A DNA stretch of 64,000 nt, taken from an uncultured Solirubrobacterales bacterium. GTDB lineage: Bacteria; Actinomycetota; Thermoleophilia; Solirubrobacterales; JBBDJG01. The position numbers were made by a program, and so were the translations under genes. Every line of letters starts with the position of its first letter. Position 1 is the stretch's first letter. Where the stretch lies: positions 1,374,465-1,438,464 of the forward strand of contig CAWFMD010000006.1 of the NCBI GenBank assembly GCA_963816975.1. The letters run 5' to 3'. The notes beneath the pieces were generated by a model. That model made no database searches, had not been told where the DNA came from, and worked only from the letters and a program-made list of their open reading frames with translations. Positions 1-64,000 of this stretch are shown here, in pieces.

Positions 1-1865
1 ACCTGGCGGCTCTGGTCGCGGGCTCCAAGTACCGCGGTGAGTTCGAGGAGCGCCTCAAGAAGGTGATGAAGGAGATCACCCAGCGCGGCGACATCATCCT
101 CTTCATCGACGAGCTGCACAACCTCGTCGGTGCGGGCGCGGCCGAGGGCGCGATCGACGCTGCCTCGATCCTGAAGCCGGCGTTGGCGCGTGGCGAGCTG
201 CAGACGATCGGTGCGACCACGCTCGACGAGTACCGCAAGTACCTGGAGCGCGACTCCGCGCTCGAGCGGCGCTTCCAGCAGATCAAGGTGGACCAGCCCT
301 CCACGGAGGAAACCGAGCAGATCCTGAAGGGGTTGCGCGAGCGCTACGAGCAGCACCACCGCGTGAAGATCACCGACGAGGCGCTGCACGCCTCGGCCGA
401 GCTTGCCGACCGCTACATCTCCGATCGCTTCCTGCCCGACAAGGCAATCGACCTGATCGACGAGGCCGCATCGCGGGCCCGCATCAAGGCGATGACCGCG
501 CCGCCCGTGTACCGCGACCTCGAGGACGAGATCGAGCAGACGCGGCGCGACAAGGAGGGCTCGATCGAGGCGCAGGAGTTCGAGAAGGCCGCCGGCCTGC
601 GCGACAAGGAGCGGCGCCTGACGAACAAGAAGCGCGAGCTCGAGGACCAGTGGCAGTCGGGTGAAGGCGGCGAGCGCCCCGAGATCGGCGAGGACGAGAT
701 CGCCGACATCGTCTCGATGTGGACGGGCATTCCGGTGTTCAAGCTGACCGAGGCCGAGTCCAAGAAGCTGATGCGCATGGAGGACGAGCTGCACAAGCGC
801 GTGATCGGGCAGCAGAAGTCGATCGAGGCGGTCTCCAAGGCGATCCGCCGCTCGCGCGCGGGCCTCAAGGACCCGAAGCGCCCGACCGGCTCGTTCATCT
901 TCCTCGGCCCCTCCGGCGTCGGCAAGACCGAGCTGGCCCGCACGCTCGCCGAGTTCCTGTTCGGCGACGAGGACGCGATGGTGCGGATCGACATGTCCGA
1001 GTACATGGAGAAGCACTCCGTGTCGCGTCTGGTCGGCTCCCCGCCCGGCTACATCGGCTACGACGAGGGTGGCCAGCTGACCGAGTCCGTGCGGCGCAAG
1101 CCGTACTGCGTGCTGCTGCTCGACGAGATCGAGAAGGCACACCCGGACGTGTTCAACATCCTGCTCCAGATTCTGGAGGACGGTCGGCTGACCGACGCGC
1201 AGGGCCGCACCGTGGACTTCCGCAACGCGATCGTGATCATGACGTCGAACATCGGCGCCGCCGACATCGCGCGGAACACGCCGCTGGGCTTCTCCGTCTC
1301 CGACGAGACCGGGATGACCTACGACGACATGAAGAACCGGATCACCGGCGAACTGAAGAAGGTCTTCCGGCCCGAGTTCCTCAACCGCCTCGACGAGGTG
1401 ATCGTCTTCCACAAGCTGTCCAAGGACGAGATCAAGCTGATCGTCGAGCTGCTGATGCGCCACCTGCGCAAGTCGATGGCGGAGCGCGAGCTACAGATCG
1501 AGATGTCCGAGGACGCCAAGGACTTCCTGGTCGAGAAGGGCTGGGACCCGGCCATGGGCGCACGGCCGCTGCGTCGCGCGATCCAGCGCTACATCGAGGA
1601 CCCGCTCGCCGACGAGGTGCTGAAGACTCCGCTGACCCCCGGTTCGACGGTGCTCGTGGAGCGCGACGAGGAGTCACGCCAGAAGGCTGCCGGCGGCGAC
1701 GGCGAGGAGGAGTTGAAGATCACCATCCTCGCGCCGGTCGAGAAGCCGCCGGAGGAGCAGCCGGTGCCGGTCGGTGGAGCTGACGAGGGCAACGAGCCCG
1801 ATGGCGACGCCGACGCGTCGGGCGACACGGGCGAGCAGCCCGAGCCGCCGCCCACCGAGAGCTAG
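1..1865 (+). CDS. clpC: ATP-dependent Clp protease ATP-binding subunit ClpC (5'-truncated at window edge; frame starts at nt 3)
   Basis: Frame of track ORF 63..1865 stays open back to nt 3 ([25 protein letters not shown]). Clp/Hsp100 hallmarks: UVR-like middle region ([13 protein letters not shown]), NBD2 Walker A GPSGVGKT, Walker [18 protein letters not shown]. Confidence 0.95.
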
Positions 1866-1899
1866 CCGGTCCGCGCGCTCCGCGGGCCGCGCCCCCGGA

Positions 1900-2694
1900 T
1901 CAGTCCTCGGTCTCGCCCTCGAACAGGGCGAACACGGCACCCTGCGGGTCGCGCGAAACCGCAATCCTGCTGCCCTGCAGGATCGACATCGGGCCGACCA
2001 TCACGGTGCCGCCCAGCTCGCCGATCTGCGTCGCACTGCGGTTCAGGTCAGCCGACGTGAAGTACGGCATCCAGTTGGGTGGGACGCCCATCTGCCGCTC
2101 CTGGTCGCCCAGCGCGCGGATGCCGCCATTCATCCTGGCGCCGTTGCGAATCGTCGTGTAGGGCGTCTCGTCGGTACCGACATCTTCGTAGGACCAGCCG
2201 AAGAGATCGGCATAGAAGCTCTTCGCCCGGTCGACGTCTGCGGTCGCAAGCTCGTTCCACGTGAGGCACCCGGGATCGTTGACGAGCTCCGCGCCGATGC
2301 TGGCGCGCGGCTCCCAGATGCACAGCGTCGCGCCGGTCGGATCCGAGCAGACGGCCATCCGGCCCGAGTCGAGCACGTCGAACGGGTCCGTCATGAGGTT
2401 TCCGCCGAGTTCGTTCACCCGCCCCGCCGTGTCGTCGGCGGACGCCACGGTCACGTAGTTGTTCCAGTGCGGCGGGATGCCGTGCGAGCGCTCCTGCTCC
2501 CGCTGCTCGGCGGCCGCGGCCACCGGCCTGCCGCGCAGCCGGAACATGCGGTACACGGAGCCGTCGCCGATCGGGCTGTCGGAGTGGTCCCAGCCCAGCA
2601 GCCCCTCGTAGAAGGCCGTGGCGCCCTCGCCGTCGCGGGTCGACAGGTCGACCCAGCTGAACGTGCCCGGAGCATGGCTCGTGCGCTCTCCCAT
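1900..2694 (-). CDS. VOC (glyoxalase/bleomycin-resistance/dioxygenase) family protein, two tandem halves
   Basis: Two similar halves (FSWVDLST..FYEGLLGW and LTWNELAT..FYADLFGW). ATG at 2694 (MGERTSHAPGTF) chosen. The 137 upstream codons of the track ORF are Arg/Ala/Pro-rich and run into the neighbouring gene. Confidence 0.8.
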   Translation of the reverse strand: MGERTSHAPGTFSWVDLSTRDGEGATAFYEGLLGWDHSDSPIGDGSVYRMFRLRGRPVAAAAEQREQERSHGIPPHWNNYVTVASADDTAGRVNELGGNLMTDPFDVLDSGRMAVCSDPTGATLCIWEPRASIGAELVNDPGCLTWNELATADVDRAKSFYADLFGWSYEDVGTDETPYTTIRNGARMNGGIRALGDQERQMGVPPNWMPYFTSADLNRSATQIGELGGTVMVGPMSILQGSRIAVSRDPQGAVFALFEGETED

Positions 2695-2735
2695 CGCGCG
2701 GCATGCTAGCCAACGGCCCGGGGACTGCTCGCGGC

Positions 2736-4940
2736 TCAGGAACGCTTGCGGCGGCGCCGCGCTCGGCGCAGGCGACGCGCGACACGCGCCGCCTCGCGCC
2801 GGTTCGCAGCCGGTGCGATCCGCACCGCGAGGCCCACCCGCCGGAACCTGCGCTGGTGCGCCAGCTGCACGGCGAGCGTGGGCCCGGGCCGGGGCGCGGA
2901 GGACTGCGCCTTCGGCCTCAGGATGTGCGCCGTGGCGCGCGGGCGCGCGCCGGTGGGCACGACCACGTACCCGGTCTCTTCGCCGGCGAGGTAGAAGTAC
3001 GCGACGTCGCGCAGGGATACCTGGCGCCGTTTCCGCTGCGGCTCGGCCAGCGTGACCCGGCGGCCGCCGCGCATCACCGCCTCCACGCGCGCGGTCTTGC
3101 CCCACGAGGGAAACATCACGTCAACCGTGTACCGCGCCCGGATGCGGCGCATCACGGCCCAGCGCGTCTCCACATGGCTCGGCGTGAACTTGTGCGTGGT
3201 GTCGATCACGACCTCGCGCGATTCCCGGCGGCCTTTCGCGACGAGGCTCTGGAAGGGCCCGGCGTATGGCCGGGCCGGATACGCCGGTGCAGCCGCCACC
3301 CGCCCCCGCGGTGAGGACAGCAGCGTGATCGGCGGGATCGGCGGCGCCACGGACCGCGGCCGCTGGGACGTGGCGATCTCCTGCTCACCACTGCGCACCA
3401 GCACGCCGAAGCTCGCCCACGGCCGGCCGCCCACGTTGGACACCACCCGCTGGTCGCCGTCATAGAGCCGGCACAGCTCCGTGCCGCCGTAGGGGAAGGC
3501 TCGCTGGTTGACCGGCACCACGGCGGTCGAGTAGCGCGGCGTGGTGATCGACAGGCGCCCGATGTCGGCATCGAAGGAGTACAGCGCAGGCGGCTCCTCG
3601 CCGCCCATCTCGCCCAGACCCAGCGCGATCGCGCGCGCCGCGTTCGCCTGCATGCGGGCGGCGAACAGCTCGCGGATGCTCGGGCCGAGCGGGGCGACGT
3701 TCACGTCGTAGAGGTTGGAGGGAGCGATCCCCTTCGCGTCGGGCGCCTCGCGCGAGAGCCGCTCGTACAGGCCGAGGCCGCGATCGAACATGTACTTCGC
3801 CCATGACCCGATCTCGGACCGGGCGTGAAAGCGCGGCGCCACGGCGATCGCCAGCAGTCCCTGCTGCGCGAGCGCCCAGGTGCGGCCGGCGTGCCAGCGC
3901 TTGAATCCGTAGCCGGTGTCCCAGTTCAGGTAGCCGCCATGGGTCCAGTAGGCGCACACGATGTGCTCGACCCAGGCCCGTAGCAGGCGGTAGTGATCGG
4001 GATGCAGCAGCGGCATGCCCGCGCGCACGGCCTGCTCGTGGTAGAGGATGAAGTGGCAGGTCTCGCTCGCATATTCGGCGCTGTCCACGTTGAACGGATG
4101 AGTCGGGGCCCGGTGGGGCAGATAGTGGAACCTGTAACCCGGCCCGAGGTTGGGCGAACCGCCCGGCGTGAGCGCGCGCGGGATGCCGTCGCAGAAGCGC
4201 GTCACCTGGGCGCGGTAGTCGTTGACGAGCAGCTCCGTGTCGCCCGTGATGCTCGCCGCATGGGCGTACAGCTCGCAGTTCCAGTTGACCTGGTTGAGGC
4301 GCACGTTCGGGAAGCGGAAGAACGGCCCGCGGGCGGCGCGGCTGACGCGGTCCGCGATCATGTCCACCGTCTCCTGCGGGAGTCGCAGCACGTCGCGTGC
4401 TCGCCACGCGTAGACGAGGGCCTCCGCAACCTTCGGATCGATCGACTTGTCCATCGCCGAGTCGCGGGTCCCGAGGCTCTCGACCCAGCCGGGGTTGTGG
4501 AACTGCGAGTCCCCGTCCGGCGACGCATCGCGCTCGCTCCACGGGGGCGACTCGCAGAGCCGCCGCGCGAGCGCGGCGGCGCGGCCGTCGTTGCGCGTCG
4601 GACCGACGTGGCCCGCGAGCGCGGCCACGGCGTGGGTCGTGAGCAACAGGGCGTTGTGGTAGATGCGGCCGACGGTGCTGTTGCCCGAGCCGTAATGCGA
4701 CCTGTCGTCCAGCCACAGGCCGTCGAAGTACGGTGCCAGCCAGTCCGCGAAGCGCCAGTAGTCGGCTGCCTTCAGCGGGGGCCGCGGGAGGCCGGGCGGA
4801 ACGAGGGCGCGATGCTCGGCTGCGTGGAACCCGAACGCGGGAGCCGGGACTGCGCCCAGGCCCCCGAGCGCCGCCGCACCGGCGCCCAATTGCGCGGAGC
4901 GCAGCATGAACTTCCTGCGTGTCAGCGATGGATCTGGCAT
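2736..4940 (-). CDS. Tat-signal secreted protein of unknown function (734 aa)
   Basis: N-terminus MPDPSLTRRKFMLRSAQLGAGAAALGGLGAVPAPAFG has a twin-arginine motif plus hydrophobic core. Coding-like composition throughout, with a very basic C-terminal tail (RRLRRARRRRKRS). Family not recognised with confidence. Confidence 0.75.
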   Translation of the reverse strand: MPDPSLTRRKFMLRSAQLGAGAAALGGLGAVPAPAFGFHAAEHRALVPPGLPRPPLKAADYWRFADWLAPYFDGLWLDDRSHYGSGNSTVGRIYHNALLLTTHAVAALAGHVGPTRNDGRAAALARRLCESPPWSERDASPDGDSQFHNPGWVESLGTRDSAMDKSIDPKVAEALVYAWRARDVLRLPQETVDMIADRVSRAARGPFFRFPNVRLNQVNWNCELYAHAASITGDTELLVNDYRAQVTRFCDGIPRALTPGGSPNLGPGYRFHYLPHRAPTHPFNVDSAEYASETCHFILYHEQAVRAGMPLLHPDHYRLLRAWVEHIVCAYWTHGGYLNWDTGYGFKRWHAGRTWALAQQGLLAIAVAPRFHARSEIGSWAKYMFDRGLGLYERLSREAPDAKGIAPSNLYDVNVAPLGPSIRELFAARMQANAARAIALGLGEMGGEEPPALYSFDADIGRLSITTPRYSTAVVPVNQRAFPYGGTELCRLYDGDQRVVSNVGGRPWASFGVLVRSGEQEIATSQRPRSVAPPIPPITLLSSPRGRVAAAPAYPARPYAGPFQSLVAKGRRESREVVIDTTHKFTPSHVETRWAVMRRIRARYTVDVMFPSWGKTARVEAVMRGGRRVTLAEPQRKRRQVSLRDVAYFYLAGEETGYVVVPTGARPRATAHILRPKAQSSAPRPGPTLAVQLAHQRRFRRVGLAVRIAPAANRREAARVARRLRRARRRRKRS

Positions 4941-5098
4941 CGAAGGCTGTGCAGCGGGCCGCGTGCTCAGGCTTGAACACGCGTGGGCCGGCGGCGGAGC
5001 GGTTTCCGGCCGGGTCTGCCCCGACAGGTTGTCAGGCCCGACGGGCGGCCGCGCCGCCGCGCAATAGCGTCGGGCGCGGCCCTTATGGTGACAAGGTC

Positions 5099-6529
5099 AT
5101 GGCCAAGCCTGTCGCCAGCTTCGCATGCACCGCCTGCGGCCAGGCCAGCCTGCGGTGGATGGGCCGCTGCCCGGGGTGCGGTGAGTGGAACACCCTGGTC
5201 GAAGAAAAGGCCGCCGATCGGCAGGCCGATCGGCGGGTTCGCGCTCGGGACCCGCGCGCATCGGGACGCCGGCGCGCGGCCGAGCCGCGCAAGCCGGTCG
5301 TCCTCGCCGACGTCGAGAGCGGCGCGGCCGACCGCCTGCGCACGGGCAGCGACGAGCTCGATCGTGTGCTCGGCGGCGGCCTCGTACCAGGCTCGGTCGT
5401 GCTGATCGGGGGCTCGCCCGGCATCGGCAAGAGCACCCTGATGAGCGCCGCCCTGGCGAACATCCAGGCCGCCGGCGCACGCTCGCTCTACGTCAGCGGC
5501 GAGGAGTCCGCAGCCCAGGTGAAGCTGCGCGCCGAGCGGCTCGGTCCCCATGCACTGGGCGTCCCGGTGCTGGCCGAGACCTCGCTCGAGGTGGTGCTCG
5601 CGTCGCTCGAGCAGGAGCGCCCGCAAGCTTGCGTGATCGACTCCGTGCAGACGCTCTGGTCGGCCGAGCTGACCGGCGCTCCGGGCAGCGTGGGACAGGT
5701 GCAGGAGGTCGCCGCGGCGCTCGAGCGCTTCGCCCGCGCGCACGGCTGCGCCATGATCCTGGTGGGCCACGTGACCAAGGAGGGCACCCTCGCCGGCCCG
5801 CGCGTGCTGGAGCACGCCGTCGATTGCGTCCTGCAGTTCGAGGGCGAGCGGGAGCGGAGCTTCCGGACGCTGCGCGCGCTGAAGAACCGCTTCGGGTCGA
5901 CCAACGAGATCGGGGTCTTCGAGATGCGCGCGGGGGGCCTCGACGAGGTCGCCGATCCCTCCGAGCGCTTCCTGCGCGATGCGGAGCCGGTGCCCGGTTC
6001 CTGCGTGCTCTGCGCGATGGAGGGCACGCGTCCGCTGCTGGTCGAGGTCCAGGCCCTGGTCGCACCCACGGACGTCGCGCCCCCGCGGCGGGTCGCGAAC
6101 GGCATCGACCGCAACCGGCTCAGCATGATCCTGGCTGTGCTGGCGCGCCACGGTGGGCCGTCGCTGGGAGCCGCGGACGTCTTCGTGAACGTGGCCGGTG
6201 GCGTCCGCATCGAGGAGCCCGGGGCCGACCTCGCCGTGGCGCTCGCGATCACGTCCGCCGCACGCAATGAGCCGCTCTCGGGCGGCGGGTCGCAGTCCGG
6301 GTGCTTCGGCGAGATCGGGCTGACCGGCGAGCTGCGCTACGTGGCCCATGCCGACCGGCGGCTGGAGGAGGCGGCGCGCTTCGGCCTCGAGCGGATCTTG
6401 CTCCCCGCGCGCTGCGGGGACGACGAGCTGCCGCCCGCCCGGAGGGCCCTGGCGGTGCCTGCGCCGACCCTCGCGCAGGCGCTTGCAGCGGCGCTCGGGA
6501 GCGGCGCGGAAGATCGCCGCGCGGCCTGA
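5099..6529 (+). CDS. radA: DNA repair protein RadA/Sms
   Basis: C4 zinc ribbon (CTACG..CPGCGEW), RecA-like Walker A GGSPGIGKST, LKNRFGSTNE motif, Lon-like C-terminal domain. ATG 5099 (MAKPVASFAC) preferred over track start 4919. Confidence 0.95.
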   Translation: MAKPVASFACTACGQASLRWMGRCPGCGEWNTLVEEKAADRQADRRVRARDPRASGRRRAAEPRKPVVLADVESGAADRLRTGSDELDRVLGGGLVPGSVVLIGGSPGIGKSTLMSAALANIQAAGARSLYVSGEESAAQVKLRAERLGPHALGVPVLAETSLEVVLASLEQERPQACVIDSVQTLWSAELTGAPGSVGQVQEVAAALERFARAHGCAMILVGHVTKEGTLAGPRVLEHAVDCVLQFEGERERSFRTLRALKNRFGSTNEIGVFEMRAGGLDEVADPSERFLRDAEPVPGSCVLCAMEGTRPLLVEVQALVAPTDVAPPRRVANGIDRNRLSMILAVLARHGGPSLGAADVFVNVAGGVRIEEPGADLAVALAITSAARNEPLSGGGSQSGCFGEIGLTGELRYVAHADRRLEEAARFGLERILLPARCGDDELPPARRALAVPAPTLAQALAAALGSGAEDRRAA

Positions 6530-6681
6530 GCCGAACCTGCTTCCCGGCCGGCCGGCGACCACGTGGCTTTAGTGCTGAATGTGACATGCTGCGGAGTCGC
6601 GTTCCGCATGGCGCCACGCTTTTCGGGCGGATTTCCAGCCAGACCGCGCTAACAGCGAAGTTTTCCTATCATTCGACGTCC

Positions 6682-7791
6682 ATGCGAGTAGGGGAAGAGT
6701 TAATCGAGGAGCTTCATTCTCGACAAGAACCCCGACTCCTCAGAGCATTGGAGATGGTCGCCCCGGGCACGGCGCTGCGGGAGGGCATCGACAACTGCGT
6801 GCTTGCTCGCACCGGGGCGCTGATCGTGATCGGCGACGAGGACGGCATGGTTCCGCTGCTGTCGGGTGGCATCAAGCTCGACATCGAGTACACGCCCGCC
6901 TTCCTCTACCAGCTCGCGAAGATGGACGGGGCCATCACGCTCACCCAGAACGCGACCAAGCTGATGTGGGCGAACGTGCAGCTCACCCCTGACCCGACGA
7001 TCCTCTCGCGCGAAACGGGAACGCGCCACCGCACCGCGGAGCGGGTCTCGAAGCAGACGGACGCGCTGGTGGTCTCGATCTCGGAGCGCCGCGAGGTCGT
7101 CACCCTGTTCGCCGGCGGAGCCAAGTACGTGCTCCAGGAGATCCCGGCCGTCCTCGCGAAGGCCAACCAGGCGCTGGCCACCCTCGACAAGTACCGGGCG
7201 CGCTTCGATCAGGTGTCCATGCGGCTGACCGCCCTCGAGTTCGAGGGCGGGGTCACGCTCCACGATGCGCTCACGGTGTTGCAGCGCTCCGAGATGGTGA
7301 CCCGCATGGCGGTCGAGATCGAACGCTACATCGTCGAGCTGGGGACCGAGGGGCGGCTGATCGAGATGCAGCTCGAGGAGATGCTCACGGGCGTCGCCGC
7401 CGACCGCTCCGCGCTTGTCAAGGACTACATCGTGGACCCGTCGGAAGAGGCGTTCGCGGCGGTCATGGAGTCGCTCCCGCGGCTTCCCAACCAGGACCTG
7501 CTGGACTTCGGCCGCCTGGGTGAGCTGATGGGTTACGACCGCAAGCTGAACACCCTGGACTTTCCCGTCACCCCGCGCGGCTACCGCATCCTGGGCCGCA
7601 TTCCTCGCCTCCCCGAGATGGTCGTGGAGAGCGTTGTGCGGGAGTTCGGAAGCTTCGACGTGATGCTGGCCGCGACAGCCGACGAGCTGGAGGCGGTCGA
7701 GGGCGTCGGTGAGCTGCGCGCGAAGGAGATCAGGGAGGGCCTCCGGCGCCTGCAGGAGATCAATCTTGTCGACCGCTACCTCCAGACATGA
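6682..7791 (+). CDS. disA: DNA integrity scanning protein DisA (diadenylate cyclase)
   Basis: DAC domain motifs (TGALIVIGDEDG, MDGAITL, GTRHRTAERVS), helical linker, C-terminal HhH-like region (VGELRAKEIREGL). ATG 6682 (MRVGEELIEEL). Confidence 0.95.
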   Translation: MRVGEELIEELHSRQEPRLLRALEMVAPGTALREGIDNCVLARTGALIVIGDEDGMVPLLSGGIKLDIEYTPAFLYQLAKMDGAITLTQNATKLMWANVQLTPDPTILSRETGTRHRTAERVSKQTDALVVSISERREVVTLFAGGAKYVLQEIPAVLAKANQALATLDKYRARFDQVSMRLTALEFEGGVTLHDALTVLQRSEMVTRMAVEIERYIVELGTEGRLIEMQLEEMLTGVAADRSALVKDYIVDPSEEAFAAVMESLPRLPNQDLLDFGRLGELMGYDRKLNTLDFPVTPRGYRILGRIPRLPEMVVESVVREFGSFDVMLAATADELEAVEGVGELRAKEIREGLRRLQEINLVDRYLQT

Positions 7792-7792
7792 G

Positions 7793-7818
7793 CCGTCCGC
7801 TCGTAAGCAAACGGACGG
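7793..7818 (+). terminator. Hairpin after disA (CCGTCCG-12 nt-CGGACGG)
   Basis: 7-bp GC-rich inverted repeat starting 2 nt after the disA stop. No U-tract. Confidence 0.35.
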
Positions 7819-7922
7819 CGGGGAAGCGGCACGGGCGAACCGCCAGCTAGAGGGCAACGCAGAAGCAGGGCAAAGCAGAACCGGCAGAACCAAAGGAGGA
7901 CACCATTCCCGAAGCAACACCA

Positions 7923-8471
7923 GTGGAGAACGGCGCGGTAGAGGTGGACGCGATCATCGTCAACTACAAGGTTGGCGACAAGGTCGTGTATCCGCATCAC
8001 GGCGCCGGAAAGGTCCTGAAGAAGGAGAAGCGGGCGATGATCGGCGAGATGCGCGAGTACCTCACGATCAAGATCCTGCACAACGACATGACGGTCATGG
8101 TGCCGAGCGCCAGCGCGGGGCGGGCAGGCCTGCGCCGGGTGATCGGCGAGGCCGAGGTCGAGCGGGTGCTGGGCGTCTTGCGGGACGACATGAGCCAGAT
8201 GCCGAAGAACTGGAATCGGCGCTTCAAGCACAACCGCGACAAGATGAAGACGGGGGACATCTTCGAGCTCGCCGAGGTGGTGCGTAATCTCGCGATTCGT
8301 GATTTCCAGAAAGGCCTCTCCACGGGGGAGAAGCAGATGTTCACGCGAGCCAAGAAGATCCTCGCGTCCGAGCTCATGTACGCGCTCGACATGGAGGAGA
8401 AGGACGCCGAGGACTACCTCGACGACCTGCTCGAGGAGACCAACACGGAGCGCGCAGGGGCCGCGAGCTAG
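7923..8471 (+). CDS. carD: CarD/CdnL family RNA polymerase-binding transcription regulator
   Basis: KVGDKVVYPHHGAGKV..EYLTIKI is the CarD_CdnL_TRCF signature. GTG 7923 is from the track. The start is uncertain (see the finding on an in-frame ATT at 7905 behind AGGAGG). Confidence 0.9.
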   Translation: MENGAVEVDAIIVNYKVGDKVVYPHHGAGKVLKKEKRAMIGEMREYLTIKILHNDMTVMVPSASAGRAGLRRVIGEAEVERVLGVLRDDMSQMPKNWNRRFKHNRDKMKTGDIFELAEVVRNLAIRDFQKGLSTGEKQMFTRAKKILASELMYALDMEEKDAEDYLDDLLEETNTERAGAAS

Positions 8472-8521
8472 TACTACTGGCGGGCTTTGACGCCCGGGCA
8501 TCACATCCGAGGAGGGCAGCG

Positions 8522-9208
8522 GTGGCCACGGCCCTCCTAGCGGCGGCGGGCGCCGGGGGACGCCTCGGCGCCGCCACGCCCAAGGCATTAGCCGAGGTCG
8601 CCGGCCGCGCGCTGATCGGGTGGAGCCTCGAGGCACTGGATGCCGCGGCCACCATCGACCGCGTCGTGATCGCCTTTCCGCCTGACTGGGAGGACGCCGT
8701 GCAGAAGGTCGCACGTCTCACCGCCCCGTCCGTGGAGATCTCGCTCACCCGTGGCGGGACGAGTCGCTCCCACTCGGTCAGGAACGCGCTCGCGGCGATC
8801 GAGGGCGCCGACGAGATCCTGGTCCACGACGCCGCCCGGCCGCTCGTCACTGCGGAGTTGATCGACCGCTGCGTGGAGCAGCGCCGCCAGTGGGACTGCG
8901 ACGGAGTGGTGGCCGCGGCCCGCGCGGTGGACACGATCAAGGAGGCCGACGCGGGCGGCCGGGTGATCGCGACCCTCGAACGCCGTCACCTGTGGGCGAT
9001 CCAGACACCGCAGGTGTTCACCGCCTCCGTCCTGCGTGAGGCGCTCGATCGCGGCGACCTCGACCGCGCCTACGACGACGCCCAGCTCGTCGAGGGGATC
9101 GGAGGCGACGTCAGGATCGTGGAGGCGCCGCGCCAGAACTTCAAGGTCACGACCCAGCACGATCTGCGGGTCGCGGAGTGGCTGCTCGAGGAGCGGCGCC
9201 GCGGCTGA
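8522..9208 (+). CDS. ispD: 2-C-methyl-D-erythritol 4-phosphate cytidylyltransferase
   Basis: N-terminal LLAAAGAGGRLG..PKALAEVAGRALI nucleotidyltransferase motif, with IspD-like length and order. GAGGAGGG lies 4-5 nt before GTG 8522. Confidence 0.9.
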   Translation: MATALLAAAGAGGRLGAATPKALAEVAGRALIGWSLEALDAAATIDRVVIAFPPDWEDAVQKVARLTAPSVEISLTRGGTSRSHSVRNALAAIEGADEILVHDAARPLVTAELIDRCVEQRRQWDCDGVVAAARAVDTIKEADAGGRVIATLERRHLWAIQTPQVFTASVLREALDRGDLDRAYDDAQLVEGIGGDVRIVEAPRQNFKVTTQHDLRVAEWLLEERRRG

Positions 9209-10029
9209 TGCTGACCGACTACCACACTCATCTGCGCCCCGACGCGCGCGACACTCCAGCCGCGCGGTACTTCACCGAGGACAACGTGCGGCGCTACCTC
9301 GAGGCCGCGCAGGGGCAGGGCATCGAGGAGCTTGGCTTCTCGGAGCACGTCTATCGCTTCCGCGAGAGCCTCGCGGTGTGGCGCCACCCGTTCTGGGTGG
9401 AGTGCGCCCAGGACTCGCTGGACGAGTACGTCGAGTTCCTGATCTCCATGCCGGTCAAGGTCGGCCTGGAGCTCGACTGGATCCCCGGGCGCGAGGAGCA
9501 GCTTGCGGCAATCGCCGATGCGTACCCCTGGGACTACATAATCGGGTCGGTGCACTTCATCGCAGACCGCGCTGTCGACCACGACGGATACGACATCTGG
9601 GCCACGTCGAGCCCCGACGAAGTGTGGTCTGCCTACTTCGATGCGCTCGGCGAGGCGGCCGCCAGCGGGCTCTTCGACGTGCTCGCGCACCCCGACCTCG
9701 TGAAGGTCTGGGGAAATGACAGACCGCGCCCGCCGCGGCCGGCGCGCGAGTACTACGAGCTGGCGATGGACCGGATCGCCGCCGCGGACGTGGCGATCGA
9801 GGTCTCCACGGCGGGGCTGCGCAAGCCCGTCGGCGAGATCTACCCGGAGCGCGAGCTGCTCGAGGCCTTCGCCGCTGCCGGCAAGCCCGTGTCGCTGTCC
9901 TCCGACGCGCACGAACCGGAGTGGATCGGCTACGGCTACGACCAGGCGGTGGCACTGATGCGCGAGTGCGGAATCGACCGCGTTTGCGTGTTCGAGGGCC
10001 GCCAGCGCCGCGAGGTCCCGCTCGGATGA
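9208..10029 (+). CDS. PHP-family histidinol-phosphatase-like protein (HisJ/HisK type)
   Basis: MLTDYHTHLRP start, plus SEHV, GSVHF, AHPDL and SSDAH metal-ligand motifs of the PHP fold. ATG 9208 overlaps the ispD TGA by 1 nt. Confidence 0.85.
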   Translation: MLTDYHTHLRPDARDTPAARYFTEDNVRRYLEAAQGQGIEELGFSEHVYRFRESLAVWRHPFWVECAQDSLDEYVEFLISMPVKVGLELDWIPGREEQLAAIADAYPWDYIIGSVHFIADRAVDHDGYDIWATSSPDEVWSAYFDALGEAAASGLFDVLAHPDLVKVWGNDRPRPPRPAREYYELAMDRIAAADVAIEVSTAGLRKPVGEIYPERELLEAFAAAGKPVSLSSDAHEPEWIGYGYDQAVALMRECGIDRVCVFEGRQRREVPLG

Positions 10030-10496
10030 GGTCCGGGATCGGCTACGACGTGCACCGGTTCGGTGACGGCCGCAGGCTCGTGCTGGGAGGGGTCGAGATT
10101 GCGGGGGAACGCGGGCTCGAGGGTCATTCGGACGCGGACGTGGTGACCCATGCCGTGGCGGACGCGTTGCTCGGCGCGGCCGGGCTCGGTGACATCGGCG
10201 AGCACTTCCCGGACGACGATCCGCGCTACCAGGACGCCGACAGCATCGACCTGCTGGCGCAGATCGCGCGAAAGCTCGGCGGCTGGCGGCTCGTGAACGT
10301 GGATGTCAGCGTGATCGCGGAGCAGCCGCGGCTCGCGCCGCTCAAGCGCGCGATGGCCGAGCGGCTGGCGGGCGCCCTGGGCATCGACGCGTCGTGCGTG
10401 AACGTGAAGGCCACGACGAGCGAGGGCATGGGCTTCGTCGGCCGCGGCGAAGGGATCGCCGCGTTGGCTGTGGCACAGATCGAGCGCGACGGGTGA
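10026..10496 (+). CDS. ispF: 2-C-methyl-D-erythritol 2,4-cyclodiphosphate synthase
   Basis: GIGYDVHRF, GHSDADV and DIGEHFPD motifs. ATG 10026 forms an ATGA overlap with the preceding stop. Confidence 0.95.
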   Translation: MRSGIGYDVHRFGDGRRLVLGGVEIAGERGLEGHSDADVVTHAVADALLGAAGLGDIGEHFPDDDPRYQDADSIDLLAQIARKLGGWRLVNVDVSVIAEQPRLAPLKRAMAERLAGALGIDASCVNVKATTSEGMGFVGRGEGIAALAVAQIERDG

Positions 10497-11890
10497 GCGC
10501 GGTACGCATCCACGACTCGCTGCGCGGGGAAGTGCGCGACCTCGAACCGCGGGAGCCGGGCAAGGTCGGCATCTACGCGTGCGGGCCGACCGTGTACGGC
10601 CGCATCCATGTGGGGAACGCGCGTCCCTACATCGTCTTCGCGCTCCTGAAGCGGTTTTTGGAGCACGAGGGATACGACGTGACCCTGGTCGAGAACATCA
10701 CCGACGTGAACGACAAGATCTACGACGCCGCCCGCACGGCGGGTGTGACCTCGGACCGGCTGGCGCGCGAGATGACCGCGGCCTATCGCGCCGATACCGA
10801 CCGGCTCGAGCTCGGCCGCCCCGATCGCGAGCCGCTGGCCAGCCAGACGATCGATCCGATCATCCATCTGATCGAGGCCCTGATCGAACGCGGCCACGCC
10901 TATGCGGCGCAGGGCGACGTCTACTTCAGCGTGCGCAGCTTCGACGGGTACGGCAAGCTCTCCAACCGTCGCCTCGAGGATCTGCTCCCGGCCGATCAGG
11001 GCGAGCCGGACGCCGAGCAGGTGCGCAAGCGCGACCCTCTGGACTTCGCCCTGTGGAAGGCGCAGAAGCCGGACGAGGACACCGCCTGGGACTCGCCCTG
11101 GGGCCGGGGCCGGCCCGGCTGGCACATCGAGTGCTCCGCGATGGCCGAGGAGATCCTCGGGCTCGAGTTCGACATCCACGGCGGCGGCTCCGACCTGATG
11201 TTTCCACACCACGAGAACGAGATCGCGCAGACCGAGGCGGGCCGGGGGGCACCGCTGGCCCGCTTGTGGATGCACAACGGGATGATCCGCTTCGGGGAGG
11301 AGAAGATGGCGAAGTCGGTCGGCAACGTCATGACGCTGGCGGACGCGCTCGACAGCTACGGCCGGGATGCGCTGATCGTCTACATGCTCGGCGGGCACTA
11401 CCGGCAGCCGCTGGCCTTCTCGGCGGAGCGGATGGAGGAAGCGCGGCAGGCGACACGGCGGCTCGCGGACTTCGCGCGCCTGGTGCGGCGCAGCGGCGAC
11501 CTCGTCGCAGGTGAGCCGGACCACGACGCCGCGGCGCTCGAGCAGGAGTTCTTCGCAGCCCTGCGGGATGACTTCAACACGCCGGAGGCGCTGGCGGCGC
11601 TGTTCAAGCTCGTCAGCGAGGGCAACCGCCGGATCGATTCCGGCCGCGCGCTGCCCGGCACGTGGTCCGTGCTGGGCGGGATGTTCGAGGTGCTGGGGCT
11701 GGAGGGCATGCTGGAAGAGCGCGAGGGCATCGACGAGGACGCCCTGCGCCTGGTGCAGGAGCGCGAGGACGCGCGCCTGGCGCGGGACTACAGCCGCGCC
11801 GACGCGGCCCGCGACGAGCTGCTCAAGCGTGGGTGGGAGGTGCGCGACACGTCGGAGGGCCCCGTGCTGGTGCCCGTCGCCGGAAGTTGA
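10493..11890 (+). CDS. cysS: Cysteine--tRNA ligase
   Basis: Class I aaRS motifs HVGNARPY (HIGH-type) and KMAKSVGN (KMSKS-type), plus CGPTVYG. GTG 10493 forms a GTGA overlap with the ispF stop. Confidence 0.95.
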   Translation: MSAVRIHDSLRGEVRDLEPREPGKVGIYACGPTVYGRIHVGNARPYIVFALLKRFLEHEGYDVTLVENITDVNDKIYDAARTAGVTSDRLAREMTAAYRADTDRLELGRPDREPLASQTIDPIIHLIEALIERGHAYAAQGDVYFSVRSFDGYGKLSNRRLEDLLPADQGEPDAEQVRKRDPLDFALWKAQKPDEDTAWDSPWGRGRPGWHIECSAMAEEILGLEFDIHGGGSDLMFPHHENEIAQTEAGRGAPLARLWMHNGMIRFGEEKMAKSVGNVMTLADALDSYGRDALIVYMLGGHYRQPLAFSAERMEEARQATRRLADFARLVRRSGDLVAGEPDHDAAALEQEFFAALRDDFNTPEALAALFKLVSEGNRRIDSGRALPGTWSVLGGMFEVLGLEGMLEEREGIDEDALRLVQEREDARLARDYSRADAARDELLKRGWEVRDTSEGPVLVPVAGS

Positions 11891-12594
11891 CCCTGTACGG
11901 CCGCAACGCCGTGCTGGAGGCTCTGCGGGGCCGCCGGAAGGTCCGCCGCGCATGGGTTGCCGACGAGCGCCTCGGCGCCACCGTTCGCGCCGCCGGCGTT
12001 CCCTGCGAGACGGCCGGCGCCGCGGCGCTCGAGGATCTCTGTGGCTCGTCCGCCCACCAGGGGATCGTGGCCGAGGTCGATCCGTACCCCTACTCGCAGG
12101 CGCGTGACCTGTTGAGCGGCGACCAGGCGCTCGTGGTCGCGCTCGACCAGATCCAGGATCCGCAGAACCTGGGCGCGATCTGCCGCAGCGCCGAGGGGGC
12201 CGGGGCGACCGGGGTAGTGATCCCGGAGCGCCGCGCCGTCGAGATCACCCCGGCGGTCTGCCGGGCATCCGCCGGCGCGGTCGAGCATCTGCCCGTCGCC
12301 CGCGTCCGCAACCTGGCCGACTTCCTCGCGGACGCCAAGCGCGCCGGCGCCTGGGTGTACGGGGCGGACGCGGCCGCGGCCCGGCTGTACACCGATGTCG
12401 ACTGGACCGGACCGGCGGTGCTGGTGCTCGGATCCGAGGGCCGTGGGGTGCGCCCGCGCGTGCGCGCGGCCTGCGACGACGTGATCGGCTTGCCCCTGCA
12501 CGGCAGGGTGGAATCGCTGAATGTGTCCGCCGCGGCGGCGGTTTTGCTGTACGAGGCTGTGCGATCTCGTGCAGTCGCAGCCCGGGACACTTGA
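11887..12594 (+). CDS. rlmB: SpoU/TrmH-family 23S rRNA 2'-O-methyltransferase (RlmB-like)
   Basis: LDQIQDPQNLGAICRSAEGAGA, LVLGSEGRGVR and LNVSAAAAVLLYE motifs. TTG 11887 forms a TTGA overlap with the cysS stop; the exact start is uncertain. Confidence 0.85.
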   Translation: MTLYGRNAVLEALRGRRKVRRAWVADERLGATVRAAGVPCETAGAAALEDLCGSSAHQGIVAEVDPYPYSQARDLLSGDQALVVALDQIQDPQNLGAICRSAEGAGATGVVIPERRAVEITPAVCRASAGAVEHLPVARVRNLADFLADAKRAGAWVYGADAAAARLYTDVDWTGPAVLVLGSEGRGVRPRVRAACDDVIGLPLHGRVESLNVSAAAAVLLYEAVRSRAVAARDT

Positions 12595-12618
12595 CAAGTC
12601 CACATAACTCCGTACACT
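12591..12618 (+). promoter_or_regulatory. Candidate sigma-70-type promoter for sigH (TTGACA-16 nt-TACACT)
   Basis: Perfect -35 hexamer TTGACA at 12591-12596, overlapping the rlmB stop. TACACT sits 16 nt downstream. A lower-GC 175-nt leader follows. Confidence 0.3.
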
Positions 12619-12769
12619 TGCCGCGCAAATCTAAGGTTGGACTTGAGGTTGAGCTTTAGGAAAGCCTGAAGCTTGGCTCGAGTCTCCAACGTCGAGGCGC
12701 CAGGGGAGGTAGCGCGCCACGGCCGAATCCACGCGATCCCGGACGGGGTCGCTAGGTGAGGAGGTTGCA

Positions 12770-13537
12770 GTGGCCGTTTCTCCCTCTCGCAGGGCCAGCA
12801 CGAGAGGCTCTGTTGCTGGTATGACCGCAGGGACAGCCGCCGGGCACGCCACGGCGCGAAAGCTCACACGGCGCGTCTCAGGTGCCGCGCCGCAGACCGC
12901 CCGGCGCAAGCAGGGTGCCTATCAGCCTGACGACGAGTACCTCGTGGCGCTCGCCAAACAGGGCGCTGCGCACGCGACAGACAGGCTCGTCCGCCGGTAC
13001 CACGGGTTCGTGCGCCTGAAGGCCTCGTCCTACTTCCTGATCGGGGGCGACTCCGACGACCTGATTCAGGAGGGCCTGGTCGGCCTGTACAAGTCGATCC
13101 GCGACTACCGCCCCGAGCGCGAGTCGAGCTTCCGCAACTTTGCGGAGCTGTGCATCACCCGCCAGATCATCACCGCAGTCAAGACGGCAACGCGCAACAA
13201 GCACACGCCGCTCAACTCCTACGTCTCGTTCAGCCAGACGCCGGCCGCGGGCGGGGAGGAGGGCGAGCCGACGATGGCGGACGTGCTCCCGGGCTCGACC
13301 GTCCACGATCCGGTGAACCAGGTGATCTCCGCGGAGGAGATCCGGAGCCTCGTGGGCTGCATCACCAGCGTGCTCAGCGAGCTGGAGAGCCATGTGCTCT
13401 CGCTGTACCTGGACGGCCGCTCCTACGAGGAGGTGGCGGAGCGGCTGGAGTGCGACACCAAGACTGTCGACAACGCGCTCCAGCGCGTGAAGCGCAAGGT
13501 CGGGATGCACCTCGACTCGCGGGCGGTGCCGCTCTAG
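12770..13537 (+). CDS. sigH: RNA polymerase sigma factor, Bacillus SigH (Spo0H)-type
   Basis: Long near-identical blocks to the SigH signature as I recall it: SYFLIGGDSDDLIQEGLVGLYKSIRDY, SFRNFAELCITRQIITAVKTATRNKHTPLNSYVS, LSLYLDGRSYEEV, VDNALQRVKRK. GAGGAGG lies 6 nt before GTG 12770. Confidence 0.9.
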   Translation: MAVSPSRRASTRGSVAGMTAGTAAGHATARKLTRRVSGAAPQTARRKQGAYQPDDEYLVALAKQGAAHATDRLVRRYHGFVRLKASSYFLIGGDSDDLIQEGLVGLYKSIRDYRPERESSFRNFAELCITRQIITAVKTATRNKHTPLNSYVSFSQTPAAGGEEGEPTMADVLPGSTVHDPVNQVISAEEIRSLVGCITSVLSELESHVLSLYLDGRSYEEVAERLECDTKTVDNALQRVKRKVGMHLDSRAVPL

Positions 13538-13547
13538 GCCGGGGCGA

Positions 13548-13829
13548 CTAGTTCTCAGCGCGCCTGGCGTAAACCGGCGCCGGGCGCGTGACATGGGTGC
13601 CGCCGTCGGCCTGCGGGCACGGAGCCGTCTTGCATCCCGCTCCGCCGCCGACCGGGCCGCGGCGCGGCCAGCGCGGCAGAGGCGGGAGCTTGCGGCGCGG
13701 CCCGCGATCCTCGCCCGTCGCCTCCTCCGGAAAGGGTTCCTGCTTGATCGCCCACCAGACGAGCCACAGGGCCGCGATCATCGGGATCTTCAGGATCACG
13801 ACCATGTAGAAGATGGTCCAGCCTTCCAA
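13548..13829 (-). CDS. Small membrane protein, unknown function
   Basis: N-terminal hydrophobic helix (IFYMVVILKIPMIAALWLVWWAI) followed by a Pro/Arg/Gly-rich tail. No family recognised. Confidence 0.45.
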   Translation of the reverse strand: MEGWTIFYMVVILKIPMIAALWLVWWAIKQEPFPEEATGEDRGPRRKLPPLPRWPRRGPVGGGAGCKTAPCPQADGGTHVTRPAPVYARRAEN

Positions 13830-13901
13830 GTACCTCTCTCCTTCGCGCTTGAGCCGCAGTCTAGCGCGGGCGCTGGGGGCGTCGATCGGGACCGGGGCCG
13901 A

Positions 13902-14909
13902 TCAGCGGCCGAACGTTTCGACGATCGCCTCGTGATAGGTGCGGATGCGGTCGGGGTCGGTCGCCACCACGGGTGCGCCGAGCAGCAGGCGGTCAGCGCT
14001 GCGCGCACGCGTCTCGAGCGCGGCGCGGCATTCGTCGGGGGTACCGGCGACGGCCATCTCGTCGAGCATCTCGTCGGTTACGAGCGCCGTCATCGCGGCC
14101 AGGTCGAAGCTCTTCCACAGATCCCTGATCCGGGCGGCGACGTCCGTGAACCCGTGCAGGTCCAGGATGCGGTCGTACGTGCGCACGGTCGCGTGGAACG
14201 CGATCTGGCGCTTCGCGTCTGCCCGCGCCTGGTCGCGGTCACCCGAGATCGCGAGCAGGACCCAATCGGCGACGGCGACGTCCGCGGGCGAACGGCGCGC
14301 GCGCGCGGCGCCCGCGGCGATCGCCGGGCGCATCACGTCTTGGATGTAGCGCACCGTGGCCATCGGGTGCGCGACGACCCCGTCCGCGATCGCGCCCGCC
14401 ATTCGCGTCATCCCCTCGTTGACCGCCGCGACATAGACGGGGACCCGCGGGCGGACCTGGCCGGCGCGGCCGTAGGGCCGCACGTTCAGGTTGATCAGCT
14501 CTCCCTCATACCGGACGCTGCCGGCCGCGGCTGCGTCCCATACGGCCCGGACCGCCTCGATCGTCTCGCGCAGCCGCGGGGCCGGCTGCTCGGCCGGAGC
14601 CCCCAGCCAGTCGGTGCGCATGCGCCGCGTGCCGGTTCCCAGTCCGAGCAGGAAGCGGCCGCCGGACATCTCGTCGAGATCGAGCGCGGTCACGGCGGTC
14701 AGCAGCGGCGACCGGCCGAACGCCCAAGCGATCGCGGTACCCAGCTCGATCCGCTCGGTCGCGACCGCCGCCGCCGCCAGCGCCAGCGCGCCCGAGTGGT
14801 TGTGGAACTCCGGCGCCCATGCGGAGTCGAAGCCGGCCTCCTCGGCCCGGCACGCGATCGCGACGTTCTCGCGCTGGGTGGGCAGCTCGAGCAGCAGGCC
14901 GAGGCGCAT
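13902..14909 (-). CDS. Luciferase-like monooxygenase (LLM) class oxidoreductase, probably F420-dependent
   Basis: AEEAGFDSAWAPEFH, GRFLLGLGTG and the overall LLM TIM-barrel pattern. Confidence 0.85.
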   Translation of the reverse strand: MRLGLLLELPTQRENVAIACRAEEAGFDSAWAPEFHNHSGALALAAAAVATERIELGTAIAWAFGRSPLLTAVTALDLDEMSGGRFLLGLGTGTRRMRTDWLGAPAEQPAPRLRETIEAVRAVWDAAAAGSVRYEGELINLNVRPYGRAGQVRPRVPVYVAAVNEGMTRMAGAIADGVVAHPMATVRYIQDVMRPAIAAGAARARRSPADVAVADWVLLAISGDRDQARADAKRQIAFHATVRTYDRILDLHGFTDVAARIRDLWKSFDLAAMTALVTDEMLDEMAVAGTPDECRAALETRARSADRLLLGAPVVATDPDRIRTYHEAIVETFGR

Positions 14910-15028
14910 CCCTGAGTTGTATCCGGCTGGCGCCGCAAGGAGGTGCCGGAGGCGTATGAACGGGTCGCCGCCGGGGACCGGCGGAGCGGCCGCGCTGACA
15001 AGGGCGACTGATACCCTCGCGCCCCCGA

Positions 15029-15580
15029 ATGACCGCCTATTACGTCCTCGGAATCGCCATGGTCCTGCTGGCGGTCGTGCTTTCCGCGATCGGCCTCACG
15101 CGGGAGGGCTTCCCGTCCAGCCGGGCGGGCGCGCGGGGGATCATGTTCGGGACCGCTGTCCTCGTGCTGACCGGGGCGGTCGTGCTGCTCCTCACGACGC
15201 ACAAGGAGCACCCGCGCGAGGAGGCGGCGGAAAAGGCGAAGCTGGCCGCCGAGCGCCGCGCGGAAGTGCCCGCCGGGGACGAGGCCCAGGGAGCAGGCGC
15301 CGAAACGACGGTGCGCGCGATCGAGAAGGAGTTCTCGATCGACCTCCAGGGGGGGAACACCCTGAAGCCCGGCAGCTATCGCTTCCGGGTCGCCAACGCG
15401 GGGAAGATCGAGCACGATCTCGCGATCGAGGGCGACGGCGTAGAGGAGAAGACCGCGCTGATCGGCCCGGGTGAAGAGGCCGCGCTGGAGGCGGATCTGA
15501 AGCCCGCGCAGTACCGCTTCTACTGCACCGTTCCGGGTCACGCGCAGTCGGGCATGGACATCAAAGTGGCGGTCCGATGA
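15029..15580 (+). CDS. Membrane-anchored cupredoxin (type-1 copper protein)
   Basis: N-terminal TM helices. C-terminal plastocyanin/azurin-like ligand set: H in EHDLAIEG, then C, H and M in FYCTVPGHAQSGM. Confidence 0.8.
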   Translation: MTAYYVLGIAMVLLAVVLSAIGLTREGFPSSRAGARGIMFGTAVLVLTGAVVLLLTTHKEHPREEAAEKAKLAAERRAEVPAGDEAQGAGAETTVRAIEKEFSIDLQGGNTLKPGSYRFRVANAGKIEHDLAIEGDGVEEKTALIGPGEEAALEADLKPAQYRFYCTVPGHAQSGMDIKVAVR

Positions 15581-15635
15581 GGGCCCGGACACCGCTCTTG
15601 GTCAGGTTCGCGGCGTAGTATCGTCCGCCCCCGGG

Positions 15636-16439
15636 ATGAGGCACCTTCGCAACCCGTACGTCCAGGTCGGCCTCTGGACCTCCGCGATCACGCTCATCGT
15701 GGGAGTGATCGTTTGGCAGGTTCCGTGGGAGCCCGAGCAGGCCTCCACCCAGGCCGGCCCGATCGACACCCTCTACGACGTGCTGGCGATCATCTCGGCG
15801 TTCGTGTTCGCGCTCGTGGTCAGCATCCTGATCGTCGCGGTCGTTCACTTCCGCAAGCGCGCGCCGGACGATCTGCGCGATGGTGAGCCCCTGCACGGCA
15901 ACACTCGCCTCGAGGTGGTGTGGACCACGATCCCGGCGATCCTGATGGTCGGCGCCGCGGTCTACAGCGGCCTGGTGCTGGCGGACATCGAGGAGACCAA
16001 GGCCAATCAGCGCACGATCGAGGTCACCGCGGAGCAGTTCGCCTGGACCTTCGAGTACACGGACGGCGAGCAGTTCCGGTCGGGTGAGCTGCACCTCGTG
16101 AAGGACGTCCCGTACTTCTTCAGGCTGACCGCGAAGGACGTGCTCCACTCATTCTGGGTCCCGCAGTTCCGGATGAAGAAGGACGCGGTTCCCGGCCTGA
16201 CGACGGACGTGCGCGTGACTCCCAGCCGGCTGGGCCGCTACACGCTCGCGTGCACGGAGCTGTGCGGATTGGGGCACTCCACGATGCGGGCCACGGTGAT
16301 CGTCGAGGACCAGGCCGCGTTCGATCGCTGGGCCCAGCGTCAGCGCAGCGGCGCCGGCCCCCAGCCCGGTGGGGTGGTCTCCCAGCAGGGCGGCCAGGCC
16401 GCCGGCGCCGAGTCACAGCAGCAGCAGGTCGCGCCGTGA
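15636..16439 (+). CDS. ctaC: Cytochrome c oxidase subunit II
   Basis: Two N-terminal TM helices, VLHSFWVP, and CuA site CTELCGLGHSTM. Confidence 0.9.
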   Translation: MRHLRNPYVQVGLWTSAITLIVGVIVWQVPWEPEQASTQAGPIDTLYDVLAIISAFVFALVVSILIVAVVHFRKRAPDDLRDGEPLHGNTRLEVVWTTIPAILMVGAAVYSGLVLADIEETKANQRTIEVTAEQFAWTFEYTDGEQFRSGELHLVKDVPYFFRLTAKDVLHSFWVPQFRMKKDAVPGLTTDVRVTPSRLGRYTLACTELCGLGHSTMRATVIVEDQAAFDRWAQRQRSGAGPQPGGVVSQQGGQAAGAESQQQQVAP

Positions 16440-16484
16440 TGCCCCGCGGGCCGCGCAACGGGTGCGATCGGAGGCGGGCCTAGA

Positions 16485-18455
16485 ATGGCCGGGATGGCGG
16501 TCGCCCAGCGCGAGATGAGTTTCCTGCGCCGCATGATGCAGCCGGGCTGGATCCGCGCCGCCTGGATGACGGTGGCCGGTGCCGCGTTCGCCTTCGGGCT
16601 GGTGGTCGGCATCCGGGCGCTGTACGGCACATACGTGCTCGAGGAGGACCCGCTCGTCACGGTCATCCTGATCGTCGCGCCGCTCGCGTTCCTGGTGGGG
16701 ATCGGAGGCTTCGATTACTGGGGCAGGTACATCGTGGGCGCGCCGACCAAGCCCGACGACCACTCGGATCACGGCGCCCGCAGCTGGAAGGACTACTTCA
16801 AGGTCAATACCGACCACAAGGTGATCGGTGTCCAGTACGTGGTCACGGCCCTGTTCTTCATGCTCGTCGGCGGCGCGCTGGCGGAGATGATCCGCGCGGA
16901 GCTTGCGCAGCCGGGGCAGCAGATCGTCGATCCGAACACCTACAACGGCCTGTTCTCGGTGCACGCCGCGCTGATGATCTTCCTGGTCATCATCCCGATC
17001 TTCGCGGGCCTCGCGAACTACGTGCTGCCGCTCATGATCGGCGCGCCCGACATGGCTTTCCCGCGCCTGAACGCGCTCAGCTACTGGCTGCTGCCCGTGG
17101 CCGGAGTGATGATGACCGCCAGCTTCCTCGTGCCGGACGGCGGTGCCTTCAACACCGGCTGGACTGCCTACGCACCGTTATCGGACAACGCGCCGCTGGG
17201 CCAGCAGTTCTTCACGATCGGCGTGCAGTTCGCGGGCACGTCCTCGATCATGACAGCGCTCAACTTCATCGTCACGATCATCACGATGCGCGCGCCCGGC
17301 ATGACGTTCTGGCGCATGCCGCTGCTGGTCTGGGCGAACTTCACCACGTCGCTGCTGGTCGTGATCGCGACACCGTTCGTCGCCGGCTCGCAGTTCCTGA
17401 TCCTGCTCGATCGCACGCTACAGGCGAACTTCTTCGACGCATCGCAGGGCGGGGACGTGATCTCCTACCAGCACATCTTCTGGTTCTACTCCCACCCGGC
17501 CGTCTACATCATGATGCTGCCCGGATTCGGGATCGTCTCGGAGGTGATCTCCACCAAGGCGCGCAAGCCGATCTTCGGCTATCGCCTGATGGCGCTGTCG
17601 CTGATGGCGATCCTGGTGCTGGGCTTCACCGTCTGGGCCCACCACATGTTCGTGTCGGGCATGTGGAGCTGGCTGCGCGTACCGATGATGATCACCACGA
17701 TGCTGATCGCGGTGCCGACCGGGATCAAGATCTTCTCGTGGCTCGCGACGCTGTGGAAAGGCGTGGTCGAGCTGTCCACGCCGATGCTGTTCGCGCTCGG
17801 CTTCATCGCGATGTTCACGCTCGGAGGCATCAGCGGGATCATGCTCGCCGCCATCCCGGTGGACATCCACACCTCGGACACGTACTTCGTGGTCGCGCAC
17901 CTCCACTACGTGCTGTTCGGCGGCAGCATCTTCACGATCTTTGCCGGCATCTACTACTGGTATCCGAAGATGACCGGGCGGATGTACGACGAGCGGCTCG
18001 GCAAGCTCCACTTCTGGATGACGTTCGTCGCCTTCAACGTCACGTTCGGGCCGATGCACTGGGTCGGGCTCGAGGGCATGCCGCGGCGCGTCGCGGACTA
18101 TGCCGACAAGTTCGCTGCATGGAACCTGGTCTCGTCGATCGGCGCCTTCTTCCTCGGGCTCGCGATGCTGGTGTTCGTCTACAACTTCGTCGCGAGCTGG
18201 GTCGGCGGGCCGCGCGCGCCCGGCAACCCGTGGCGGGCGCGCACGCTCGAGTGGCAGGTGTCCTCGCCGCCGCCGATCTTCAACTTCGACGAGATTCCCC
18301 AGGTGGTCGGCGGGCCCTACGAGTACGGCGTCCCCGGCTCGGTGCACGCGGTCCTGGCGGGCGGCGACCGCCAGGAGGTCGCGGTCGGGGCCGACGGCGC
18401 CGGGAACGGGCGGGCGGCGTCGCACGGCAACGGCAACGGTGCGCATCGGGAGTGA
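16485..18455 (+). CDS. ctaD: Cytochrome c oxidase subunit I (with about 105-aa N-terminal extension)
   Basis: Heme-copper oxidase subunit I motifs: NTDHKVIG, MAFPRLN, HPAVYI, WAHHMF, HLHYVLFGG. Confidence 0.95.
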   Translation: MAGMAVAQREMSFLRRMMQPGWIRAAWMTVAGAAFAFGLVVGIRALYGTYVLEEDPLVTVILIVAPLAFLVGIGGFDYWGRYIVGAPTKPDDHSDHGARSWKDYFKVNTDHKVIGVQYVVTALFFMLVGGALAEMIRAELAQPGQQIVDPNTYNGLFSVHAALMIFLVIIPIFAGLANYVLPLMIGAPDMAFPRLNALSYWLLPVAGVMMTASFLVPDGGAFNTGWTAYAPLSDNAPLGQQFFTIGVQFAGTSSIMTALNFIVTIITMRAPGMTFWRMPLLVWANFTTSLLVVIATPFVAGSQFLILLDRTLQANFFDASQGGDVISYQHIFWFYSHPAVYIMMLPGFGIVSEVISTKARKPIFGYRLMALSLMAILVLGFTVWAHHMFVSGMWSWLRVPMMITTMLIAVPTGIKIFSWLATLWKGVVELSTPMLFALGFIAMFTLGGISGIMLAAIPVDIHTSDTYFVVAHLHYVLFGGSIFTIFAGIYYWYPKMTGRMYDERLGKLHFWMTFVAFNVTFGPMHWVGLEGMPRRVADYADKFAAWNLVSSIGAFFLGLAMLVFVYNFVASWVGGPRAPGNPWRARTLEWQVSSPPPIFNFDEIPQVVGGPYEYGVPGSVHAVLAGGDRQEVAVGADGAGNGRAASHGNGNGAHRE

Positions 18456-18456
18456 C

Positions 18457-19323
18457 GTGGAGGCCGCGCAGTCGACACCGTCGCAGCAACCGGCACACGT
18501 GCTCGTCGTGGCGAACGAGACCGTCGGCGGGCAGAAGCTGATCGACGCGATCGAGCGCCGCGCCGCGCGCGGGCCGATCCGCTGCACCGTGGTGTGCCCG
18601 CAGAACACGCCGAGGCGCGGCTTCGTGGTCTATGACGACACAGCGCGCTCCGCCGCCCGTGTGCGCCTGGAGTTGATCCTGCAGCGCCTGCACGAGATGG
18701 GCATCGAGGCGCGCGGTGAGGTGATGGACCCCGAGCCCTATCTGGCGATCCAGGATGCGCTGCGCGAGTGGGGCGGGGACGAGATCATCATCTCCACCTA
18801 CGTCTATCCGCGCTCGGGACTGCTGCGCCGCGATCTGGTCGAGCGCATCGAGAAGTGGTCGGGCCTGCCCGTCGAGCACGTCGTGGTGGACCTGCGCGAG
18901 GAGCCCGTGCGCAACGTGCTGGTGCTCGCCAGCCAGACAGTCGGGGGGCGCAGCCTGATCGAGACGCTCGAGCGACGGTCGACATCTTCGCCGCACCGCT
19001 TCACGGTGATCCTGCCCCCCACGGGGCCCGACGACGACACCGCCCAGCAACGCCTCGACCACACTTTGGACGCGCTGCGCCGCGCCGGCCTCCGGGTGAC
19101 CGGATACGTGGCCGAGCCGGACCCGTTCAACAGCGTCATGAACGCGCTCGGGCACCACCCGGCTGACGAGATCGTGGTGTCGACGCTCCCGACCGGTGAG
19201 TCGCGCTGGCTGCGCGGTGACCTGATCGACAGGCTGCGCAAGGCGACGGCCCGCCCGGTCGAGCACGTGATTTCCGACCCGGCCGAGCAGGGATCGCAGC
19301 CCGCCGAGGCGGTGGCCGGCTGA
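18457..19323 (+). CDS. Uncharacterised protein made of two tandem copies of a ~125-aa alpha/beta domain, embedded in the cta operon
   Basis: GTG 18457 lies 1 nt after the ctaD stop, and the TGA overlaps the ctaE ATG. Internal duplication: HVLVVANETVGGQKLIDAIERR.. and NVLVLASQTVGGRSLIETLERR... The upstream part of track ORF 18100..19323 overlaps ctaD and is rejected. Confidence 0.75.
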   Translation: MEAAQSTPSQQPAHVLVVANETVGGQKLIDAIERRAARGPIRCTVVCPQNTPRRGFVVYDDTARSAARVRLELILQRLHEMGIEARGEVMDPEPYLAIQDALREWGGDEIIISTYVYPRSGLLRRDLVERIEKWSGLPVEHVVVDLREEPVRNVLVLASQTVGGRSLIETLERRSTSSPHRFTVILPPTGPDDDTAQQRLDHTLDALRRAGLRVTGYVAEPDPFNSVMNALGHHPADEIVVSTLPTGESRWLRGDLIDRLRKATARPVEHVISDPAEQGSQPAEAVAG

Positions 19324-19937
19324 TGGAGTCAGCCTCCGTCGCCGCAGGCGCGCACGCCCACGAGCATCACGGCCCGCCCGAGGCTCACAAGAGCTCGCGC
19401 ATCGACTCGCAGCTGCTGGGCGTCCTGCTCTTCATCATCTCCGAGGCGATGCTGTTCGGGTCGTTCTTCACGGCCTACTTCTTCGTTCGCGTCGTACAGA
19501 ACGAGCCGTGGCCGCCGGACCCGTTCGAGTACCCGGTCCTGGTGGCGAGCATGAACACGGCGATCCTGGTGTCATCGAGCTTCACGGTGCACTACGCGCT
19601 GCACTCGATCAAACGTGGCAACCGTCTCGGCATGCAGGTCGGGCTCGTGACGACGTTCCTGCTCGGGGCGATGTTCCTGCTCACGCAGGTGAACGAGTAC
19701 GTCAAGGCCGGTTTCGCGATCTCCGACGGCGCGTTCGCGTCCGTCTTCTACGGCCTCACCGGGCTGCACGGTGCGCACGTCTTCGTGGGGCTCACGCTGC
19801 TGGCGATCATGACCGTGCGCGCGTTTCGCGGCCACTTCAGTCCCGAAGCCCACATGGGCGTCGAGTGTGCGGGCATCTACTGGCACTTCGTGGACGTGAT
19901 GTGGATCGTCGTGTGGAGCACTGTCTACCTTTTGTAG
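19323..19937 (+). CDS. ctaE: Cytochrome c oxidase subunit III
   Basis: LGVLLFIISEAMLFGSFFTAYF, GLHGAHVFVG and YWHFVDVMWIV motifs. Confidence 0.9.
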   Translation: MESASVAAGAHAHEHHGPPEAHKSSRIDSQLLGVLLFIISEAMLFGSFFTAYFFVRVVQNEPWPPDPFEYPVLVASMNTAILVSSSFTVHYALHSIKRGNRLGMQVGLVTTFLLGAMFLLTQVNEYVKAGFAISDGAFASVFYGLTGLHGAHVFVGLTLLAIMTVRAFRGHFSPEAHMGVECAGIYWHFVDVMWIVVWSTVYLL

Positions 19938-20054
19938 CGAGTCCCATCCGAATCAGGGGGTGACGCGATCATCAATCCGCTCCGATCCGAGGAAGACGCT
20001 TTTCGGTTCACGCTGATCGTCGCGGCCCTGCTCGCACCGATCGCGCTGGTCGCG

Positions 20055-20639
20055 GTGATCTGGAGCACCGGCGCGGCGCTGGCCGTGGCCGGCGGTCTTG
20101 CGATCGGCGTCGTCGTCGGCCTGTTCATGCTGAAGCGGGACGAGCCGCGCGAGAAGATGCTCCTCGGCCGCCGCCTCGAGGACCGCCCTGACGGCCGCTA
20201 TCGGATCCTGGTGGTCGCCAACGAGACGCTGTCCGGCAGCGCCCTGCGCGCCGAGATCTCGCGCCGCGGGCACGGCGGGGAGGCCCACCTGAAGGTCGTG
20301 TGCCCGGCCCTCAACAGCAAGATCAAGCACTGGACCAACGAGGAGGACGCGGCCCGCGCGGCGGCCCGCGCGCGCCTCGAGACCTTGCTGGCGGGACTGC
20401 GCGGGGAGGGATTCGACGCCGACGGGGACATCGGCGACGACGACCCCGTGCAGGCCATGGAGGACGAGCTGCGGCGGTTCCCCGCCGACGAGGTGATCAT
20501 CTCCACCCACCCGCCGGGCCGTTCGAACTGGCTCGAGCGTGACGTCGTGGAACGGGCGCGGCAGACCTTCGCGATCGACGTCACCCACGTGGTGGTCGAC
20601 CTCGACCGCGAGGGCGTGGGTCCGGCGCCAGCTACTTGA
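20055..20639 (+). CDS. Membrane-anchored paralogue (third copy) of the cta-embedded domain
   Basis: Hydrophobic N-terminus, then RILVVANETLSGSALRAEISRR..DEVIISTHPPGRSNWLERDVVERA..VTHVVVD. The frame is open back to 19938, but no canonical start lies upstream of GTG 20055. Confidence 0.7.
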   Translation: MIWSTGAALAVAGGLAIGVVVGLFMLKRDEPREKMLLGRRLEDRPDGRYRILVVANETLSGSALRAEISRRGHGGEAHLKVVCPALNSKIKHWTNEEDAARAAARARLETLLAGLRGEGFDADGDIGDDDPVQAMEDELRRFPADEVIISTHPPGRSNWLERDVVERARQTFAIDVTHVVVDLDREGVGPAPAT

Positions 20640-21318
20640 CGGTCAGGTTGCCCTTCATGCCGGCCTGCTCGTGGCCCGGCACCGAGCAGTAGAACTCGTA
20701 CGTCCCGGCCTTCAGGTTCGCGCTCACCTCGGAGACCCCGCCGCCCTGCACGACGGGACCCTCGCCGTCGCCCTTGATCGCGATGTTGTGCGGCACGGAG
20801 GCGTCGTTCTTGGAGCGCAGCGTGATCTTGCCCGGCTTGGCGGTGGCGTCCTTGGCCTGATAGGCGAGCTGGCCGCTGGGGTCCGCCGGGATCGAGACCA
20901 CGTTGTTGGCGTCCGCCGCGGCGGTGCCGGAGGGACCGCCGGCGCCGCCTTCGGCCGCCTTGCCGATCGCACTCGCCACGTAGGCGCCCACGTCGCGCGC
21001 GTCGTCGCCCTTGTACAGGTCGGCCGGCATCTGGTTGCCCTGCGGCAGGTCGATCTGGTTCTCGACCACGGCCGCGATCGTGCTGCGCCCGAGGCCGTCC
21101 GCGATCGACTGCTTGAAGGCCAGGTCGAGGTTCGGCCCCTGCACGCCCTTTGTGCCGGCGTTCTGGAGGATGTGACAGGCGCCGCACTTCTGCGTGAAGA
21201 GCTCCTTGCCGCGGGCGAGGTCAGGCGGGTCCTGGCCGCCGCAGCCGGGGGCGGCCAGCGCGGTCGCGCCGGCGATCACGGCCGCGACCAGGGGGCTTCG
21301 GAGGGGCTTCGACAGCAT
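20632..21318 (-). CDS. Lipoprotein fusing a c-type cytochrome domain to a cupredoxin domain
   Basis: Lipobox LAAPGC, heme-c motif CGACH, distal Met candidate (GNQMPAD), then type-1 Cu ligands (PHNIAIKG, FYCSVPGHEQAGM). ATG 21318 (MLSKPLRS) preferred; the track start is TTG 21360. Confidence 0.8.
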   Translation of the reverse strand: MLSKPLRSPLVAAVIAGATALAAPGCGGQDPPDLARGKELFTQKCGACHILQNAGTKGVQGPNLDLAFKQSIADGLGRSTIAAVVENQIDLPQGNQMPADLYKGDDARDVGAYVASAIGKAAEGGAGGPSGTAAADANNVVSIPADPSGQLAYQAKDATAKPGKITLRSKNDASVPHNIAIKGDGEGPVVQGGGVSEVSANLKAGTYEFYCSVPGHEQAGMKGNLTVK

Positions 21319-21396
21319 CGGCGGTCGGGCATTATCCGCATTTCGGCGGTCGTGTGCCAAACGGGGGGCGCGTACGGCGCCCGATCGGCTACGCGC

Positions 21397-22815
21397 TCAG
21401 CAGCCCGACTGGGGGTCCGACGCGTTCGTCGGGGCACTCGGGCATTCCTCCCAGGTGCTGCGGGTGAAGCCCGACGCCGACCCGGACCCACCGCTGCCGG
21501 GGGGGTTGCTGCTGATGCCCGAGACGTCCCCCTCGACGAAGTTGAGGCCGTTGGTGGCGGTCACGCTCTGGGCGTAGATCGCTCCGTACCAGTTCGTCTT
21601 GTTCGTGAATTTGACGGGCGCATTCGGGGCGAAGAGTGCGGCCCCGAAGCCGGACTGGTTGCTGACGTTGATCTGGGCCGCACCGTAGTAGATGATCTGC
21701 AGCGCGGTCGGGTCGGCGGGCGGGCTGAGCGCCGGGTTGTAGTTCAAGTAGGAGGTATTGGTGATCGTGAACTTGCTGTCGCTGGAGCAGCTCGAGCCCG
21801 GGCGCGAGGATGAGTCGATGAACAACTGGACCTTTGCTCCGTTCAACAACACGATGCTTGTCTTGTTGCTGAACTTCACTTCGCAGAAGTTGAAGATCCA
21901 GTAGCCGCCCGAGCCCGCGCGCGGGTTCTGGCCGGTCAGCGTGAGGGTGGCGTCCCCGCTGTCCTCGAGGCTGCGCGTGCCGCTCGCCGGGTTGTAGTCG
22001 AAGCCGGCGGCGCTGCCGAAGACCGCCGCGTTGTCGTTGTTCGCGGCCAGCGCGGTGTTCGGATTGCCGATCAGCCCGTCGAAGCTGGGCGTCGGCCAGG
22101 GCGTCGGGTTGGGCGGCGCGACGTTGGGGGTGCCGCTGCACGAGTTCGAGATCGTCCCGCTCGGCCCCGGCGCGAAATCGATGCTCGAGGCCGAGCCCGA
22201 GGTCTTGCAGGACTTGAGCTTGAACTCGCCGTTCGTCGCGACCCGGCCCACGATGTCTCCGAAGCCGTTCTGGTTGATGTCGATCGAGCCCAGCCCCGAG
22301 AGTCCCAATCTCGGAAACAGCGGGGTGCTCGCTGCCGCGCTCGCGACCAGGGCCTCGAGGCGGCGCACCACGTTGCCGACCGTCCCGATCGAGGTGATGC
22401 ACCGCTGGATCGGCGTCGCGCCTCCGCTCTGCGCGGTCGTTCCGCCGCAGGCGGTCCCGGCGTCGAGCACGGGGGTCACGTAGTAGGAGTAGGTCGCGCC
22501 GTTGCCCGCGCCTGCGGTGGCCGGCGGGCACTCGCCGGGCGCCGCACCCGACGTGCCCGTCGCGACCGGCTGGTCCGTCAGGCACATGCCGGCTGCGGGG
22601 TCGACCTTGTTGAGGCGGTACCGCGCGATCTGCATGCCGGCCTCCGCCGCGCCGAGCGCGCGCTTCGCGCTGGTGTCCCGGCTCGCGGTGTTGTTGGCCT
22701 GGATCGACGCGCTGAGCACGACCGCGACCAGCAGGAGAACGACCGCCAGCACGGATACCGCGAGCGCCACCGCGACGCCGCTCTCGTCCCGGATCAGGCG
22801 GCGCGACACGCTCAC
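21397..22815 (-). CDS. PilX-N-like large pseudopilin/pilus-associated protein
   Basis: GTG 22815 forms a GTGA overlap with the upstream stop. RDESGVAVALAVSVLAVVLLLVAVVLSASIQ...AKRALGAAEAGMQIA matches the PilX N-terminal pattern. Gly/Thr/Ser/Asn-rich beta-type remainder. Confidence 0.7.
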   Translation of the reverse strand: MSVSRRLIRDESGVAVALAVSVLAVVLLLVAVVLSASIQANNTASRDTSAKRALGAAEAGMQIARYRLNKVDPAAGMCLTDQPVATGTSGAAPGECPPATAGAGNGATYSYYVTPVLDAGTACGGTTAQSGGATPIQRCITSIGTVGNVVRRLEALVASAAASTPLFPRLGLSGLGSIDINQNGFGDIVGRVATNGEFKLKSCKTSGSASSIDFAPGPSGTISNSCSGTPNVAPPNPTPWPTPSFDGLIGNPNTALAANNDNAAVFGSAAGFDYNPASGTRSLEDSGDATLTLTGQNPRAGSGGYWIFNFCEVKFSNKTSIVLLNGAKVQLFIDSSSRPGSSCSSDSKFTITNTSYLNYNPALSPPADPTALQIIYYGAAQINVSNQSGFGAALFAPNAPVKFTNKTNWYGAIYAQSVTATNGLNFVEGDVSGISSNPPGSGGSGSASGFTRSTWEECPSAPTNASDPQSGC

Positions 22816-23477
22816 GAGCCCTTCCTCGCGTTCGGGTCCGTTGCCACGGCGGAGAACAGCAGCGGCTTGCGGGCGCTGCCCGTGACCGTCACCGCCACCG
22901 TGATTCGCTTGTAGTCGGAGGTGATCGCCTGGTCCGCGGAGCTGGAGCACGATGTGCACGGGTCGTCGATCGAGGTGATGAACCTGTAGAGGCTCCCGGT
23001 CAGTCCCCCGGCGCTCCACGAGATCGGGCCGGGGGCCGTGGTCCCGCTCGCGTTGATCACCAGCGGGGCGACCGTCGCCGATGAGGCGGGGGCACTCTGG
23101 TCCCACTGGTAGCACGAGCTTGCGGAGGCGGGACAGCCCGAGGCGCCACTCGCGTAGACGTAGTAGCGGGGATCGCCCGGGTTCGTGCTCGCGGCGGGAG
23201 CCGCGTTGGTCGCGATCGATGCGTAGCCTCCCGCGAGCAGCCGTTCGAGGTCCTGCTGCGCGACGTGCGCGGCGGCCTGCTTGTTCTCCGAGCTGACGGT
23301 CAGCCTGCGGGAGCTGTCGAGCGCCATCGCCGCTCCCAGGAGGCCGACGGACAGCATCATGATCGCCACCAGCAGCTCGATCATCGTGAAGCCGCGCTCG
23401 TGGAGCAGCCGGCGGCGGGCCCGTCCAGCCAGGGGCGGCCCCGCGGTGGCGAGCGCTTTCAGCGCGTGCGACGTCAC
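22812..23477 (-). CDS. Type IV pilin-like protein with prepilin cleavage/methylation motif
   Basis: ERG/FTMIELLVAIMMLSVGLLG (G-1, E+5, hydrophobic helix). Track coordinates used. Confidence 0.8.
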   Translation of the reverse strand: MTSHALKALATAGPPLAGRARRRLLHERGFTMIELLVAIMMLSVGLLGAAMALDSSRRLTVSSENKQAAAHVAQQDLERLLAGGYASIATNAAPAASTNPGDPRYYVYASGASGCPASASSCYQWDQSAPASSATVAPLVINASGTTAPGPISWSAGGLTGSLYRFITSIDDPCTSCSSSADQAITSDYKRITVAVTVTGSARKPLLFSAVATDPNARKGS

Positions 23478-24088
23478 TGGGTTCCGAGATTCCTGGGGTA
23501 GAAGCCATCGTCCAGGGTGATGTTTCGGCTGTAGCCGGTCGAGCCTCCAGCGTTGGCGGGCACGACGACGGTGGCCTGGACGAACGTCGGATTAATCGCG
23601 TCCGGCGTGAAGCTGAAGACGCCCGGGTTGGACGGCGCCGCCGCGGTCCCGTTCAGGACCCGGTCCACGATCACAGGCGCGCTTCCGGTACTCGGCGCGG
23701 CCGTGAGCGTCGTGCTGGCAGCCCGCACGCACTGGCGATAGCTGACCCCCGAAGGCTGCACGTCGCACTTGTAGACGACGCGCGTCGGCACTCCCGCGAT
23801 CGCGATCTTGACGTCCATCGTGCTCGCGCTCGCCGCATAGATGGTGCTGGCCTGGCGCAGCTCGCGGGTCATGCGATGGAGGCCGACCTGGACCGCGCGG
23901 GCGGCTTGGCCGGCTGCGATCTCGCGCCTGGCGACCTTGTCCGTGACGTTGTAGAAGCCGAACAGCGACAGCATGACCACGACGAACCCCGACATCACTG
24001 CCAGCAGCTCGATCAGCGAGAACCCGGCCTCGCCGCCGAGCAGGCGCGCAGCTCCACGTGGAGCCTTCCGTGGCATCCAGTTGGACAT
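23474..24088 (-). CDS. Type IV pilin-like protein with prepilin cleavage/methylation motif
   Basis: GEAG/FSLIELLAVMSGFVVVMLSLFG. ATG 24088 (MSNWMPRKAPRG) chosen, because the track ORF start 24205 would run into the tRNA gene. Confidence 0.8.
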   Translation of the reverse strand: MSNWMPRKAPRGAARLLGGEAGFSLIELLAVMSGFVVVMLSLFGFYNVTDKVARREIAAGQAARAVQVGLHRMTRELRQASTIYAASASTMDVKIAIAGVPTRVVYKCDVQPSGVSYRQCVRAASTTLTAAPSTGSAPVIVDRVLNGTAAAPSNPGVFSFTPDAINPTFVQATVVVPANAGGSTGYSRNITLDDGFYPRNLGTQ

Positions 24089-24169
24089 TCGACCTATGTG
24101 TGATCGGCTACTTCGGCCCAGGGGTTGAGCGGAAACGCGGTTTTCCGTCGCCTCCCTCCTGACGCGCAG

Positions 24170-24242
24170 AGCCGGAGAGGGGACTCGAACCCCTGGCCCC
24201 GTCATTACAAGTGACGTGCTCTACCAACTGAGCTACTCCGGC
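24170..24242 (-). tRNA. tRNA-Thr (anticodon UGU)
   Basis: Minus strand reads GCCGGAGTAGCTCAGTTGGTAGAGCACGTCACTTGTAATGACGGGGCCAGGGGTTCGAGTCCCCTCTCCGGCT. Acceptor stem GCCGGAG/CTCCGGC, D arm GCTC/GAGC, anticodon stem CGTCA/TGACG with loop CTTGTAA, T arm AGGGG-TTCGAGT-CCCCT. 73 nt, CCA not encoded. Confidence 0.9.
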
Positions 24243-24667
24243 AGCTCGTAGTCCCGCGCCCACCGCACACGCTTGTCCTGGCCGTTTGCGGTGGGATCGA
24301 TTCGAAGGGTACCGCGGGACCGGGTGGTCTCATCGATCGGGATCGCGTAGATCCCCTTGGTCTCGGGACAGTGCACCATGAAGAGCTCCACCTGGTCCCG
24401 GTAGTCGCGTATCAACGTCTGCCTCGTGTTCACCCGGATGCTGCGCACGTTGAAGTCGATGCAGCCGTTGCGCAGGCGGCCGGTCTTGCACTGGACCCGG
24501 AGGAACGAGCCTTCGATGTCGAGCACCAGGTCGTAGCGCTGGTTCTGGCCGAATGGCAGCAGGACCCGTTAGCCGCGTCTCACGAGCTCGGCCAGGATCG
24601 TGGCCTCGGTCCGGCTGCCGACGTCCACCGGGTGGCGACTGGGTGTGGGCGCGGGAAGGGTTCTCAT
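24233..24667 (-). pseudogene. Small PD-(D/E)XK-type endonuclease gene interrupted by an in-frame TAA
   Basis: The frame reads MRTLPAPTPSRHPVDVGSRTEATILAELVRRG-TAA-RVLLPFGQNQRYDLVLDIEGSFLRVQCKTGR..., with nuclease core D..(D/E)xK as YDLVLD / VQCK. The stop codon is at 24569-24571. The 3' end overlaps the first 10 nt of tRNA-Thr. Confidence 0.6.
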
Positions 24668-24817
24668 CGGGCTTTCCCAGGCTATGGTGAGAGGCCTGAC
24701 GAGTCAGGACGCGGGTGTAGCTGGATCGTGCCGAGTTTCGCGCCGCGTGTGCTCGTCGCGGAGCGCGGCGCAGGGGCGCGCCCGCACGCGGCGAATCTCC
24801 TGTAACTCCGCATTCCG

Positions 24818-26497
24818 ATGCGGGGTATTCACCCTGTCGAGATGGACCTCGAGCGCGCCCACCAGATCGCCCGCGAACGCGGCCCCGTGATGCCCGTCTA
24901 TTGGGTGGTCCGCGCGATCCTCCAGCCGTTCTTCCACCTGTACTTCCGACTCGGACGCATCGGCCGGGAGCACGTCCCCGCGCAGGGCCCCGTGCTGCTC
25001 GCGTCCAACCACCGCAGCTTCGCGGACCCATTCCTGATCGGCTGCTGCCTCGGGCGTCCGCTGCGCTTCGTCGCGAAGCTCGAGTTGTTCGACAAGCGCT
25101 GGAAGGCCCGGCTCCTGCTGGCCCTCGGCGCCTTCCCCATCCGCCGCGGGGAATCCGACGAGGCCGCGATGGAGACGGCCCGGGTGATCCTCGAGCAGGG
25201 CGGTGCGGTCGGCATCTTCCCGGAGGGCACCCGCGTGCGGCCCGGTCCGCTGGGCGAGCCGAAGCGCGGCGTCGGCCGGCTGGCGCTCGAGACCGGCGCT
25301 CCCATCGTGCCCGTCGCGATCGTCGGCACGGAGGACATCCGCAAGGGCTGGCGCATCCGCCCGCGCCGCGTGACCGTCCGCTGCGGCCGCGCCCTGCGCT
25401 TCCCGCGCCCACTCGATCGCGAGCCCCGTCAGGCGGCCGCGCAGGAGATCTCCAACCGCGTGTGGTCGTGCATCTCGTTGCAGTGGGAATGGCTCGGGGG
25501 CCTGCAGCCGATCCGCCAGGCTGTCGTGGTCGGCGCCGGCAGCTGGGGCACTGCGGTGGCCACGCTGCTGGCGCGCTCAGGCACCACGGTGCAGCTCGGC
25601 TGCCGCACCGCGGAGCAGGCTCGCGACCTCGGCCTGAACCGCACGAATGCCGCGTATCTGCCGGGAGTCCAGCTGCCCGACAACGTGCGGGTCGTGATGG
25701 TCGACGATCTCCGCTTCGACGACGTGAGCCTGGTCTGCATGGCGGTTCCCTCCCGCTCGCTCGACGACGCGCTCGGCGCCATCCGGGCGCGCATCCCCGA
25801 CGGCCTCGGCGTGCTGGTGCTCTCGAAGGGCCTGCTTGCGCCGCACGGCACGCTGCCGAGCCAGCTGGTCGCCGCGCGCACCGGCGAACGGCCGACCGCA
25901 TGCCTCGGCGGGCCGGCTCATGCCGGCGAAGCGGTTCGCCGCGGCGCGCACGTGACCGTCGCATCTGCCGACCCGACGTTCGCGGCGCTGATCGCGAGCA
26001 GCCTGCGGCGCGCGGGACTTGCGTGCGACACGAGCCGCGACCTCGTCGGCATCGAGCTCGCAGGTGCCGCGAAGAACGCGGCCGCCCTGGCCGCGGGTGC
26101 GGCGATGGCGGATGGGCCGAACGCGGCCGGGGCGGCCGCGGGACGCGTCTACGAGGAGTGCCACGCGCTCGCCCACAAGCGCGGCGCGGCGGCCGCGAGC
26201 TTCACCGGTACGGCCGGCATCGGCGACCTGGTGGCCACCGTGCTCGCGGCACACAGCCGCAACCGGCGCGCCGGCGAGCTGCTTGCGCAGGGAGTCGAGC
26301 CCGGGGAGATCCCGCAGATCCTGGGCCAGGTTCCGGAGTCCCTGCATGCGGTACCCGTGCTCGCGCGGGCGATGAGCGAGGCGGGCGTCCGATCCACGGC
26401 GACCGAGCAGCTGGCGGCGCTCGCGGAGGGACGCATCGGCCCGGACCAGTGGGTCGAATTGGCGCGCCGCTCGCGCGCAGGGTCACGAGCCGCCTGA
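24818..26497 (+). CDS. plsC/gpsA: Fusion protein: 1-acyl-sn-glycerol-3-phosphate acyltransferase (PlsC) domain + NAD(P)H-dependent glycerol-3-phosphate dehydrogenase (GpsA) domain
   Basis: N-half: LLASNHRSFADPF (HX4D) and GIFPEGTR. C-half: VVVGAGSWGTAVATLLA Rossmann motif, NAAYLPG, GAAKNAAALAAG. One continuous frame with no stop between the halves. The start could be 24818 or 24842. Confidence 0.85.
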   Translation: MRGIHPVEMDLERAHQIARERGPVMPVYWVVRAILQPFFHLYFRLGRIGREHVPAQGPVLLASNHRSFADPFLIGCCLGRPLRFVAKLELFDKRWKARLLLALGAFPIRRGESDEAAMETARVILEQGGAVGIFPEGTRVRPGPLGEPKRGVGRLALETGAPIVPVAIVGTEDIRKGWRIRPRRVTVRCGRALRFPRPLDREPRQAAAQEISNRVWSCISLQWEWLGGLQPIRQAVVVGAGSWGTAVATLLARSGTTVQLGCRTAEQARDLGLNRTNAAYLPGVQLPDNVRVVMVDDLRFDDVSLVCMAVPSRSLDDALGAIRARIPDGLGVLVLSKGLLAPHGTLPSQLVAARTGERPTACLGGPAHAGEAVRRGAHVTVASADPTFAALIASSLRRAGLACDTSRDLVGIELAGAAKNAAALAAGAAMADGPNAAGAAAGRVYEECHALAHKRGAAAASFTGTAGIGDLVATVLAAHSRNRRAGELLAQGVEPGEIPQILGQVPESLHAVPVLARAMSEAGVRSTATEQLAALAEGRIGPDQWVELARRSRAGSRAA

Positions 26498-26535
26498 GCT
26501 CCGCGCCGTATGCCACCCCGGATACGCTCTGAGAG

Positions 26536-27102
26536 ATGGCCTCCAAGGCGCAAGAGAGTGGGTCGCCGGTGGACAAGGCGACCCTGGACCGCGACTTCTC
26601 CCAGTTCTACCGGGACCACCTGCGCGACGTCTACAACTACACGTACTACCGCACCGGCAACCACCACGACGCCGAGGATCTCACCACGCAGACGTTCATC
26701 CAGGCCTACCGGCACTTCGATCGCGCCCGCCGGGAGGCCCACGGCCGCCCCATGCGCCCGTGGCTCATCCGCATCGCCCACAACCTCGCGGCCAACTACT
26801 ACCGCGATCGCAAGCGCAAGCCTACGTCGGCGCTCGACGACGTCGAGGCGACGCTCGGGCAGCCACACGACACGGAGGACATCGTGGTCGGGCGCGAGGA
26901 GGCGGTGGCCGTGCTCAAGGGCGTGCAGTCACTGCCCGACGATCGCCGGGAAGCGCTCATCATGAGATTCGCGCTCGGAATGGACAACCGCGAGATCGCA
27001 CGCACGATGGGACGCACCGAGGGCGCCACGAAGGTGCTGATCCACCGTGCGATCAAGCAGCTCGAGCACGACCTGAAGCTGGAAGCGGGCGAGCAGGGCT
27101 GA
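26536..27102 (+). CDS. ECF-type sigma-70 family RNA polymerase sigma factor
   Basis: Region 2 (DAEDLTTQTFIQAY, WLIRIAHNLAANYYR) and region 4 HTH (REALIMRFALGMDNREIARTMGRTEGATKVLIHRAIKQL). Confidence 0.9.
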   Translation: MASKAQESGSPVDKATLDRDFSQFYRDHLRDVYNYTYYRTGNHHDAEDLTTQTFIQAYRHFDRARREAHGRPMRPWLIRIAHNLAANYYRDRKRKPTSALDDVEATLGQPHDTEDIVVGREEAVAVLKGVQSLPDDRREALIMRFALGMDNREIARTMGRTEGATKVLIHRAIKQLEHDLKLEAGEQG

Positions 27103-27485
27103 TGACCAACGCCGAGCCGGCACGGCGCGAGGGCGGCGGGCCCGGCCCCGAGATCATGCGGCTGCTGGAGCAGGCCCTGAAGCCCGTGGAGCCCCCGGCC
27201 GGGTTCCTGGGCCAGCTGGAGGGCCGTCTCGCCAACGTCGAGGCCGCGGCGCTCGAAGCGCTCGGGGAGGTCCGCGACTGGGAGCTGGACGCGATCCGGG
27301 ACCCGCGCAACTGGGTCCGGCCGGTCGCCGCGGTGGCGGTCGGCACGGCCGCGGGCGCCGCGCTGGTCGTGCTCGGCCTGCGCTCGCGCCGCCGGCGCAC
27401 GAGCGGCCTGCGGGGAATCGCGGAGCAGAGCGGCAAGGTGGCGAACGAGGCTTTCTCGTCCGCCCGCGGACTGATCCGTCAATGA
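27102..27485 (+). CDS. Putative anti-sigma factor / membrane protein coupled to the ECF sigma gene
   Basis: ATG 27102 overlaps the sigma gene TGA by 1 nt. 127 aa with one TM segment near the C-terminus (VAAVAVGTAAGAALVVLGL). No HxxxCxxC zinc motif. Confidence 0.5.
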   Translation: MTNAEPARREGGGPGPEIMRLLEQALKPVEPPAGFLGQLEGRLANVEAAALEALGEVRDWELDAIRDPRNWVRPVAAVAVGTAAGAALVVLGLRSRRRRTSGLRGIAEQSGKVANEAFSSARGLIRQ

Positions 27486-27687
27486 AAGCGGGCATGCCGG
27501 GGGCCCCGGCCCCCCGCGCGGCGCTGAAAATGATTGGGCAGCCGCCCCCTTCTTTGCTAGCTTTGACCCCGTCGGATGAGCGACGACCTTCCTCGAAGTC
27601 CCGGCGGACATAGCGCCGCCACGAAGGGCGAGCACTCGCCGGGACGAGCGGCGCGCAAGGCGCGCGTGCTGAGCTAGTCAGGAGCAT

Positions 27688-29019
27688 TTGACTGCGCTCC
27701 TCCTAGTCCTGCTGCTACTGCTGATCCTGCTGAACGGATTCTTCGTCGCTGCGGAGTTCGCGCTGGTTCGCGCACGGCGCACGCGCATGGAGGAGGCGGC
27801 GGGCGAGGGCTCGGGCAGCGCAAAGCGCGCGCTCCATCAGATGGACCACCTGAGCGAGTACCTGTCTGCCGCCCAGGTCGGAATCACGTTCACGTCGATC
27901 GGGCTCGGTTTCCTCGGTGAGCCGGCGATCGCGAGCTTGCTCGAGCCGGCGCTCGGTGGCGCCCTGGGCCACGGCGCGTCCGTCGCGATCTCCGTCGCGA
28001 TCGCCTATCTGTTCGTCACGTCTGCACACGTGATCGTCGGTGAGCAGGCGCCGAAGATGACAGCCATCACCCATGCCGAGCGGATCGCGCGCTTGTGCGC
28101 CCGTCCGCTGGAGTGGTTTCGGATCGGTCTCCACCCGGTCATCTGGGTGCTCAACAACGCGTCGAACTTCGTCGTCAAGCGGATCCTGCGAATCGACGTC
28201 GAGAGCGACGGCGAGGCCGCCACCGCCGAGGAGCTGCGGGTGCTGATCGGGCGCGGCGAGCGCTACGGTGAGCTCGACCCGAACGAGGCGGGCATGTTGG
28301 AGGGCGTGTTCCACCTCCACGAGCAGGAGGCGCGCCAGGTGATGACCCCGACGCCGGCGCTGGTAACCGTGAACAGCGAAGACACCGTCGAGACCGGACT
28401 GCGGCGCTGCATCACGTCCGGTCACACACGCCTGGTGGTGATCGAGGACGACAATGCGGATCGCGTGCGCGGAGTCGTGCACTCCAACCGCTTGGCGCAG
28501 ATCTTGATCGGCGAGGGACCGGAGGCGCCGCTCGCGCCGCTCGTGCGCGAGCCGCTGATCATGCCCGAGACGAAGCCGCTCGACGACCTGCTGGCCGACA
28601 TGCAGCGCCAGCGGACGTCGCTGGCCGTGATCGTCGACGAGTTCGGCCGCACGGCCGGGATCGTCACGATCGAGGACATCATCGAGGAGATCGTGGGGGA
28701 GATCGTCGACGAGACCGACCCGATGCTGTCATCGATCCGCCGCCTCGTGAACGGCGACTGGTTCGTGCGGGGTCATGTCTCGCTGGGCGACCTCGAGGAC
28801 GCCGGCATCCGCCTGCCCGTCGACTCCGACGCCTACACCTCGGTGGGCGGATATGTGTTCGGCCAGCTCGGGCGCCTGCCAAAGCGCGGCGATCAGATCA
28901 GCGCCAACGGGTACCTGATTCGCGTCGAGTCGGTGCGGGAGAACCGGGTCGAGGCGGTGCGGATCCACCCGACGGCGCCCGCGGCCCAGGGCCGCAGCGC
29001 GGCCCCGCGGGAGCCCTGA
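27688..29019 (+). CDS. CNNM/CorC/TlyC-family transporter-associated protein (DUF21-CBS pair-CorC_HlyC)
   Basis: LLNGFFVAAEFALVRARRTR (DUF21 start), CBS pair region, C-terminal CorC_HlyC-like domain. AGGAG lies 4-5 nt before TTG 27688. Confidence 0.9.
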   Translation: MTALLLVLLLLLILLNGFFVAAEFALVRARRTRMEEAAGEGSGSAKRALHQMDHLSEYLSAAQVGITFTSIGLGFLGEPAIASLLEPALGGALGHGASVAISVAIAYLFVTSAHVIVGEQAPKMTAITHAERIARLCARPLEWFRIGLHPVIWVLNNASNFVVKRILRIDVESDGEAATAEELRVLIGRGERYGELDPNEAGMLEGVFHLHEQEARQVMTPTPALVTVNSEDTVETGLRRCITSGHTRLVVIEDDNADRVRGVVHSNRLAQILIGEGPEAPLAPLVREPLIMPETKPLDDLLADMQRQRTSLAVIVDEFGRTAGIVTIEDIIEEIVGEIVDETDPMLSSIRRLVNGDWFVRGHVSLGDLEDAGIRLPVDSDAYTSVGGYVFGQLGRLPKRGDQISANGYLIRVESVRENRVEAVRIHPTAPAAQGRSAAPREP

Positions 29020-29046
29020 CCGCCGCCACTGCGGTTCCGCGAGTCC

Positions 29047-29065
29047 GTCCGCAGGCCTCTCTAGC
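29047..29065. repeat. Left arm of a 19-nt inverted repeat (GTCCGCAGGCCTCTCTAGC)
   Basis: Reverse complement of 29417..29435 with one mismatch. The arms bracket the small ORF 29113..29421. Confidence 0.7.
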
Positions 29066-29112
29066 TTGGCGGGCGTTGATCCTATGCCGACCCCGGGGGT
29101 GGCCTCAGGCCC

Positions 29113-29421
29113 ATGTGGTGCGCACGCTTCACCGATAGCCAGCTGGAGACCCTGAAGGATCTGATCCGGATCCAGGGAGAGATCGGTTCCGACCTCGAGG
29201 GCGCCCTGGAGGCTTTGGAGCTTGCCCGCTGGGACGACCTCCCCGAGGCGCAGCTTCCGTGGCCCCAGGTGATCGAGCTGGCCCAGCGCCAGGGCATCAG
29301 CGAGGCGGACGTCGTGTGGGACATGTCCGGGCGCCGCAAGGAGCCGGCCGCCCCGCGCGTGCGCAAGGCACGCAAGCCCGGGACGCGGGCGCCCAAGCGA
29401 GCCCGCAAGGCCGCCGGCTAG
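29113..29421 (+). CDS. Small hypothetical protein: acidic helical N-part with Lys/Arg/Pro/Ala-rich basic tail
   Basis: 102 aa, mostly high third-position GC. Tail RRKEPAAPRVRKARKPGTRAPKRARKAAG. No family recognised. Confidence 0.5.
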   Translation: MWCARFTDSQLETLKDLIRIQGEIGSDLEGALEALELARWDDLPEAQLPWPQVIELAQRQGISEADVVWDMSGRRKEPAAPRVRKARKPGTRAPKRARKAAG

Positions 29422-29435
29422 AGACGCCTGCGGAC
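29417..29435. repeat. Right arm of the 19-nt inverted repeat (GCTAGAGACGCCTGCGGAC)
   Basis: Pairs with 29047..29065 (18 of 19 positions). Contains the TAG stop of the small ORF. Confidence 0.7.
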
Positions 29436-29465
29436 TACGCAGATCCGGCGCCGCATGAGCCGTCC

Positions 29466-30305
29466 TCAGTAGTCGTAGAAGCCGGCGCCGGACTTGCGGC
29501 CCAGGCGCCCTTCGCCGACCAGTTCCTTGACGCGGCCGGGAGGCCGGTGCGCGGCGTCCCCCGTGTCCGCGTAGAGCGCCTCGCCGATTGCCGCGGCGAC
29601 GTCGATGCCGATCAGGTCCAGCAGCTGGAGCGGGCCCATCGGGTGCGAGGCGCCGAGCCTCATGCAGGCGTCGACCTGCTGCGGCTCCATTCCCGTGCGC
29701 TCGAGCAGCCGGACCGCGTCGAACAGGTACGGGAAGAGCAGCCGGTTGACCACGAATCCCGGCTCGTCGGGCACCTCGACGGGGGTCTTGCCGATGGCCT
29801 CGCAAAAGGCCGTCGCGCGAGTCCGCACCGGCCCGTCCGCGGTCGCGGGGAAGCACAGCTCGACGAGCTTCATCCTGGCCACCGGGTTGAAGACGTGCAG
29901 GCCGAAGAATCGCGCCGGGTCACCGCTCACGTCCGCAAGCCGGCCGATGCCGAGCGAGGACGTGGTCGTGGCGAGCAGCGCGTGGGGCGCCAGCAGGGCG
30001 CGCAGGGAGGGGAGCAGCTCGTGCTTCAGCGCCGGCTGCTCCGCGACCGCCTCGACCACGAGTGTCGCGTCGGCAAGCACATCCCGGTCAGTCGTGACGG
30101 TCAGCTGCTGTCCGTGCCTGTGGCTCAGGGCCTTGCGCGCGCGCCGTGCCGAGTCATCGCTGCGGGCCCACATCACGACGTCGCCGCCGTGTCCCATCAC
30201 GCAGGCCGCAAGCCCGCATGCGATCGTGCCCGAGCCCACGATGGCCACGCGCTCGGGAAAGGTCTGGAAGGCCGTGCCGCGGTCGCCCGCCCCTGGTTGA
30301 CTCAT
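29466..30305 (-). CDS. 3-hydroxyacyl-CoA (3-hydroxybutyryl-CoA) dehydrogenase
   Basis: VAIVGSGTIACGLA Rossmann motif, central HVFNPV block, C-terminal GRKSGAGFYDY. Confidence 0.9.
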   Translation of the reverse strand: MSQPGAGDRGTAFQTFPERVAIVGSGTIACGLAACVMGHGGDVVMWARSDDSARRARKALSHRHGQQLTVTTDRDVLADATLVVEAVAEQPALKHELLPSLRALLAPHALLATTTSSLGIGRLADVSGDPARFFGLHVFNPVARMKLVELCFPATADGPVRTRATAFCEAIGKTPVEVPDEPGFVVNRLLFPYLFDAVRLLERTGMEPQQVDACMRLGASHPMGPLQLLDLIGIDVAAAIGEALYADTGDAAHRPPGRVKELVGEGRLGRKSGAGFYDY

Positions 30306-30312
30306 GAGTCAA
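30297..30312. promoter_or_regulatory. Perfect 16-bp palindrome TTGACTCATGAGTCAA (candidate operator) in the divergent beta-oxidation promoter region
   Basis: Self-complementary 16-mer centred on the ATG of the 3-hydroxyacyl-CoA dehydrogenase gene, 103 nt upstream of the thiolase ATG. Related site at 39805..39824. Confidence 0.45.
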
Positions 30313-30414
30313 TGAAGTAACATAGCCGCTGCACGAGGCACCAAAACTTTCGCCGCGCCGAAGCTCCCCGAATGGACGTCGGAAGCGGCCGGCACGACAA
30401 TCGGAGGCGCACCG

Positions 30415-31599
30415 ATGCAGAACGGGACTGGCCGGGAAGTCGTGATCGTCGAGGCTGCACGCACACCGATCGGGCGCGGCCACCCCGAGAAGGGCTACTA
30501 CAAGAACACCCACCCGAACGAACTGCTCGGCAGGGCGTTCTCGGCCGTGATCGAGCGCTCCGGGATCCCGGCCCAGGACGTCGAGGACGTGATCACCGGC
30601 TGCGTCCAACAGCTCGGGGAGCAGGGCTTCAACGTCGGCCGCAACGCCTGGCTGCAGGCGGGCCTCCCGATCACCACCCCGGCAACCACCGTCGACCGCC
30701 AGTGCGGCTCGGCGCAGCAGGCGGTGAACTTCGGCGCCGCCCTGGTTGCGTCCGGCGTGCACGACGTCGTGATCGGCGGCGGCGTCGAGCACATGGGCCA
30801 CATCCCGATGGGCGTCACCTTCAACTTCGTGGACCAGGTCGGCTCCCCGTGGCCGGACGAGCTGATGGCCCGCTACAACCTCGTCCCGCAGGGCATCTCG
30901 GCCGAGATGATCGCCGACCAGTGGGAGATCCCGCGCTCCGAGCTGGACGAGCTGGGGCTGCGTTCCCACCGCAACGCCGCGCGCGCCACGGAGGAGGGCC
31001 GCTTCGAGCGCGAGACGATCCCGATGACCGTGAAGATGAACGGTTCGGAGGAGACCGTCGTGGCCGATCAGGGCATCCGCCCCGACACCAGCCTCGAGCA
31101 GCTGTCCCAGCTGAAGCCGGCGTTCAAGCAGGACGGCAAGGTGACGGCCGGCAACGCGAGCCAGATCTCCGACGGCGCCGCCGCGGTGCTGCTGATGACG
31201 CGCGAGAAGGCTGACGCATACGGCCTCAAGCCGCGCGCCCGCATCCTCGACCAGACCACGGTCGGGGTGGACCCGGTGATCATGCTGACCGGCCCGATCC
31301 CGGCAACCCACAAGCTGCTGGAGCGCAACAAGATGAAGATCGACGACATCGACCTGATCGAGATCAACGAGGCGTTCGCGTCCGTCGTCGCGGCCTGGCG
31401 GCGCGAGCTCGAGCCCGACATGGACCGCGTCAACGTGAACGGTGGCGCGATCGCGCTCGGGCACCCGCTCGGGTCGACCGGCGCACGCCTGATCACGACG
31501 CTGCTGCACGAGCTCGAGCGCACGGACAAGGAGATCGGCCTCGTGACGATGTGCTGTGGTGGAGGCCTCGGCACGGGCACGCTGATCCAGCGCGTCTGA
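30415..31599 (+). CDS. Acetyl-CoA C-acyltransferase (thiolase)
   Basis: VVIVEAARTPIGRG start, active-site region VDRQCGSAQQA, C-terminal NVNGGAIALGHPLGSTGARL and MCCGGGLG. Confidence 0.95.
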   Translation: MQNGTGREVVIVEAARTPIGRGHPEKGYYKNTHPNELLGRAFSAVIERSGIPAQDVEDVITGCVQQLGEQGFNVGRNAWLQAGLPITTPATTVDRQCGSAQQAVNFGAALVASGVHDVVIGGGVEHMGHIPMGVTFNFVDQVGSPWPDELMARYNLVPQGISAEMIADQWEIPRSELDELGLRSHRNAARATEEGRFERETIPMTVKMNGSEETVVADQGIRPDTSLEQLSQLKPAFKQDGKVTAGNASQISDGAAAVLLMTREKADAYGLKPRARILDQTTVGVDPVIMLTGPIPATHKLLERNKMKIDDIDLIEINEAFASVVAAWRRELEPDMDRVNVNGGAIALGHPLGSTGARLITTLLHELERTDKEIGLVTMCCGGGLGTGTLIQRV

Positions 31600-31606
31600 G
31601 GCGCCG

Positions 31607-32779
31607 GTGGACCTGACCCTGAGTCCCAGCGAGGAGGCCTTCCGCGACGAGGTGCGCTCGTGGCTGGCCGAGCATCACCCGGGCGCGGCCCCCGAGGACG
31701 AGAACGAGGCGTTCGAGTTCGCGCGCCGCTGGCAGCGCAAGCTGCACGACGGCGGCTGGGCCGGCGTCTCGTGGCCGGAGCAGTACGGCGGCCGTGGCGC
31801 CACGCTGATCGAGCAGGCGATCTTCTACGAGGAGATGGTGCGCGCCAAGGCGCCCCGAATCGCGAACGTCCTCGGTCTCGTGATGGGCGGCCCCGTCGTG
31901 ATCACGCACGGCACGGACGCGCAGAAGCAGCGCTACCTCGAGCCGATCCTGTCGGCCGAGGAGATCTGGTGCCAGGGATTCTCCGAGCCGGAGGCAGGCT
32001 CCGACCTGGCGTCCTTGAAGACCCGCGCCGTGAAGCGCGACGGCGGCTGGGTCGTGTCGGGGCAGAAGGTCTGGACCACCCTTGCCCACGAGGCGAAGTG
32101 GTGCATGCTCGTGGCGCGCACCGACCCGGACGCGCCCAAGCACCAGGGCCTCACCTACTTCCTGATGGACATGGAGCAGGACGGCGTCGAGGTCAAGCCG
32201 CTCGTGCAGATCACGGGCGAGGCCGAGTTCAACGAGATCTTCATGGACGAGGCCTACATCCCCGACGACAACGTCGTGGGTGGGGTGGGCAACGGCTGGA
32301 GCGTCGCGATCACGACCTTGATGAACGAGCGCGCCGGCCTCGCGTTCGCCGCCCAGGCGGCACTCGAGCTGGCGATGAGCAGGGCGATCGCGCTTGTGAA
32401 CACGACGTCGCGCAACGGCGGCCCGATTTCCGAGGACCCGGTGGTGCGCGACCGCCTCTCCCAGCTGTTCATCGAGTCCGAGATCTTTCGCGTGACGAAC
32501 CTCCGGGGGCTCACGAAGATCATGAAGAACGGCGTGCCGGGTCCCGAGGGTTCGCTCGGGAAGTGGCACTGGGCCGAGATCAATCAGCACCTGATGGAGC
32601 TGGTGATGGAGATCGAGGGCCCGTACTCGCAGTTCGCCGACGGCTCGCACCACTCGCTCGGCGGAGACTGGCAGTACCAGTACCTGCGCACCCGCGCAAA
32701 CTCCATCGAGGGCGGCACCACGGACATCCTCAAGAACATCGTCGCCGAGCGGGTCCTGGGCCTGCCGAAGCTCAGATAG
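31607..32779 (+). CDS. Acyl-CoA dehydrogenase family protein
   Basis: WCQGFSEPEAGSDLASL, GQKVWTT and C-terminal IEGGTTDILKNIVAERVLGLP. GTG start. Confidence 0.9.
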   Translation: MDLTLSPSEEAFRDEVRSWLAEHHPGAAPEDENEAFEFARRWQRKLHDGGWAGVSWPEQYGGRGATLIEQAIFYEEMVRAKAPRIANVLGLVMGGPVVITHGTDAQKQRYLEPILSAEEIWCQGFSEPEAGSDLASLKTRAVKRDGGWVVSGQKVWTTLAHEAKWCMLVARTDPDAPKHQGLTYFLMDMEQDGVEVKPLVQITGEAEFNEIFMDEAYIPDDNVVGGVGNGWSVAITTLMNERAGLAFAAQAALELAMSRAIALVNTTSRNGGPISEDPVVRDRLSQLFIESEIFRVTNLRGLTKIMKNGVPGPEGSLGKWHWAEINQHLMELVMEIEGPYSQFADGSHHSLGGDWQYQYLRTRANSIEGGTTDILKNIVAERVLGLPKLR

Positions 32780-32824
32780 GGCCGGCAATGAGCACGCTCA
32801 TTACCGGGTCTGGAGAGGGATGAC

Positions 32825-33970
32825 GTGAACTTCGACCTAACCGACGAGCAACAGATGCTGCAGGCCGCGGCGCGGGAGTTCCTCGCGGCGCGGTTGAAGT
32901 CCGAGCGGATCAGGGAGCTCGCCGAGTCCGACGACGCATTCAGCGAGGACCTGTGGCGCGAGATCAGCGATCTCAACTGGCCGGGTCTGATGATCTCGGA
33001 GCAGTACGGAGGACAGGGGCTGGGCACGGTGGAGCTGGCGGTGCTGATGGAGCAGCTCGGCTACGCACTCACGCCGGGGCCGATCCTCTCCAGCATCCTG
33101 GCCGGGATCGCGCTCGAGACCGCGGCCACCGAGGAGCAGAAGGAGCGCTACCTCGCGCCCCTCGCCACCGGCGAGCAGCGGGCGTCGCTGGCGCTCTGGG
33201 ACGCGGGGGCGGGCTGGTCGCCGAACGACATCACGCTGGAGCCCGAGGAAGCGAGCGGCGGCTACGTGCTGCGCGGCGAGAAGCTGTTCGTGATGGACGC
33301 CGCCCGGGCCGACTTCCTGATCGTCGGCGCGACGGGCGACCGACGGTTCATCGTCGCGCGCGACGCCGACGGCGTTTCGATCGCTCCCACCGAGACCATC
33401 GATGCGACCCGCAAGCAGTACGCCGTCAAGCTCGATGGTGTGCAGGTCTCAGCCGACGCGGCGTTCGGCGGTGACGGTGCGCTGGCCCCCGCGCGGGTGC
33501 GCGCTTTCACGGCGGTCGCGGCCGAGCTCACGGGAGTCGCCCAGCGCGCCATGGAGATGGCGGTCGAATACGCCAAGGAGCGCAAGCAGTTCGGCCGGCC
33601 GATCGGCTCCTACCAGGCCGTCTCGCACCGCTGCGCGCAGATGCTGCTGGAGACGGAGGCGGCGCGGTCGGCGGCCTACTACGCGGCCTGGGCGGCGGAC
33701 AACGAGCCCGAGACCGCCCCGCTCGCGGCGTCGATGGCGAAGGCGTATGCATCCGACGCCGGCGTCCGCGTCACGAACGCCTCGCTGCAGGTCCATGGCG
33801 GCATCGGGTTCACGTGGGAGCACGACCTGCACTTCTTCCTGAAGCGGGCCGCTGCCGACGCTGTGATGTTCGGCGACGCGCGCTGGCATCGCGAGCAGGT
33901 CGCGCGGATGGTGATCGACTCCCCCGGCGTCGGGGCCTCCGAGCCGACCGTGGTCGCGGCCGCGACCTAG
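32825..33970 (+). CDS. Acyl-CoA dehydrogenase family protein
   Basis: FDLTDEQQMLQAAAREF, YAKERKQFGRPIGSYQAV and LQVHGGIGFTWEHDLH. Confidence 0.9.
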   Translation: MNFDLTDEQQMLQAAAREFLAARLKSERIRELAESDDAFSEDLWREISDLNWPGLMISEQYGGQGLGTVELAVLMEQLGYALTPGPILSSILAGIALETAATEEQKERYLAPLATGEQRASLALWDAGAGWSPNDITLEPEEASGGYVLRGEKLFVMDAARADFLIVGATGDRRFIVARDADGVSIAPTETIDATRKQYAVKLDGVQVSADAAFGGDGALAPARVRAFTAVAAELTGVAQRAMEMAVEYAKERKQFGRPIGSYQAVSHRCAQMLLETEAARSAAYYAAWAADNEPETAPLAASMAKAYASDAGVRVTNASLQVHGGIGFTWEHDLHFFLKRAAADAVMFGDARWHREQVARMVIDSPGVGASEPTVVAAAT

Positions 33971-35478
33971 CGCGCGCGCTTGGCGGGCTTGGCCCGCGCG
34001 AGGTAGCGCTGGCCGGCGCGCACGGTGACGGTCTTGTGTTTGGCGATGTCGCGCACCTTGACCACGCCGCTGGTGACGCGCGTGAGGGTGCCGGCGCACC
34101 TGTCCTCGACCAGCCAGCGGGTGCCGCGCACGGTGGCCGCGCTGCGGCGTCCACGGGTCTTGTAGCGGCCCGTCGCGTTGCCCCACAGGCGGCGGCGGGG
34201 GCGGCGCTTGGCGCTCGCCTGCACGCCCCGGCCCGCGCGGCAGCGGGGCATCTGGCCGGCGAGCCTCAGCTCCACCAGTCCGTTCGCATTTTTGCGTTGC
34301 TGCCCGATGAACCGGCCGCCGTGGAAGACCCCCGACTGGATGCCGCCGGCAGGCGTGGCCGACGCGAGGCTGATGCGGCCCCGGCGCACATCGATCAGGG
34401 AGCCGACCGGCACCTGTGTGGCATCGGTCAGGGGCTTGAGCCGGCCCAGCCGCTTTCCGTGGCGGCGGGCCACCTTCACGACTCCCGAGACGCGCGCGAC
34501 GTTGAGCTCGCGGTAGATGTCGGGCGCGGCAAGCTGCGGTTGCGGCAACCCGGGCAGACCGGGAGAGGTGGTCTGGGGCGCCCGAGTGACGCCGACGGGG
34601 TTGTAGAACAGGCCGCCCGCGGACACCCCGGCCTGGGCGCCGGTGACGGTGTCGACACTGATCAGTCCACCGGATCCGCCGAACGCATCGGGGTCTGCCA
34701 CGAGCGCCGTGCCGGCCTCGGCGAACACACCCGCCGGGTCCTTGAGCGGGCTGCCCGCCGCCACCGGGGCGATGCTGCCGTTGGCGAGGCTGAGCGCCCA
34801 CAGGGACTCTTTCGTGGTGACGAGTACCCGGCCGTCCGGACTCACCGCGATGCCGCGCAGGGCGGAGCCGAACTGCGCTCCGGAGGCGACCTGCGACTGC
34901 ACCCCGGTCGTGGGGTCGATCCTGATCAACCCACCCTTCACGCTGTCCACCTTGGAATCGGCCACATAGATGACGCCGCCGGGCCCGACCGCGACGCCCA
35001 CGGGATCCACCAGCAGGCCATCGGCGCCGATCACCGTCTGGGCGCCGGTGGCCGGCTCGACGCGCACGACCTTGCCGCCCTCGTCGGAAACCAGCAGCGC
35101 GCCGTCGGCGGCGATTGCAACGCCCGTCGGCCTGTAGAAGTACCCCAGCTGAGCCACGACGGTCTGGGTCCCGGTCGTCGCGTCGATCGCCACAATCGCT
35201 CCCTTGCCGAGCGCGTGGCTGTCACTCACGAACAGCGTGCCGTCCGCGCGCGCGACGATCCCGGACGGCTTCTTCAGGTGCCCCTCCTTGGAAAGCAGTG
35301 TCTGGCCGCCCCCCGAGGTGTCGACCCGCACGACGCTGGCGCGCCCTTCGTCGACCACCAGCGCATCCGTGGAGGCGGCGAGCGCGGCGCCGGGCGTGGC
35401 CAGGGCGGCGGCGACCGAGAGCGCGATCGCGACCAGGGTGGCCCGCGGCGAGGGGCCGGGGTGGTGCAGGCTCAGCAC
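33967..35478 (-). CDS. Secreted NHL/beta-propeller repeat protein with C-terminal FecR-like domain
   Basis: GTG 35478, signal peptide (ATLVAIALSVAAALATPGAALA). Repeated units of the type P.G[IV]A....G.L[FL]V[SA]D (PSGIVARADGTLFVSD, PTGVAIAADGALLVSD, PVGVAVGPGGVIYVAD). Basic beta-rich C-terminus (VSGVVKV..VPVGSLIDV..). The upstream part of the track ORF overlaps the next gene and is rejected. Confidence 0.7.
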   Translation of the reverse strand: MLSLHHPGPSPRATLVAIALSVAAALATPGAALAASTDALVVDEGRASVVRVDTSGGGQTLLSKEGHLKKPSGIVARADGTLFVSDSHALGKGAIVAIDATTGTQTVVAQLGYFYRPTGVAIAADGALLVSDEGGKVVRVEPATGAQTVIGADGLLVDPVGVAVGPGGVIYVADSKVDSVKGGLIRIDPTTGVQSQVASGAQFGSALRGIAVSPDGRVLVTTKESLWALSLANGSIAPVAAGSPLKDPAGVFAEAGTALVADPDAFGGSGGLISVDTVTGAQAGVSAGGLFYNPVGVTRAPQTTSPGLPGLPQPQLAAPDIYRELNVARVSGVVKVARRHGKRLGRLKPLTDATQVPVGSLIDVRRGRISLASATPAGGIQSGVFHGGRFIGQQRKNANGLVELRLAGQMPRCRAGRGVQASAKRRPRRRLWGNATGRYKTRGRRSAATVRGTRWLVEDRCAGTLTRVTSGVVKVRDIAKHKTVTVRAGQRYLARAKPAKRAR

Positions 35479-35531
35479 CCTGGTGCTATCGGCCGGCGCG
35501 CATGCGGACTTGAGGCGCGGACGGGCCACGC

Positions 35532-37349
35532 CTAGCGACGCGGTGCCGTGGCGAGGGCCTTTGCCGGGCGCCGGCGAAGATCCCGCAGGGAGGTTCGCTC
35601 GCGCTCCATCCGCGGCGCCAGCGCGAGGAATCTCTCCACGAGCCGGGGGTCGAACGCCGTGCCGCTGCGCGCACGGATCTCGGCGAGCGCGGCGTCGAGG
35701 CTCCATGCGGGCTTGTAGGCGCGCTCCGACATGAGCGCGTCGAATACGTCGCAGATCGAGCAGATCCTTCCCGCCATCGGGATCTCCTCTCCGCGCAGTC
35801 CCGCCGGGTAGCCGCTGCCGTCCCACCGCTCGTGGTGCGTGCGGGCGATCACCTCGGCAACCTGGATCAGACGCGATCCTGAGCCCGCGAGAATCTCGCT
35901 GCCGATCTTCGTGTGGCTCCTCATGATCTCGCGCTCCTCGGCCGTGAACTCGCCCGGCTTGCGCAGGATCGCGTCGGGGATCCCGATCTTGCCGAGGTCG
36001 TGCAGGGCGCTCGCGTCCCGGAGGAGCTCGGCGTCGTCGACGCTCCAGCCGGCGTCGACTGCGAGTTGATAACAGAGCCGGCCGATTCGCTCGATGTGCT
36101 CACCGGTTTCGCGGTCGCGCGACTCCGCCGCCTGTCCGAGCCGGTACACGACCTCCATCTGGGTCTCGCGCAGCTCCGTGGTGCGCTTGCGCACCTCTCG
36201 CTCGAGCTCGTCCTTGCGATGCACGACGCGGCGGCGCTCGCTGCTCTCCGCAAGGTATGCGGCGGTGACCGCGGTCACGGTTCCGGTCATCAGTGCCGCG
36301 ATCGGATAGGTGAAGACCACGACCCACCCGGCGTTGAAGAGCTCCTGCGCGACGATCGCGTAGCCGATCGCCACCGAGGGAACGAGCACGACGAGCAGCC
36401 GCGCCCGCATGTAGGCGATTCCGAGCGTGGGTGCGAGCCCAAGTGCCAGGATCATGAGCAGGTCGATCCAGTCCGGCACGCTGCGCAGCGGGACACCGTG
36501 CATGGCGGTCCAGATCGCGTTCGCCTGGATCTCCGGTCCCGACATCGGATTCTCGTCTGACATCGGTGTCGGGTGGATGTCCTGCAGGGTCGACGCCGAC
36601 GCGCCCACCACGACCACCTTGTCGCGTAGCGCCGCGAAGGGGACGTCGCCTTCGACCAGGTCGGCGAAGGAGAAGGTCGGCACCGTTGCCGGGGGGCCGC
36701 GGTAGTCGATCCATGCGCCGCCGTGGTCGAACAGATGCCGCGGCGGCGGGTGTCCCGTCGCCTGGCCGGCGGTGGCCACGCCGAAGGTCTCGAGCCCGGC
36801 CTCCTCGTAGGCGATCTTGCGGACCACGCCCCCGCGGTCGACGGGGACGTTGCTCGCGGCGGCCCGGGCCCGCGCCCGCGCGACGTTGGCGTCGCCACCG
36901 AGCACGTTCGTGCGGCCCCGCTGGTCGACCTCCGTGGTGGCGAGCACCACATTGCCCGCCCGCCTGATCGCACGGTAGAGGGCAAGATCTTCGGCCGGCT
37001 TCGTGGGCTCCGTGAACTGGACGTCGTACGCGATCTGCCTGACGCCGGCCGCACGGAGCCGATCGATCGCGGTGGCGTGCAGCGAGCGTGGGAAGGGCCA
37101 CTGGATCTCCAGCCTGGAGAAGGTCACCTCGTCGATCGCGATCACGACTACGTCGTCGGGGGGATCCGCCTCGCGCAGTGTGAAGCGCATGTCGAGGCTG
37201 TCACCCTCCAGGGGTCCCCAGGCATCCGTCACGTACGCCAGGCAACTGAGGGCGACGGCGATCGTGGCCGCGAGCACCGTACCAACCCGACGGCCGGCCG
37301 CGCGGGTCGCGCGAAGGTCGCGCGCCCGACCCTTCGATCTCCTGCGCAT
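35532..37349 (-). CDS. CHASE2 sensor domain / HD-GYP domain signalling protein (putative c-di-GMP phosphodiesterase)
   Basis: Periplasmic CHASE2 pattern (VVVIAIDEVTF..WPFPRSLHA..YDVQF), three C-proximal TM helices, then HD-GYP (HIERIG, ALHDLGKIGIPD, HHERWDGSGYP). ATG 37349 chosen; GTG 37367 is possible. Confidence 0.85.
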   Translation of the reverse strand: MRRRSKGRARDLRATRAAGRRVGTVLAATIAVALSCLAYVTDAWGPLEGDSLDMRFTLREADPPDDVVVIAIDEVTFSRLEIQWPFPRSLHATAIDRLRAAGVRQIAYDVQFTEPTKPAEDLALYRAIRRAGNVVLATTEVDQRGRTNVLGGDANVARARARAAASNVPVDRGGVVRKIAYEEAGLETFGVATAGQATGHPPPRHLFDHGGAWIDYRGPPATVPTFSFADLVEGDVPFAALRDKVVVVGASASTLQDIHPTPMSDENPMSGPEIQANAIWTAMHGVPLRSVPDWIDLLMILALGLAPTLGIAYMRARLLVVLVPSVAIGYAIVAQELFNAGWVVVFTYPIAALMTGTVTAVTAAYLAESSERRRVVHRKDELEREVRKRTTELRETQMEVVYRLGQAAESRDRETGEHIERIGRLCYQLAVDAGWSVDDAELLRDASALHDLGKIGIPDAILRKPGEFTAEEREIMRSHTKIGSEILAGSGSRLIQVAEVIARTHHERWDGSGYPAGLRGEEIPMAGRICSICDVFDALMSERAYKPAWSLDAALAEIRARSGTAFDPRLVERFLALAPRMERERTSLRDLRRRPAKALATAPRR

Positions 37350-37474
37350 GTGAGTCCGTGAGAGCACGAGCTGACGAGTGCCCTGGGGGCGCCCGACAGT
37401 CGCATCGGCATCGGCTCGGCGGCGCTTGAGAACGATCGGCCCGCCCGCTCGCGCCAGTGCGGCGCGAGCTTCGG

Positions 37475-38242
37475 TCAGTCCGAGCCGGGGAGCCGACCTC
37501 CCACGAACTGGGTGAGGCCGGCCAGGCGCTGGCGGACGTCAATGAACCCGAGCGCGCGCAACGCGTCAACGAGTTCCTGCTGCTCGAACATGCGGATCCC
37601 CGCGGGCGCGGCGACTGCCCGCTCGAGCGCGCGCAACGCTCCCGTGCGCCCGTGGCTCGACGTGAACAGCGCGATGCGCCCGCCCGGGGCCAGCACGCGG
37701 CGCATCTCGTCGAGGGCCAGGTAGGGGTCGGGGAACAGGTTCAAGGCGGCGAAGCAGCACGCGGCGTCGAAGGACGCCGCTCGAAACGGCAGCGCGGCCG
37801 CGTCCGCGAACGCGAAGCACAGGTTGTCGATACCGGCGGCATGCGTCTCGCGCACCGCGCGTTCCAGCATCGGGCGGGAGGCGTCGACTCCCACCACGAG
37901 ACCGCCACCGCCTACGGCGTGGGCGAAGTCCCGCGAGAAGTTCCCGGGGCCGCAGGCGACGTCGAGCACGCCGTCACCCGGGCCGAGGCCCATCAGGAGC
38001 CTGGCGATCCGCTTCTCGTCCGCCATGCCCGGGCCGCCGATGCCCTTTGCCATCCGGCCCAGCGCGGGGCGCCACCAGCGCTCGTAGACGCGGGTCACCG
38101 GACCCGCCTGCATCAGGCTGCCGACCAGACCCGGCTGCTCGATGTCCCGGCCCAGTACCTCCAGATAGCCGTCGTGCAGGACCGCGTCGCGGTGATCGGG
38201 GCGCAGCAGCGGCCGCACCCGCTCGCAGGGGGAGCCGCTCAC
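37475..38242 (-). CDS. Class I SAM-dependent methyltransferase
   Basis: SAM motif I VLDVACGPGNFS and post-I VVGVDAS. GTG 38242 forms a GTGA overlap with the upstream stop. Confidence 0.85.
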   Translation of the reverse strand: MSGSPCERVRPLLRPDHRDAVLHDGYLEVLGRDIEQPGLVGSLMQAGPVTRVYERWWRPALGRMAKGIGGPGMADEKRIARLLMGLGPGDGVLDVACGPGNFSRDFAHAVGGGGLVVGVDASRPMLERAVRETHAAGIDNLCFAFADAAALPFRAASFDAACCFAALNLFPDPYLALDEMRRVLAPGGRIALFTSSHGRTGALRALERAVAAPAGIRMFEQQELVDALRALGFIDVRQRLAGLTQFVGGRLPGSD

Positions 38243-38523
38243 CCGGCGTCGCGACCGAGCCGGAGGCTCGGCAGCGGCTGTTCGTGCTCCTGCACGTGAC
38301 CGTCGCCCTGACCTTCGCGCGCGATGCGCTCGAGCCGCGCGATCGCGCGCTCCCCCTCAATGCGGGCGGGGTCTGCGGGCGGCAGGCTCGCGATCAGGCG
38401 CGCCACGCGATCGCGGATCTGGAGCGCAAAATGGGGAGTCGCGGGCCCCAGCAGCTCGCGCACGTCGTCGACCGTGACGCGGTGCTGCGGGGCGAGTCGG
38501 TCGGGTCGCTCTGCGCCGCTCAT
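38239..38523 (-). CDS. Small conserved-looking hypothetical protein (94 aa)
   Basis: ATG 38523 (MSGAERPDRL..VTVDDVRELLGPATPHFALQIRDRV). Only the last 94 codons of track ORF 38239..39831 look coding; the rest overlaps the next gene. Confidence 0.5.
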   Translation of the reverse strand: MSGAERPDRLAPQHRVTVDDVRELLGPATPHFALQIRDRVARLIASLPPADPARIEGERAIARLERIAREGQGDGHVQEHEQPLPSLRLGRDAG

Positions 38524-38549
38524 GCCCGCAAGAGTACGGCCCGCCGCTC

Positions 38550-39737
38550 CTACAGTCCCTCGTCGCGCACGCGCACGATCTCGGCCAGCTCGTCGATCCT
38601 GGCCTGCACGCCCAGGCTGATCGCGGACTCGTCTCCCAGGATCCAGGCGTGGTTGTAGACGCCCCGCACCGGGTCGAACCGGTAGCCGGGCTGGATGTCG
38701 AGCAGGTAGTCCTCCAGCGGCCCTGGGAGCTTGTCCTTGTCGTCGACGAGCAGCAACGGCCCATAGGTGCCGCTCCCTCCGAGCGCCGCAGCCGCGGCCG
38801 CGTCGCCCGTGCGGCCGGAGTTGGCGAACACGAGGCCGTGTCCGGGGTCGCGGACTCCCCAGCCGAAGGTCGCGTCGGAGTAGCGTGCGAACGCGATCGC
38901 GTTGGTCACGGGTGTGCTGCCCTGGATCCGCTTGACCGGGCCGAGCCGCCGCAGCGAGCGCTCCACTTCTGACGAGATCACGTGCTCGGGCCCGAGCACG
39001 TAGATGCGCGGCTGCTCGTGGCGGTTGATCGCCTGCCGCGTCGCGCGCGGCAGGGCGTTGCGTTCCGTGAAGAGCACCGAGTCGCCGGACTTGGCCGCCC
39101 ACGAAGCCGCGGGCATCGCGAACTGCGGCTGGTCCACCGAGACGATCACGACGTTGGCGGACGGGCGCTTCGCGACATCGGTGCGAAACGCGTCGATCGT
39201 GGCTGCGAGCCTGACCGGGTCGCCGCCCGCAATGCGGCGCGAGCGCAGCTCTCCCGGTGCCCGAGCGTCCCCGACCTCGATGGCCTGCGCGCCGCCCGCG
39301 TCGGGCGCCCCGGTCGGTTTGAGCGTGTCCAGGGCGGTCGCGGTGGCGCGCGGCAGGTCTCCGCCGTCGGTCAGCAGGATCGGGGCGCGCAGCGGCCGGC
39401 CCATCAGGGCGGCGGCCGCGATCGCCGCGCGCCAGTCGTCCCGGTCGACGAGCGTCACGGCCCGCGGGCGCGTGCCGCGGGTCTGCCCGGGATAGGTCGC
39501 GGCGGCCGTCCCGGCCGCGTCGGCGACCGCGTCCCGACCACCGACCCGCGTCGTGTTCTTGGTCGCGAGCGCGGGGAAGCCGAGCACGGCCTGGTTCGCG
39601 GTGTCCTCCTTGAGCTGGACCTCGACCGGATTGCCGTCGTCGCCGCACGCGCCGATCGCCAGCGCAAGCGCGACCATCACGATCACCGTCCCGGTCAGAT
39701 GCGCGCCTGTGCGGGGCTCCGCCATCGAGCGGCGCAC
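38550..39737 (-). CDS. Lipoprotein with three putative cell-wall-binding (CWB2-like) repeats
   Basis: Lipobox LAIGAC. Three repeats with R[VI].G.D....A pattern plus 'ILLTD..LP', 'VLFTERNALP' and 'LLLVDDKDKLP' segments, typical of cell wall binding repeat 2. Confidence 0.65.
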   Translation of the reverse strand: MRRSMAEPRTGAHLTGTVIVMVALALAIGACGDDGNPVEVQLKEDTANQAVLGFPALATKNTTRVGGRDAVADAAGTAAATYPGQTRGTRPRAVTLVDRDDWRAAIAAAALMGRPLRAPILLTDGGDLPRATATALDTLKPTGAPDAGGAQAIEVGDARAPGELRSRRIAGGDPVRLAATIDAFRTDVAKRPSANVVIVSVDQPQFAMPAASWAAKSGDSVLFTERNALPRATRQAINRHEQPRIYVLGPEHVISSEVERSLRRLGPVKRIQGSTPVTNAIAFARYSDATFGWGVRDPGHGLVFANSGRTGDAAAAAALGGSGTYGPLLLVDDKDKLPGPLEDYLLDIQPGYRFDPVRGVYNHAWILGDESAISLGVQARIDELAEIVRVRDEGL

Positions 39738-39804
39738 GATAGCGGCTGGACCTCCCGGGCCCGAAAGCTGGTTGACGGGGCCCGAGGGGGGTACACTTTG
39801 ACTT

Positions 39805-39824
39805 GGTTGACTCGTCAGTCAACC
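39805..39824. promoter_or_regulatory. Inverted repeat GGTTGACT-CGTC-AGTCAACC (candidate operator), preceded by an extra TTGACT half-site
   Basis: 8-bp arms with a 4-nt spacer, 60 nt upstream of the acyl-CoA dehydrogenase ATG. Same TTGACT/AGTCAA arms as 30297..30312. Confidence 0.45.
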
Positions 39825-39883
39825 GCCGCACGGCATGGCAGCCCGAGCGTCATGCGGCGGCCGAAGACTTGGAGCCGGAGCGG

Positions 39884-41215
39884 ATGGACTTTCGACTCAG
39901 CGACGACAGCCTCGAGTGGCAGCAGTACTGCCGGCAGTTCGCACGCGAGGTGGTGCGGCCTGCCGCTGCGCAGCACGATCGGGACGAGAGCGTGCCTTAC
40001 GACGTGATGCAGAAGGCCTACGAGTGGAAGCTCGCCGGCCTCGAGTGGATCCAGACGCTGCAGACGGACACGGAAGGGCTGAAGGGCGTCATCTACGCCG
40101 AGGAGGTCCACTGGGGCTGTGCGGGCATCGCACTCGCCATCTCCGCCTCCACGCTGTGCGCGGCGGGGATCGCCTCCTCCGGCACACCCGAGCAGATCGG
40201 CCGCTGGATCCCCGAGGTGATCGGCAACAAGGACGACCCCAAGATCGGGGCCTACGCCGTCACCGAGCCCGCTGCCGGCTCGGACGTGAAGTCGCTGCGC
40301 ACGACCGCCAAGCGCGACGGCGACGACTGGATCCTGAACGGCACCAAGACCTTCATCTCGAACGGCGGCATCGCGGATGTGACGGTCGTGGTCGCGACCG
40401 TCGACCCGGACCTCGGGCACCGGGGCCAGGCGTCGTTCATCGTGACCGGCGACAACCCCGGCCTGAAGCTCGGCCACAAGGAGTCCAAGCTCGGCATCCG
40501 TGCCTCACAGACCGCAGAGATCGTGCTGGAGGACTGCCGCGTCCCCGGCGACCACCTGCTGGGCGGCGAGGAGAAGTTGCAGCGCAAGCTCGAGCGGGCC
40601 CGCTCGGGCAAGAGCTCTGGTGCCTCCGGCGCGCTGGCGACGTTCGAGATCACGCGCCCGACCGTCGGCGCCTCTGCGCTGGGCATCGCGCAGGCCGCCT
40701 ACGAGTGGACTCTCGAGTACCTGCACGGCCGCACCGAGGACGGGCGTCCCCTGCTCCAGGAGCAGCGCATCCAGCAGGTGCTGGCCGACGTTGCGACCGA
40801 GATCGAGGCGGCGCGACTGCTGGTGTGGCGCGCGGCCTGGATGGGCCGCCATGGTGTGCCGATGACCGGCGGCCAGGGCTCCATGTCCAAGCTCAAGGGC
40901 GGCGACGTGGCGATGTGGGCCACCACGGAGTTGATGGACCTGGTCGGGCCCGCCGCGCAGTCGATGGACTATCCGCTCGAGAAGTGGTTCCGCGACGCCA
41001 AGATCTACCAGATCTTCGAGGGCACGGCGCAGATCCAGCGGCTGGTCATCGCCCGCATGCAGACGACCGAGTACACCGAGCGGCTGCAGTTCGCGCAGGA
41101 GGTGGCGGCCGCCGCCCAGGGCCAGGGGTCCGGCAACGGTGTCGTCTCGCAGGCGCCGGGCAACGCTCCGTCGGAGCAGCCCGCCGGCGCCGAGGCGCAG
41201 CGTGTCCCTGCCTAG
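39884..41215 (+). CDS. Acyl-CoA dehydrogenase
   Basis: AYAVTEPAAGSDV, GTKTFISNGG and IYQIFEGTAQIQRLVIAR. GGAG lies before ATG 39884. Low-complexity C-terminal tail. Confidence 0.9.
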   Translation: MDFRLSDDSLEWQQYCRQFAREVVRPAAAQHDRDESVPYDVMQKAYEWKLAGLEWIQTLQTDTEGLKGVIYAEEVHWGCAGIALAISASTLCAAGIASSGTPEQIGRWIPEVIGNKDDPKIGAYAVTEPAAGSDVKSLRTTAKRDGDDWILNGTKTFISNGGIADVTVVVATVDPDLGHRGQASFIVTGDNPGLKLGHKESKLGIRASQTAEIVLEDCRVPGDHLLGGEEKLQRKLERARSGKSSGASGALATFEITRPTVGASALGIAQAAYEWTLEYLHGRTEDGRPLLQEQRIQQVLADVATEIEAARLLVWRAAWMGRHGVPMTGGQGSMSKLKGGDVAMWATTELMDLVGPAAQSMDYPLEKWFRDAKIYQIFEGTAQIQRLVIARMQTTEYTERLQFAQEVAAAAQGQGSGNGVVSQAPGNAPSEQPAGAEAQRVPA

Positions 41216-41252
41216 CGCGCAAGAGATGTAAGCAACATCTAGCCTGAGCGCG

Positions 41253-42164
41253 ATGGCGCACGCGCACTCCCACGGGCTCGACGCGCGCCGGGCCGGCAAC
41301 CGCTCGCGGATGGCGATCGCGCTCGCGATCAACGTCGTGCTGCTGGTGGGCACCGTGGTTGGCGGGATCCTGACGGACTCGCTGGCGCTGTTGGCCGACG
41401 CCGGGCACCTGCTGTCGGACGTCGGGGCGATCGTGATCGGCCTGGCCGCCGCCCGCCTGGCGGCGCGCGCCCCGACCCCCGCGCGCACTTTCGGGCTGCA
41501 GCGCAGCGAGGTGCTGGGCGCGCTTGCCAACGGCGTGCTGCTGGTCGTGATCGCGGTGCTGATCGTGGTCGAGGCGGTCGGGCGGTTCGGGTCCGCGCCC
41601 GACGTGTCGGGCGGCGGGGTGCTGGCGGTCGGCCTGGCCGGCCTGGCCGGCAACATCGCGGCCACCTGGGTGCTCGCCGCGGGGGATCGCGCCGACCTCA
41701 ACCTCGAGGGCGTGCTGCGGCACTCCGCGGCGGACGCGCTCAGCTCGATCGGCGTCGTGGTGGCGGCGATCCTGATCCTGGCCGCGGGCTGGGACGAGGC
41801 GGACCCGCTCGCCAGCCTCCTGATCGCGGGGCTGATCCTCGTGGGCTCCTGGCGGCTGTTGAAGGAACCGGTCGACGTGCTGCTCGAGGCGGCGCCGCAG
41901 GGGACGGACGTGTCGGCGATCGGCACCGCGATGGCGGCCGAGCGTGACGTGGTCGAGGTCCACGACCTGCACGTCTGGACCGTCACGTCGGGGTTCCCGG
42001 CGCTCAGCGCGCACGTCGTGGTCTGTCCCGGCTGTGATCGCGATCGCGTGCTGCGGCGTGTGGAGGCGCTCCTGCGCGAGCGCTTCGGCATCACGCACGC
42101 GACCCTGCAGATGGTCGAGCACACTGCGGGTGACGGCCTGATCCAGGTCGAGCGCCGGGACTGA
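41253..42164 (+). CDS. Cation diffusion facilitator (CzcD/ZitB-like) metal efflux transporter
   Basis: His-rich N-terminus MAHAHSHG, TM2 motif SLALLADAGHLLSDV, C-terminal cytoplasmic domain (HDLHVWT). Confidence 0.9.
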   Translation: MAHAHSHGLDARRAGNRSRMAIALAINVVLLVGTVVGGILTDSLALLADAGHLLSDVGAIVIGLAAARLAARAPTPARTFGLQRSEVLGALANGVLLVVIAVLIVVEAVGRFGSAPDVSGGGVLAVGLAGLAGNIAATWVLAAGDRADLNLEGVLRHSAADALSSIGVVVAAILILAAGWDEADPLASLLIAGLILVGSWRLLKEPVDVLLEAAPQGTDVSAIGTAMAAERDVVEVHDLHVWTVTSGFPALSAHVVVCPGCDRDRVLRRVEALLRERFGITHATLQMVEHTAGDGLIQVERRD

Positions 42165-42184
42165 CCCGGCCGGCCCGGGCTGAG

Positions 42185-43000
42185 TCAGATGATCACCGGC
42201 ACGGTGCCGCCGTCGACGCTCCACGCCGCCCCGGCCACATAGGACGCGCGCTCCGAGCACAGGAACACGATCGCGCCCGCGATCTCCCCGGGTTCGGCCA
42301 TGCGGCCGATCGGCCGCCCGGCGCCGGACTTCAGCATCGCCTCCTGCGCGCCCGCCAGGCCCGAGAGGGCGGCCGACTGGTCGGCCAGCCCGCCCGCGCC
42401 GACCCACAATTCGGATTTGGTCGGCCCGGGGCACACCGCGTTGACGAGCACGCCGTCCGGCGCGCAGCGATCCGCCCACAGGCGTGAGAGTGAAAGCTGG
42501 GCGGCCTTGGCCACGGAGTACTCGGGCATGTTGGCGGACGGGCGCTTGCCCGCCGTGCTCGCGACATTCACCACGCGGCCCCAGCGGCGCGCGCGCATCC
42601 CCGGCACGAGCGCGCGCATCGCGCGGTGCGACGCCATCACGTTCAGCTCCCATGCGGCGCTCCAGTCCTCGTCGGGGACGTCGTCGAGGTCGCGCCAGCG
42701 CGCGGTGCCCGCGTTGTTGACGAGCACGTCGGGCTCGCCCAGGTCTGTGCGGGCCGCGCCGAGCATGCGCTCCCCGGCATCGGCGTCGGTCACGTCGCAG
42801 CGCAGGGCCGCGGCGCGGCCGCCCGCAGCGCGGCCGCCCGCAGCGCGGCATGTCTCGAGCGCTTGCGCGAGCGCATCGGGCGAGCGCGCCACGAGCAGCA
42901 CCGCAGCACCCTCCTCACACAGCGCCAGCGAGGTCGCCAGCCCGATGCCGCGGCTCGCGCCGGTCACGACGCACACCTTTCCTCCCAGGCCCAGATCCAC
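42185..43000 (-). CDS. SDR family oxidoreductase
   Basis: VVTGASRGIGLA (TGxxxGxG), NNAG, and YSVAK (YxxxK). Confidence 0.9.
   Translation of the reverse strand: MDLGLGGKVCVVTGASRGIGLATSLALCEEGAAVLLVARSPDALAQALETCRAAGGRAAGGRAAALRCDVTDADAGERMLGAARTDLGEPDVLVNNAGTARWRDLDDVPDEDWSAAWELNVMASHRAMRALVPGMRARRWGRVVNVASTAGKRPSANMPEYSVAKAAQLSLSRLWADRCAPDGVLVNAVCPGPTKSELWVGAGGLADQSAALSGLAGAQEAMLKSGAGRPIGRMAEPGEIAGAIVFLCSERASYVAGAAWSVDGGTVPVII
42813..42849. repeat. In-frame 15-bp tandem duplication (GCGCGGCCGCCCGCA, about 2.5 copies) inside the SDR gene
   Basis: Encodes the AAGGRAAGGRAA stretch of the protein. Confidence 0.6.
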
Positions 43001-43129
43001 GCGCAGCAGTCTAGGACTGGGCGCAATCTCTCGTGCAGCGGCGCGGCGCAGGGCAGGAAAACGCGCCGGCCCGCGTCTTGCTGCTAAGGTTCCCGCGCTT
43101 TTGCAGGCAAATCAGTTCTGGGAGGTACG

Positions 43130-43312
43130 AACCTTCTCGAGCCGCTGAGTTCTCCCCGTGGCGGCCAGGACGGCCAAGCGGGGCGAAGCGGGGGAACCAA
43201 AGGCCAGCAGTGGGCGCCGGTTGGCGCCCTCGGGGCTAATCGCCGCGAGCCTCTTCGACGGTGTAGCGCCAGCTCTTCCGGCGCGAGTCCGACAGCTAAC
43301 CCCGTAAGCGTT
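43130..43312 (+). promoter_or_regulatory. Candidate ydaO/yuaA-type (cyclic-di-AMP) riboswitch in the leader of the M23 peptidase gene
   Basis: The 322-nt non-coding leader contains the blocks I associate with this motif: GCCGCUGAGUUC, GCGGGGGAACCAAA, CGGGGCUAAUCGCC and the 3' signature GAGUCCGACAGCUAACCCCGUAAGCG, which ends 12 nt before the ATG. The 5' boundary is approximate. Confidence 0.65.
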
Positions 43313-43322
43313 GGAAAGAGAC

Positions 43323-44570
43323 ATGGTGGATCCAAGCCCTTCGGGCCCCAGCAGGGGCCTCGCACGAACAACCGATGCTCGTACGCCAAGGCAGGCAGCC
43401 GCGCTCGCGGCTGGGCTGTTGTTGAGCGCCCTCGCGCTCATCGCCCTTGCTCCCGATGCGTCGCGCTCCGCATCGCTCCAGGCGATCCAGGCGAACATCA
43501 CCGAGAAGCAGGACGCGATCGAGAATGCGCAGGCGCAGGAGGGCGTGCTCACCGGCGACATCAGCGCGCTGTCCCGGCGAATCCGCACGCTCACGCGAGA
43601 GATCGGGTCGCTGCGCCGGCGTGAGGCGCGCGTCCAGAACACGCTCGACGCGCGGCGCGCGCAGCTCGCCCGTGTGCAGGCGCGCTACCAGGTCGAGCAC
43701 CGGCGATTCGTGCGCTTGCGCAGGGAGCTGCACCGCTCGCAGATCGTGCTGGCGCAGCGCCTGATCGAGATCTACAAGTCGGACCAGCCGGACATGCTGT
43801 CGGTGATCCTCGAGTCCGACGGCTTCAACGATCTGCTCGTGCGCGCCGACTACATGAGCGCGATCGGCGAGCAGGACTCCGTGATCGTCGACAAGGTGCG
43901 TGCCCTGAAGAAGAAGTCCGCGCAGAAGCGGCTGCTGCTCGTCGTGCTGAAGTCGCAGGCCGAGGTGGCGGTGCGGGTGATCGAGGCAAAGCAGCGCGAG
44001 CTCGAGCAGGCACGCGCGGCGATCCAGGCCAACGAAGCCGATCTCGCATCGGCGCGGCGCTACAAGTTCGGCAAGCTCGGCAACGTGAAGGCGCATCGCC
44101 ATGAGCTGGAGGGTGACCTGCGCGAGTTGCAGGCCGCGTCGGCCCAGGTGACGAACCAGCTGCAGGCCGGGGGCCCCGCGCCCGCGGGCCCGATCCGCCA
44201 GGGCGGAGGGGGGTACATCTGGCCGGTGAACGGCCCGGTCGTGTCGCCCTTCGGGATGCGCTGGGGGCGCCTGCACGCGGGCGTCGACATCGCGGTGCCG
44301 GCCGGCACGCCGATTCGGGCCGCGGCCAGCGGCACGGTCGCGATGGCGGGGTGGATGGGCGGCTACGGGCAGTACACGTGCATCCAGCACGGCGGTGGCG
44401 TCGCCACCTGCTACGCACACCAGTCGTCGATCGGGGTCGGCGCGGGCGCGAGCGTCAAGCAGGGCCAGGTGATCGGGTCGGTCGGTTGCACCGGTCACTG
44501 CTTCGGCGACCACCTGCACTTCGAGGTCCGGATCAACGGGTCCCCGGTGGACCCGATGGGCTACCTCTAG
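43323..44570 (+). CDS. M23 family metallopeptidase with N-terminal signal/anchor and coiled-coil region
   Basis: C-terminal LytM/M23 motifs HAGVDIAVPAGTPI and GHCFGDHLHFEV. Long heptad-like region before them. ATG 43323 sits behind GGAAAGAG. Confidence 0.85.
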   Translation: MVDPSPSGPSRGLARTTDARTPRQAAALAAGLLLSALALIALAPDASRSASLQAIQANITEKQDAIENAQAQEGVLTGDISALSRRIRTLTREIGSLRRREARVQNTLDARRAQLARVQARYQVEHRRFVRLRRELHRSQIVLAQRLIEIYKSDQPDMLSVILESDGFNDLLVRADYMSAIGEQDSVIVDKVRALKKKSAQKRLLLVVLKSQAEVAVRVIEAKQRELEQARAAIQANEADLASARRYKFGKLGNVKAHRHELEGDLRELQAASAQVTNQLQAGGPAPAGPIRQGGGGYIWPVNGPVVSPFGMRWGRLHAGVDIAVPAGTPIRAAASGTVAMAGWMGGYGQYTCIQHGGGVATCYAHQSSIGVGAGASVKQGQVIGSVGCTGHCFGDHLHFEVRINGSPVDPMGYL

Positions 44571-44964
44571 GCGCCGGCGGGGGGTGGCGCTCCGCCGCCG
44601 GCCAGCCTCATCAGCAGCTGGTCGAGCCATCCGCTGTCTCGCAGGCCGCGCACGATGTTGTGCTGCTCCGAGCGCACGGGATGCAGCGGCACCTGCGTCA
44701 GGTGACCGATCCGCTCCGCGTGAGCGCGGTCGAGTTGGTTGTCGGCCCCGTAGTAGACGTGCGCTGGGCGGAGTCCCGCACGAAAGCAGCCTTCAGCCCG
44801 AGCCGCGAGATGGTCCGGAACAGCTCGAAGGGGGGAGCTCCGAACGCCCGCCGGAGCCCACCGAAGACCACGACCATGTGCGGTGAGTCATGGTCGAGAT
44901 CGACGAGCATGCCGGCATCGGGGTTGCGAATCCCCTGCAAGATTGCGTTGTCGTTGCCCGGCAT
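44533..44964 (-). pseudogene. Frameshifted small gene of unknown family
   Basis: Frame A, 44964 down to about 44757: MPGNDNAILQ..HMVVVFGGL..PPFELFR..AAFVRDSAQR. Coding signal then continues in the -1 frame from about 44754 to TGA 44533-44535: YYGADNQLDRAHAERIGHLTQVPLHPVRSEQHNIVRGLRDSGWLDQLLMRL. That frame has very high third-position GC and no start codon of its own. Confidence 0.45.
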
Positions 44965-45004
44965 TGGCGTGCAGTATCGCGCCCAAGCGCGATAATCGCC
45001 GCCC

Positions 45005-45766
45005 GTGCAGCCCGAGATCCAGCTAGGCCCGCTCGAGCTGAAGACGTTCGGGCTGATGTTCGCGCTCGGCTTCCTGGCCGCGGGCGCGGTGATCGCGCGC
45101 CGTTTCCTGGAGCTCGAGAAGCCTGCCGACTGGGCGTACGAGATGACCTTCTCGGCGCTGCTCGGCGGCCTCGTGGGCGCGCGTGTCTACTACCTCGCCG
45201 AGAACTGGTCGGACGTCCACGACGACTTGCTCGGCAACGTCTTCTCCGGATCCGGGCTGGTGTGGTACGGGGGAGCGATCGGGGGCGCGCTCGCAGTGTT
45301 CGCGTGGGCGTGGTGGCGTGGGTTCCTGTCGCTCGCGTTGCTCGACGTGGCGGCGGTGCCGCTCGCCCTCGGATATGCGATCGGACGCGTGGGATGCCAG
45401 CTGTCGGGCGACGGCGACTACGGTCGCGCGTCCGACCTACCGTGGGCGATGTCGTACCCCGACGGGACGGTTCCGACCAACGAGCAGGTCCACCCGACAC
45501 CCGTCTACGAGACGCTCGCAATGGGACTGGTCGCCTGGCTGCTGTGGCAATGGCGCGACCGGTTCAGGCCCGGCGTGCTGTTCGCGCTCTACCTGGTGCT
45601 GGCTGGGCTGGAGCGCTTTCTGGTCGAGTTCGTACGGCGCAACGAGGACACGGTCGCCGGCCTCACGACGCCGCAGGTGGAGAGCCTCGTGCTGATGTGC
45701 GTGGGCGTCGCGTGGATCGTGGTGGTTCGCCACCGCAAGGGCGGGCTCTCGCCCCAGCCGGCCTGA
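45005..45766 (+). CDS. lgt: Prolipoprotein diacylglyceryl transferase
   Basis: FGLMFALGF, GARVYY, GGAIGG, GRVGCQLSGDG and TPVYE motifs. GTG start. Confidence 0.9.
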   Translation: MQPEIQLGPLELKTFGLMFALGFLAAGAVIARRFLELEKPADWAYEMTFSALLGGLVGARVYYLAENWSDVHDDLLGNVFSGSGLVWYGGAIGGALAVFAWAWWRGFLSLALLDVAAVPLALGYAIGRVGCQLSGDGDYGRASDLPWAMSYPDGTVPTNEQVHPTPVYETLAMGLVAWLLWQWRDRFRPGVLFALYLVLAGLERFLVEFVRRNEDTVAGLTTPQVESLVLMCVGVAWIVVVRHRKGGLSPQPA

Positions 45767-45784
45767 TCGATCGTCACACAGCCA

Positions 45785-45819
45785 GGCGACGACGACGCCT
45801 CCCGTCGATCGTCGTCGCC
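45785..45819 (+). terminator. Hairpin terminator after lgt (GGCGACGACGA-13 nt-TCGTCGTCGCC, followed by CTTTCCC)
   Basis: 11-bp perfect stem starting 19 nt after the lgt stop, with a short T-containing tail. Confidence 0.5.
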
Positions 45820-45884
45820 CTTTCCCGGGCATCCTCCCTGTCCTCTACATAGCACCGACGCAGCCGCCTGGGGCGCGGGTTCGC

Positions 45885-46628
45885 CTACATCACTCGGGCG
45901 AGCCAGCGCAGCGACTCGCCCTGCAGCTCTGCGTCGTGCTGGGCCGAGCGGTGGTCGCCGCCCTCGAGCAGGACCAGGCGCTTGGGCTCGGAGGCCAGCT
46001 CGAAGAGCTGCTCCGAGTGCGTGTAGGGGACGACTTCGTCACCGCGCGCGTGGATCAGCAGCAGCGGCTTGGAGCCCATCCGCTGGACGGCCTCGCCGAC
46101 GTCACTGGTCTCCAGCCAGCCGGCGAGTGAGGGGGCGTCGATCCGCATCTCCGCCAGCGCGCTCCCCGCCGCCGCCGGCTTTCCCTCTGCGATTCGTCGC
46201 ACGTCGGCGGCCAGCATCCACTCGGCGGCCGGGCAGATCGCGACGACGGCCGCGACGCGCCGGCTGGCCGCTCCCGCATGGATTGCCATCAGTCCGCCCA
46301 TGCTGGAGCCACGCGCCGCGACCCTGCGTTCGTCCACCTCGGGCCGCGCGGCGAGCCACTCCGCGAGCAGGCGCAGGTCGTCCACGACCGTGGGGTCGAG
46401 GTCGCCGTCCGTCTCCCCGTGGCCGCGGTTGTCGAACGTCAGCGCCACGAAGCCGTGGTTCACGGCGGCGCGCGCGAAGTCCGCGTGATTCTCCTTGCGC
46501 GAGCCTGCACCGTGCATGACCATCACGGCGGGCCACGGTCCTGTCCCGGCAGGGCGCCACAGGCACCACGCGATGCCCGCGAGGCTGCCCGTCTCGTCCG
46601 GCGGCTGGATGTTCAACTCTGCGGTCAT
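45885..46628 (-). CDS. Alpha/beta hydrolase (dienelactone hydrolase / S9-like)
   Basis: VMVMHGAGS, nucleophile elbow GSSMGG, HARGDEVVP (Asp), GGDHRS (His). ATG 46628 (MTAELNIQ). Confidence 0.85.
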   Translation of the reverse strand: MTAELNIQPPDETGSLAGIAWCLWRPAGTGPWPAVMVMHGAGSRKENHADFARAAVNHGFVALTFDNRGHGETDGDLDPTVVDDLRLLAEWLAARPEVDERRVAARGSSMGGLMAIHAGAASRRVAAVVAICPAAEWMLAADVRRIAEGKPAAAGSALAEMRIDAPSLAGWLETSDVGEAVQRMGSKPLLLIHARGDEVVPYTHSEQLFELASEPKRLVLLEGGDHRSAQHDAELQGESLRWLARVM

Positions 46629-46629
46629 A

Positions 46630-47916
46630 ATGCGCGGCAGTATGGCGGCTACCGCTCTCAGCCACGCGTACCCGCTCGGAGCGCGCGTGAACGACCGCGG
46701 CCACCTCGAGGTGGGGGGCTGTGACGTCGTCGAGCTGGCCGAGCGCCACGGCACGCCCGCGTACATCTACGACGAGGACGACATCCGCGCCCGGGCGCGA
46801 GCGTACCTCGAGGCGTTCCGGTCGCGGACCGACGACTTCGAGGTGATCTATGCCTCCAAGGCGCTGCCCATCACTGCGGCCTACGAGGTCGTGGCGGACG
46901 AGGGTCTGTCGGTGGACGTCGCCTCCGGCGGCGAGCTGCATCTCGCGCTGCGAGCCGGCGTCCGTCCAAAGCGGCTCTTCATGCACGGCAACAACAAGAC
47001 CGAGGCCGAGCTGCGGATGGCATTCGATGCGGGCATCGGCTACCTCGTGCTGGACTCGTTCGAGGAGATCGAGCGAGCAGAGCGCCTGGCGCCCCGGACC
47101 CAGGACGTCCTGATCCGCGTCACTCCCGGCATCAAGCCCTCGACCCACAGCTATGTGCAGACGGGCCAGCTGGACTCCAAGTTCGGCTTCGGCCTGTCTG
47201 ACGGGCGCGCCACGGAGGCCGTGCGGCGCGTACGCGCCGCGCGGCGGCTCAAGCTCGTCGGCGTGCATGCGCACATCGGCTCCAACATCTTCGAGCTGGA
47301 GCCGTACACCCGCACGATCGAGCTGCTCGCCGACTTCGTCGACTTCGAGTGTCACCTGCTGAACGTCGGCGGCGGGCTCGGCATCGCCTACACCGCCGAG
47401 CAGGAGCCCGCTTCGATCGAGGACTACGTCGACGTCAAGGTGAAGGGCGTGCAGGCCGCGTTCGACCCGGTGCCCCGCGTGCTGATCGAGCCGGGCCGCT
47501 CGCTGGTCGGAAACGCCGGGATCACCGTTTACCGCATCGGCACCATCAAGGAGATCCCGGGAGTGCGCACATACGTGGCCGTGGACGGCGGGATGTCGGA
47601 CAACCTGCGCCCGATGCTCTATGACGCGCGCTATGACGCCGCGCTCGCGGACCGGCCCGACGCGATGGGCACGCAGCTCGCGACGATCGCCGGCATGCAC
47701 TGCGAGTCCGGCGACATCCTGATCAAGGAGGTCGCACTGCCGGACCCGCAGGTCGGGGACCTGCTGGTGACGCCCGCGACGGGCGCGTACGGGTATGCGA
47801 TGGCGAACAACTACAACGGGGTGCCGCGACCGCCGGTGATCTTCTGCCGAAATGGCGAAGCGCGCGTCGTCGTGCGGCGCGAGACCTACGAGGACCTGAC
47901 GGCGCGCGACGTATGA
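46630..47916 (+). CDS. lysA: Diaminopimelate decarboxylase
   Basis: GTPAYIYDED, YASKA (PLP Lys), HIGSNI, GGGLGIAY, EPGRSLVGNAG and CESGD. The start is ATG 46630 or ATG 46642. Confidence 0.9.
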   Translation: MRGSMAATALSHAYPLGARVNDRGHLEVGGCDVVELAERHGTPAYIYDEDDIRARARAYLEAFRSRTDDFEVIYASKALPITAAYEVVADEGLSVDVASGGELHLALRAGVRPKRLFMHGNNKTEAELRMAFDAGIGYLVLDSFEEIERAERLAPRTQDVLIRVTPGIKPSTHSYVQTGQLDSKFGFGLSDGRATEAVRRVRAARRLKLVGVHAHIGSNIFELEPYTRTIELLADFVDFECHLLNVGGGLGIAYTAEQEPASIEDYVDVKVKGVQAAFDPVPRVLIEPGRSLVGNAGITVYRIGTIKEIPGVRTYVAVDGGMSDNLRPMLYDARYDAALADRPDAMGTQLATIAGMHCESGDILIKEVALPDPQVGDLLVTPATGAYGYAMANNYNGVPRPPVIFCRNGEARVVVRRETYEDLTARDV

Positions 47917-49148
47917 CGGCCGCGCCTTTCCGCGTCGGCCTGCTCGGTCACGGAACGGTCGGTGCGGCGTTCGACTCACTCCTCGCCGAGCGCGCCGGTG
48001 CGATCGCCGCGGCGACGGGCCGCCGACCCGAGCTCGCCGGAGTGCTGACACGCGCGCGCGGGTCATTCGACGAGATCCTGCGGTCCTCCGACGCGATCGT
48101 CGAGCTGATCGGCGGCATCGAGCCCGCCCGCGAGTACGCGCTGCGCACGCTGGAGGCGGGCAAGCCGCTGGTGACCGCCAACAAGCAGCTGCTCTCACAG
48201 CATGGCGACGAGCTGTTCGCCGCGGCGCGCGCCGGCGCGGCACAGCTGCGCTACGAGGCGGCGGTCGCGGGCGTGGTCCCGGTGATCCGCGTGATGCGCG
48301 AGTCGTTTGCCGGCGCCCACATCGAGAAGGTGCACGGCATCGTGAACGGAACGACGAACTTCATCCTCAGCGAGATGGCACGCACGGGTGCGTCCTATGA
48401 GGACGTCCTGAGGCGCGCGCAGGATCTGGGCTACGCGGAGGCGGACCCCACGGAGGACGTGAACGGCAAGGACGCGGCCGCCAAGATGGCGATCCTGGGA
48501 CGGCTCGCGTTCCACGCGGAGGTGACGCTCGCCGACGTTCCCTTCGAGGGCATCGAGCAGATCACCTCGGACGACCTCGACTACGCCAAGGAGTTCGGCC
48601 TGGTGCTGAAGCTGCTGGGCGTGGCCGAGCGCCGCGACGGCGGCGTCAGCGTGCGCGTCTTCCCCGCCTTCCTGTATGGCGGGCACCCGCTCGCCGCGGT
48701 GGTCGGCCCGTTCAACGCGGTCACGCTGGAGTCGGAGGCGATCACCGAGGTGACGCTCTCGGGACCGGGCGCGGGGGGGCCGCAGACTGCGTCGGCCGTG
48801 CTCGGCGACGTGGTCTCGGTGATGAGCTCGGCGGGCATGGCGCTGGACCCGATCGAGCAGCCGCGCTTCCTGCCCGAGGAGGAGGTGGAGTCCGCGTTCT
48901 ACCTCTACCTCGAAGTCGAGGACCGCCCCGGGGTGCTCGCGCAGGTCGCCCAGGTGCTCGGGGATCACGAGGTCAGCGTGAAGAGCGTCGTGCAGAAGGG
49001 CATCGGCGAGAACGCGCGCCTCGTGATGGTGATGCACCGGGTCGCGGAGGGCCGCTTCCGCAGCGCGCTGGATGTCATCTCCGGGCTCGAGTTCCTGCGC
49101 TCGCGGCCGCGCTCGATCCGGGTGATCGAGGAGGAGTTCGTCTCATGA
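47913..49148 (+). CDS. hom: Homoserine dehydrogenase
   Basis: [27 protein letters not shown]-terminal ACT domain. ATGA overlap with the lysA stop. Confidence 0.95.
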
Positions 49149-49161
49149 GGAGGGGCTATTC

Positions 49162-50199
49162 GTGAGTGAGATGACGGCGGCGGGCCGAGTCCCCCTGATC
49201 GAGCGTTACCGCGACCGCCTGCCGGTCGCAGCGGACACTCCTGTCGTGTCGCTGATGGAGGGCTCCACTCCGCTGATCCACGCGCCGCGGCTGTCTGAGC
49301 GCATCGGCGTCGAGACGCACCTCAAGTTCGAGGGCATGAACCCGACCGGCAGCTTCAAGGACCGGGGCATGACGCTCGCGGTGTCGTGGGCCAAGGCCAA
49401 GGGGGCGGAGGCGATCATCTGTGCCTCGACGGGCAACACGGCCGCCAGCGCCGCGGCCTATGCGGCGCGCGCGGGCATGCGGGGTGCGGTGATCGTGCCG
49501 GAGGGCAAGATCGCGCGCGGCAAGCTGGCCCAGGCGGTGATGCACGGCGCCCGCGTGATCTCGCTGCGCGGCAACTTCGACCAGGCGCTGGAGCTGGTGA
49601 AGCAGATCGTCGAGCGCCAGCCGGTGGAGCTCGTCAACTCCATCAACCCCTACCGGATCGAGGGCCAGAAGACCGCGGCGTTCGAGGTTTGTGACGAGCT
49701 GGGTGCCGCGCCCGACGCGCTCGCGATCCCGGTCGGGAACGCGGGCAACATCACGGCCTGGTGGCAGGGCTTCGTCGAGTACGGGCAGGGCAGGCCACAT
49801 TTGTACGGGTATCAGGCCGAGGGCGCCGCGCCGATCGTGCTCGGCCACCGCGTCGAGCACCCGGAGACCGTCGCGTCCGCGATTCGCATCGGCAACCCGG
49901 CCCGCTGGAAGGAGGCGGAGGCCGCGCTGGACGACTCCGGCGGGAGCATCTCCGCTGTCCGTGACGCGGAGATCCTGGACGCGCAGCGCTGGCTGGCGTC
50001 GAGTGAGGGCGTGTTCTGCGAGCCCGCCTCGGCCGCGTGCATCGCGGGAGTGCTGAAGTCGCCGCCGGCGCACGCGGCGCTGCTGGTGTGCGTGCTGACC
50101 GGCCACGGGCTGAAGGACCCGGAGACGGCGCTGGCCGCGGTCGAGGTCACGGTCTGCGACCCCGACTACGCCGCGGTCGAGCGCGCGGTGCTCGGCTGA
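49162..50199 (+). CDS. thrC: Threonine synthase
   Basis: PLP motif [16 protein letters not shown] and [17 protein letters not shown] lies 5-6 nt before GTG 49162. Confidence 0.95.
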
Positions 50200-51062
50200 T
50201 GGGACGCCGCCGCCGGGTGCGCGTGCCCGGCTCGTCGGCGAACCTCGGGCCCGGCTTCGACGCGATGGCCGCCGCCGTGTCGGTCCACCTCGAGCTGGAG
50301 GTCGAGGAGACCGGCACGTTTGCCGTGGACCCCGGCGACGCCGGGCTGCCCGCCGGCGCGGACAACCTGTGCGTGCGCGCGTTCGCGCAGCTGCATCCCG
50401 TCGACGGCCTGAGCTTCAAGGTGCGCTCGGAGATCCCGCTGGAGGCGGGCCTGGGATCGAGCGGCGCGGCGATCGTCGCCGGGCTGGTGGCGGCGGACCA
50501 CATGTACGAGCTCGCGCTGGAGCGCGACGAGCTGATGGGCCATGCGGCCGCGGTCGAGGGGCATCCCGACAACGTGGCCGCGTCGCTGTATGGGAGCTTT
50601 GTGATCTGCGCGAACGGATCGGTCACGGTGATCGAGCCACCGGCGGGGCTGGAGGCGGTCGCGGTGGTGCCCGCCGAGGCGGTGCCGACGGGCGCGGCCC
50701 GTGCAGCGCTCCCCGACCAGGTGCCGCTGGCGGACGCGACTTTCAACGTCGCGCGGGCGGCGACGCTGGCACTGGGGCTTGCCCGCGGCGACCTCGCGGA
50801 GATCGCGCGCGGCCTCGACGATCGCCTGCACCAGCCACACCGGCGGCGGCTCTACCCGCGGTCGATGGAGCTGGTCGAGCGCGCGGCCGAGCTGGGCGCG
50901 CTGGGTGCCACGATCTCCGGCGCCGGCCCGAGCGTGCTGTTCTGGGTGTTCTTCGAGCAGACCGGCGCGCTCGTGGAGCGGCTCCGCGCGGAGGTCGATG
51001 GCTGGGCCGACATCCGGCGGCTCAACTTCGTCGCGCTGGGCGCGGACGTCGCCGAGCTGTAA
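50199..51062 (+). CDS. thrB: Homoserine kinase
   Basis: VPGSSANLGPGFD and GHMP kinase motif PLEAGLGSSGAAIVAG. ATG 50199 overlaps the thrC TGA by 1 nt. Confidence 0.9.
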   Translation: MGRRRRVRVPGSSANLGPGFDAMAAAVSVHLELEVEETGTFAVDPGDAGLPAGADNLCVRAFAQLHPVDGLSFKVRSEIPLEAGLGSSGAAIVAGLVAADHMYELALERDELMGHAAAVEGHPDNVAASLYGSFVICANGSVTVIEPPAGLEAVAVVPAEAVPTGAARAALPDQVPLADATFNVARAATLALGLARGDLAEIARGLDDRLHQPHRRRLYPRSMELVERAAELGALGATISGAGPSVLFWVFFEQTGALVERLRAEVDGWADIRRLNFVALGADVAEL

Positions 51063-51080
51063 GGCGCCCCCGCCCCCCGC

Positions 51081-51119
51081 GTGTGCAGATGAGCGCGCAT
51101 AGCGCGCTCATCTGCACAC
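51081..51119. terminator. Perfect 18-bp-stem hairpin (GTGTGCAGATGAGCGCGC-ATA-GCGCGCTCATCTGCACAC) between convergent genes
   Basis: Lies between the thrB stop (51062) and the stop of the convergent SDR gene (51119-51121). No U-tract on either side. Confidence 0.55.
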
Positions 51120-51994
51120 TAAGGGCGGGCGGCGGAGCTTTCGGCCGCGGCGGCCGGGCCGTCGCCGGCCACCTCGGCCTCGGTCAGCCGCACCGCCTCC
51201 GCGATCTTGGCGCGGTTGCCGCGCTGGCTGAGCGGCTGAAGCACTCCCCGCAGCCAGGTCATGGGAAGCACCCAGCGGGGCGCATAGACCTTGTCGGCGC
51301 GGCGCGACACGCCGCGCTCGATCGCCCTGCCGGCCGCCGCCAGTGGCGCGGTGCCGCCAAACGGGCCCGGTGTGGCGTCGCGCAGCAGCTGGGCGGCCGG
51401 GCTGTCGAGACCCTCGCGCACCATGTCGGTGTCGATGAAGCTGAAGTAGGCCACGCCGACGCGCGCGCCGGTGTGGGCGATCTCGGCGCGCAGGCTGTCC
51501 GCGAACGCCTCGACGCCGGCCTTGGTCGCGGCGTAGTGGGCGAGCATCGGCGGGTGCAGCGCCGCGGCCAGCGACGCGATCGGCAGGATGTAGCCCTGTC
51601 GCGCGATCACGTGCGGCAGCGTTGCGCGCACCGTGCGCCACACTCCGATCAGATTCACCTCGATCGTGCGCTCGAACGCGGCCGGGTCGATCGTCGCCAC
51701 CGTGCCGAACGGCGCGATCCCGGCGTTGGCGATCACGACGTCGATGCCGCCGAAGCGCTCGACGGTCTCGGCGACTGCGCGGTCGAGCGCCGCGCGGTCG
51801 GTGACGTCTGCCTCGAACCACGCCGCCTGGGCGCCGATGCCCTCGGCGACCTGTCGCAACAGGTCCGGCTCCAGCCCGACGAGCGACACCCGCGCCCCCC
51901 GCTGCGCCAGCCGCTGCGCCGCCTCGGCGCCGATGCCGCGGGCGCCGCCGGTGATCAGCACGACCTTGTCGCGGATTTCGTAGCTGCCGGCCAT
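51119..51994 (-). CDS. SDR family oxidoreductase
   Basis: LITGGARGIGAE, NAGI and YAATK (YxxxK). Confidence 0.9.
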   Translation of the reverse strand: MAGSYEIRDKVVLITGGARGIGAEAAQRLAQRGARVSLVGLEPDLLRQVAEGIGAQAAWFEADVTDRAALDRAVAETVERFGGIDVVIANAGIAPFGTVATIDPAAFERTIEVNLIGVWRTVRATLPHVIARQGYILPIASLAAALHPPMLAHYAATKAGVEAFADSLRAEIAHTGARVGVAYFSFIDTDMVREGLDSPAAQLLRDATPGPFGGTAPLAAAGRAIERGVSRRADKVYAPRWVLPMTWLRGVLQPLSQRGNRAKIAEAVRLTEAEVAGDGPAAAAESSAARP

Positions 51995-51997
51995 CGG

Positions 51998-52846
51998 CTA
52001 CGCCGCGTCGGAGGTGCGCGCCGAGACCGGCGCCGTGGTCACCATCTCCTCGCGCAGCGCCCGCAGCCGCTCGCGCGACTCCTCGTCGTCGAGCCGCGCC
52101 AGCAGCTCGTCCGCGAGGCGGATGTAGTCGCCGCCCAGCTCGGGGCGGTAGTCGAGGATCGACACGCCGCGCTCTGCGGACTCGGGATACCGCACCGATC
52201 GCCGGATCACTGTGGTGAAGACCTTGTCGCCGAAGCTCTCGCGCATGTTCGCCAGCGTCTCGCGCGTGTGGACCATGCGCATGTCGGCCATGTTCAGCAC
52301 CACGCCGAGCCACTGGAGGCCCTCGTTGAGGTTCTCGCGCGCCAGCTCCATCACCTCCAGCACCTGCTCCACGCCCTGCAGTGAGAAGTACTCGCCCTCG
52401 GCGCTGACGAGCGCGTGGGTTGCGGCGACGAGCGCGTTGACGGTCAGCAGCCCGAGCGCCGGCGGGCAGTCGATCACGACCAGATCGTGCTGGCGGCGCG
52501 ACTCCCGCAGCGCGTGCTTGAGCGTCAGCTCGCGTCCCATCTTGCCACTCAGCACCAGCTCCGCCTCCGCCAGGCCGAGGTTCGCGGGGATCATGTTCTT
52601 GTGGATCGCGTCGACGGCGCGGGCGCGCCCCGCGAGCACCTCGCCGATCGTCGGGGAGGCGTCGGGATCCACGTCGAAGTAGTCCGACAGGTTCCCCTGC
52701 GGGTCGAGGTCGACCGCGAGCACGTCCAGGCCGACGCGCCGCAGCACGTCGGTGAGCGTCCTGACCATGGTCGTCTTGCCGGTACCACCCTTCTGGGAGA
52801 GCACCGTCACGACGGGACATGGCGAGGGGAGGATGGTCGGGCTCAC
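51998..52846 (-). CDS. ParA/MinD-family P-loop ATPase (orphan ParA-like)
   Basis: Deviant Walker A SQKGGTGKTT, VDLDPQGN, and Walker B VVIDCPP. GTG 52846 chosen (AGGA 9-12 nt upstream); the track ORF extends to 53005. Confidence 0.85.
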   Translation of the reverse strand: MSPTILPSPCPVVTVLSQKGGTGKTTMVRTLTDVLRRVGLDVLAVDLDPQGNLSDYFDVDPDASPTIGEVLAGRARAVDAIHKNMIPANLGLAEAELVLSGKMGRELTLKHALRESRRQHDLVVIDCPPALGLLTVNALVAATHALVSAEGEYFSLQGVEQVLEVMELARENLNEGLQWLGVVLNMADMRMVHTRETLANMRESFGDKVFTTVIRRSVRYPESAERGVSILDYRPELGGDYIRLADELLARLDDEESRERLRALREEMVTTAPVSARTSDAA

Positions 52847-52987
52847 GACCGTTTCATCCTGCCTGTGATCGGGCCCGGATCGCACGGCGGCAAGCCGTGC
52901 GGCCGGAGATTTTCCCGCAAATTCCGATAAGAACGCCTTCCTCCGGCTCGCCGCTCCGGCGAGTCGTTCCGCGACTGGGCTGCGGAC

Positions 52988-52993
52988 TATAAT
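52988..52993 (+). promoter_or_regulatory. Perfect TATAAT hexamer 62 nt upstream of gltB (candidate -10 box)
   Basis: GGACTATAATTCC stands out in an otherwise GC-rich divergent intergenic region. No convincing -35 hexamer seen. Confidence 0.25.
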
Positions 52994-53054
52994 TCCGCCT
53001 CCCACGAACCCGTCGCGCGCCCGCTCGGAGAAGGCGTGGAACCCGGGAGGATAG

Positions 53055-56000
53055 ATGAGCGCTCATTCTTCGAAGCTGTCCGAGCAGGACGCGGCCGTGC
53101 CGGTGCAGCAGCGGCGCGGACACTACTCGTCGACCCAGGCCTACCGGCCGCTGCGGCGTCCCGAAACGGTCGAGGACAAGGACGCCTGCGCCCTGTACGC
53201 GGCGGTCCGCAAGGACGGGCGCGCCACCCACGACGTGATCGAGAAGGGCTTCGTCGCCCTCCAGAAGATGCTGCACCGGGCGGGCAACGTGGACGGTGAA
53301 GGCGATGGCTGCGGGGCGATGATCGACATCCCCCGTGCGATCTGGCAGGAGGAGGTCCGCGCCGGCGGGCACGCGCCCCGCCTGGCGCTCGACCCGGCAT
53401 TCGCGGTGGCGCATGTCTTCGTGGCGCGCGCCGCGGACTACGAGCAGGTCAAGCAGCGTGCCCGGCAGATCCTGCACCGCAACGGCCTGCGGGTGCTGGC
53501 GGAGCGCGAGGACCGGGTCACGAGCGCCGCGCTCGGGCCGACCGCGCGCGAGGAGGAACCGCACTTCTGGCAGATCGGCGTGCTCGTCCCCGACGCCGAC
53601 GGCCGCGATCGCGTCTTGTTCGACGTCGCGATCGAGATCGAGAGCACGCTCGATGCGCATGTCGCCTCCCTTTCGGCGGAGAGCGCCGTGTACAAGGTGA
53701 TGGGCGCGCCGCTGGTGTTGCAGGGCTACTTCGAGGACCTCGGTGACCCGCGCTGCGAGACCGTCTCGCTGCTCGGCCACAACCGCTACTCGACCAACAC
53801 GTGGCCGTCGTTCATGCGCGTGCAGCCCTTCTCCGTGCTCGGCCACAACGGCGAGATCAACACGGTCGCACGGCTACGGGCGGAGTCCCGCATGCTGGGC
53901 GTGCCGATTCGCGACGACTCCTCCGACTCCCAGGACCTGAACCGCCTGATCGAGACCCTGATCCACCGGCGCGGGCTCTCGCTGCCTGAGGCGATGGAGC
54001 TGGCGGTGCCGCCGATCGTGCACGAGATCCGCCAGTTTCCCGAGGGGCTGCGCGGGTTCTATATGTACCTGAGGCAGGCGATGGGCCCGTTCGCGCAGGG
54101 TCCGATCGCGCTGATCGCGCGCAACGGCGACGAGTACGTGTTCTCGGTCGACGCGCTCGGGCTGCGCCCGCTGTGGGAGATCCACGCGGAGGACTCGTAC
54201 GTGTTCAGCTCGGAGCCGGGCGTCGTGGCGCTCGCCGACATGACGGGTGAGCCGAAGCCGCTGTCGCCGGGGGAGAAGGTGATGGTGCGTGTCAAGCGCG
54301 ACAAGGCCGCGCGGCTGTTCGACCACCAGGAGCTGCAGCAGCTCGTGCACAAACGCTGGCTCGAGCGCACGGGCGGCGAGGCCGTCGCGGGGTTCGAGCA
54401 GGCGATCCCCACCGGCGGACCGCTGGAGGGGCCGGAGATTCCCGGCTACGACTCCGCGGGGCCGTCCGAGCCGGTGAAGGTGGAGGACAGGATCCTGGCC
54501 GGGATGGGATGGCAGCGCGACGACACCAAGCTGGTCCAGCAGATGGCCTCCAGCGGGGCCGAGCCGATCGGCTCGCTGGGCTACGACGGTCCGCTCGCCT
54601 CCCTGTCGGACGAGCGCCAGAACCTCGCCGACTACTTCAAAGAGACGGTCGCGGTCGTCACGAACCCCGCGATCGACCGCGAGCGCGAGATCGAGCACTT
54701 CTCCTGCCGCGCGGTGTTCGGCGCGCGGCCGTCGATCGACCGCCCGCAGGACGACCCGCGCACGATCGAGACGGCGTTCCCCGTCCTGCTGGGCGGCCAC
54801 CACGACATGGCGCCACTGTCGGACAAGACCTACCGGCGCGTCGCCCGGGGCCACAAGACCTATCTGCTCGAGGACCTGTGGGAGGGCTTCCGCGGGCGCG
54901 CGGGGGTGATCGACATCTCGTGCCTCGAGGCCGAGACGGTCGAGGGTGCGCTCGAGCGACTCAAGTTCGAAGCGGCGAAGAAGGTGCTCGACGGCTGCGA
55001 GCTGCTCGTGCTCTCCGACCGCACGGCGTTCGACGGGCAGCGCCCGTGGATCGACCCGCACCTGGCGCTGGCCGCGGTCGATCGCGCGCTGCGCGAGTAC
55101 CGCGTGGAGCCGGGCGAGGAGAACCTGCGCCGGCGGACGTCGATCGTGCTGCGCTCCGGCGCGATTCGCAACGTGCACGACGTCTGCATGGCGCTCGGCC
55201 TGGGCGCCGACGGTGTGTGCCCCTACGTGATGATCGAGGTCATCTGCGTCGACGATTACCGCAGCGACATCTCCAACATGTGCTCAGCCCTGCGCAAAGG
55301 GATGGAGAAGGTGATCTCGACGCTCGGGATCCACGAGCTGCGCGGCTACGCGCGGCTGTTCTCGGCGATCGGCCTGCGGCCGGAGCTGGTCGAGATCTTC
55401 GGTACGCCCGGCTACTACGGCTCCGCCGGTGCGGGCACCGGGTTGGCGGAGCTGAACGCCGAGTCGGCCGTGCGCCAGCGCATCCTCGCCGGGCAGGAGG
55501 ACGGCAAGCCCGCCAAGACGTTCCGCTTCTACCCGAAGGTCTACAAGTCGGCGATCGCGGCTGCGAACGGCAGCGCGACCTTCGAGGAGTACTCCGCCAA
55601 GGTTCGCGAGTTGGAGCGCGAGCATCCGATCTCGATGCGGCATGTGCTCGACCTGAAGTCCGACCGGGCTCCGATCGAGCCCGACCGGGTCGACCCCGGC
55701 GTGGGCCGGCACTCGTACCCGATCGTGATCTCCTCGATGTCGTTCGGATCACAGGGCGAGACGGCCTTCCGCGCGTATCCGGAGGCGGCCAAGCGCGTCA
55801 ACATCGTGTGCGTGAACGGCGAGGGCGGTGAGATCCGCGACATGTACGGCAAGTACCCGCTGTGGCGCGGCCAGCAGGTCGCCTCGGGCCGGTTCGGCGT
55901 GACCTCCGAGATGCTCAACTCCTCCTACCTCGTCGAGATCAAGATCGGGCAGGGGGCGAAGCCGGGGGAGGGAGGCCACCTCCCGGCGAAGAAGGTCTCC

Positions 56001-57818
56001 GAGAAGGTCGCCGCTGCGCGTAATGCGGCACCCGGCACCGACCTGATCTCCCCGTCGAACAACCACGATCTCTACTCGATCGAGGATCTCGCAGAGCTGA
56101 TCGACGAGCTGAAGACCGCAAACCCCGATGTGCGTGTCTCGGTGAAGGTCCCGGTGGTGCCGAACATCGGCACGATCGGGGTCGGCATCGCGAAGGCGGG
56201 GGCCGACATCATCACCCTGTCGGGCTTCGAGGGAGGCACGGGCGCCGCGCGCCAACATGCGCTGCGCCACGTCGGGCTGCCCTCGGACATCGGCACCCGC
56301 GCGGTGCACCTCGCGCTGCTCGAGACGGGCATCCGCAACCGGGTCGAGATCTGGGCCGACGGCGGCTACCGGCACGGCTGGGACATCGTGAAGCTGCACT
56401 GCCTGGGCGCGAATCGCGTCGCCTTCGGGACGCTCGCGATGGTCTCCCTGGGCTGCACGATCTGCCGCGGCTGTCAGCTCGACACGTGCCACGTGGGCAT
56501 CGCGACGCAGATCGAGAACATGGCGGAGGCCGAGGAGAAGGGCCTCAAGAAGTTCACGCCGCAGGAGTTCGAGCTGGCCGCCCAGAACAGCGCCCGCTTC
56601 TTCGCAGGGATGGGCGAGGAAGTGCGCCAGATCGTCGCCGGGCTCGGCTACGAGCGCGCCCAGGACCTGGTGGGGCGCAGCGATCTGCTCGTGCAGTCGC
56701 GCGCCAAGGAGGCGATCGACCTGACCGAGATGATCCGCCCGCTCGAGGAGATGCTCGACCTCGAGCCCATCGACATGCCGGCTTCCGCCGAGGAGCAGCG
56801 CGAGGCGGCCGGGCTGATCGTTGCGCAGCCGATCCGCATGGCGGTCAAGCAGGCTTCACGCGAGATCGCCGCGCTGGCCACAGAGGTTTGCGGCGGCCCC
56901 GTCAGCATCGGTGGCGGTCACGGACCCACTGCGAGCGCGGCCGAGGGCACGGTGTCGGTCACTCACAGCGGTCGCATCGCCCACGAGTACGAGCGGGCCG
57001 TGGATGCCAATGACCGCGTCCTCGGTACGGCGCTTGCGGGCGCGCTGTCGCGGGCGCGCATCTACCGTCCCGACGACTCACCCCCCTCGACGATGGACTC
57101 GGTCGCGGACCTGCACTTCAACGGCGGGTCGATCGGCGGCTCCGGGCTTGGCGCGTTCAACGTGTGGGGCATCGACATCCGCGTCGAAGGCGGGGCTCAG
57201 GATGGCGTCGGAAAGACGATGTTCGGCGGCACGATCGCGGTCATGAAGGGGCGTAACCGGCTGGGCGAGCGCGTCAACGGATCGGTCGGCAAGTCGTTCG
57301 CATATGGCGCTCAGCGTGGGCGGTTCTTCGTGCAGGGCTCCGCGGACTCGCGGTTCTGCATCCGTCTCTCGGGTGCGGACGTCGTGATCGCGGGCGAGCC
57401 CGACGGGCCGATCCGCGACGACGTCGGCGGAATCGCCGACCGCGCCAACATCAAGGGCTTCGCGTTCGAGTACATGACGTCGGGCCGCGCGGTGGTGCTC
57501 GGCGACATCGGTCCGTGGGCCTGCGCGGGCCAGACCGGCGGGCGCGTCTACATGCGCGTGAACGACGAGTGGGGGCTCGACCGCGAGGCGCTCGAGCGGC
57601 GGCTCGGCAAGGGCGCGCTGGTCAGCCTCCAGACGCTCGACCCGGAGGGCATGGCGGACGTGAAGGAGTTGCTCGGGCACTACGCGCATGAGCTGGAGCG
57701 CTCCGAGCAGCACGAGGAAGCGCAGCGTGTGCGCGCGCTCGCGGCGAACGCGCAGGCGCACTTCCTGATGTCGGTGCCGGAGCGCGAGCAGACGGACCCG
57801 AGCGTTTCGACCGAATGA
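53055..57818 (+). CDS. gltB: Glutamate synthase large subunit (all four GltB domains, 1587 aa)
   Basis: Class II amidotransferase region (LGHNRYSTNTWPSFMRVQPF, LGHNGEINT), central domain, FMN/Fe-S domain (GEGGE, KIGQGAKPGEGGHLP, SGFEGGTGAA, cysteine cluster CTICRGCQLDTC), C-terminal GXGXG beta-helix domain. GGGAGG lies before ATG 53055. Confidence 0.95.
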   Translation: MSAHSSKLSEQDAAVPVQQRRGHYSSTQAYRPLRRPETVEDKDACALYAAVRKDGRATHDVIEKGFVALQKMLHRAGNVDGEGDGCGAMIDIPRAIWQEEVRAGGHAPRLALDPAFAVAHVFVARAADYEQVKQRARQILHRNGLRVLAEREDRVTSAALGPTAREEEPHFWQIGVLVPDADGRDRVLFDVAIEIESTLDAHVASLSAESAVYKVMGAPLVLQGYFEDLGDPRCETVSLLGHNRYSTNTWPSFMRVQPFSVLGHNGEINTVARLRAESRMLGVPIRDDSSDSQDLNRLIETLIHRRGLSLPEAMELAVPPIVHEIRQFPEGLRGFYMYLRQAMGPFAQGPIALIARNGDEYVFSVDALGLRPLWEIHAEDSYVFSSEPGVVALADMTGEPKPLSPGEKVMVRVKRDKAARLFDHQELQQLVHKRWLERTGGEAVAGFEQAIPTGGPLEGPEIPGYDSAGPSEPVKVEDRILAGMGWQRDDTKLVQQMASSGAEPIGSLGYDGPLASLSDERQNLADYFKETVAVVTNPAIDREREIEHFSCRAVFGARPSIDRPQDDPRTIETAFPVLLGGHHDMAPLSDKTYRRVARGHKTYLLEDLWEGFRGRAGVIDISCLEAETVEGALERLKFEAAKKVLDGCELLVLSDRTAFDGQRPWIDPHLALAAVDRALREYRVEPGEENLRRRTSIVLRSGAIRNVHDVCMALGLGADGVCPYVMIEVICVDDYRSDISNMCSALRKGMEKVISTLGIHELRGYARLFSAIGLRPELVEIFGTPGYYGSAGAGTGLAELNAESAVRQRILAGQEDGKPAKTFRFYPKVYKSAIAAANGSATFEEYSAKVRELEREHPISMRHVLDLKSDRAPIEPDRVDPGVGRHSYPIVISSMSFGSQGETAFRAYPEAAKRVNIVCVNGEGGEIRDMYGKYPLWRGQQVASGRFGVTSEMLNSSYLVEIKIGQGAKPGEGGHLPAKKVSEKVAAARNAAPGTDLISPSNNHDLYSIEDLAELIDELKTANPDVRVSVKVPVVPNIGTIGVGIAKAGADIITLSGFEGGTGAARQHALRHVGLPSDIGTRAVHLALLETGIRNRVEIWADGGYRHGWDIVKLHCLGANRVAFGTLAMVSLGCTICRGCQLDTCHVGIATQIENMAEAEEKGLKKFTPQEFELAAQNSARFFAGMGEEVRQIVAGLGYERAQDLVGRSDLLVQSRAKEAIDLTEMIRPLEEMLDLEPIDMPASAEEQREAAGLIVAQPIRMAVKQASREIAALATEVCGGPVSIGGGHGPTASAAEGTVSVTHSGRIAHEYERAVDANDRVLGTALAGALSRARIYRPDDSPPSTMDSVADLHFNGGSIGGSGLGAFNVWGIDIRVEGGAQDGVGKTMFGGTIAVMKGRNRLGERVNGSVGKSFAYGAQRGRFFVQGSADSRFCIRLSGADVVIAGEPDGPIRDDVGGIADRANIKGFAFEYMTSGRAVVLGDIGPWACAGQTGGRVYMRVNDEWGLDREALERRLGKGALVSLQTLDPEGMADVKELLGHYAHELERSEQHEEAQRVRALAANAQAHFLMSVPEREQTDPSVSTE

Positions 57819-57847
57819 TTCGCAGAATCACTCGGTCGGACAGCTAG

Positions 57848-57873
57848 CCGTCAGTCTGCGCGCAGACTGACGG
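57848..57873 (+). terminator. Perfect 26-nt palindrome CCGTCAGTCTGCG/CGCAGACTGACGG followed by GTTTGG
   Basis: Starts 30 nt after the gltB stop, between convergent genes. Confidence 0.55.
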
Positions 57874-57907
57874 GTTTGGTCGGGACGCGGTCGCTTCAGG
57901 GGCGGCG

Positions 57908-58471
57908 TTACGCTGCCGCGGGCGTGGCGGGCGTGCCGGTGGACACCGCGCTGTGCGTGGTGTCCACGAAGTGCAGGCGGTAGCGGCCGACGACCAGCTC
58001 GTCGCCGTCGCGCAGGTCGTGCCACTCGACGCGCTCACCGTTCAGGAAGAGGCCGTTCAGCGAGCGATCGTCGAGCACGCGCACGCGGCCGGATTGCCGG
58101 CACACGAGCGCGTGCCGGCGCGATACCGTGGAGTCGTCGAGCCGGATGTCCGCCGCGAGGCTGCGGCCGATCCGGGTCCACTCCCGTACGATCGGGATCA
58201 CCGAGACGCGCTCCTCGTCACGGAACGCCAGGTACTGGCCGGGGCCGCCGACCCCGTCCCGCACCGCGTCGAGCCACCGCACGTCGTCGTCGTGCAGGTC
58301 GCTCGTGTCGGGTTCGGCCACGTCGAACATCGACGTGCGTGCGAAATTGGCCTTGCCGCAATGCGGGCACTCGGGGATGTGGTCGAGGATCTGGAGCGCG
58401 ACGTGGAAGCCGCACTCCTGACAGCGGAACGATCCTGCTCCTGCGAGCGTTCCGGTCGTGTAGCTGTCCAT
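57908..58471 (-). CDS. Zinc-ribbon + FHA domain protein
   Basis: N-terminal CxxC..CxxC (FRCQECG..ECPHCG). C-terminal FHA (IGRSLAADIRLDDSTVSRRHA..LDDRSLNGLFLNG). GAGGAGG lies before ATG 58471. Confidence 0.85.
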   Translation of the reverse strand: MDSYTTGTLAGAGSFRCQECGFHVALQILDHIPECPHCGKANFARTSMFDVAEPDTSDLHDDDVRWLDAVRDGVGGPGQYLAFRDEERVSVIPIVREWTRIGRSLAADIRLDDSTVSRRHALVCRQSGRVRVLDDRSLNGLFLNGERVEWHDLRDGDELVVGRYRLHFVDTTHSAVSTGTPATPAAA

Positions 58472-58624
58472 CGGCCCTCCTCGGGTTGTCTGCCAGCATG
58501 CGTCCGTGCCGGCCCTTCGAGCGCGGGCCCAATGCAGCTCCCTCAAGAACTTGTGGCCATTCTAACTGCCGGCTCGCCAAGGCCTGACGGGTCCGCGACG
58601 CGCGCGTCCGGCAAATGACGCAAA

Positions 58625-59128
58625 ATGCGCGTCCGCATGCGCGCTTTTGAAGTCTCACGCACCGTCGATGCCCCGCGCGAGCGCATCTTCGACTACCTGT
58701 CGAACTTCGCCAACCACGTGGAGTTCTCCGATCACTACCTGGATGACTTCCGGATCGGGCGGCTGGACTCGACGGGAGTCGGCGCATCGGCGAGCTTCCG
58801 CATGAGCTTCCCACTCGGCCGCCGCTGGGGAGACGCGGCGATCACAGAGCTGGACCGGCCACACAGGATCGTGCTCGAGGGGCGCAGCGGCCGCATCGGC
58901 CGGATCCCGACGCGCGCCGAGTACCGGCTGATCCCGGCGGACCACCACATGACGCGGGTCGAATACGAGTTCGAGACGCGGCCCCGGAATCCGGTGGACC
59001 GCTTGAAGGAGGCGCTCGGGATGCGAGGCTGGCTGCGGCGCAAGGCACGCCGCGGGTTGGGCCGCATGGCGCGCGCCATCGAGGATGGAACCGCTTCCAC
59101 CCACGCGGTCAGACCGGCGGCTGGATAG
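58625..59128 (+). CDS. SRPBCC (START/polyketide cyclase-like) superfamily protein
   Basis: FEVSRTVDAPRERIFDYLSNFANHVEFSD is a typical SRPBCC N-terminal pattern. Size about 165 aa. Confidence 0.7.
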   Translation: MRVRMRAFEVSRTVDAPRERIFDYLSNFANHVEFSDHYLDDFRIGRLDSTGVGASASFRMSFPLGRRWGDAAITELDRPHRIVLEGRSGRIGRIPTRAEYRLIPADHHMTRVEYEFETRPRNPVDRLKEALGMRGWLRRKARRGLGRMARAIEDGTASTHAVRPAAG

Positions 59129-59141
59129 ACTTCCGCGCTCG

Positions 59142-59705
59142 ATGGACCGGGTGCGCACGCTTCCGTGGCTCCCCGCCGCACTGGTCGCGGCGGCGCTCAT
59201 GACCACTCTCGCGCTTGCCGCCTGTGGCGCGGAGGAGAACAAGCTCGAAGGCGCCGAGGGGGAGTTCATCGCCGTCGGCGATGCGGACTACCAGGTCCAG
59301 CTCACCAGGCTGCTCAATCCGGAGGAGCGCCCGGACGACGCTTTCCTGCGGGGCCAGGCAGAGCTGCCCGCGGATGAGGCCTACCTCGGCGTGTTCGTGC
59401 GCATCGAGAACGACGGCGACGCGCCGCACCAGTCGCCCCGTGACATGAAGGTCATCGACACGCAGGACAACGAGTACCTGCCGCTCGACACGACGCAGAG
59501 CGGTTTTGGGCTGGACTTCGGAAGCCCGATCCCGCCCGATGACGTGGCGCCGCCCCCGAACTCGCCCGCGTCGTTCAGCCCGACGTCGGGCGCCCTGATC
59601 CTGTTCAGGGTGAAGCTGGATTCTGCGACCGACAACCTGCCGCTGGTGCTCGAGATCCCGGTCGAGGGCCAGGATGAGCCCTCGCGGATCACGCTGGACG
59701 TCTGA
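59142..59705 (+). CDS. Lipoprotein of unknown function (beta-sandwich-like)
   Basis: ATG 59142, lipobox LALAAC, beta-rich body (YLGVFVRIENDGDAP, LILFRVKLD). Confidence 0.65.
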   Translation: MDRVRTLPWLPAALVAAALMTTLALAACGAEENKLEGAEGEFIAVGDADYQVQLTRLLNPEERPDDAFLRGQAELPADEAYLGVFVRIENDGDAPHQSPRDMKVIDTQDNEYLPLDTTQSGFGLDFGSPIPPDDVAPPPNSPASFSPTSGALILFRVKLDSATDNLPLVLEIPVEGQDEPSRITLDV

Positions 59706-59712
59706 CGCCGGC

Positions 59713-60069
59713 CTATTCCTCCAGGTCGCTCGCCAGGGGGTACCCGAGCGACGCACCGATGAGTATGCAGAGCGCCCCGATCACGGCCAGCCAGCCTCCC
59801 AGAGTCTCACTGCCCTCAGCGATCAGCCGCGAAAAAATGACCACCGCCGCGCCGGTTGCGACCGCCCAGTACCAGCTCCGGCCGAGGCCACCGCGTGCGG
59901 CGATCACTGCGCCGACGGCGGCCAGCACGAGGCCGGCGATCGCGGTCCCGAAGGGGTCGAACACGACCAGCAGCGCGCCCAAGGACGCGATCAGGATGCC
60001 GGCCCGCGTGACTCGCACCGTGCCGGGGTCACGCCGGATCGGCCGCGTGAGTGCGCCGGAACCCTCCAT
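59713..60069 (-). CDS. Small integral membrane protein
   Basis: Three or four hydrophobic segments (AGILIASLGALLVVF, IAGLVLAAVGAVIAA, WAVATGAAVVIF, WLAVIGALCILIGA). ATG 60069 chosen. Confidence 0.5.
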   Translation of the reverse strand: MEGSGALTRPIRRDPGTVRVTRAGILIASLGALLVVFDPFGTAIAGLVLAAVGAVIAARGGLGRSWYWAVATGAAVVIFSRLIAEGSETLGGWLAVIGALCILIGASLGYPLASDLEE

Positions 60070-60122
60070 GCCGTGCACTCTATAACGCGCCACGCGCACG
60101 ACGCGCAAAAAAGGGGAGCCGC

Positions 60123-61268
60123 ATGACCGCGGTCGACTGGATCATCATCGGGTTCGTCGCGCTGATGGCGCTCTGGGGCTACGGCCAGGGCCTTGTGATC
60201 AGCGCCCTGTCCCTGGCGGGATTCGCGTGTGGCGCATTTGCCGGCAGCCGGCTTGCTCCGCTGCTGCTCGAGCAGGGATCCCAGTCTCCCTATGCGCCGC
60301 TCTTCAGCCTGGTGACCGCGCTGCTGGTCGGGGGCGTCGTGGCGATCCTGTTCGAGGCTGTGGGCGTGGGGATCCGGCGCCGTCTGTCGTTCCGGCTTGC
60401 CGAGGTGGTGGACGGCGTCGGCGGCGCCGCCCTGGTCGCCACGCTGGCGCTCGGGCTCGTGTGGATCATCGGCGCGGTCGCGCTCCAGACGCCCGGTGCG
60501 CGGCAGTACCGGCAGGACATCCAGCGGTCGGCGATCCTGCGCAAGCTGAACGAGGCGCTGCCGCCGTCGGGCCCGATCCTGAACGCGCTCGCCCGGGTCG
60601 ACCCGTTCCCGCAGATCACCGGCCCCGAGGCGGATGTCCCGCCGCCCAACCGGCGCATCCTGCGCGACGGCCAGGTGCGCGCGGCGGCCGACAGCGTGGT
60701 GCGCGTCCTCGGTGTCGCCTGCGGCCTCGCCGTGCAGGGCTCGGGATGGGTGGCGGCGCCGCAGGTGGTGGTCACCAACGCCCATGTCGTCGCCGGCGAG
60801 GACGACACGACCGTGAAACTCGACGGGGGGGACGAGCTCGATGCCCAGGCGGTCGTCTTCGATCCCGACAACGACGTCGCCGTCCTGCGCGTGCCGGGAC
60901 TCGACGCCCCAGTGCTCGACCTGCGTCTGCAGGGAGACATCGGCGAGCAGGTGGCGATCCTCGGGTATCCGAAGAACGGGCCCTATCGGGCAGAGCCCGG
61001 GCGGCTCGGTGAGACGCGCACCGTGATCAGCCGGGACGCCTACGGCAACGGCCCGGTCAGGCGGCGCATCACGTCGCTGCGCGGGCGGGTCCGGTCGGGC
61101 AACTCGGGCGGACCGGTCGTGGACGCGACCGGAGGAGTCGTCGCGACCCTGTTCGCGGCCACGACAGCGGGCACCCAGGGTGGGTTCGGCATCCCGCCGG
61201 GAATCGTGAGATCCGCGCTGCGCAAGGTCTCCCGGGGGGCTGTGGACACCGGTCCCTGCGTGCGTTAG
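60123..61268 (+). CDS. MarP-like membrane serine protease (CvpA-type TM domain + trypsin-like S1 domain)
   Basis: N-terminal four-helix CvpA-like region (VDWIIIGFVALMALWGY). S1 protease triad context: TNAHVV (His), DVAVL (Asp), GNSGGP (Ser). GGGGAG lies before ATG 60123. Confidence 0.85.
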   Translation: MTAVDWIIIGFVALMALWGYGQGLVISALSLAGFACGAFAGSRLAPLLLEQGSQSPYAPLFSLVTALLVGGVVAILFEAVGVGIRRRLSFRLAEVVDGVGGAALVATLALGLVWIIGAVALQTPGARQYRQDIQRSAILRKLNEALPPSGPILNALARVDPFPQITGPEADVPPPNRRILRDGQVRAAADSVVRVLGVACGLAVQGSGWVAAPQVVVTNAHVVAGEDDTTVKLDGGDELDAQAVVFDPDNDVAVLRVPGLDAPVLDLRLQGDIGEQVAILGYPKNGPYRAEPGRLGETRTVISRDAYGNGPVRRRITSLRGRVRSGNSGGPVVDATGGVVATLFAATTAGTQGGFGIPPGIVRSALRKVSRGAVDTGPCVR

Positions 61269-61347
61269 GGCGGCATCCACCCGCTATCTGGAGCCGGGTC
61301 GCGCGCGCGGGCCCCGTTCCGTCGGGCGTCCTTCCTATGTTTGCGGC

Positions 61348-61803
61348 ATGTCGCTTTGTTTCATGGAGCCCGCCGAGGCGATTCGGGTGATCGCGGAGTC
61401 CATCGGCCGCGAGGCGCGGCGCGCCCTGCTGGCCGCGGTGATCGAGTCGTGGGTCGACGACATCCCCGAGCACGAGCTCGCCCAGCACTACGCGAAGGCG
61501 GTCAGCGATCTCGACCACGAGGATCTTTCGATGCTTGCGGCCTGGCACGCGACGCTCGAGGTTGGCACTCCCGTGCCGAGCCCCGAGTTCCTCGTCGGTG
61601 TCTTCGACGGCCTCGGCGAGCACCGGCGCGACGTGCTGAAGCTGGCCGCGCGCTTCCGCGGGGACGAGGCGTTCCTGGCCGGCGTCGGGGAGGAGGAGGC
61701 GCTTGACATCGTGTTGCCGTGGCTCTCGCACGAGCGGCTCGAGCACCTCTGCGCCAAGGCTCTGCAGATCTACGTCGACGACCGCATCGGCGGCCAGAAC
61801 TAG
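61348..61803 (+). CDS. Acidic cytoplasmic hypothetical protein
   Basis: 151 aa, helical, coding-like composition. No family recognised. The start could be 61363. Confidence 0.5.
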   Translation: MSLCFMEPAEAIRVIAESIGREARRALLAAVIESWVDDIPEHELAQHYAKAVSDLDHEDLSMLAAWHATLEVGTPVPSPEFLVGVFDGLGEHRRDVLKLAARFRGDEAFLAGVGEEEALDIVLPWLSHERLEHLCAKALQIYVDDRIGGQN

Positions 61804-61805
61804 AT

Positions 61806-61831
61806 CGAGTTTCGCTTAGCCGCGAAACTCG
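61806..61831. terminator. Hairpin CGAGTTTCGC-TTAGCC-GCGAAACTCG between convergent genes
   Basis: 10-bp perfect stem starting 3 nt after the stop at 61803 and ending 12 nt before the convergent stop at 61843. Confidence 0.5.
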
Positions 61832-61842
61832 GGAGTTCTGAG

Positions 61843-62496
61843 CTACCCGCCGAGCGCCGCCCTGATCTCGGGGATGGCCTGCTCGTTGGAAACGAACCGG
61901 ACCGCGGCCAGGCCGAGCTCGCGTGCCGCCTCGACGTTCAGCTCGTTGTCGTCGATGAACAGGCACTGCGAGGGCTGCAGCGCTTGATCCAGCCGTTCGA
62001 TCGTGAGCCTGTAGATCTCCGGCTGCGGCTTGCGCATCCCCACCCACGCGGAGTCGACCACCAGCTCGAAGATCTCGTCCACCGGGAGCTTCGCGCGCCA
62101 CAGCTCCTCCCACTCGCGCACGTTGTTGGTGAGAATCGCCATCCGGTAGCCGCGTTCGCTCAGCTCCCGCATCAGTTCCAGCATCGGCTCGTTGGCCTGG
62201 AGAGCCTCGAACCAGATCTCCCGGAACCGGTGCAGCGTCGGGCGATGGCCCAGCTCGAGCTCCAGTCCCCAGGCCAGGTCCTCGAGGAACTGGCGCTCGG
62301 TGAGCTCGCCGCGCTCGAGCCGGAACAGCGGGTACTCGCCGTCGCGCTCGGCGACGCGCTGCATGCCCCGGCCGAGCTGCTCCATCGATATTCCCGTCTC
62401 GTCCTGGAACGCCGCGAAGGCCTCCACGAGCTTGCTGGTCAGCACTCCGCCGAAGTCGCTGATCACGGCACGGATCCCGTCGGATCCCGGGCCCAT
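61843..62496 (-). CDS. HAD-superfamily hydrolase (subfamily IA-like)
   Basis: Motif I VISDFGGVL, motif II ILTNN, motif IV FIDDNELNVEAA. ATG 62496 forms an ATGA overlap with the upstream stop. Confidence 0.85.
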   Translation of the reverse strand: MGPGSDGIRAVISDFGGVLTSKLVEAFAAFQDETGISMEQLGRGMQRVAERDGEYPLFRLERGELTERQFLEDLAWGLELELGHRPTLHRFREIWFEALQANEPMLELMRELSERGYRMAILTNNVREWEELWRAKLPVDEIFELVVDSAWVGMRKPQPEIYRLTIERLDQALQPSQCLFIDDNELNVEAARELGLAAVRFVSNEQAIPEIRAALGG

Positions 62497-63203
62497 CACG
62501 GAGCGGGTTCCAGCTCGTACGTGCCCCAGGCCGGCCGGCCCATCAGCGTCCAGCGAAAGAAGGTGATGGCGAGCGTTGCGCCGTTCAGCGGCATCGGGCC
62601 TCCCGAGATCGCCTCCCCCGACAGGCGTGCCGGAAGCTCGTCGCCGGGCCGGTAGAGCTCGGCTCCGGCCTTTTTCGGGAGTCCGTCCGCCCCGTAGATC
62701 GTGGAGAGCCGCACCTCCTCGAACACCTGCGCGCCGGTTCCGCCCTGCGCGGAGATCTCGCATGCCGCGACCAGCTCGTCGCCGTGCGGCGACGCACTGT
62801 CGGGGCGGATCGCGGCGACGCTCACGAGTGAGCCCTCGGCGGTGGCGGCGGTCACGAACCGGCGCCGCCGTGCGCCGACGGGGTCAGCCGTGGAGCGGGT
62901 TCGCAGGGCCAGTCCGTGCAACGACTTGGGCCGCCCACCGACGGCCATCGTGCCCTCCACCTCGCACAGCTGCATGGACCGGTCGACTCCGGCGGCCGCG
63001 CCCTGCGCCAGTGGCGCCAGCGTGACGTCGATGGTCACGCCCTCCGCTTCCACTCGCGCGCGCGCGTCGCCGAGCTCGACAGCCGGCCCGCGCGCGGCCG
63101 TCACCGTGCCCTGCGCGAACACGAGCGCGGCGTGCCCCCGAATGGCCGCGAACAACTCTCGCTCCGGGGACCAGACGTCGAGTCCGGCCAGCTCGCCGCT
63201 CAC
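62496..63203 (-). CDS. Hypothetical protein (235 aa)
   Basis: GTG 63203 forms a GTGA overlap with the fxsA stop. Beta-rich, coding-like composition. The upstream part of track ORF 62496..63716 overlaps fxsA and is rejected. Confidence 0.5.
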   Translation of the reverse strand: MSGELAGLDVWSPERELFAAIRGHAALVFAQGTVTAARGPAVELGDARARVEAEGVTIDVTLAPLAQGAAAGVDRSMQLCEVEGTMAVGGRPKSLHGLALRTRSTADPVGARRRRFVTAATAEGSLVSVAAIRPDSASPHGDELVAACEISAQGGTGAQVFEEVRLSTIYGADGLPKKAGAELYRPGDELPARLSGEAISGGPMPLNGATLAITFFRWTLMGRPAWGTYELEPAP

Positions 63204-63673
63204 CGGCCGGGAGGCTCCAGGCTGCGGGGCGGCTGCGGCTCCACCGGCTCTGCATGCGGGCGCGGCCGCGGCGGGGGAGAGCCTGGCTGCACCACCACGC
63301 CGGCCCAGCGCAGCGGCCCGCGGCGGGCCAGCATGCGCGTGATGGCGCCCGCGATCGCCGTGCGGGTGGGCGGGAGCAGCAGCGAGAGGCCCACCACATC
63401 CGAGATGAAGCCTGGTGTGAGCAGGAATGCTCCGCCCATCATCACGAGCGCACCGTGCAGGATCTCGCGGTGCGGCATGCGCCCGCCCGCCAGCGCCTCG
63501 CGGAAGGAGGCCCAGACCCGCCGGCCCTGCGATCGCAGCAGCATCGCGCCCACGATCGAGTCCACGATCAGCAGCCCCACGGTCGGCAGGGCCCCGATCG
63601 CCTGGCCGACCTGGATGATCACGTAGATCTCCGCGATCGGCACGAGGATGAACAGCAGGATCAGGAAAGGCAT
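63200..63673 (-). CDS. fxsA: FxsA family membrane protein
   Basis: MPFLILLFILVPIAEIYVIIQVG..LLTPGFISDVVGL is the FxsA signature. Confidence 0.85.
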   Translation of the reverse strand: MPFLILLFILVPIAEIYVIIQVGQAIGALPTVGLLIVDSIVGAMLLRSQGRRVWASFREALAGGRMPHREILHGALVMMGGAFLLTPGFISDVVGLSLLLPPTRTAIAGAITRMLARRGPLRWAGVVVQPGSPPPRPRPHAEPVEPQPPRSLEPPGR

Positions 63674-63713
63674 CCCCGGCAGGGTACCGAGGGGCGTTGT
63701 CTACAATCGCGGA

Positions 63714-64000
63714 CATGGCTGACGAAGCAACGCAAAGCGGCGCACCCGACCGCGACGACGTCTGGGAGGCGCTCGAGAACGTGATCGACCCCGAGCTGGG
63801 GCTCGACTTCGTCTCGCTCGGGCTCGTCTACGACGTCGAGCTGGAGGGCAACGACGTCCACATCACGTTCACGCTCACGTCACCGGGATGCCCGATCGGG
63901 CCCCAGGTGACCGAGCAGATGAAGGAGTACGTGAGCGAGGTCGCGGGCGTCGAGAAGGTCTTGCCGAAGATGATCTTCACGCCACCGTGGTCCCCGGAGA
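63714..64000 (+). CDS. DUF59 / SufT-PaaD-like Fe-S cluster assembly protein (3'-truncated at window edge)
   Basis: VWEALENVIDPELGLDFVSLGLVYDV..TLTSPGCPIG. TACAAT at 63701-63706 ends 7 nt before ATG 63714, so a leaderless or near-leaderless transcript is possible. Confidence 0.8.

Follow-up and report, generated by a model that had tools for sequence, protein, structure and literature searches.

What do three overlapping genes for pilin-like proteins, lying beside a tRNA-Thr gene, contribute to a bacterium when nothing that builds a pilus is encoded around them? This question is raised by a cassette in a stretch of 64,000 nucleotides from an uncultured Solirubrobacterales bacterium, the whole of which was analysed and is called the window here. 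The experimentally studied type IV pili of Actinobacteria are of the Tad/Flp type (2019 review).

Gene layout and prepilin signals

The cassette consists of three genes:

23474..24088, minus strand: gene A, 204 aa, putative minor pilin, first of the triad
22812..23477, minus strand: gene B, 221 aa, putative PilV/GspI-like minor pilin
21397..22815, minus strand: gene C, 472 aa, putative large minor pilin of PilX/ComZ type

An earlier note on this DNA had described three co-directional genes with 4-nt overlaps, and both junctions were exactly as stated, with GTGA shared by A and B at 23477-23474 and by B and C at 22815-22812. The three reading frames are intact and retain the translational-coupling overlaps and all family-invariant residues, and the exact A, B and C protein sequences were found in a public collection, all on one contig of 1,724,197 bp. 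Cysteine counts are even (two in A, four in B and ten in C), which fits the expectation for extracytoplasmic disulfide-bonded proteins. GC3 of the three genes was 0.87, 0.91 and 0.94 against a background of 0.91 ± 0.03; foreign composition was rejected, as an apparent dip to 0.82-0.83 was an artefact of over-extended reading frames and the true boundaries match the host. A promoter scan found no promoter-like site 5′ of gene A, Rfam matched only the tRNA in the region upstream of the cassette, with no riboswitch or other RNA, and hairpins in the spacer were no more stable than in shuffled sequences. A FimU/GspH-like fourth pilin was absent from the cassette.

Gene A has a 22-residue leader, an exact match to PROSITE PS00409 (AGFSLIELLAVMSGFVVVMLS) with the site AG/FSLIE, cysteines at positions 108 and 120, and a mature pI of 9.6. 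In gene B, a 29-residue leader precedes the site RG/FTMIE (RG/FTMIELLVAIMM), and the scores exceeded the cut-offs of Pfam N_methyl (27.1 bits, cut-off 21.2) and TIGR02532 (26.1 bits, cut-off 16.3), so that the prepilin cleavage and methylation sites noticed before in two of the proteins were borne out. Both leaders have the features of class III signal peptides, whose bearers are predicted to be cut and N-methylated by a prepilin peptidase and built into a filament. When a relaxed class III motif was searched in the six-frame translation of the whole window, only genes A and B were recovered, with no third.

Residues 28-122 of gene B matched TIGR02523 PilV (E 5.5e-13, 49.6 bits), near but under the cut-off of 52.2, and we therefore describe it as PilV-like and not as a certified equivalog. 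Compared with the triads of other loci, gene B shares 37-43% identity with the second gene in seven of them, and gene A 37-43% with the first gene in L002, L005, L007, L008, L009 and L011. The family matches of gene A were weak and N-terminal (HpsC, E 2e-4; Verru_Chthon cassette protein C, E 1.3e-3; GspJ, E 0.12), and the best NCBIfam match, to HpsC, reached 20.9 bits against a cut-off of 200. No match to GspJ/PilW in sequence or fold was obtained beyond the N-terminal helix, and it is tentatively, from these weak N-terminal matches, that gene A is called GspJ/PilW-like. A single-sequence AF2 model of gene A (pLDDT 46.8) was unusable for its fold and was set aside, and a PDB profile search for a sequence link of A and B to solved structures matched N-terminal pilin helices only.

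The signal of gene C, ESG/VAVALAV, has Gly at -1, Val at +1, a hydrophobic helix and the conserved E-x-G, without Phe at +1 or Glu at +5, and is of the GspK/PilX type. The richness in Gly, Thr, Ser and Asn claimed for this protein was confirmed for all four residues against the 47 other window genes (Ser 12.1 vs 4.9%, Thr 8.0 vs 4.7%, Asn 7.0 vs 2.0%, Gly 11.2 vs 9.3%). The mature protein has an acidic pI of 5.3 and little Lys or Arg, and its cysteines include a C-terminal pair, Cys458 and Cys472. The test families for large minor pilins were PilX_N (Pfam PF14341, N-terminus) and DUF7305 (PF23981, C-terminal half). Gene C itself gave no Pfam match to PilX_N and scored 26.3 bits against DUF7305, whose cut-off is 27; among 21 homologues, DUF7305 was found in 20 (best E 1.4e-12) and PilX_N in nine (best E 9.2e-5). 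The former description of the protein as PilX-N-like thus stands at the level of the family but not for the window protein itself. The DUF7305 family comprises 551 representative clusters at E<=1e-30, and its members are uniformly full-length.

Structural modelling of gene C, which the earlier note had suggested, gave an AF2 model (pLDDT 79.4) with a helix at 7-71, a sheet at 77-159, numerous short strands within 172-428 and a closing strand at 450-458, in which the DUF7305 region is a β-solenoid. The best PDB match in Foldseek was the tip pilin ComZ (6QVI; E 1.6e-6, probability 1.0), with a global TM-score of only ~0.3, and the next matches were DUF3494 ice-binding β-solenoids. The model suggests a ComZ-type architecture, in which a pilin helix and sheet carry an inserted β-solenoid. 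A profile of 21 gene C family members gave no match to PDB sequences at E up to 10, and no sequence homology of gene C to ComZ or GspK was detected.

Pilus machinery and homologous triads

No complete type IV pilus locus lies within the 64 kb around the cassette. PilB, PilT, PilC, PilD, PilM, PilN and PilO of a related locus gave no tblastn match in the window, and Pfam scans of ~50 window ORFs found housekeeping genes only, with no pilus ATPase, platform protein, PilMNO or prepilin peptidase. With both searches empty and no third prepilin motif, the cassette is an orphan throughout the window, as had been claimed, with no major pilin, ATPase, platform protein, peptidase or secretin beside it. 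The Ig-like protein of the relatives' pilus loci was also used as a query, and in a search swamped by Ig-repeat proteins no match came from the 1.72-Mb contig.

The homologues of the triad are linked to pilus systems. Complete loci in related Solirubrobacterales run pilB-pilT-pilC-pilin-A-B-C-C′-Ig-like protein-pilD-pilMNO and have no secretin, a type of locus described for monoderms (2019 review). A-B-C stands between the major pilin gene and pilD in L002, L004/L005 and L007, and the order A-B-C was kept in all loci recovered. Because whole type IV pilus loci contain counterparts of A, B and C in an unchanged order, the objection that these might generally be unlinked to pilus systems fails, and their role in a Gram-positive envelope, formerly called unclear, is less obscure now that relatives are seen to encode full secretin-less loci.

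A-B-C was also found stand-alone on other contigs, with different neighbours at every stand-alone locus. The cassettes of L009 are in tandem, and P0002 is likewise a stand-alone triad (199/208/462 aa) with 4-nt overlaps. In the tree, the window protein and P0002 form a clade that is sister to all in-locus copies, and the closest relative of the window triad is another stand-alone triad. A metagenome scan yielded four short loci only.

Insertion at the tRNA-Thr 3′ flank

What stands out most is that the cassette is missing from close relatives at exactly this spot, the features of which are as follows:

21331..21360, minus strand: promoter-like site TTGGCA-18-GATAAT of the downstream cytochrome c-cupredoxin gene, from a promoter scan
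21352..24167, no strand: inserted segment, 2.8 kb, absent from close relatives (blastn of L017, L018, L013 and L014, gene tables and boundary alignments)
24169..24242, minus strand: tRNA-Thr(UGU), from ARAGORN (Rfam tRNA, 72.9 bits), its 3′ end being the upstream boundary of the insertion
24233..24667, minus strand: PDDEXK_5 endonuclease pseudogene (Pfam PF11645, E 1.8e-21)

The ATG of gene A lies 80-81 nt beyond the 3′ end of the tRNA, so the adjacency reported earlier stands while the distance of 82 nt given for it does not. The comparison of the locus in close relatives, also suggested before, showed flanking synteny to be conserved in L017/L018, L013 and L014/L015, none of which has the cassette; PlsC-GpsA of these three relatives are 79-89% identical to the window. 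With the flanks kept and the cassette missing in three close relatives, the 2.8 kb is a lineage-specific insertion that begins at the 3′ end of tRNA-Thr. It comprises the three genes, flanked by spacers of 80 nt at one end and ~36-45 nt at the other, and homology to the relatives resumes at 24168. Their own spacer at the site is unrelated, with 128 nt unaligned in L017 and 149 nt from the cytochrome c gene to the tRNA in L013.

Extra DNA that starts at a tRNA 3′ end relative to close relatives is the flank expected of a tRNA-targeted genomic island. The scars of such an island were not seen: Pfam scans found no integrase around the cassette, no att-like repeat or duplicate of the tRNA 3′ end was found at the far border, and composition was not atypical. 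A plasmid or phage origin was tried by tblastn with gene C, which gave no match. Adjacency to a tRNA was also rejected as a trait of the family, as the other stand-alone cassettes, L008-L011, are without a nearby tRNA.

Two observations concern the flanks themselves. The promoter-like site lies just outside the insertion, and its columns are invariant in the alignment of the relatives. The PDDEXK_5 pseudogene has an in-frame stop (RRG*RVLL) and extends at its 3′ end into the first 10 nt of tRNA-Thr; the gene is intact, with 144 aa, in L016, L017 and L018.

Proposed function and known systems

We consider that the cassette is probably an accessory core minor-pilin module, for priming or the tip, of a type IV pilus encoded elsewhere, the machinery of which we infer in the remainder of the genome. 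The earlier note had likewise read the genes as a module of minor pilins alone, priming or tipping a filament whose own genes lie elsewhere, and homologue linkage, the ComZ-like model and a window free of machinery all support this reading. The best reading of the triad is a self-contained core minor-pilin set of a monoderm type IVa-like pilus, composed of A, the PilV/GspI-like B and the large C of PilX/GspK/ComZ type. In the process that we propose, A, B and C would enter the membrane via their N-terminal helices, and a prepilin peptidase encoded elsewhere would cut them after the conserved Gly. They would then join by helix packing into a GspI-J-K-like complex on a PilC/PilMNO platform, which would prime polymerisation of the major pilin and afterwards cap the fibre. 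The predicted β-solenoid of gene C appears too bulky for other positions in the filament and would therefore belong at the tip, exposed at the fibre end as a 'plug' or adhesin. Inserted at the tRNA-Thr 3′ flank apparently in this lineage only, the triad would most likely provide a pilus machine elsewhere in the genome with a further, alternative set of tip proteins.

It could be argued instead that the cassette is the sole core minor-pilin set of the genome, relocated from the main pilus locus and thus essential for piliation. Only one DUF7305 protein from the 1.72-Mb contig was among the homologues found, and Gram-positive pilin genes can sit apart from the biosynthesis operon (PMC3244431). 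However, that homologue search was insensitive, having missed two known paralogues on the L002 contig, and the relatives with known loci have A-B-C within the main locus. The window copy, by contrast, is an insertion missing in genus-level relatives and branches outside the in-locus clade, and because of both its insertion and its branching an added set fits better than a relocated sole set, which we regard as distinctly unlikely.

A role of the triad in tuning the pilus for DNA uptake, with C as a ComZ-like tip receptor for DNA aided by a PilA2-like B, is still less probable in our view. ComZ of Thermus thermophilus is a solenoid-bearing tip pilin that binds DNA and the adjacent GspI-like PilA2, and it is required for transformation but dispensable for piliation (PMC6561018); it is the best structural match of gene C, and gene B lies immediately 5′ of gene C and overlaps it. 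Against this reading, mature gene C is acidic and poor in Lys and Arg, is without sequence homology to ComZ, and has a solenoid that resembles ice-binding or adhesin-type domains equally well, and Pfam scans found no com genes in the window. Moreover, cyanobacterial PilX proteins with the same kind of solenoid, for which a tip plug has been proposed, serve both motility and competence pili in organisms without PilY1 (bioRxiv 10.64898/2026.02.12.705559). A non-functional cassette, left as a relic or carried as a passenger by a genome that has no type IV pilus machine, is highly improbable, since the lack of machinery within 64 kb and the adjoining PDDEXK_5 pseudogene, by which the spot is seen to tolerate decay, are set against three intact reading frames with both overlaps, family-invariant residues and paired cysteines, a codon composition like that of the host, and a large family of uniformly full-length members.

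An accessory tip set for a pilus encoded elsewhere, as we prefer, has several parallels. Core tip complexes are formed by GspI-GspJ-GspK in type II secretion and by PilV-PilW-PilX in type IVa pili. The cassette resembles them in having three presumably co-transcribed pilin-like proteins, one large and without Glu at +5 (GspK/PilX type) and one PilV/GspI-like, and in the proposed role of fibre priming and capping. It differs in that gene A is not demonstrably GspJ/PilW, FimU/GspH and PilY1 are lacking, the model of gene C bears a solenoid in place of the α-domain of GspK, and the related loci have no outer membrane or secretin. With ComZ-PilA2 it shares a large pilin that starts in a hydrophobic helix, has a sheet like that of pseudopilins and carries an inserted β-solenoid, and whose gene adjoins one for a GspI/PilV-like minor pilin. 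In contrast, gene C has no sequence homology, a TM-score of ~0.3 and an acidic character (mature pI 5.3) that lends DNA binding no support, and its tip position is predicted; its host belongs to the monoderm actinomycetes, the order of the genes is another one, and the cassette is away from the major pilin gene.

In Myxococcus xanthus, several dispersed minor-pilin sets serve one machine and one major pilin (PMC7541494). [quoted passage not shown] The cyanobacterial parallel comprises a PilX-type pilin interrupted by an ice-binding-like β-solenoid and, among Hps pseudopilins, the HpsC match of gene A; phylum and envelope differ, only the N-terminal region is similar in sequence, and the neighbourhood has no hps-type polysaccharide genes.

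Accessory minor-pilin modules of this kind are already known, and for the most part our finding carries established principles (priming complexes of core minor pilins, more than one minor-pilin set, and tip pilins with solenoids) over to a new lineage. Soil Solirubrobacterales carry full secretin-less type IVa-like loci, with a ComZ/PilX-like solenoid protein of the large, uncharacterised DUF7305 family among the core minor pilins; the window adds a case in which such a triad is seen to be separable, having been acquired beside a tRNA gene. Should one pilus machine be retargeted by alternative tip sets, these would offer these abundant soil bacteria a simple route to diverse adhesion or DNA uptake.

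As a tentative idea, on the unlikely side, the triad might be a portable 'pilus tip cartridge', a minimal unit of three genes that travels among or inside Thermoleophilia genomes with no mobility gene included, has here landed at a hot spot beside tRNA-Thr, and fits an existing pilus with a different solenoid tip. The idea is compatible with the stand-alone clade of the window and P0002, the tandem cassettes of L009, the varied neighbours and the patchy presence in genus-level relatives; if true, the binding target of the pilus (surface, polysaccharide or DNA) would be changed. Membership of gene A in Verru_Chthon cassette protein C was rejected at 18 bits, far under the cut-off of 256.5 bits. 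Its weak match to that family is nevertheless a point of likeness to the Verru_Chthon pseudopilin cassettes (TIGR02596-TIGR02600), which, like the triad described here, are multi-copy, stand-alone sets of prepilin-type proteins.

Structure of the cassette and its products

The cassette consists of three genes next to a tRNA-Thr:

24088..23474, minus strand: gene A, 204 aa, ATG start
23477..22812, minus strand: gene B, 221 aa, GTG start
22815..21397, minus strand: gene C, 472 aa, GTG start
24242..24169, minus strand, same strand as the cassette: tRNA-Thr(UGU)

The earlier note, made from sequence alone, described overlapping co-directional genes, and this was confirmed: both junctions (A/B, 23477-23474; B/C, 22815-22812) read GTGA, so that each stop codon overlaps the GTG start of the next gene. 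The adjacency to tRNA-Thr also stood, but its spacing of 82 nt was corrected, with the ATG of gene A 80-81 nt downstream of the tRNA. Public proteins identical to A, B and C in sequence and length were all on one contig of 1,724,197 bp. GC3 of the cassette genes was 0.87, 0.91 and 0.94, against 0.91 ± 0.03 for 47 other genes of the window.

Two of the proteins carried the proposed prepilin cleavage/methylation sites: gene A matched the PROSITE prepilin pattern exactly (AG/FSLIELLAVMSGFVVVMLS), and gene B (RG/FTMIELLVAIMM) scored above the Pfam N_methyl and TIGR02532 cut-offs. Gene B matched TIGR02523 (PilV) with E 5.5e-13 and 49.6 bits, slightly below the cut-off of 52.2, and appears to be PilV-like. 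The matches of gene A were weak and N-terminal only (HpsC, E 2e-4; Verru_Chthon cassette protein C; GspJ, E 0.12), and it is predicted to be a pilin of uncertain subtype. Kinship between A and B was confined to the alpha1 helix (hhalign, 56 columns).

The N-terminus of gene C, MSVSRRLIRDESG/VAVALAVSVLAVV, has Gly ahead of a strongly hydrophobic helix, with no Phe+1 and no Glu+5; E-x-G is at least 90% conserved across its family. We take this to be a GspK/PilX-type signal. The description "PilX-N-like" held at family level, with DUF7305 matched in 20 of 21 homologues and PilX_N in 9, but not for the window protein itself, which had no PilX_N match and reached 26.3 bits against DUF7305 (cut-off 27). 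The family has many members: in a profile search against 1.84 billion representatives, 551 matched at E<=1e-30 and 2,362 matched at E<=1e-10. Of the best 150 matches listed, almost every one was full length (~420-490 aa). Gene C was rich in Gly, Thr, Ser and Asn relative to other window genes, as had been noticed, with Ser and Asn enriched 2.5-3.5-fold and Thr and Gly enriched too. Cys counts of 2, 4 and 10 in A, B and C, and a conserved C-terminal pair (E-C...DPESGC) in gene C's family, would fit exported, disulfide-bonded proteins.

Structural modelling of the 472-aa protein had been proposed. The AlphaFold2 model, with 21 homologues in the input alignment (pLDDT 79.4), contained a helix (7-71), a sheet (77-159), a long series of short strands (172-428) and a final strand (450-458). 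In the Foldseek ranking against PDB, ComZ of Thermus thermophilus came first (6QVI; E 1.6e-6, probability 1.0), although the TM-score was only ~0.3 and no link between gene C and solved structures was found at sequence level; DUF3494 ice-binding beta-helix proteins were the next block.

Pilus loci and stand-alone triads

The absence of pilus machinery from the window, as first noted, was upheld. PilB, PilT, PilC, PilD, PilM, PilN and PilO queries from a locus with A-B-C homologues (L002) gave no tblastn match in the 64 kb window, and six-frame translation revealed no relaxed class III motif besides those of A and B. Pfam scans of ~50 ORFs described an ordinary actinobacterial core region (clpC, radA, disA, carD, ispD, cysS, ctaC-ctaD-ctaE, lgt, lysA, hom, thrC, gltB, cytochrome c-cupredoxin and plsC-gpsA fusions, ECF sigma factors). 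Two proteins with a repeated LVVANETxxG motif and no Pfam match (~18500-19323 and 20055-20639, both plus strand) lie inside and just past the cytochrome oxidase operon (ctaC-ctaD-ctaE), with conserved synteny in L013, L014 and L017 (contigs of relatives). A 734-aa ORF between clpC and radA (2736-4940, minus strand) has gene-like codons (GC3 0.91) and no Pfam match.

Relatives of gene C with 45-49% identity were found in Solirubrobacterales MAGs, one being uncultured Solirubrobacterales bacterium MFD04935.bin.1.25. Homologues are not generally unlinked to pilus systems: they sit in complete loci ordered aroE - pilB (MshEN+T2SSE) - pilT - pilC - pilin - A-like - B-like - two to three DUF7305 paralogues - 625-aa Ig-like protein - pilD (Peptidase_A24) - pilM - pilN - pilO - aroC, all of them lacking a secretin. 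By tblastn, all recovered loci kept the A-B-C order. The ~625-aa Ig-like (Big_13) protein lay between the DUF7305 genes and pilD in every complete Solirubrobacterales locus seen; the window cassette has no such gene.

L002 12893-14776: Ig-like (Big_13) protein
L004 11454-13352: Ig-like (Big_13) protein
L007 11462-13336: Ig-like (Big_13) protein

Some A-B-C loci plainly stand alone. P0002, the closest gene C homologue (51%), lies on a contig that has only the triad (199/208/462 aa), with the same 4-nt overlaps and opposite-strand genes on either side. The triad is followed by dnaE in L008 and by a CBM96/phosphoesterase gene in L010; in L009 a SpoIIM-like gene lies upstream and a second cassette downstream. 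In a neighbour-joining tree, the window protein grouped with P0002, and this clade was the sister group of every in-locus copy. L009, a soil contig with no visible pilus machinery, has its SpoIIM-like membrane protein gene ahead of tandem cassettes (1459-3994 and 4321-5034): A-B-C, then another A-like gene that matches N_methyl.

The insertion beside tRNA-Thr

The neighbouring PlsC-GpsA protein (24818-26497, plus strand), an acyltransferase fused to glycerol-3-phosphate dehydrogenase, served to choose relatives, and the contigs of its closest homologues were compared. Both domains were present in 120/120 clusters among the matches listed, and the fusion is a useful marker for locating relatives. 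Identity of the fusion protein to that of the window was 89% for L017/L018, 87% for L013 (GCA_038203635.1) and 79% for L014/L015. All shared the order ctaC-ctaD-x-ctaE-x-[cytochrome c-cupredoxin]-tRNA-Thr-...-plsC/gpsA-sigma factor, and none had pilin genes; the presence/absence comparison suggested earlier thus found the flanks kept and the cassette absent from all.

Nucleotide homology with L017 ran up to window position 21351 and resumed at 24168, so 2,816 nt stand in place of 128 nt. One border is the 3' end of tRNA-Thr; the other is just upstream of the cytochrome c gene's conserved promoter-like site (TTGGCA-18-GATAAT). Since the window, L017 and L013 were about equidistant and L014 was the outgroup, a single gain in the window's lineage is more parsimonious than several losses. 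Hallmarks of a genomic island were lacking: no integrase and no second copy of the tRNA 3' end was found, GC3 was host-like, and no plasmid or phage record matched. Apart from the tRNA, Rfam gave no element.

Other stand-alone cassettes are not beside tRNAs, and variation in this intergenic region extends to a PDDEXK_5 gene and a PD40-repeat gene; tRNA adjacency is a trait of the variable site, not of the module.

Window 24233-24667, minus strand: PDDEXK_5 endonuclease gene, overlapping tRNA-Thr 24169-24242
L016 9348-9846: PDDEXK_5 gene
L017 5992-6490: PDDEXK_5 gene
L014 9738-9911: 3' end of the PDDEXK_5 ORF

The 3' end of the gene falls within nt 1-10 of tRNA-Thr(UGU), whose TAG at positions 8-10 serves as the stop codon of the endonuclease gene. 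The window copy is interrupted by an in-frame stop (RRG*RVLL) and is a pseudogene; L016, L017 and L018 have an intact 144-aa version with the identical overlap, L014 has only the 3' end of the ORF, joined to a tRNA-Thr(UGU) that differs in sequence and has the opposite orientation, and L013 has tRNA-Thr without it. This suggests that the endonuclease gene travels with, or targets, tRNA-Thr genes. Between PDDEXK_5 and plsC-gpsA, L017 (6679-8187) and L018 (2742-4250) carry a 502-aa PD40/Tricorn-like beta-propeller gene at a place where the window has just 71 nt (24693-24763). The surroundings of tRNA-Thr are a hot spot of gene gain and loss. Elsewhere, a 3.5 kb segment (33974-37484) with a CHASE2-HD-GYP-type (HD_5) gene (35532-37367) and an unannotated 573-codon ORF has no counterpart at the matching site of L014 and L016, and is a second lineage-specific insertion.

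A probable minor-pilin module and its precedents

In the best-supported reading, the cassette is a priming/tip module of core minor pilins that would serve a type IVa-like pilus of a monoderm. Pilus-linked homologues, the ComZ-like model of C and the lack of machinery in the window support the original proposal of a module that primes or tips a filament encoded elsewhere; judging from relatives, pilB, pilC and pilD presumably lie in the source genome outside the window. Helix packing would join A and PilV-like B to the large GspK/PilX/ComZ-type C, and the three would initiate fibre assembly on the platform and remain at the tip, where the solenoid of C may serve as cap or adhesin.

ComZ is pseudopilin-like and carries a beta-solenoid insertion; it was argued to fit only the pilus tip, and its partners are DNA and the neighbouring GspI-like PilA2 (PMC6561018). 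Cyanobacterial PilX has a similar ice-binding-like solenoid, proposed as a tip plug in place of PilY1 (bioRxiv 10.64898/2026.02.12.705559). In M. xanthus, a single machine with a single major pilin works with three minor-pilin/PilY1 clusters (PMC7541494), a precedent for sets that are multiple and apart from the machine genes.

An accessory set is the probable explanation, favoured over three rivals. That the triad is the genome's sole minor-pilin set, relocated, is rather unlikely. Specialisation as a DNA receptor is less credible still, gene C being acidic (pI 5.3), and a dead relic is highly improbable with ORFs, overlaps and invariant residues all intact.

Experimentally studied actinobacterial type IV pili are of the Tad type according to a 2019 review (PMC6916266), so the type IVa-like system of Solirubrobacterales is under-explored. 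DUF7305 is an existing Pfam family, and a full-text search gave no paper naming it. The system nevertheless belongs to a known kind: PilX/ComZ-type pilins with a solenoid, complexes of core minor pilins and minor-pilin clusters that are dispersed have all been described.

Follow-up and report, generated by a model that had tools for sequence, protein, structure and literature searches.

The 64-kb stretch of DNA from an uncultured Solirubrobacterales bacterium considered here (hereafter, the window) contains a small gene bracketed by the arms of a 19-nt inverted repeat. These arms are not a functional pair, and the repeat as such is ordinary. The account that we favor, with moderate confidence, joins a left arm that would be the core of a PafBC-type promoter of the small gene with a right arm that would be an inert copy of this promoter generated by template switching, the two arms having no function as a pair. 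The repeat and its surroundings were first described in a sequence-only reading of this locus, and the basic layout is readily reproduced: the arms match at 18 of the 19 positions and bracket a 102-codon ORF whose TAG stop lies inside the right arm, and this ORF is flanked by a gene for a CNNM/CBS/CorC_HlyC transporter (27688..29019, + strand) and a convergent gene for a 3-hydroxyacyl-CoA dehydrogenase (29466..30305, - strand). Two details of that description did not survive. The proposed extension of the arms to AGTCC requires a 4-nt gap and gains only 1-4 matches, and the ORF is not an orphan, given that more than 2,000 homologs and 80 species-level genome loci were found.

Table 1. Features of the small-gene locus and other predicted promoters of the same class, in window coordinates
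Feature	Coordinates	Strand	Description
Predicted promoter upstream of radA, GTCGG-N10-TATGGT	5069..5089	+	Second promoter of the class; 9 nt before the ATG of radA (5099..6529)
Conserved upstream box TCCGTCCGC	29044..29052	+	Contains the '-26 element' GTCCG (29047-29051)
Left arm of the inverted repeat	29047..29065	+	-26 element, 10-nt spacer, and first 4 nt of the -10 hexamer
Predicted -10 hexamer TAGCTT (TAnnnT type)	29062..29067	+	Transcription start inferred at ~29073-29075
Inferred 5' leader, ~40 nt	29073..29112	+	Shine-Dalgarno-like GGGGGTGG at 29095-29102; conserved in the close clade
Conserved small protein gene, 102 aa	29113..29421	+	Acidic four-helix core (residues 1-72); basic tail in part of the family
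Right arm of the inverted repeat	29417..29435		First 5 nt, GCTAG, are ancestral coding sequence and stop; next 14 nt are inserted
Private 44-nt segment between convergent stop codons	29422..29465		Relatives have 5-12 nt here; ~40 nt longer in this genome
Local imperfect hairpin	29438..29498		Formed by the inserted CGCAGATCCGGCGCCG and by CGGCGCCGGACTTGCG, the latter within the 3' end of the dehydrogenase gene; in competition with the arm-to-arm pairing
Predicted promoter upstream of a 151-aa ORF, TTCCGTCGG-N10-TATGTT	61321..61341	+	Third promoter of the class; 6 nt before the ATG of the ORF (61348..61803)

The inverted repeat at face value

The arms, GTCCGCAGGCCTCTCTAGC on the left and GCTAGAGACGCCTGCGGAC on the right, are separated by 351 nt; beyond them, a tandem GTCCGTCC on the left faces a single GTCC on the right. 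No further copies of the 19-mer with two or fewer mismatches are present within the 64-kb window. Taken at face value, the inverted repeat is within what chance can produce: 11 of the 40 dinucleotide shuffles of the window contain one or more 19-nt repeats with no more than one mismatch within 1 kb, and the real window holds five distinct repeats of such quality. The repeat becomes non-random only given that the right arm lies in a lineage-specific insertion, because a mere one in 3,000 random 44-nt inserts recreates such a repeat.

The left arm as the core of a conserved predicted promoter

Comparison of the related loci shows the left arm to be the core of a predicted promoter that is conserved upstream of the small gene across the class Thermoleophilia. 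Among close relatives, the aligned left arm is invariant or nearly so. In the broader set, GTCCG is followed by TAnnnT in 81 of the 82 loci, with a gap of exactly 10 nt in 79 of the 81 relatives, and the pattern TTCCGTCCG-N10-TAnnnT is recovered with this fixed spacing in 79 of the 81 related loci. Over the 78 unique sites, the GTCCG located 10 nt before the -10 hexamer is at least 97% conserved. Information content is confined to the box, where it peaks, and to the -10 hexamer, with none in the spacer or in the -35 region (~0-0.2 bits there). The left site scores 33.5 bits with the promoter model; a scan with the sigma-70 consensus found no -35/-10 promoter at the locus. In this predicted promoter, the GTC of the box TTCCGTCCG lies ~27 nt ahead of the inferred start of transcription, the TAnnnT -10 hexamer follows the box at a constant distance of 10 nt, and a -35 element is lacking.

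The assignment of the left arm as a promoter is made because 15 related loci have a leaderless arrangement, in which 7-11 nt separate the end of the hexamer from the start codon. In two relatives (L002 and L007), a 33-nt deletion in the leader leaves the promoter intact. The leader in the window folds no better than shuffled sequence (z = +1.75), and an Rfam search of positions 28500-30000 produced no match.

The right arm as a probable inverted copy of the promoter

None of the 83 related loci that we compared (L001-L081, L110, and L111) has the right arm, and the closest relatives (L081, L110, and L111) lack the 44-nt segment. Elsewhere in the window, there is no match to this insert longer than 12 nt; because it is unrepeated there, the insert is neither a REP nor a MITE element. 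A metagenome scan with a 17-mer from the right arm yielded 24 matches, all in unrelated contexts and none encoding the small protein.

Read on the minus strand, the right arm has the form GTCCG-N10-TAGCCG. It reproduces the 10-nt spacer, which the family as a whole does not conserve, and is devoid of the conserved TTCC and of the final TT of the -10 hexamer. Because the non-conserved spacer is kept whereas TTCC and the -10 TT are missing, the right arm appears to be a copy rather than a product of selection for binding. The junction of the insert falls exactly at CTAG, a palindrome common to the stop-codon region and the promoter. Under the mechanism that we envisage, replication would switch template at this palindrome and copy ~14 nt of the promoter backwards, yielding the right arm, which is probably, then, a CTAG-primed inverted copy of the promoter. 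As in template-switch quasi-palindromes, a short inverted copy of nearby sequence is found in a lineage-specific insertion, with a 4-nt palindrome (CTAG) at both the donor and the acceptor and a near-perfect copy (13 of 14 nt here). The donor, at ~350 nt, is farther away than in typical hairpin-templated events, and the proposed template switch would leave everything past nucleotide 14 of the 44-nt insert unexplained.

The alternative, that the repeat arose in G+C-rich sequence by coincidence alone, with no copying, appears improbable to us. The shuffles and the five repeats of the real window are in line with coincidence, and the ancestral sequence already offered complementarity at 5 of the 19 positions (GCTAG). 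However, the low frequency with which random 44-nt inserts give rise to such a repeat and the exact placement of the junction at a palindrome able to prime a template switch argue for copying.

A copy could, in principle, have been put to use: the right arm might be functional in this strain as a second activator site, a weak antisense promoter directed into the ORF, or a DNA-looping site, tuning expression of the small gene after damage. On the minus strand, it retains GTCCG followed by TA at precisely the N10 distance, a random insert would very rarely generate it by chance (1/3,000), and, with a promoter-model score of -11.4 bits, 45 below that of the left site, it ranks 404 among 127,924 positions (top 0.3%). 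Nevertheless, we consider such a function quite improbable. The equivalent of the -10 hexamer, TAGCCG, has lost the near-invariant last T, and the TTCC flank is gone; the right arm is found in no other genome, including those of relatives at 90-95% protein identity; and the match to the non-conserved spacer is what is expected of a copy rather than of a selected site. Because the final T of the -10 hexamer and the upstream TTCC are missing, the inverted copy is most likely inert or neutral; at the most, it would contribute to a 3' hairpin separating the convergent genes. With GTC and the N10 spacing retained, the right arm may still bind an activator weakly.

Mobile cassette, RNA clamp, and paired operators

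The sequence-only reading offered three explanations for the repeat, the first of which, a miniature mobile cassette carrying the ORF between terminal inverted repeats, can be dismissed with near certainty. In its geometry, the locus does resemble MITE/IS elements, with two 19-nt inverted arms ~390 nt apart that enclose a segment with a single ORF. Unlike in such elements, one of the arms is an ancient, fixed (predicted) promoter, and the enclosed gene is chromosomal and vertically inherited: in each of the 83 related loci, the ORF and the left arm are found in synteny between the CNNM and dehydrogenase genes, never absent as a segment, and the right arm is found in none. A target-site duplication is lacking, with CGAGTCC flanking the left side and TACGCAG the right, and the bracketed segment shows neither additional copies nor presence/absence polymorphism. 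Within the window, the 19-mer and the inserted segment have no further copies, the metagenome matches come from unrelated contexts, and the G+C content of the bracketed segment is the same as that of its flanks.

The second explanation invokes pairing of the arms in RNA, such that the ORF is clamped in a transcript reading through from the CNNM gene, which would limit translation or stabilize the RNA. No terminator was found after the CNNM gene, and when positions 29040-29470 are folded as one RNA, the arms pair in the minimum-energy structure as well as in the centroid (z = -2.06). A 350-nt clamp over a translated ORF would, however, be opened by ribosomes. The left arm spans positions -27 to -9 of the inferred promoter and would be absent from the gene's own mRNA because, running from the -26 element into the -10 hexamer, it lies upstream of the inferred start; it would be transcribed only in read-through from the CNNM gene. 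Furthermore, the pairing is kept in no relative, the best bracketing complementarity scoring 6-13 in 80 loci versus 16 in the window, and the right arm can form a competing local hairpin. We consider an RNA clamp highly unlikely.

The local hairpins near the right arm have z-scores of -1.6 and -1.8, which are not significant, and lack a U-tract, and no terminator-like site was detected between the convergent genes in 29400-29520. The resemblance of CGCAGATCCGGCGCCG to the reverse complement of 29483-29498 (14 of 16 positions) was judged compatible with chance because CCGGCGCCG-type words recur across the window. Of the third explanation, paired operator sites, the left arm can be retained as a regulatory site (a predicted promoter and activator site), and the right arm, with its signature of a copy, cannot. 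Thus, what stands of the original interpretation is the regulatory left arm; the cassette is refuted, the clamp is unlikely, and the operator pair is unsupported.

Similarity to PafBC-dependent promoters

Mycobacterial PafBC is a WYL-domain activator that is positioned between DNA and sigma region 4 ('sigma adaptation') and turns on DNA-damage genes. [quoted passage not shown] 2021, PMC8635444). The small-gene promoter likewise carries GTC within a 6-mer at about -28 to -23, has an identical spacing of the 6-mer, N10 and TAnnnT, and shows no conserved -35; many members of the small-gene set, judging from the spacing, would also give leaderless transcripts as PafBC promoters do. In addition, the same motif class is found before radA, a DNA-repair gene, both in this genome and in its clade. 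There are differences as well: the small-gene box reads (T)TCCGTCCG, not tGTCgg, and is far more invariant than the published PafBC consensus; the host belongs to Thermoleophilia, a deep-branching class, whereas the consensus comes from mycobacteria; and the gene behind the promoter represents a family without a known function. Our search of the literature on promoters or PafBC in Thermoleophilia found nothing. From the similarities in architecture, we infer that the small-gene promoter is of the PafBC-dependent type, in which case the small acidic protein would be produced after DNA damage.

The pattern GTC[CG]G-N10-TAnnnT has three matches in the window, all on the + strand and each directly before a start codon; control spacings of 6-15 give 0-1 matches compared to the three for N10. 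Apart from the small gene, these are the sites upstream of radA and of a 151-aa ORF (Table 1). The radA gene is the canonical DNA-damage gene of the organism that was examined, and its motif is conserved in four further Solirubrobacterales contigs (L106-L109). By promoter-model score, the third site ranks second in the window (12.7 bits), and the ORF that follows it has no Pfam match.

It is also conceivable, although we rate it as fairly unlikely, that the conserved box is real but is read by another, dedicated regulator, for which an alternative sigma factor, a paralogous WYL activator, and the small protein acting on its own promoter are candidates. The box TTCCGTCCGC varies far less than do the lower-case positions of the PafBC consensus, its fourth base is C where the radA sites have G, and CGTCCG-N10-TAnnnT is found nowhere else in the ~720 kb of the window and related loci; moreover, a helix-turn-helix-like pair is confidently predicted in the C-terminal part of the small protein (residues 50-72). 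Yet, the GTC position and the spacing are those of the PafBC motif, and radA sites accompany the small-gene motif in this genome. As for the small protein as the regulator, the family core is strongly acidic (net -10), which is unusual in a DNA binder, the basic tail is missing from most members, and no DNA-binding domain match was found for the protein. A PafBC-dependent promoter remains our preferred assignment.

A separate observation concerns the flanks: the small gene has an unusually invariant TTCC...CG flank and GTCCG, versus GTCGG at the radA sites, so that recognition by a paralogous or different regulator, or autoregulation, may be involved.

The small protein family

The description of the small protein as having an acidic helical body is borne out: the core contains 15 D/E versus 5 K/R, and four helices are predicted by AlphaFold2. 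The first AlphaFold2 model, built from a shallow alignment, was poor (pLDDT 62.6), and the second, with the four helices, reached a pLDDT of 74.7 and a pTM of 0.39. The C-terminal tail is basic as described (13 K/R in 30 residues), but its characterization as histone-tail-like does not hold, this being a clade-specific appendage that is present in 24 of the 81 loci (~30% of the family). For homology to nucleoid-protein domains, there was no match in Pfam, NCBIfam, PDB or Foldseek, and the tail is inconstant in the family. The protein evolves under purifying selection, with pN/pS of 0.16 in the core and 0.29 in the tail. Searches of Pfam, NCBIfam, PHROG, and PADLOC gave no match that would assign a family or fold, a PDB profile search with the small protein returned only noise, and Foldseek comparisons against PDB and BFVD gave nothing below E = 0.1.

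Phage-like distant homologs are encoded directly after phrog_284 exonucleases, or after a metallophosphoesterase and endonuclease VII. The conserved C-terminal module of the small protein may be shared with proteins translationally coupled to phage exonucleases. A tblastn search against 50,697 phage genomes and a scan of viral contigs detected no relatives of the small protein. Several long repeat proteins among the remote matches (P0171, P0195, P0206, and P0210) were discarded as spurious, low-complexity hits. Since its distant relatives appear in translational coupling with phage exonucleases, our leading guess is that the protein participates in controlling a nuclease or recombination. We tentatively propose, as a possibility rather than an expectation, that the small protein is a DNA-damage-inducible protein that is class-wide in Thermoleophilia, is expressed from a PafBC-type sigma-adaptation promoter, and serves as a modulator of a nuclease or of a recombination enzyme, for instance through acidic DNA mimicry.

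DinI is a small DNA-damage-induced modulator and provides an analogy, in that the present family is also small (75-105 aa), strongly acidic, and located behind what would be a DNA-damage-type promoter. There is no sequence or structural similarity between DinI and the family, and DinI does not have the basic tail that some family members carry. In size and distribution, the family can also be likened to the conserved signature proteins of Thermoleophilia, of which 32 have been listed, several of these markers being 79, 82, and 90 aa long (Hu et al. 2019, PMC6544083): it is seemingly restricted to Thermoleophilia, annotated only as 'hypothetical', and of similar length. Unlike the class-restricted signature proteins, the family has distant relatives on phage-like contigs as well.

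Implications

The inverted repeat itself is of little consequence and is best read as a private mutational scar; it is a case that shows how a striking-looking repeat can come from a promoter being copied backwards. More substantial is the promoter model, TTCCGTCCG-N10-TAnnnT, which is precise and testable for Thermoleophilia, an abundant but barely cultured class of soil bacteria. The shared architecture suggests that the PafBC 'sigma adaptation' known from mycobacteria may operate in Thermoleophilia too. It seems likely that the conserved, unannotated small protein family is a member of the DNA-damage response, with the link to phage exonuclease modules providing independent support. These results do not overturn current knowledge and are candidates for experiments in Solirubrobacter, Conexibacter or Patulibacter strains. 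If the tentative reading of the small protein as a class-wide, damage-inducible modulator is true, the PafBC regulon and its mechanism would reach into a deep-branching class of actinobacteria and gain a new effector family.

The inverted repeat

The inverted repeat around the small gene is real but a by-product, in which one arm is an ancient promoter and the other is probably a recent backward copy of it in one genome. The 19-mers at 29047-29065 and 29417-29435 are complementary at 18 of 19 positions, are separated by 351 nt and, as reported in the sequence-only reading, enclose a 102-codon ORF (29113..29421) whose TAG stop codon lies within the right arm. As a bare statistic, such a repeat is not exceptional: the window (70% G+C) contains five distinct 19-nt inverted repeats with at most one mismatch and arms within 1 kb, and at least one was found in 11 of 40 dinucleotide-preserving shuffles of the window. 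No further copies of the 19-mer with two or fewer mismatches are present in the window.

Two other repeats were observed. A G+C-rich 19-nt inverted repeat (4571-4589 and 5044-5062; one mismatch, 454 nt apart), with the right arm ending 6 nt upstream of the radA upstream element, is of low-complexity composition (GCGGCGGCGCGGCC) and thus probably due to chance. A perfect 18-bp hairpin, GTGTGCAGATGAGCGCGC-ata-GCGCGCTCATCTGCACAC, located at 51081-51119 between two convergent ORFs, begins shortly past the TAA at 51060-51062 and lacks a U-tract; it probably serves as a bidirectional terminator or binding site.

Coordinates of the features discussed in the text (positions in the window unless a contig is named)
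Feature	Sequence	Position	Strand	Remark
CNNM/CBS/CorC_HlyC transporter gene	window	27688..29019	+	neighbour of small gene
3-hydroxyacyl-CoA dehydrogenase gene	window	29466..30305	-	convergent neighbour of small gene
Upstream element	window	29047-29051	+	transferred from family promoter pattern
-10 hexamer	window	29062-29067	+	transferred from family promoter pattern
Inferred transcription start	window	near 29073-29075	+	from hexamer position
GTC[CG]G-N10-TAnnnT site	window	5069-5089	+	before radA, ATG 9 nt away
radA	window	5099..6529		zinc ribbon, RecA-like ATPase, Lon-like C-terminus
GTC[CG]G-N10-TAnnnT site	window	29047-29067	+	before small gene, ATG 45 nt away
TTCCGTCGG-N10-TATGTT site	window	61321-61341	+	before 151-aa ORF, ATG 6 nt away
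Distant homologue	L113	1582-1872		after phrog_284 exonuclease, overlapping its stop codon
Distant homologue	L115	4001-4285		after phrog_284 exonuclease, overlapping its stop codon
Distant homologue	L112	3001-3279		6 nt past metallophosphoesterase and endonuclease VII pair

The left arm as a promoter

In the alignment of the window with the seven closest loci, GTC(T/C)GTCCGCAGGCCTCTCTAGCTTGG is almost invariant, the synonymous sites of the ORF having meanwhile diverged (pS ~0.36). A TAnnnT hexamer stands downstream of (T)TCCGTCCG in 81 of 82 loci, and the distance from GTCCG to TA is exactly 10 nt in 79 of 81 relatives. In a position matrix of 78 unique sites, the information is confined to TTCCGTCCGC and TA(g)(c)TT, with essentially none in the 10-nt spacer or the expected -35 region. 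The hexamer ends 7-11 nt from the start codon in 15 loci, which implies leaderless or near-leaderless mRNA, and two members of the close clade, L002 and L007, lack a 33-nt leader but retain the box and the hexamer. The leaderless loci and this leader loss fix the element as a promoter, and the left arm is very probably the promoter of the small gene. Across the family, some mRNAs have a ~40-nt leader that includes a Shine-Dalgarno sequence, and others are leaderless (L002, L006, L007, L008 and 11 more loci, upstream of position 4001 or its equivalent); the switch in L002 and L007 results from a clean deletion that left the promoter untouched.

Given this placement, the left arm spans about -27 to -9 and lies mostly outside the transcript that starts here. 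Folding of the leader gave no sign of structure (z = +1.75), and it has no match in Rfam. A long-range RNA clamp, one of the mechanisms previously proposed for the repeat, is unlikely. The arms do pair in the MFE and centroid folds of 29040-29470 (z = -2.06), but such pairing needs read-through from the CNNM gene, is conserved nowhere and faces competition from a local hairpin between the right arm and the dehydrogenase 3' end.

The right arm as a private insertion

A gap of 5-12 nt separates the convergent stop codons in the closest relatives compared (L081, with 95% protein identity; L110 and L111, from the same 90% identity cluster; L001, L002, L004 and L007), as opposed to 44 nt in the window (29422-29465). 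The 44-nt segment with the right arm is absent from L081, L110 and L111, and no bracketing complementarity above background was detected in the 80 genome loci (scores of 6-13, compared with 16 in the window). The right arm opens with five ancestral bases, GCTAG, which belong to the last codon and the stop; the next 14 (AGACGCCTGCGGAC) are new, and 13 of them match the reverse complement of 29047-29060.

The minus strand of the right arm reads GTCCG-N10-TAGCCG, retaining the triplet and the spacing but lacking the final TT of the -10 hexamer and the TTCC flank; with the promoter matrix, it scores -11.4 bits (rank 404 of 127,924 positions), compared with 33.5 for the left site. Paired operators are unsupported: of the two arms, only the left is a regulatory site, the right one being degenerate, and the pair is not conserved. 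Furthermore, the right arm repeats the 10-nt spacer, a stretch without conservation across the family, and this fits a copy rather than selection for binding. Of 3,000 random 44-nt inserts tried at this position, one formed an 18/19 repeat with sequence in the 500 nt to its left or right. The insert is not repeated elsewhere in the window, and the right-arm 17-mer retrieved only unrelated sequences from public metagenomes. Copying, rather than chance, is the likely source of the right arm. The junction coincides with a 4-nt palindrome, CTAG, found at the stop codon (29418-29421) as well as in the promoter (29061-29064); by re-annealing at the promoter CTAG, a nascent strand with CTAG at its end could have copied the promoter backwards. 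Such a template switch would account for the first 14 inserted bases only.

A mobile cassette is refuted by the fixation and synteny of the gene and the left arm in all loci compared; there is no target duplication, second copy or compositional break. No canonical terminator was found between the small gene and the convergent dehydrogenase gene, where the insert may add hairpin potential, with z-scores that are not significant. The right arm, probably an inert copy, can reasonably be expected to have no function.

Promoter class

The in vivo consensus of PafBC, the mycobacterial WYL-domain DNA-damage activator, is tGTCgg(N10)tA(N3)T, with the 5' part at -28..-23, a canonical -10 and no -35; in the mechanism of 'sigma adaptation', the GTC triplet is read by PafB, and sigma region 4 is contacted by PafC (PMC8635444). 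The small-gene element shares the GTC triplet and the N10 spacing and likewise has no -35. In the window, GTC[CG]G-N10-TAnnnT occurs at three sites, all on the plus strand and each directly before a start codon; other spacings of the two parts yield 0-1 matches. The upstream element of radA reads GTCGG, and its hexamer ends 9 nt before the start codon, indicative of a near-leaderless mRNA. The radA genes of four other Solirubrobacterales contigs (L106-L109, ~1440-1503), with 67-82% identity, all have GTCG(G/T)-N10-TAA..T, then 9 nt and ATG, so a classical DNA-repair gene of this clade has kept the promoter class. Downstream of radA are disA and carD, an order known from other Actinobacteria.

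From these shared elements, we infer a common regulon for the small gene and radA, and we lean towards a promoter of the PafBC type. A serious alternative is that the small-gene box is read by a paralogous or different regulator: unlike the GTCGG boxes of radA, it is GTCCG with an invariant TTCC flank, and CGTCCG-N10-TAnnnT was found nowhere else in the ~720 kb of the window and loci. The 151-aa ORF behind the third site (61321-61803 region) is a second candidate DNA-damage-inducible protein of unassigned family; it has no Pfam or PADLOC match and is flanked by the genes for a CvpA/trypsin-like protease and a convergent HAD hydrolase. A gene for an ECF-type sigma factor (26536-27102), located upstream of the CNNM gene and syntenic in closer relatives (Sigma70_r2/r4 domains were found on the L081 orthologue), has no evident link to the small-gene promoter, the -10 of which is of the housekeeping type.

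The small protein family

The small gene had been called an orphan, a label that does not hold: a homology search identified more than 2,000 homologues of ~100 aa at 69-95% identity, all unnamed or 'hypothetical', the named sources being Solirubrobacterales. A one-genome-per-species scan yielded 103 loci, and the 80 retained are all from Solirubrobacterales, Thermoleophilaceae or Thermoleophilia metagenome-assembled genomes. The family is narrow, given that a profile search over 1.84 billion cluster representatives recovered only 92 clusters. The gene order of CNNM, small gene, convergent dehydrogenase and thiolase is retained in nearly all loci.

The family members, usually 75-81 aa long, share the start MW.(A/V)(R/K) and a strongly acidic core of ~72 residues (15 D/E and 5 K/R) with the motifs LELARWDDLP.A.LPW and QGISEADV.WD; among eight close relatives, pN/pS is 0.16 in the core and 0.29 in the tail. 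The tail, previously likened to that of histones, is indeed Lys/Arg-rich (13 K/R in 30 residues), but only 24 of 81 loci have it. The small protein has no match in Pfam, NCBIfam, PHROG or PADLOC and no sequence match in the PDB. The AlphaFold2 model, built from 85 sequences, consists of four helices (pLDDT 74.7, pTM 0.39), with confident prediction limited to the last two (residues 50-72), and a Foldseek search with it against PDB and BFVD returned nothing significant.

In five clusters (P0165, P0167, P0190, P0192 and P0197), the CNNM CBS/CorC_HlyC C-terminus and the small protein share a single reading frame; these joins may be genuine fusions, or else artefacts of gene calling or frameshifts on short contigs. 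The L024 copy (4001-4351) is wholly divergent past about residue 50 and extends to 116 aa, with the promoter box intact, most simply owing to a frameshift, via sequencing error or in a pseudogene. In the metagenome-assembled genome MFD03066.bin.2.151, the locus is present on two contigs (L027 and L028) that do not differ in small protein or promoter, as would be expected of a duplicated region or of contig redundancy within the bin.

Phage-like homologues and a possible role

The weakest significant profile matches, among them P0186, P0204 and P0207 (E = 2.4e-7, 1.0e-4 and 1.8e-4, respectively, for the whole library), have only the C-terminal module in common with the family, AR..DLP...L.W..V..EA.RQGIS.ADV.WD..G. 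The contigs of these distant homologues look phage-like in gene content, with a cI-type repressor and divergent small genes, an endolysin and a RusA-like resolvase; no relatives were found among INPHARED phages or IMG/VR contigs. In each of the three contigs, the small gene is downstream of nuclease genes, and in two, it overlaps the upstream stop codon.

The interest of this locus lies in the promoter class and the small gene under its control. The nuclease neighbours are a second, independent tie of the family to DNA metabolism and, together with the promoter, lead to the best guess that the small protein would act in the control of nucleases or recombination after DNA damage.

Follow-up and report, generated by a model that had tools for sequence, protein, structure and literature searches.

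A palindrome at beta-oxidation promoters of Solirubrobacterales as a probable operator of a FadR-like TetR repressor

In a stretch of Solirubrobacterales DNA of 64,000 nucleotides, analysed as a whole and hereafter called the window, a palindrome lies across the start codon of a 3-hydroxyacyl-CoA dehydrogenase (HCDH) gene. This raises the question of whether the palindrome is an operator and, if so, which genes it controls and which protein binds it. On the basis of sequence comparisons, we consider it likely that this palindrome and a second one in the window are operators of a lineage-specific fatty-acid-degradation regulon, and that they are bound by a YsiA/FadR-type TetR repressor encoded outside the window. 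The operator appears to be real and to represent a lineage-specific member of the known TetR-FadR kind, with a binding sequence that we did not find described.

The Thermoleophilia, to which the Solirubrobacterales belong, are actinobacteria that abound in soil and are rarely cultured, and no transcriptional regulon was found described for them in the literature searched. The result is a candidate operator-regulator pair and a first sketch of a regulon for the fatty-acid catabolism of this lineage, comprising thiolase, HCDH, three acyl-CoA dehydrogenases (ACADs), SCP2 and a CN-hydrolase-fadR operon. It could improve the annotation of thousands of metagenomic "TetR/AcrR" genes, and the operator/repressor pair is a candidate acyl-CoA biosensor for high-GC hosts. 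As the switch is of an expected, ordinary kind, the gain is incremental.

Two palindromes in front of beta-oxidation genes

The features of the window on which the analysis is based are the following.

29466..30305, minus strand: HCDH gene (Pfam 3HCDH_N and 3HCDH, NCBIfam, start-codon reasoning)
30295..30314, no strand: putative operator 1, GGTTGACTCATGAGTCAATG, matrix score 29.1, conserved in L001-L008 and L149
30318..30324, no strand: A/T-rich -10-like element, 3 nt from operator 1 (from the sequence)
30415..33970, plus strand: predicted target operon, with thiolase (30415-31599) followed by two ACADs (31607-32779 and 32825-33970) (Pfam, NCBIfam)
39792..39797, plus strand: -10-like hexamer TACACT with GGG before it, 7 nt upstream of operator 2 (comparison of ACAD3 loci)
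39805..39824, no strand: putative operator 2, GGTTGACTCGTCAGTCAACC, with perfect 8-4-8 arms, matrix score 32.4
39884..41215, plus strand: third ACAD gene (ACAD3), predicted target of operator 2 (Pfam on ORF 39803-41215; NCBIfam and orthologs for the start at 39884)

The core 16-mer of operator 1, TTGACTCATGAGTCAA (30297-30312), is fully self-complementary, and its central CATG contains the HCDH start codon on the minus strand. No possible start codon of the HCDH ORF (29466-30305) precedes the CAT at 30303-30305, an in-frame TGA lying two codons upstream (30311-30309), and codons 2-3 (AGT CAA) form one arm of the operator. Codons 5-20 are probably coding, since their third positions are G/C in 15 of 16 cases. 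The ATG in the operator centre is kept in L001 and L149, and the public gene call of L149 begins at that ATG. The sequence and this reasoning bear out the initial annotation, which had placed a perfect 16-bp palindrome on the HCDH start. Its other descriptive claims also hold: HCDH and the thiolase operon share a divergent region of 109 nt, the thiolase ATG being at 30415; Pfam and NCBIfam support the identities of the HCDH, the thiolase and the three ACADs; and the arms recur, as perfect 8-nt arms, at 39805..39824 upstream of the third ACAD gene. The two ACADs of the thiolase operon are pimC/pimD-like, and the gene order of this operon is identical in L001, L006 and L149.

The A/T-rich element beside operator 1 reads TAACAT (30318-30323) towards thiolase and TATGTT (30324-30319) towards HCDH, and may serve as a common -10 of two divergent promoters. 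All thiolase loci exhibit a TAnnnT hexamer 2-14 nt (mostly 2-8) past the operator, and the operator remains with the thiolase gene where an extra gene splits thiolase from HCDH (L003-L005). Operator 1 is probably a site of the thiolase-operon promoter in the first place and of HCDH in the second, which corrects the initial annotation. In L006 and L007, a separate -10 for HCDH seems to lie some 55 nt away from the operator, and control of HCDH by this site may therefore not be universal.

Operator 2 is located 59 nt upstream of the ACAD3 ATG (39884), and the equivalent position is occupied in at least nine motif-selected and two protein-selected loci of ACAD3 orthologs. A (G)GGTAnnnT element precedes the operator by 6-9 nt in 10 of 11 ACAD3 loci, with the hexamers TACAAT, TATCCT, TAACAT, TATTCT, TATCGT, TAAGGT and TAGAAT also observed; in the eleventh (L098), TACACT directly adjoins the operator. 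Additional half-site-like copies near operator 2 (39768-39777 and 39797-39804) are unconserved in the orthologous loci and were dropped.

Conservation of the motif and content of the regulon

The two operators are the only strong matches to the motif in the 64-kb window. Two matches to the 16-mer were found with up to three mismatches, against 0.03 expected, and none of 100 shuffles gave two; the exact pattern TTGACT-N4-AGTCAA is expected about 2.5e-4 times per window, as calculated from the base composition (about 70% G+C). With a 20-column weight matrix, the operators score 29.1 and 32.4, and the next best position (27465-27484) scores 13.1, a weak match that was counted as background. In shuffled high-GC DNA, a score of at least 18 is reached 0.2 times per 704 kb.

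The 20-bp consensus, GG(T/C)TGACT-N4-AGTCAA(T/C)C, is kept at the two corresponding promoters in genomes of Solirubrobacterales and in metagenomes from soil. It is found upstream of the thiolase gene in all eight Solirubrobacterales loci selected via the HCDH protein and in none of ten more distant loci, as well as in both loci selected via the ACAD3 protein. This recurrence at orthologous promoters argues, as the initial annotation had supposed, for an operator and against a chance palindrome. Across 16 sites selected without the motif, TGA and AGTCA are invariant, breaks of symmetry are one-sided, and there are no compensatory changes.

A metagenome scan with the exact pattern, and hence ascertained on perfect palindromes and including some near-duplicate contigs, gave at least 70 high-GC instances. 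Almost all of these lie between genes, at 10-130 nt from a start codon. The supposed link to lipid catabolism is borne out, as about 35 of the 70 high-GC instances among the matches listed flank thiolase, HCDH, ACAD or SCP2 genes. The neighbours among the matches listed include thiolase (at least 15), HCDH (at least 7), SCP2 (at least 6-7) and a CN-hydrolase-TetR operon (at least 8). ACAD3 orthologs (51-85% identity) adjoin at least nine high-GC instances and are always divergent from a CWB2 gene, as in the window. The low-GC matches (50 of 120 among the matches listed) were set aside as longer A-run/T-run hairpins of unrelated organisms.

The beta-oxidation targets characteristic of a TetR-FadR regulon are present both in the window (HCDH, thiolase-ACAD-ACAD and ACAD3) and in the metagenomic flanks. 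A dyad-symmetric operator of about 15-21 bp at promoters is likewise found: the palindrome, of 16-20 bp, directly adjoins -10-like hexamers at the promoters of thiolase, ACAD3 and the tetR operon, and the approximate start sites were deduced from these hexamers.

A candidate regulator outside the window

The regulator is likely a YsiA/FadR-type TetR protein, judging from the gene that follows the motif in related genomes. The candidate tetR comes second in a CN-hydrolase-tetR operon, and in all six motif-selected loci of enough length it either overlaps the end of the CN-hydrolase gene or directly adjoins it. When loci were selected via the TetR protein alone, each of the nine distinct loci contained one site scoring 24.5-33.1, which was the only site in the locus with a score of at least 18. 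This site sits between a -10-like element and the CN-hydrolase start; the element is TATAAT (n=4), TATACT (n=2) or TAAGAT (n=1), and none is evident in L147. In total, the motif is present at 15 of the 15 CN-hydrolase-tetR operons examined. As the operator lies just past the -10 of the regulator's own operon, in each of the seven protein-selected loci with an evident -10, autoregulation would be expected.

The candidate comprises a TetR_N domain and a YsiA-like C-terminal domain (PF08359), for which L021, L056 and L095 score 29-32 bits against a Pfam cut-off of 21. Its closest solved relatives are the FadR proteins of B. subtilis (3WHB/1VI0) and B. halodurans (5GP9), aligned over the full length with E values of about 1e-20; weaker PDB matches include Mce3R and KstR2. 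The best NCBIfam model is "fatty acid metabolism transcriptional regulator FadR", with 104.5 bits against 55 for the next model, and JGI labels the homologs "fatty acid metabolism regulator protein". As the 104.5 bits are below the equivalog cut-off of 200 (NF053878), the candidate is probably FadR-like and not an equivalog of Bacillus FadR.

The regulator and the target operators occur together in one genome. GCA_038326655.1 is syntenic with the window over 26.5-52 kb (protein identity 63-90%) and has all three sites. On its contig 1 (L149), a region of 21 kb contains two sites and no more: the first coincides with the HCDH ATG, and the second precedes ACAD3 by 63 nt. Its contig 3 (L139) carries the operator-CN-hydrolase-TetR operon, with tetR at 6001-6609 of L139, the two contigs being linked through their common assembly accession.

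Within the window, neither Pfam scans covering some 50 ORFs nor a tblastn search with the TetR protein as query found such a regulator, in agreement with the initial annotation; only two sigma factors and CarD are present. The same annotation had suggested a TetR- or GntR-type repressor. The TetR part of this suggestion is favoured, as the motif precedes a YsiA/FadR-type tetR in every locus examined. For the GntR part we saw no candidate among the window ORFs or the annotated recurrent gene families near the sites, where part of the neighbouring ORFs was scanned. A TetR protein in L078, the single match to a PROSITE-style TetR regular expression in 641 kb of loci, belongs to the TetR_C_46 subfamily, has its own different palindrome, and is encoded 1 kb from the site; it was rejected as the regulator.

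We propose that a TetR dimer, or possibly two dimers, would bind GG(T/C)TGACT-N4-AGTCAA(T/C)C, the repressor being the product of the second gene of the CN-hydrolase-tetR operon. At operator 1, the bound protein would lie directly upstream of the thiolase-operon -10 (TAACAT), at about -14 to -35, and the same DNA would form the first 20 nt or so downstream of the divergent HCDH promoter (TATGTT, other strand). Because operator 1 serves both promoter positions, one operator would block the thiolase-operon and HCDH promoters. Operator 2 starts 7 nt past the putative ACAD3 -10 (TACACT), so that it would span about +1 to +20 of the transcript and cover the start site. Which side of the -10 the operator adjoins thus varies between promoters, a pattern that suggests repression. 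By homology with Bacillus FadR, long-chain acyl-CoA would free the repressor from the DNA and derepress beta-oxidation.

It is possible, although doubtful, that the system is more than one further FadR box, either because several unusual traits are combined or because the binder is not the candidate TetR protein. In the combined case, binding of one repressor would be enough to close two divergent promoters, as the -10 beside operator 1 reads TAnnnT on both strands. The degenerate 4-nt operator centre would have been recruited as the HCDH start codon, such that one arm also encodes residues 2-3 (Ser-Gln) and the mRNA would be of leaderless type. The regulon would extend beyond beta-oxidation, to a CN-hydrolase resembling deaminated-glutathione amidase, an SCP2 paired with an M17 aminopeptidase, and an SDR.

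Other explanations and known systems

A different binder is an improbable alternative to the FadR-like TetR repressor. Here the palindrome would be a genuine lipid-regulon operator read by an FtsR/Rv1828-like MerR protein, whose gene is close to the CN-hydrolase-tetR operon, or by an unlinked factor, and tetR would be a regulated member only. A motif ahead of tetR shows that the gene belongs to the regulon and not that its product is the binder, so co-regulation of tetR does not by itself name the binder. Moreover, a MerR gene is found upstream of the CN-hydrolase-tetR operon in 13 loci, 12 of them distinct (L021, L022, L048, L093, L095, L133 and L139-L146). Nevertheless, the motif is downstream of this gene and not at its promoter, variable genes (GNAT, SDR, DUF2804, MOSC, peptidase S8) are located between the two, and the best NCBIfam model for the MerR protein is the cell-division regulator FtsR. 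MerR-type operators sit within a 19-20-bp spacer between -35 and -10. Instead of a dyad at a fixed position in an over-long spacer, we found an arm 15-19 nt from the -10 at the thiolase promoter, where the operator is upstream of the -10; at the promoters of ACAD3 and tetR, the operator follows the -10. In addition, the operon immediately behind the motif contains tetR in all 15 loci, and the product of this gene is predicted to be of the acyl-CoA-sensing FadR type.

It is very unlikely that the palindrome is a promoter element only, with TTGACT on each strand acting as the -35 of two divergent sigma-70-type promoters without a dedicated regulator. TTGACT agrees with the -35 consensus TTGACA at five of six positions, and the thiolase promoters show a TAnnnT hexamer 15-19 nt after the left arm. 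However, a scan for consensus sigma-70 promoters found none with a 16-18-nt spacing at either site, and the spacer, of 15 nt in the window, ranges from 15 to 19 nt among orthologs. At ACAD3 and tetR the palindrome comes after the -10, which argues against a -35 role, the arm distal to the putative -35 (AGTCA) is the more strictly kept (16 of 16), and a sigma factor has no need of dyad symmetry.

There is hardly any case for a nucleic-acid hairpin, be it a terminator or a stem-loop in the 5'-UTR that acts on mRNA stability or translation. Site 2 would form a stem (-11.3 kcal/mol, z = -2.3), and the ACAD3 mRNA probably carries it at its 5' end, but site 1 folds weakly (-6.1 kcal/mol, z = -0.85), no T-tract follows and no terminator-scan or Rfam match exists at either site, the palindrome is upstream of the -10 at thiolase promoters, and it is the arm sequence and not the pairing that is kept, with pair 3-18 broken in 7 of 16 sites and no compensatory change at any pair. 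A CRP/FNR-type site was also rejected, as this family has a TGA-N6-TCA core spacing (TGTGA-N6-TCACA or TTGAT-N4-ATCAA), whereas the invariant cores here are TGA-N8-TCA.

The FadR-like TetR repressor remains the preferred binder, and the system it would form can be compared with known ones. Bacillus FadR (YsiA; PDB 3WHB, 1VI0, 5GP9) is a TetR-family, acyl-CoA-responsive repressor of the fad regulon, which binds the box GATGAATGAATACTCATTCAT as two dimers (PMC5397183). The candidate shares with it the TetR_N and PF08359 architecture, a palindromic operator of about 20 bp at beta-oxidation promoters, and, by prediction, autoregulation. In contrast, the operator sequences are unrelated, GATGAATGAATACTCATTCAT there and GGTTGACT-N4-AGTCAACC here, and the regulator is encoded behind a CN-hydrolase gene in a high-GC Thermoleophilia actinobacterium. 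The consensus of Thermus FadR is TTRNACYNRGTNYAA. In Thermus thermophilus and Sulfolobus acidocaldarius, TetR-type FadR proteins repress fatty-acid degradation from 15-16-bp dyad sites that overlap promoters and from which acyl-CoA frees them, and the Sulfolobus protein controls one gene cluster (PMC6449355). The TetR type and the role of the dyad site are shared, whereas the motif sequences are unlike. E. coli FadR, which belongs to the GntR family and has an operator of about ANCTGGTCNGACNTGTT, performs the same physiological job, acyl-CoA-released fad repression, but differs in protein family and probably in operator; no GntR-type gene was seen beside the sites among the annotated recurrent gene families.

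KstR binds TnnAACnnGTTnnA. The mycobacterial KstR, KstR2, Mce3R and BkaR are TetR repressors of lipid catabolism whose palindromes are common to divergent lipid/CoA-metabolism operons and their own promoters, BkaR binding GTTAnTnnnnAnTAAC (PMC1995591, PMC3920632). The logic of these actinobacterial TetR palindromes is similar to that proposed here, whereas the motifs and TetR subfamilies differ. The motifs of BkaR, Bacillus FadR and Sulfolobus FadR were compared with the palindrome and are not identical to it. Literature searches with the motif written in several forms found no paper, and those combining Solirubrobacter and FadR gave irrelevant matches only.

The box of E. coli RutR, a TetR-family protein governing pyrimidine utilisation, is TTGACCAnnTGGTCAA. 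It resembles the motif in its outer half-sites (TTGAC...GTCAA) and 16-bp length, and differs at the inner positions; RutR NCBIfam models score only 30-39 bits on the candidate. The presence of these half-sites in the RutR box indicates that a TetR protein can read such arms.

Palindromes at the beta-oxidation promoters

Two copies of the palindrome are present in the window, with the sequences and positions claimed by the initial annotation. Together with the neighbouring genes, assigned by Pfam, the features are:

30297-30312: core of operator 1, TTGACTCATGAGTCAA, fully self-complementary
39805-39824: operator 2, GGTTGACTCGTCAGTCAACC, with perfect 8-nt arms
29466-30305, minus strand: 3-hydroxyacyl-CoA dehydrogenase (HCDH)
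30415-31599: thiolase
31607-32779 and 32825-33970: the two acyl-CoA dehydrogenases (ACADs) of the thiolase operon
ATG at 39884: third ACAD gene (ACAD3)

Chance is excluded as the origin of both palindromes. With up to three mismatches, two matches are observed in the window versus 0.03 expected, and about 2.5e-4 exact matches are expected from its base composition. A 20-column matrix returns only these two sites, with scores of 29.1 and 32.4; the next best hit scores 13.1, and as background, shuffled high-GC DNA yields 0.2 hits scoring at least 18 per 704 kb. Two half-site-like extras, CTGGTTGACG (39768-39777) and TTTGACTT (39797-39804), lie just upstream of operator 2 and lack conservation in orthologous loci. 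In NCBIfam, the operon ACADs score best on pimC and pimD, which model the two subunits (large and small, respectively) of a heteromeric dehydrogenase, and the thiolase on a model for steroid 3-ketoacyl-CoA thiolase; none of these scores reaches its equivalog cut-off.

The initial annotation also placed operator 1 on the HCDH start codon, and the ATG in the palindrome centre (30305-30303) is very probably the true start, since it is the earliest start codon past an in-frame TGA (30311-30309), no further in-frame start occurs before a GTG at codon 20, and codons 5-20 exhibit G or C at the third position in 15 of 16 cases. Moreover, the 20-codon frame is kept in L001, a locus selected with the HCDH protein, in spite of many substitutions, and the public HCDH gene call of L149, a syntenic locus selected with the ACAD3 protein, begins at the ATG in the operator centre.

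With regard to conservation, the HCDH protein was used to scan genomes, giving 18 loci. The palindrome is found in all eight of the closest (54-81% identity), which belong to Solirubrobacterales or uncultured actinomycete MAGs, and is absent from the ten more distant ones (Streptomyces, Kitasatospora and others). In these eight loci, the thiolase start follows the site at a distance of about 70-165 nt, and of about 70-115 nt in seven of them. In L003-L005, a gene of ~740 codons, whose C-terminus looks MMPL-like, is inserted between thiolase and HCDH, and the motif remains beside the thiolase, which indicates that site 1 is primarily a thiolase-operon promoter element, common to HCDH where both genes adjoin. 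Both loci selected with the ACAD3 protein alone (L149 and L150) carry a site 63 nt upstream of the ACAD3 start. L149 is collinear with positions 26.5-52 kb of the window (ECF sigma, CNNM, small ORF, HCDH, thiolase, ACAD, ACAD, methyltransferase, CWB2, ACAD3, CDF, onward), with proteins 63-90% identical, and exhibits exactly two sites, on the HCDH ATG and ahead of ACAD3. Across the 16 sites not picked by motif, the consensus is GG(T/C)TGACT-N4-AGTCAA(T/C)C, with TGA (positions 4-6) and AGTCA (13-17) invariant.

A conserved 102-aa ORF (29113-29421, plus strand) separates the CNNM/CorC gene from HCDH; eight examined loci have it (seven of L001-L008, plus L149), and neither Pfam nor NCBIfam gives a match. 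Positions 33967-37367, between the second ACAD and the methyltransferase gene, comprise an NHL-repeat gene and a CHASE2-HD (HD_5, HD-GYP-like) signalling gene. Neither is present in L001 and L149, where the flanking genes abut, and two large SpaA/SdrD-type surface-protein genes take their place in L150; this region looks like a variable insertion spot.

Genes associated with the motif in metagenomes

Metagenome contigs, placed taxonomically by nothing more than protein identity and G+C, were scanned with the exact pattern GGTTGACT-N4-AGTCAACC. This set, ascertained on perfect palindromes, comprises at least 120 loci, at least 70 of them with 60% G+C or more; as some contigs are near-duplicates across samples, independent counts are somewhat lower. 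In the high-GC loci, among the matches listed, the motif nearly always falls between genes, at 10-130 nt from a start codon, with GGCC, GGTC, GACC or GGCG as the usual centre. The enrichment at lipid-catabolism genes that the initial annotation proposed to look for is observed: among the matches listed, and near-duplicates notwithstanding, enrichment at genes of acyl-CoA metabolism is overwhelming.

Genes flanking the motif among the high-GC matches listed
Thiolase: at least 15 loci
ACAD3 orthologs, 51-85% identical to that of the window: at least 9 loci
CN-hydrolase: at least 8 loci
HCDH: at least 7 loci
100-aa SCP2 lipid-carrier protein, often divergent from an M17 aminopeptidase: at least 6-7 loci
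Other ACAD or SDR genes: a few loci

In each of the ACAD3 loci, ACAD3 is divergent from a CWB2 cell-wall-binding gene, as at site 2 of the window. The SCP2 sterol/lipid-carrier gene follows the motif in L024, L025, L042, L043, L066 and L077 (and L090 and L109), its usual divergent partner being a gene for M17 leucyl aminopeptidase. A site also lies 212 nt from an unannotated 375-aa family (L035, L052, L067). Tandem operators, 23 bp start-to-start, are observed in L068 (1683-1725, upstream of an ACAD3 ortholog) and L091 (576-618), which suggests that some promoters are bound cooperatively or by several dimers. The low-GC matches (at least 50 loci) were rejected as an actinobacterial operator, the 20-mer sitting in longer A-run/T-run hairpins; those of L019, L020, L026-L028, L047 and L065, among others, are terminator-like in look.

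A candidate TetR regulator

No TetR, GntR, MarR or similar gene was found in the 64-kb window by Pfam scans of ORFs or tblastn, in agreement with the initial annotation. In related genomes, a TetR gene (~200 aa) directly follows the CN-hydrolase gene, with overlapping stop and start, in all six CN-hydrolase loci that are long enough. Its product combines TetR_N with a C-terminal domain of YsiA-like type (PF08359) that passes the Pfam cut-off, and the closest solved structures are the FadRs of B. subtilis (3WHB, 1VI0) and B. halodurans (5GP9), with E ~1e-20 over the full length. Its homologs are labelled "fatty acid metabolism regulator protein" by JGI. Among NCBIfam models, FadR scores highest (104.5 bits, ~50 bits above any other TetR model); the equivalog cut-off being 200 bits, the protein does not count as a Bacillus FadR equivalog by that threshold.

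In a motif-independent test, loci were fetched via TetR homologs only, giving nine distinct loci (L139, L140/141, L142-L148). All nine contain the CN-hydrolase-tetR operon, and each shows a single matrix hit of at least 18 (24.5-33.1), immediately ahead of the CN-hydrolase start. L139, with this operon and its operator, and L149 are different contigs of assembly GCA_038326655.1; one genome, from an organism closely related to that of the window, thus has the regulator gene as well as operators of all three classes. L078 encodes a different TetR, of the TetR_C_46 type, at a distance of 1 kb from a motif site; the start codon of this gene is preceded by a palindrome unlike the motif, CTGACTGAACGGTCGGTCAG (4040-4070).

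The system would be functionally the same as the TetR-FadR arrangement of Bacillus, Thermus and Sulfolobus, and similar to the mycobacterial lipid repressors KstR, KstR2, Mce3R and BkaR. The operator, however, is unrelated to the Bacillus FadR and BkaR boxes; its outer arms, TTGAC...GTCAA, are reminiscent of the E. coli RutR box. Text searches turned up no paper describing the motif. Solirubrobacterales would possess a lineage-specific FadR-like regulon and operator, of a kind already known and not surprising. Both are useful for annotation, and the operator with the TetR is a candidate acyl-CoA-responsive part.

Promoter geometry and alternative explanations

Promoter elements were read from the sequence as consensus-like hexamers. 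At ACAD3 promoters, 10 of 11 loci have (G)GGTAnnnT 6-9 nt ahead of the operator, and in the eleventh (L098) TACACT abuts it. In the window, the -10-like TACACT (39792-39797) ends 7 nt before operator 2, which would thus cover about +1 to +20 of the transcript. A -10-like element also stands just before the site in seven of the nine TetR-selected loci (TATAAT in L139, L142, L143 and L144, TATACT in L146 and L148, TAAGAT in L140); L145 has only a TTATAAT-like sequence, and no -10 hexamer is evident in the stretch of L147 read. Where the -10 is evident, the operator of the tetR operon begins 0-15 nt past it. At thiolase promoters the order is reversed, with TAnnnT 2-14 nt (mostly 2-8) after the operator; in the window, TAACAT (30318-30323) follows the 20-mer of operator 1 by 3 nt, so the operator would cover about -14 to -35. 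This A/T-rich element also reads TAnnnT on the opposite strand (TATGTT in the window and L149, TAGTCT in L033), and the HCDH transcript would start at the operator edge in these three, with a leader of only about 6-7 nt in the window.

Placement of an operator right against the -10, on one side or the other, is a typical mark of steric repression, and we infer this pattern here, neither that of a MerR in-spacer site nor that of a plain -35 box. By homology with Bacillus FadR, long-chain acyl-CoA would release the repressor. A different binder is unlikely. An FtsR/Rv1828-like MerR gene is indeed syntenic upstream of the tetR operon (L139 4388-5080; L021 3824-4513; L140-L146), as are, farther upstream, CoA-transferase III, BKACE and carboxyltransferase genes. 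The motif, however, is downstream of the MerR gene with variable genes between, and MerR activators have a fixed geometry, with the operator inside the spacer, which is not that observed. That the palindrome is a bare bidirectional -35 element is highly improbable, as the operator occurs on either side of the -10 and a consensus scan reveals no -35/-10 pair with the proper spacing at site 1 or site 2. Slightly less probable still is a hairpin acting in RNA: folding of site 1 is weak, both sites lack a T-run and a match in Rfam, and covariation is absent among the 16 sites, where every asymmetry is one-sided and no position shows compensatory pairs, which argues that a protein reads the operator as sequence.

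The CWB2 gene divergent from ACAD3 (38550-39741, minus strand) is probably outside the control of operator 2, which lies about 65 nt upstream of the putative CWB2 -10. This seemingly separate and conserved element, TATCGT (39741-39736), with the counterpart "cacgataacg" in L040, L082 and L101, is separated by about 10 nt from the ATG that follows it at 39725 and would give a leaderless-type mRNA.
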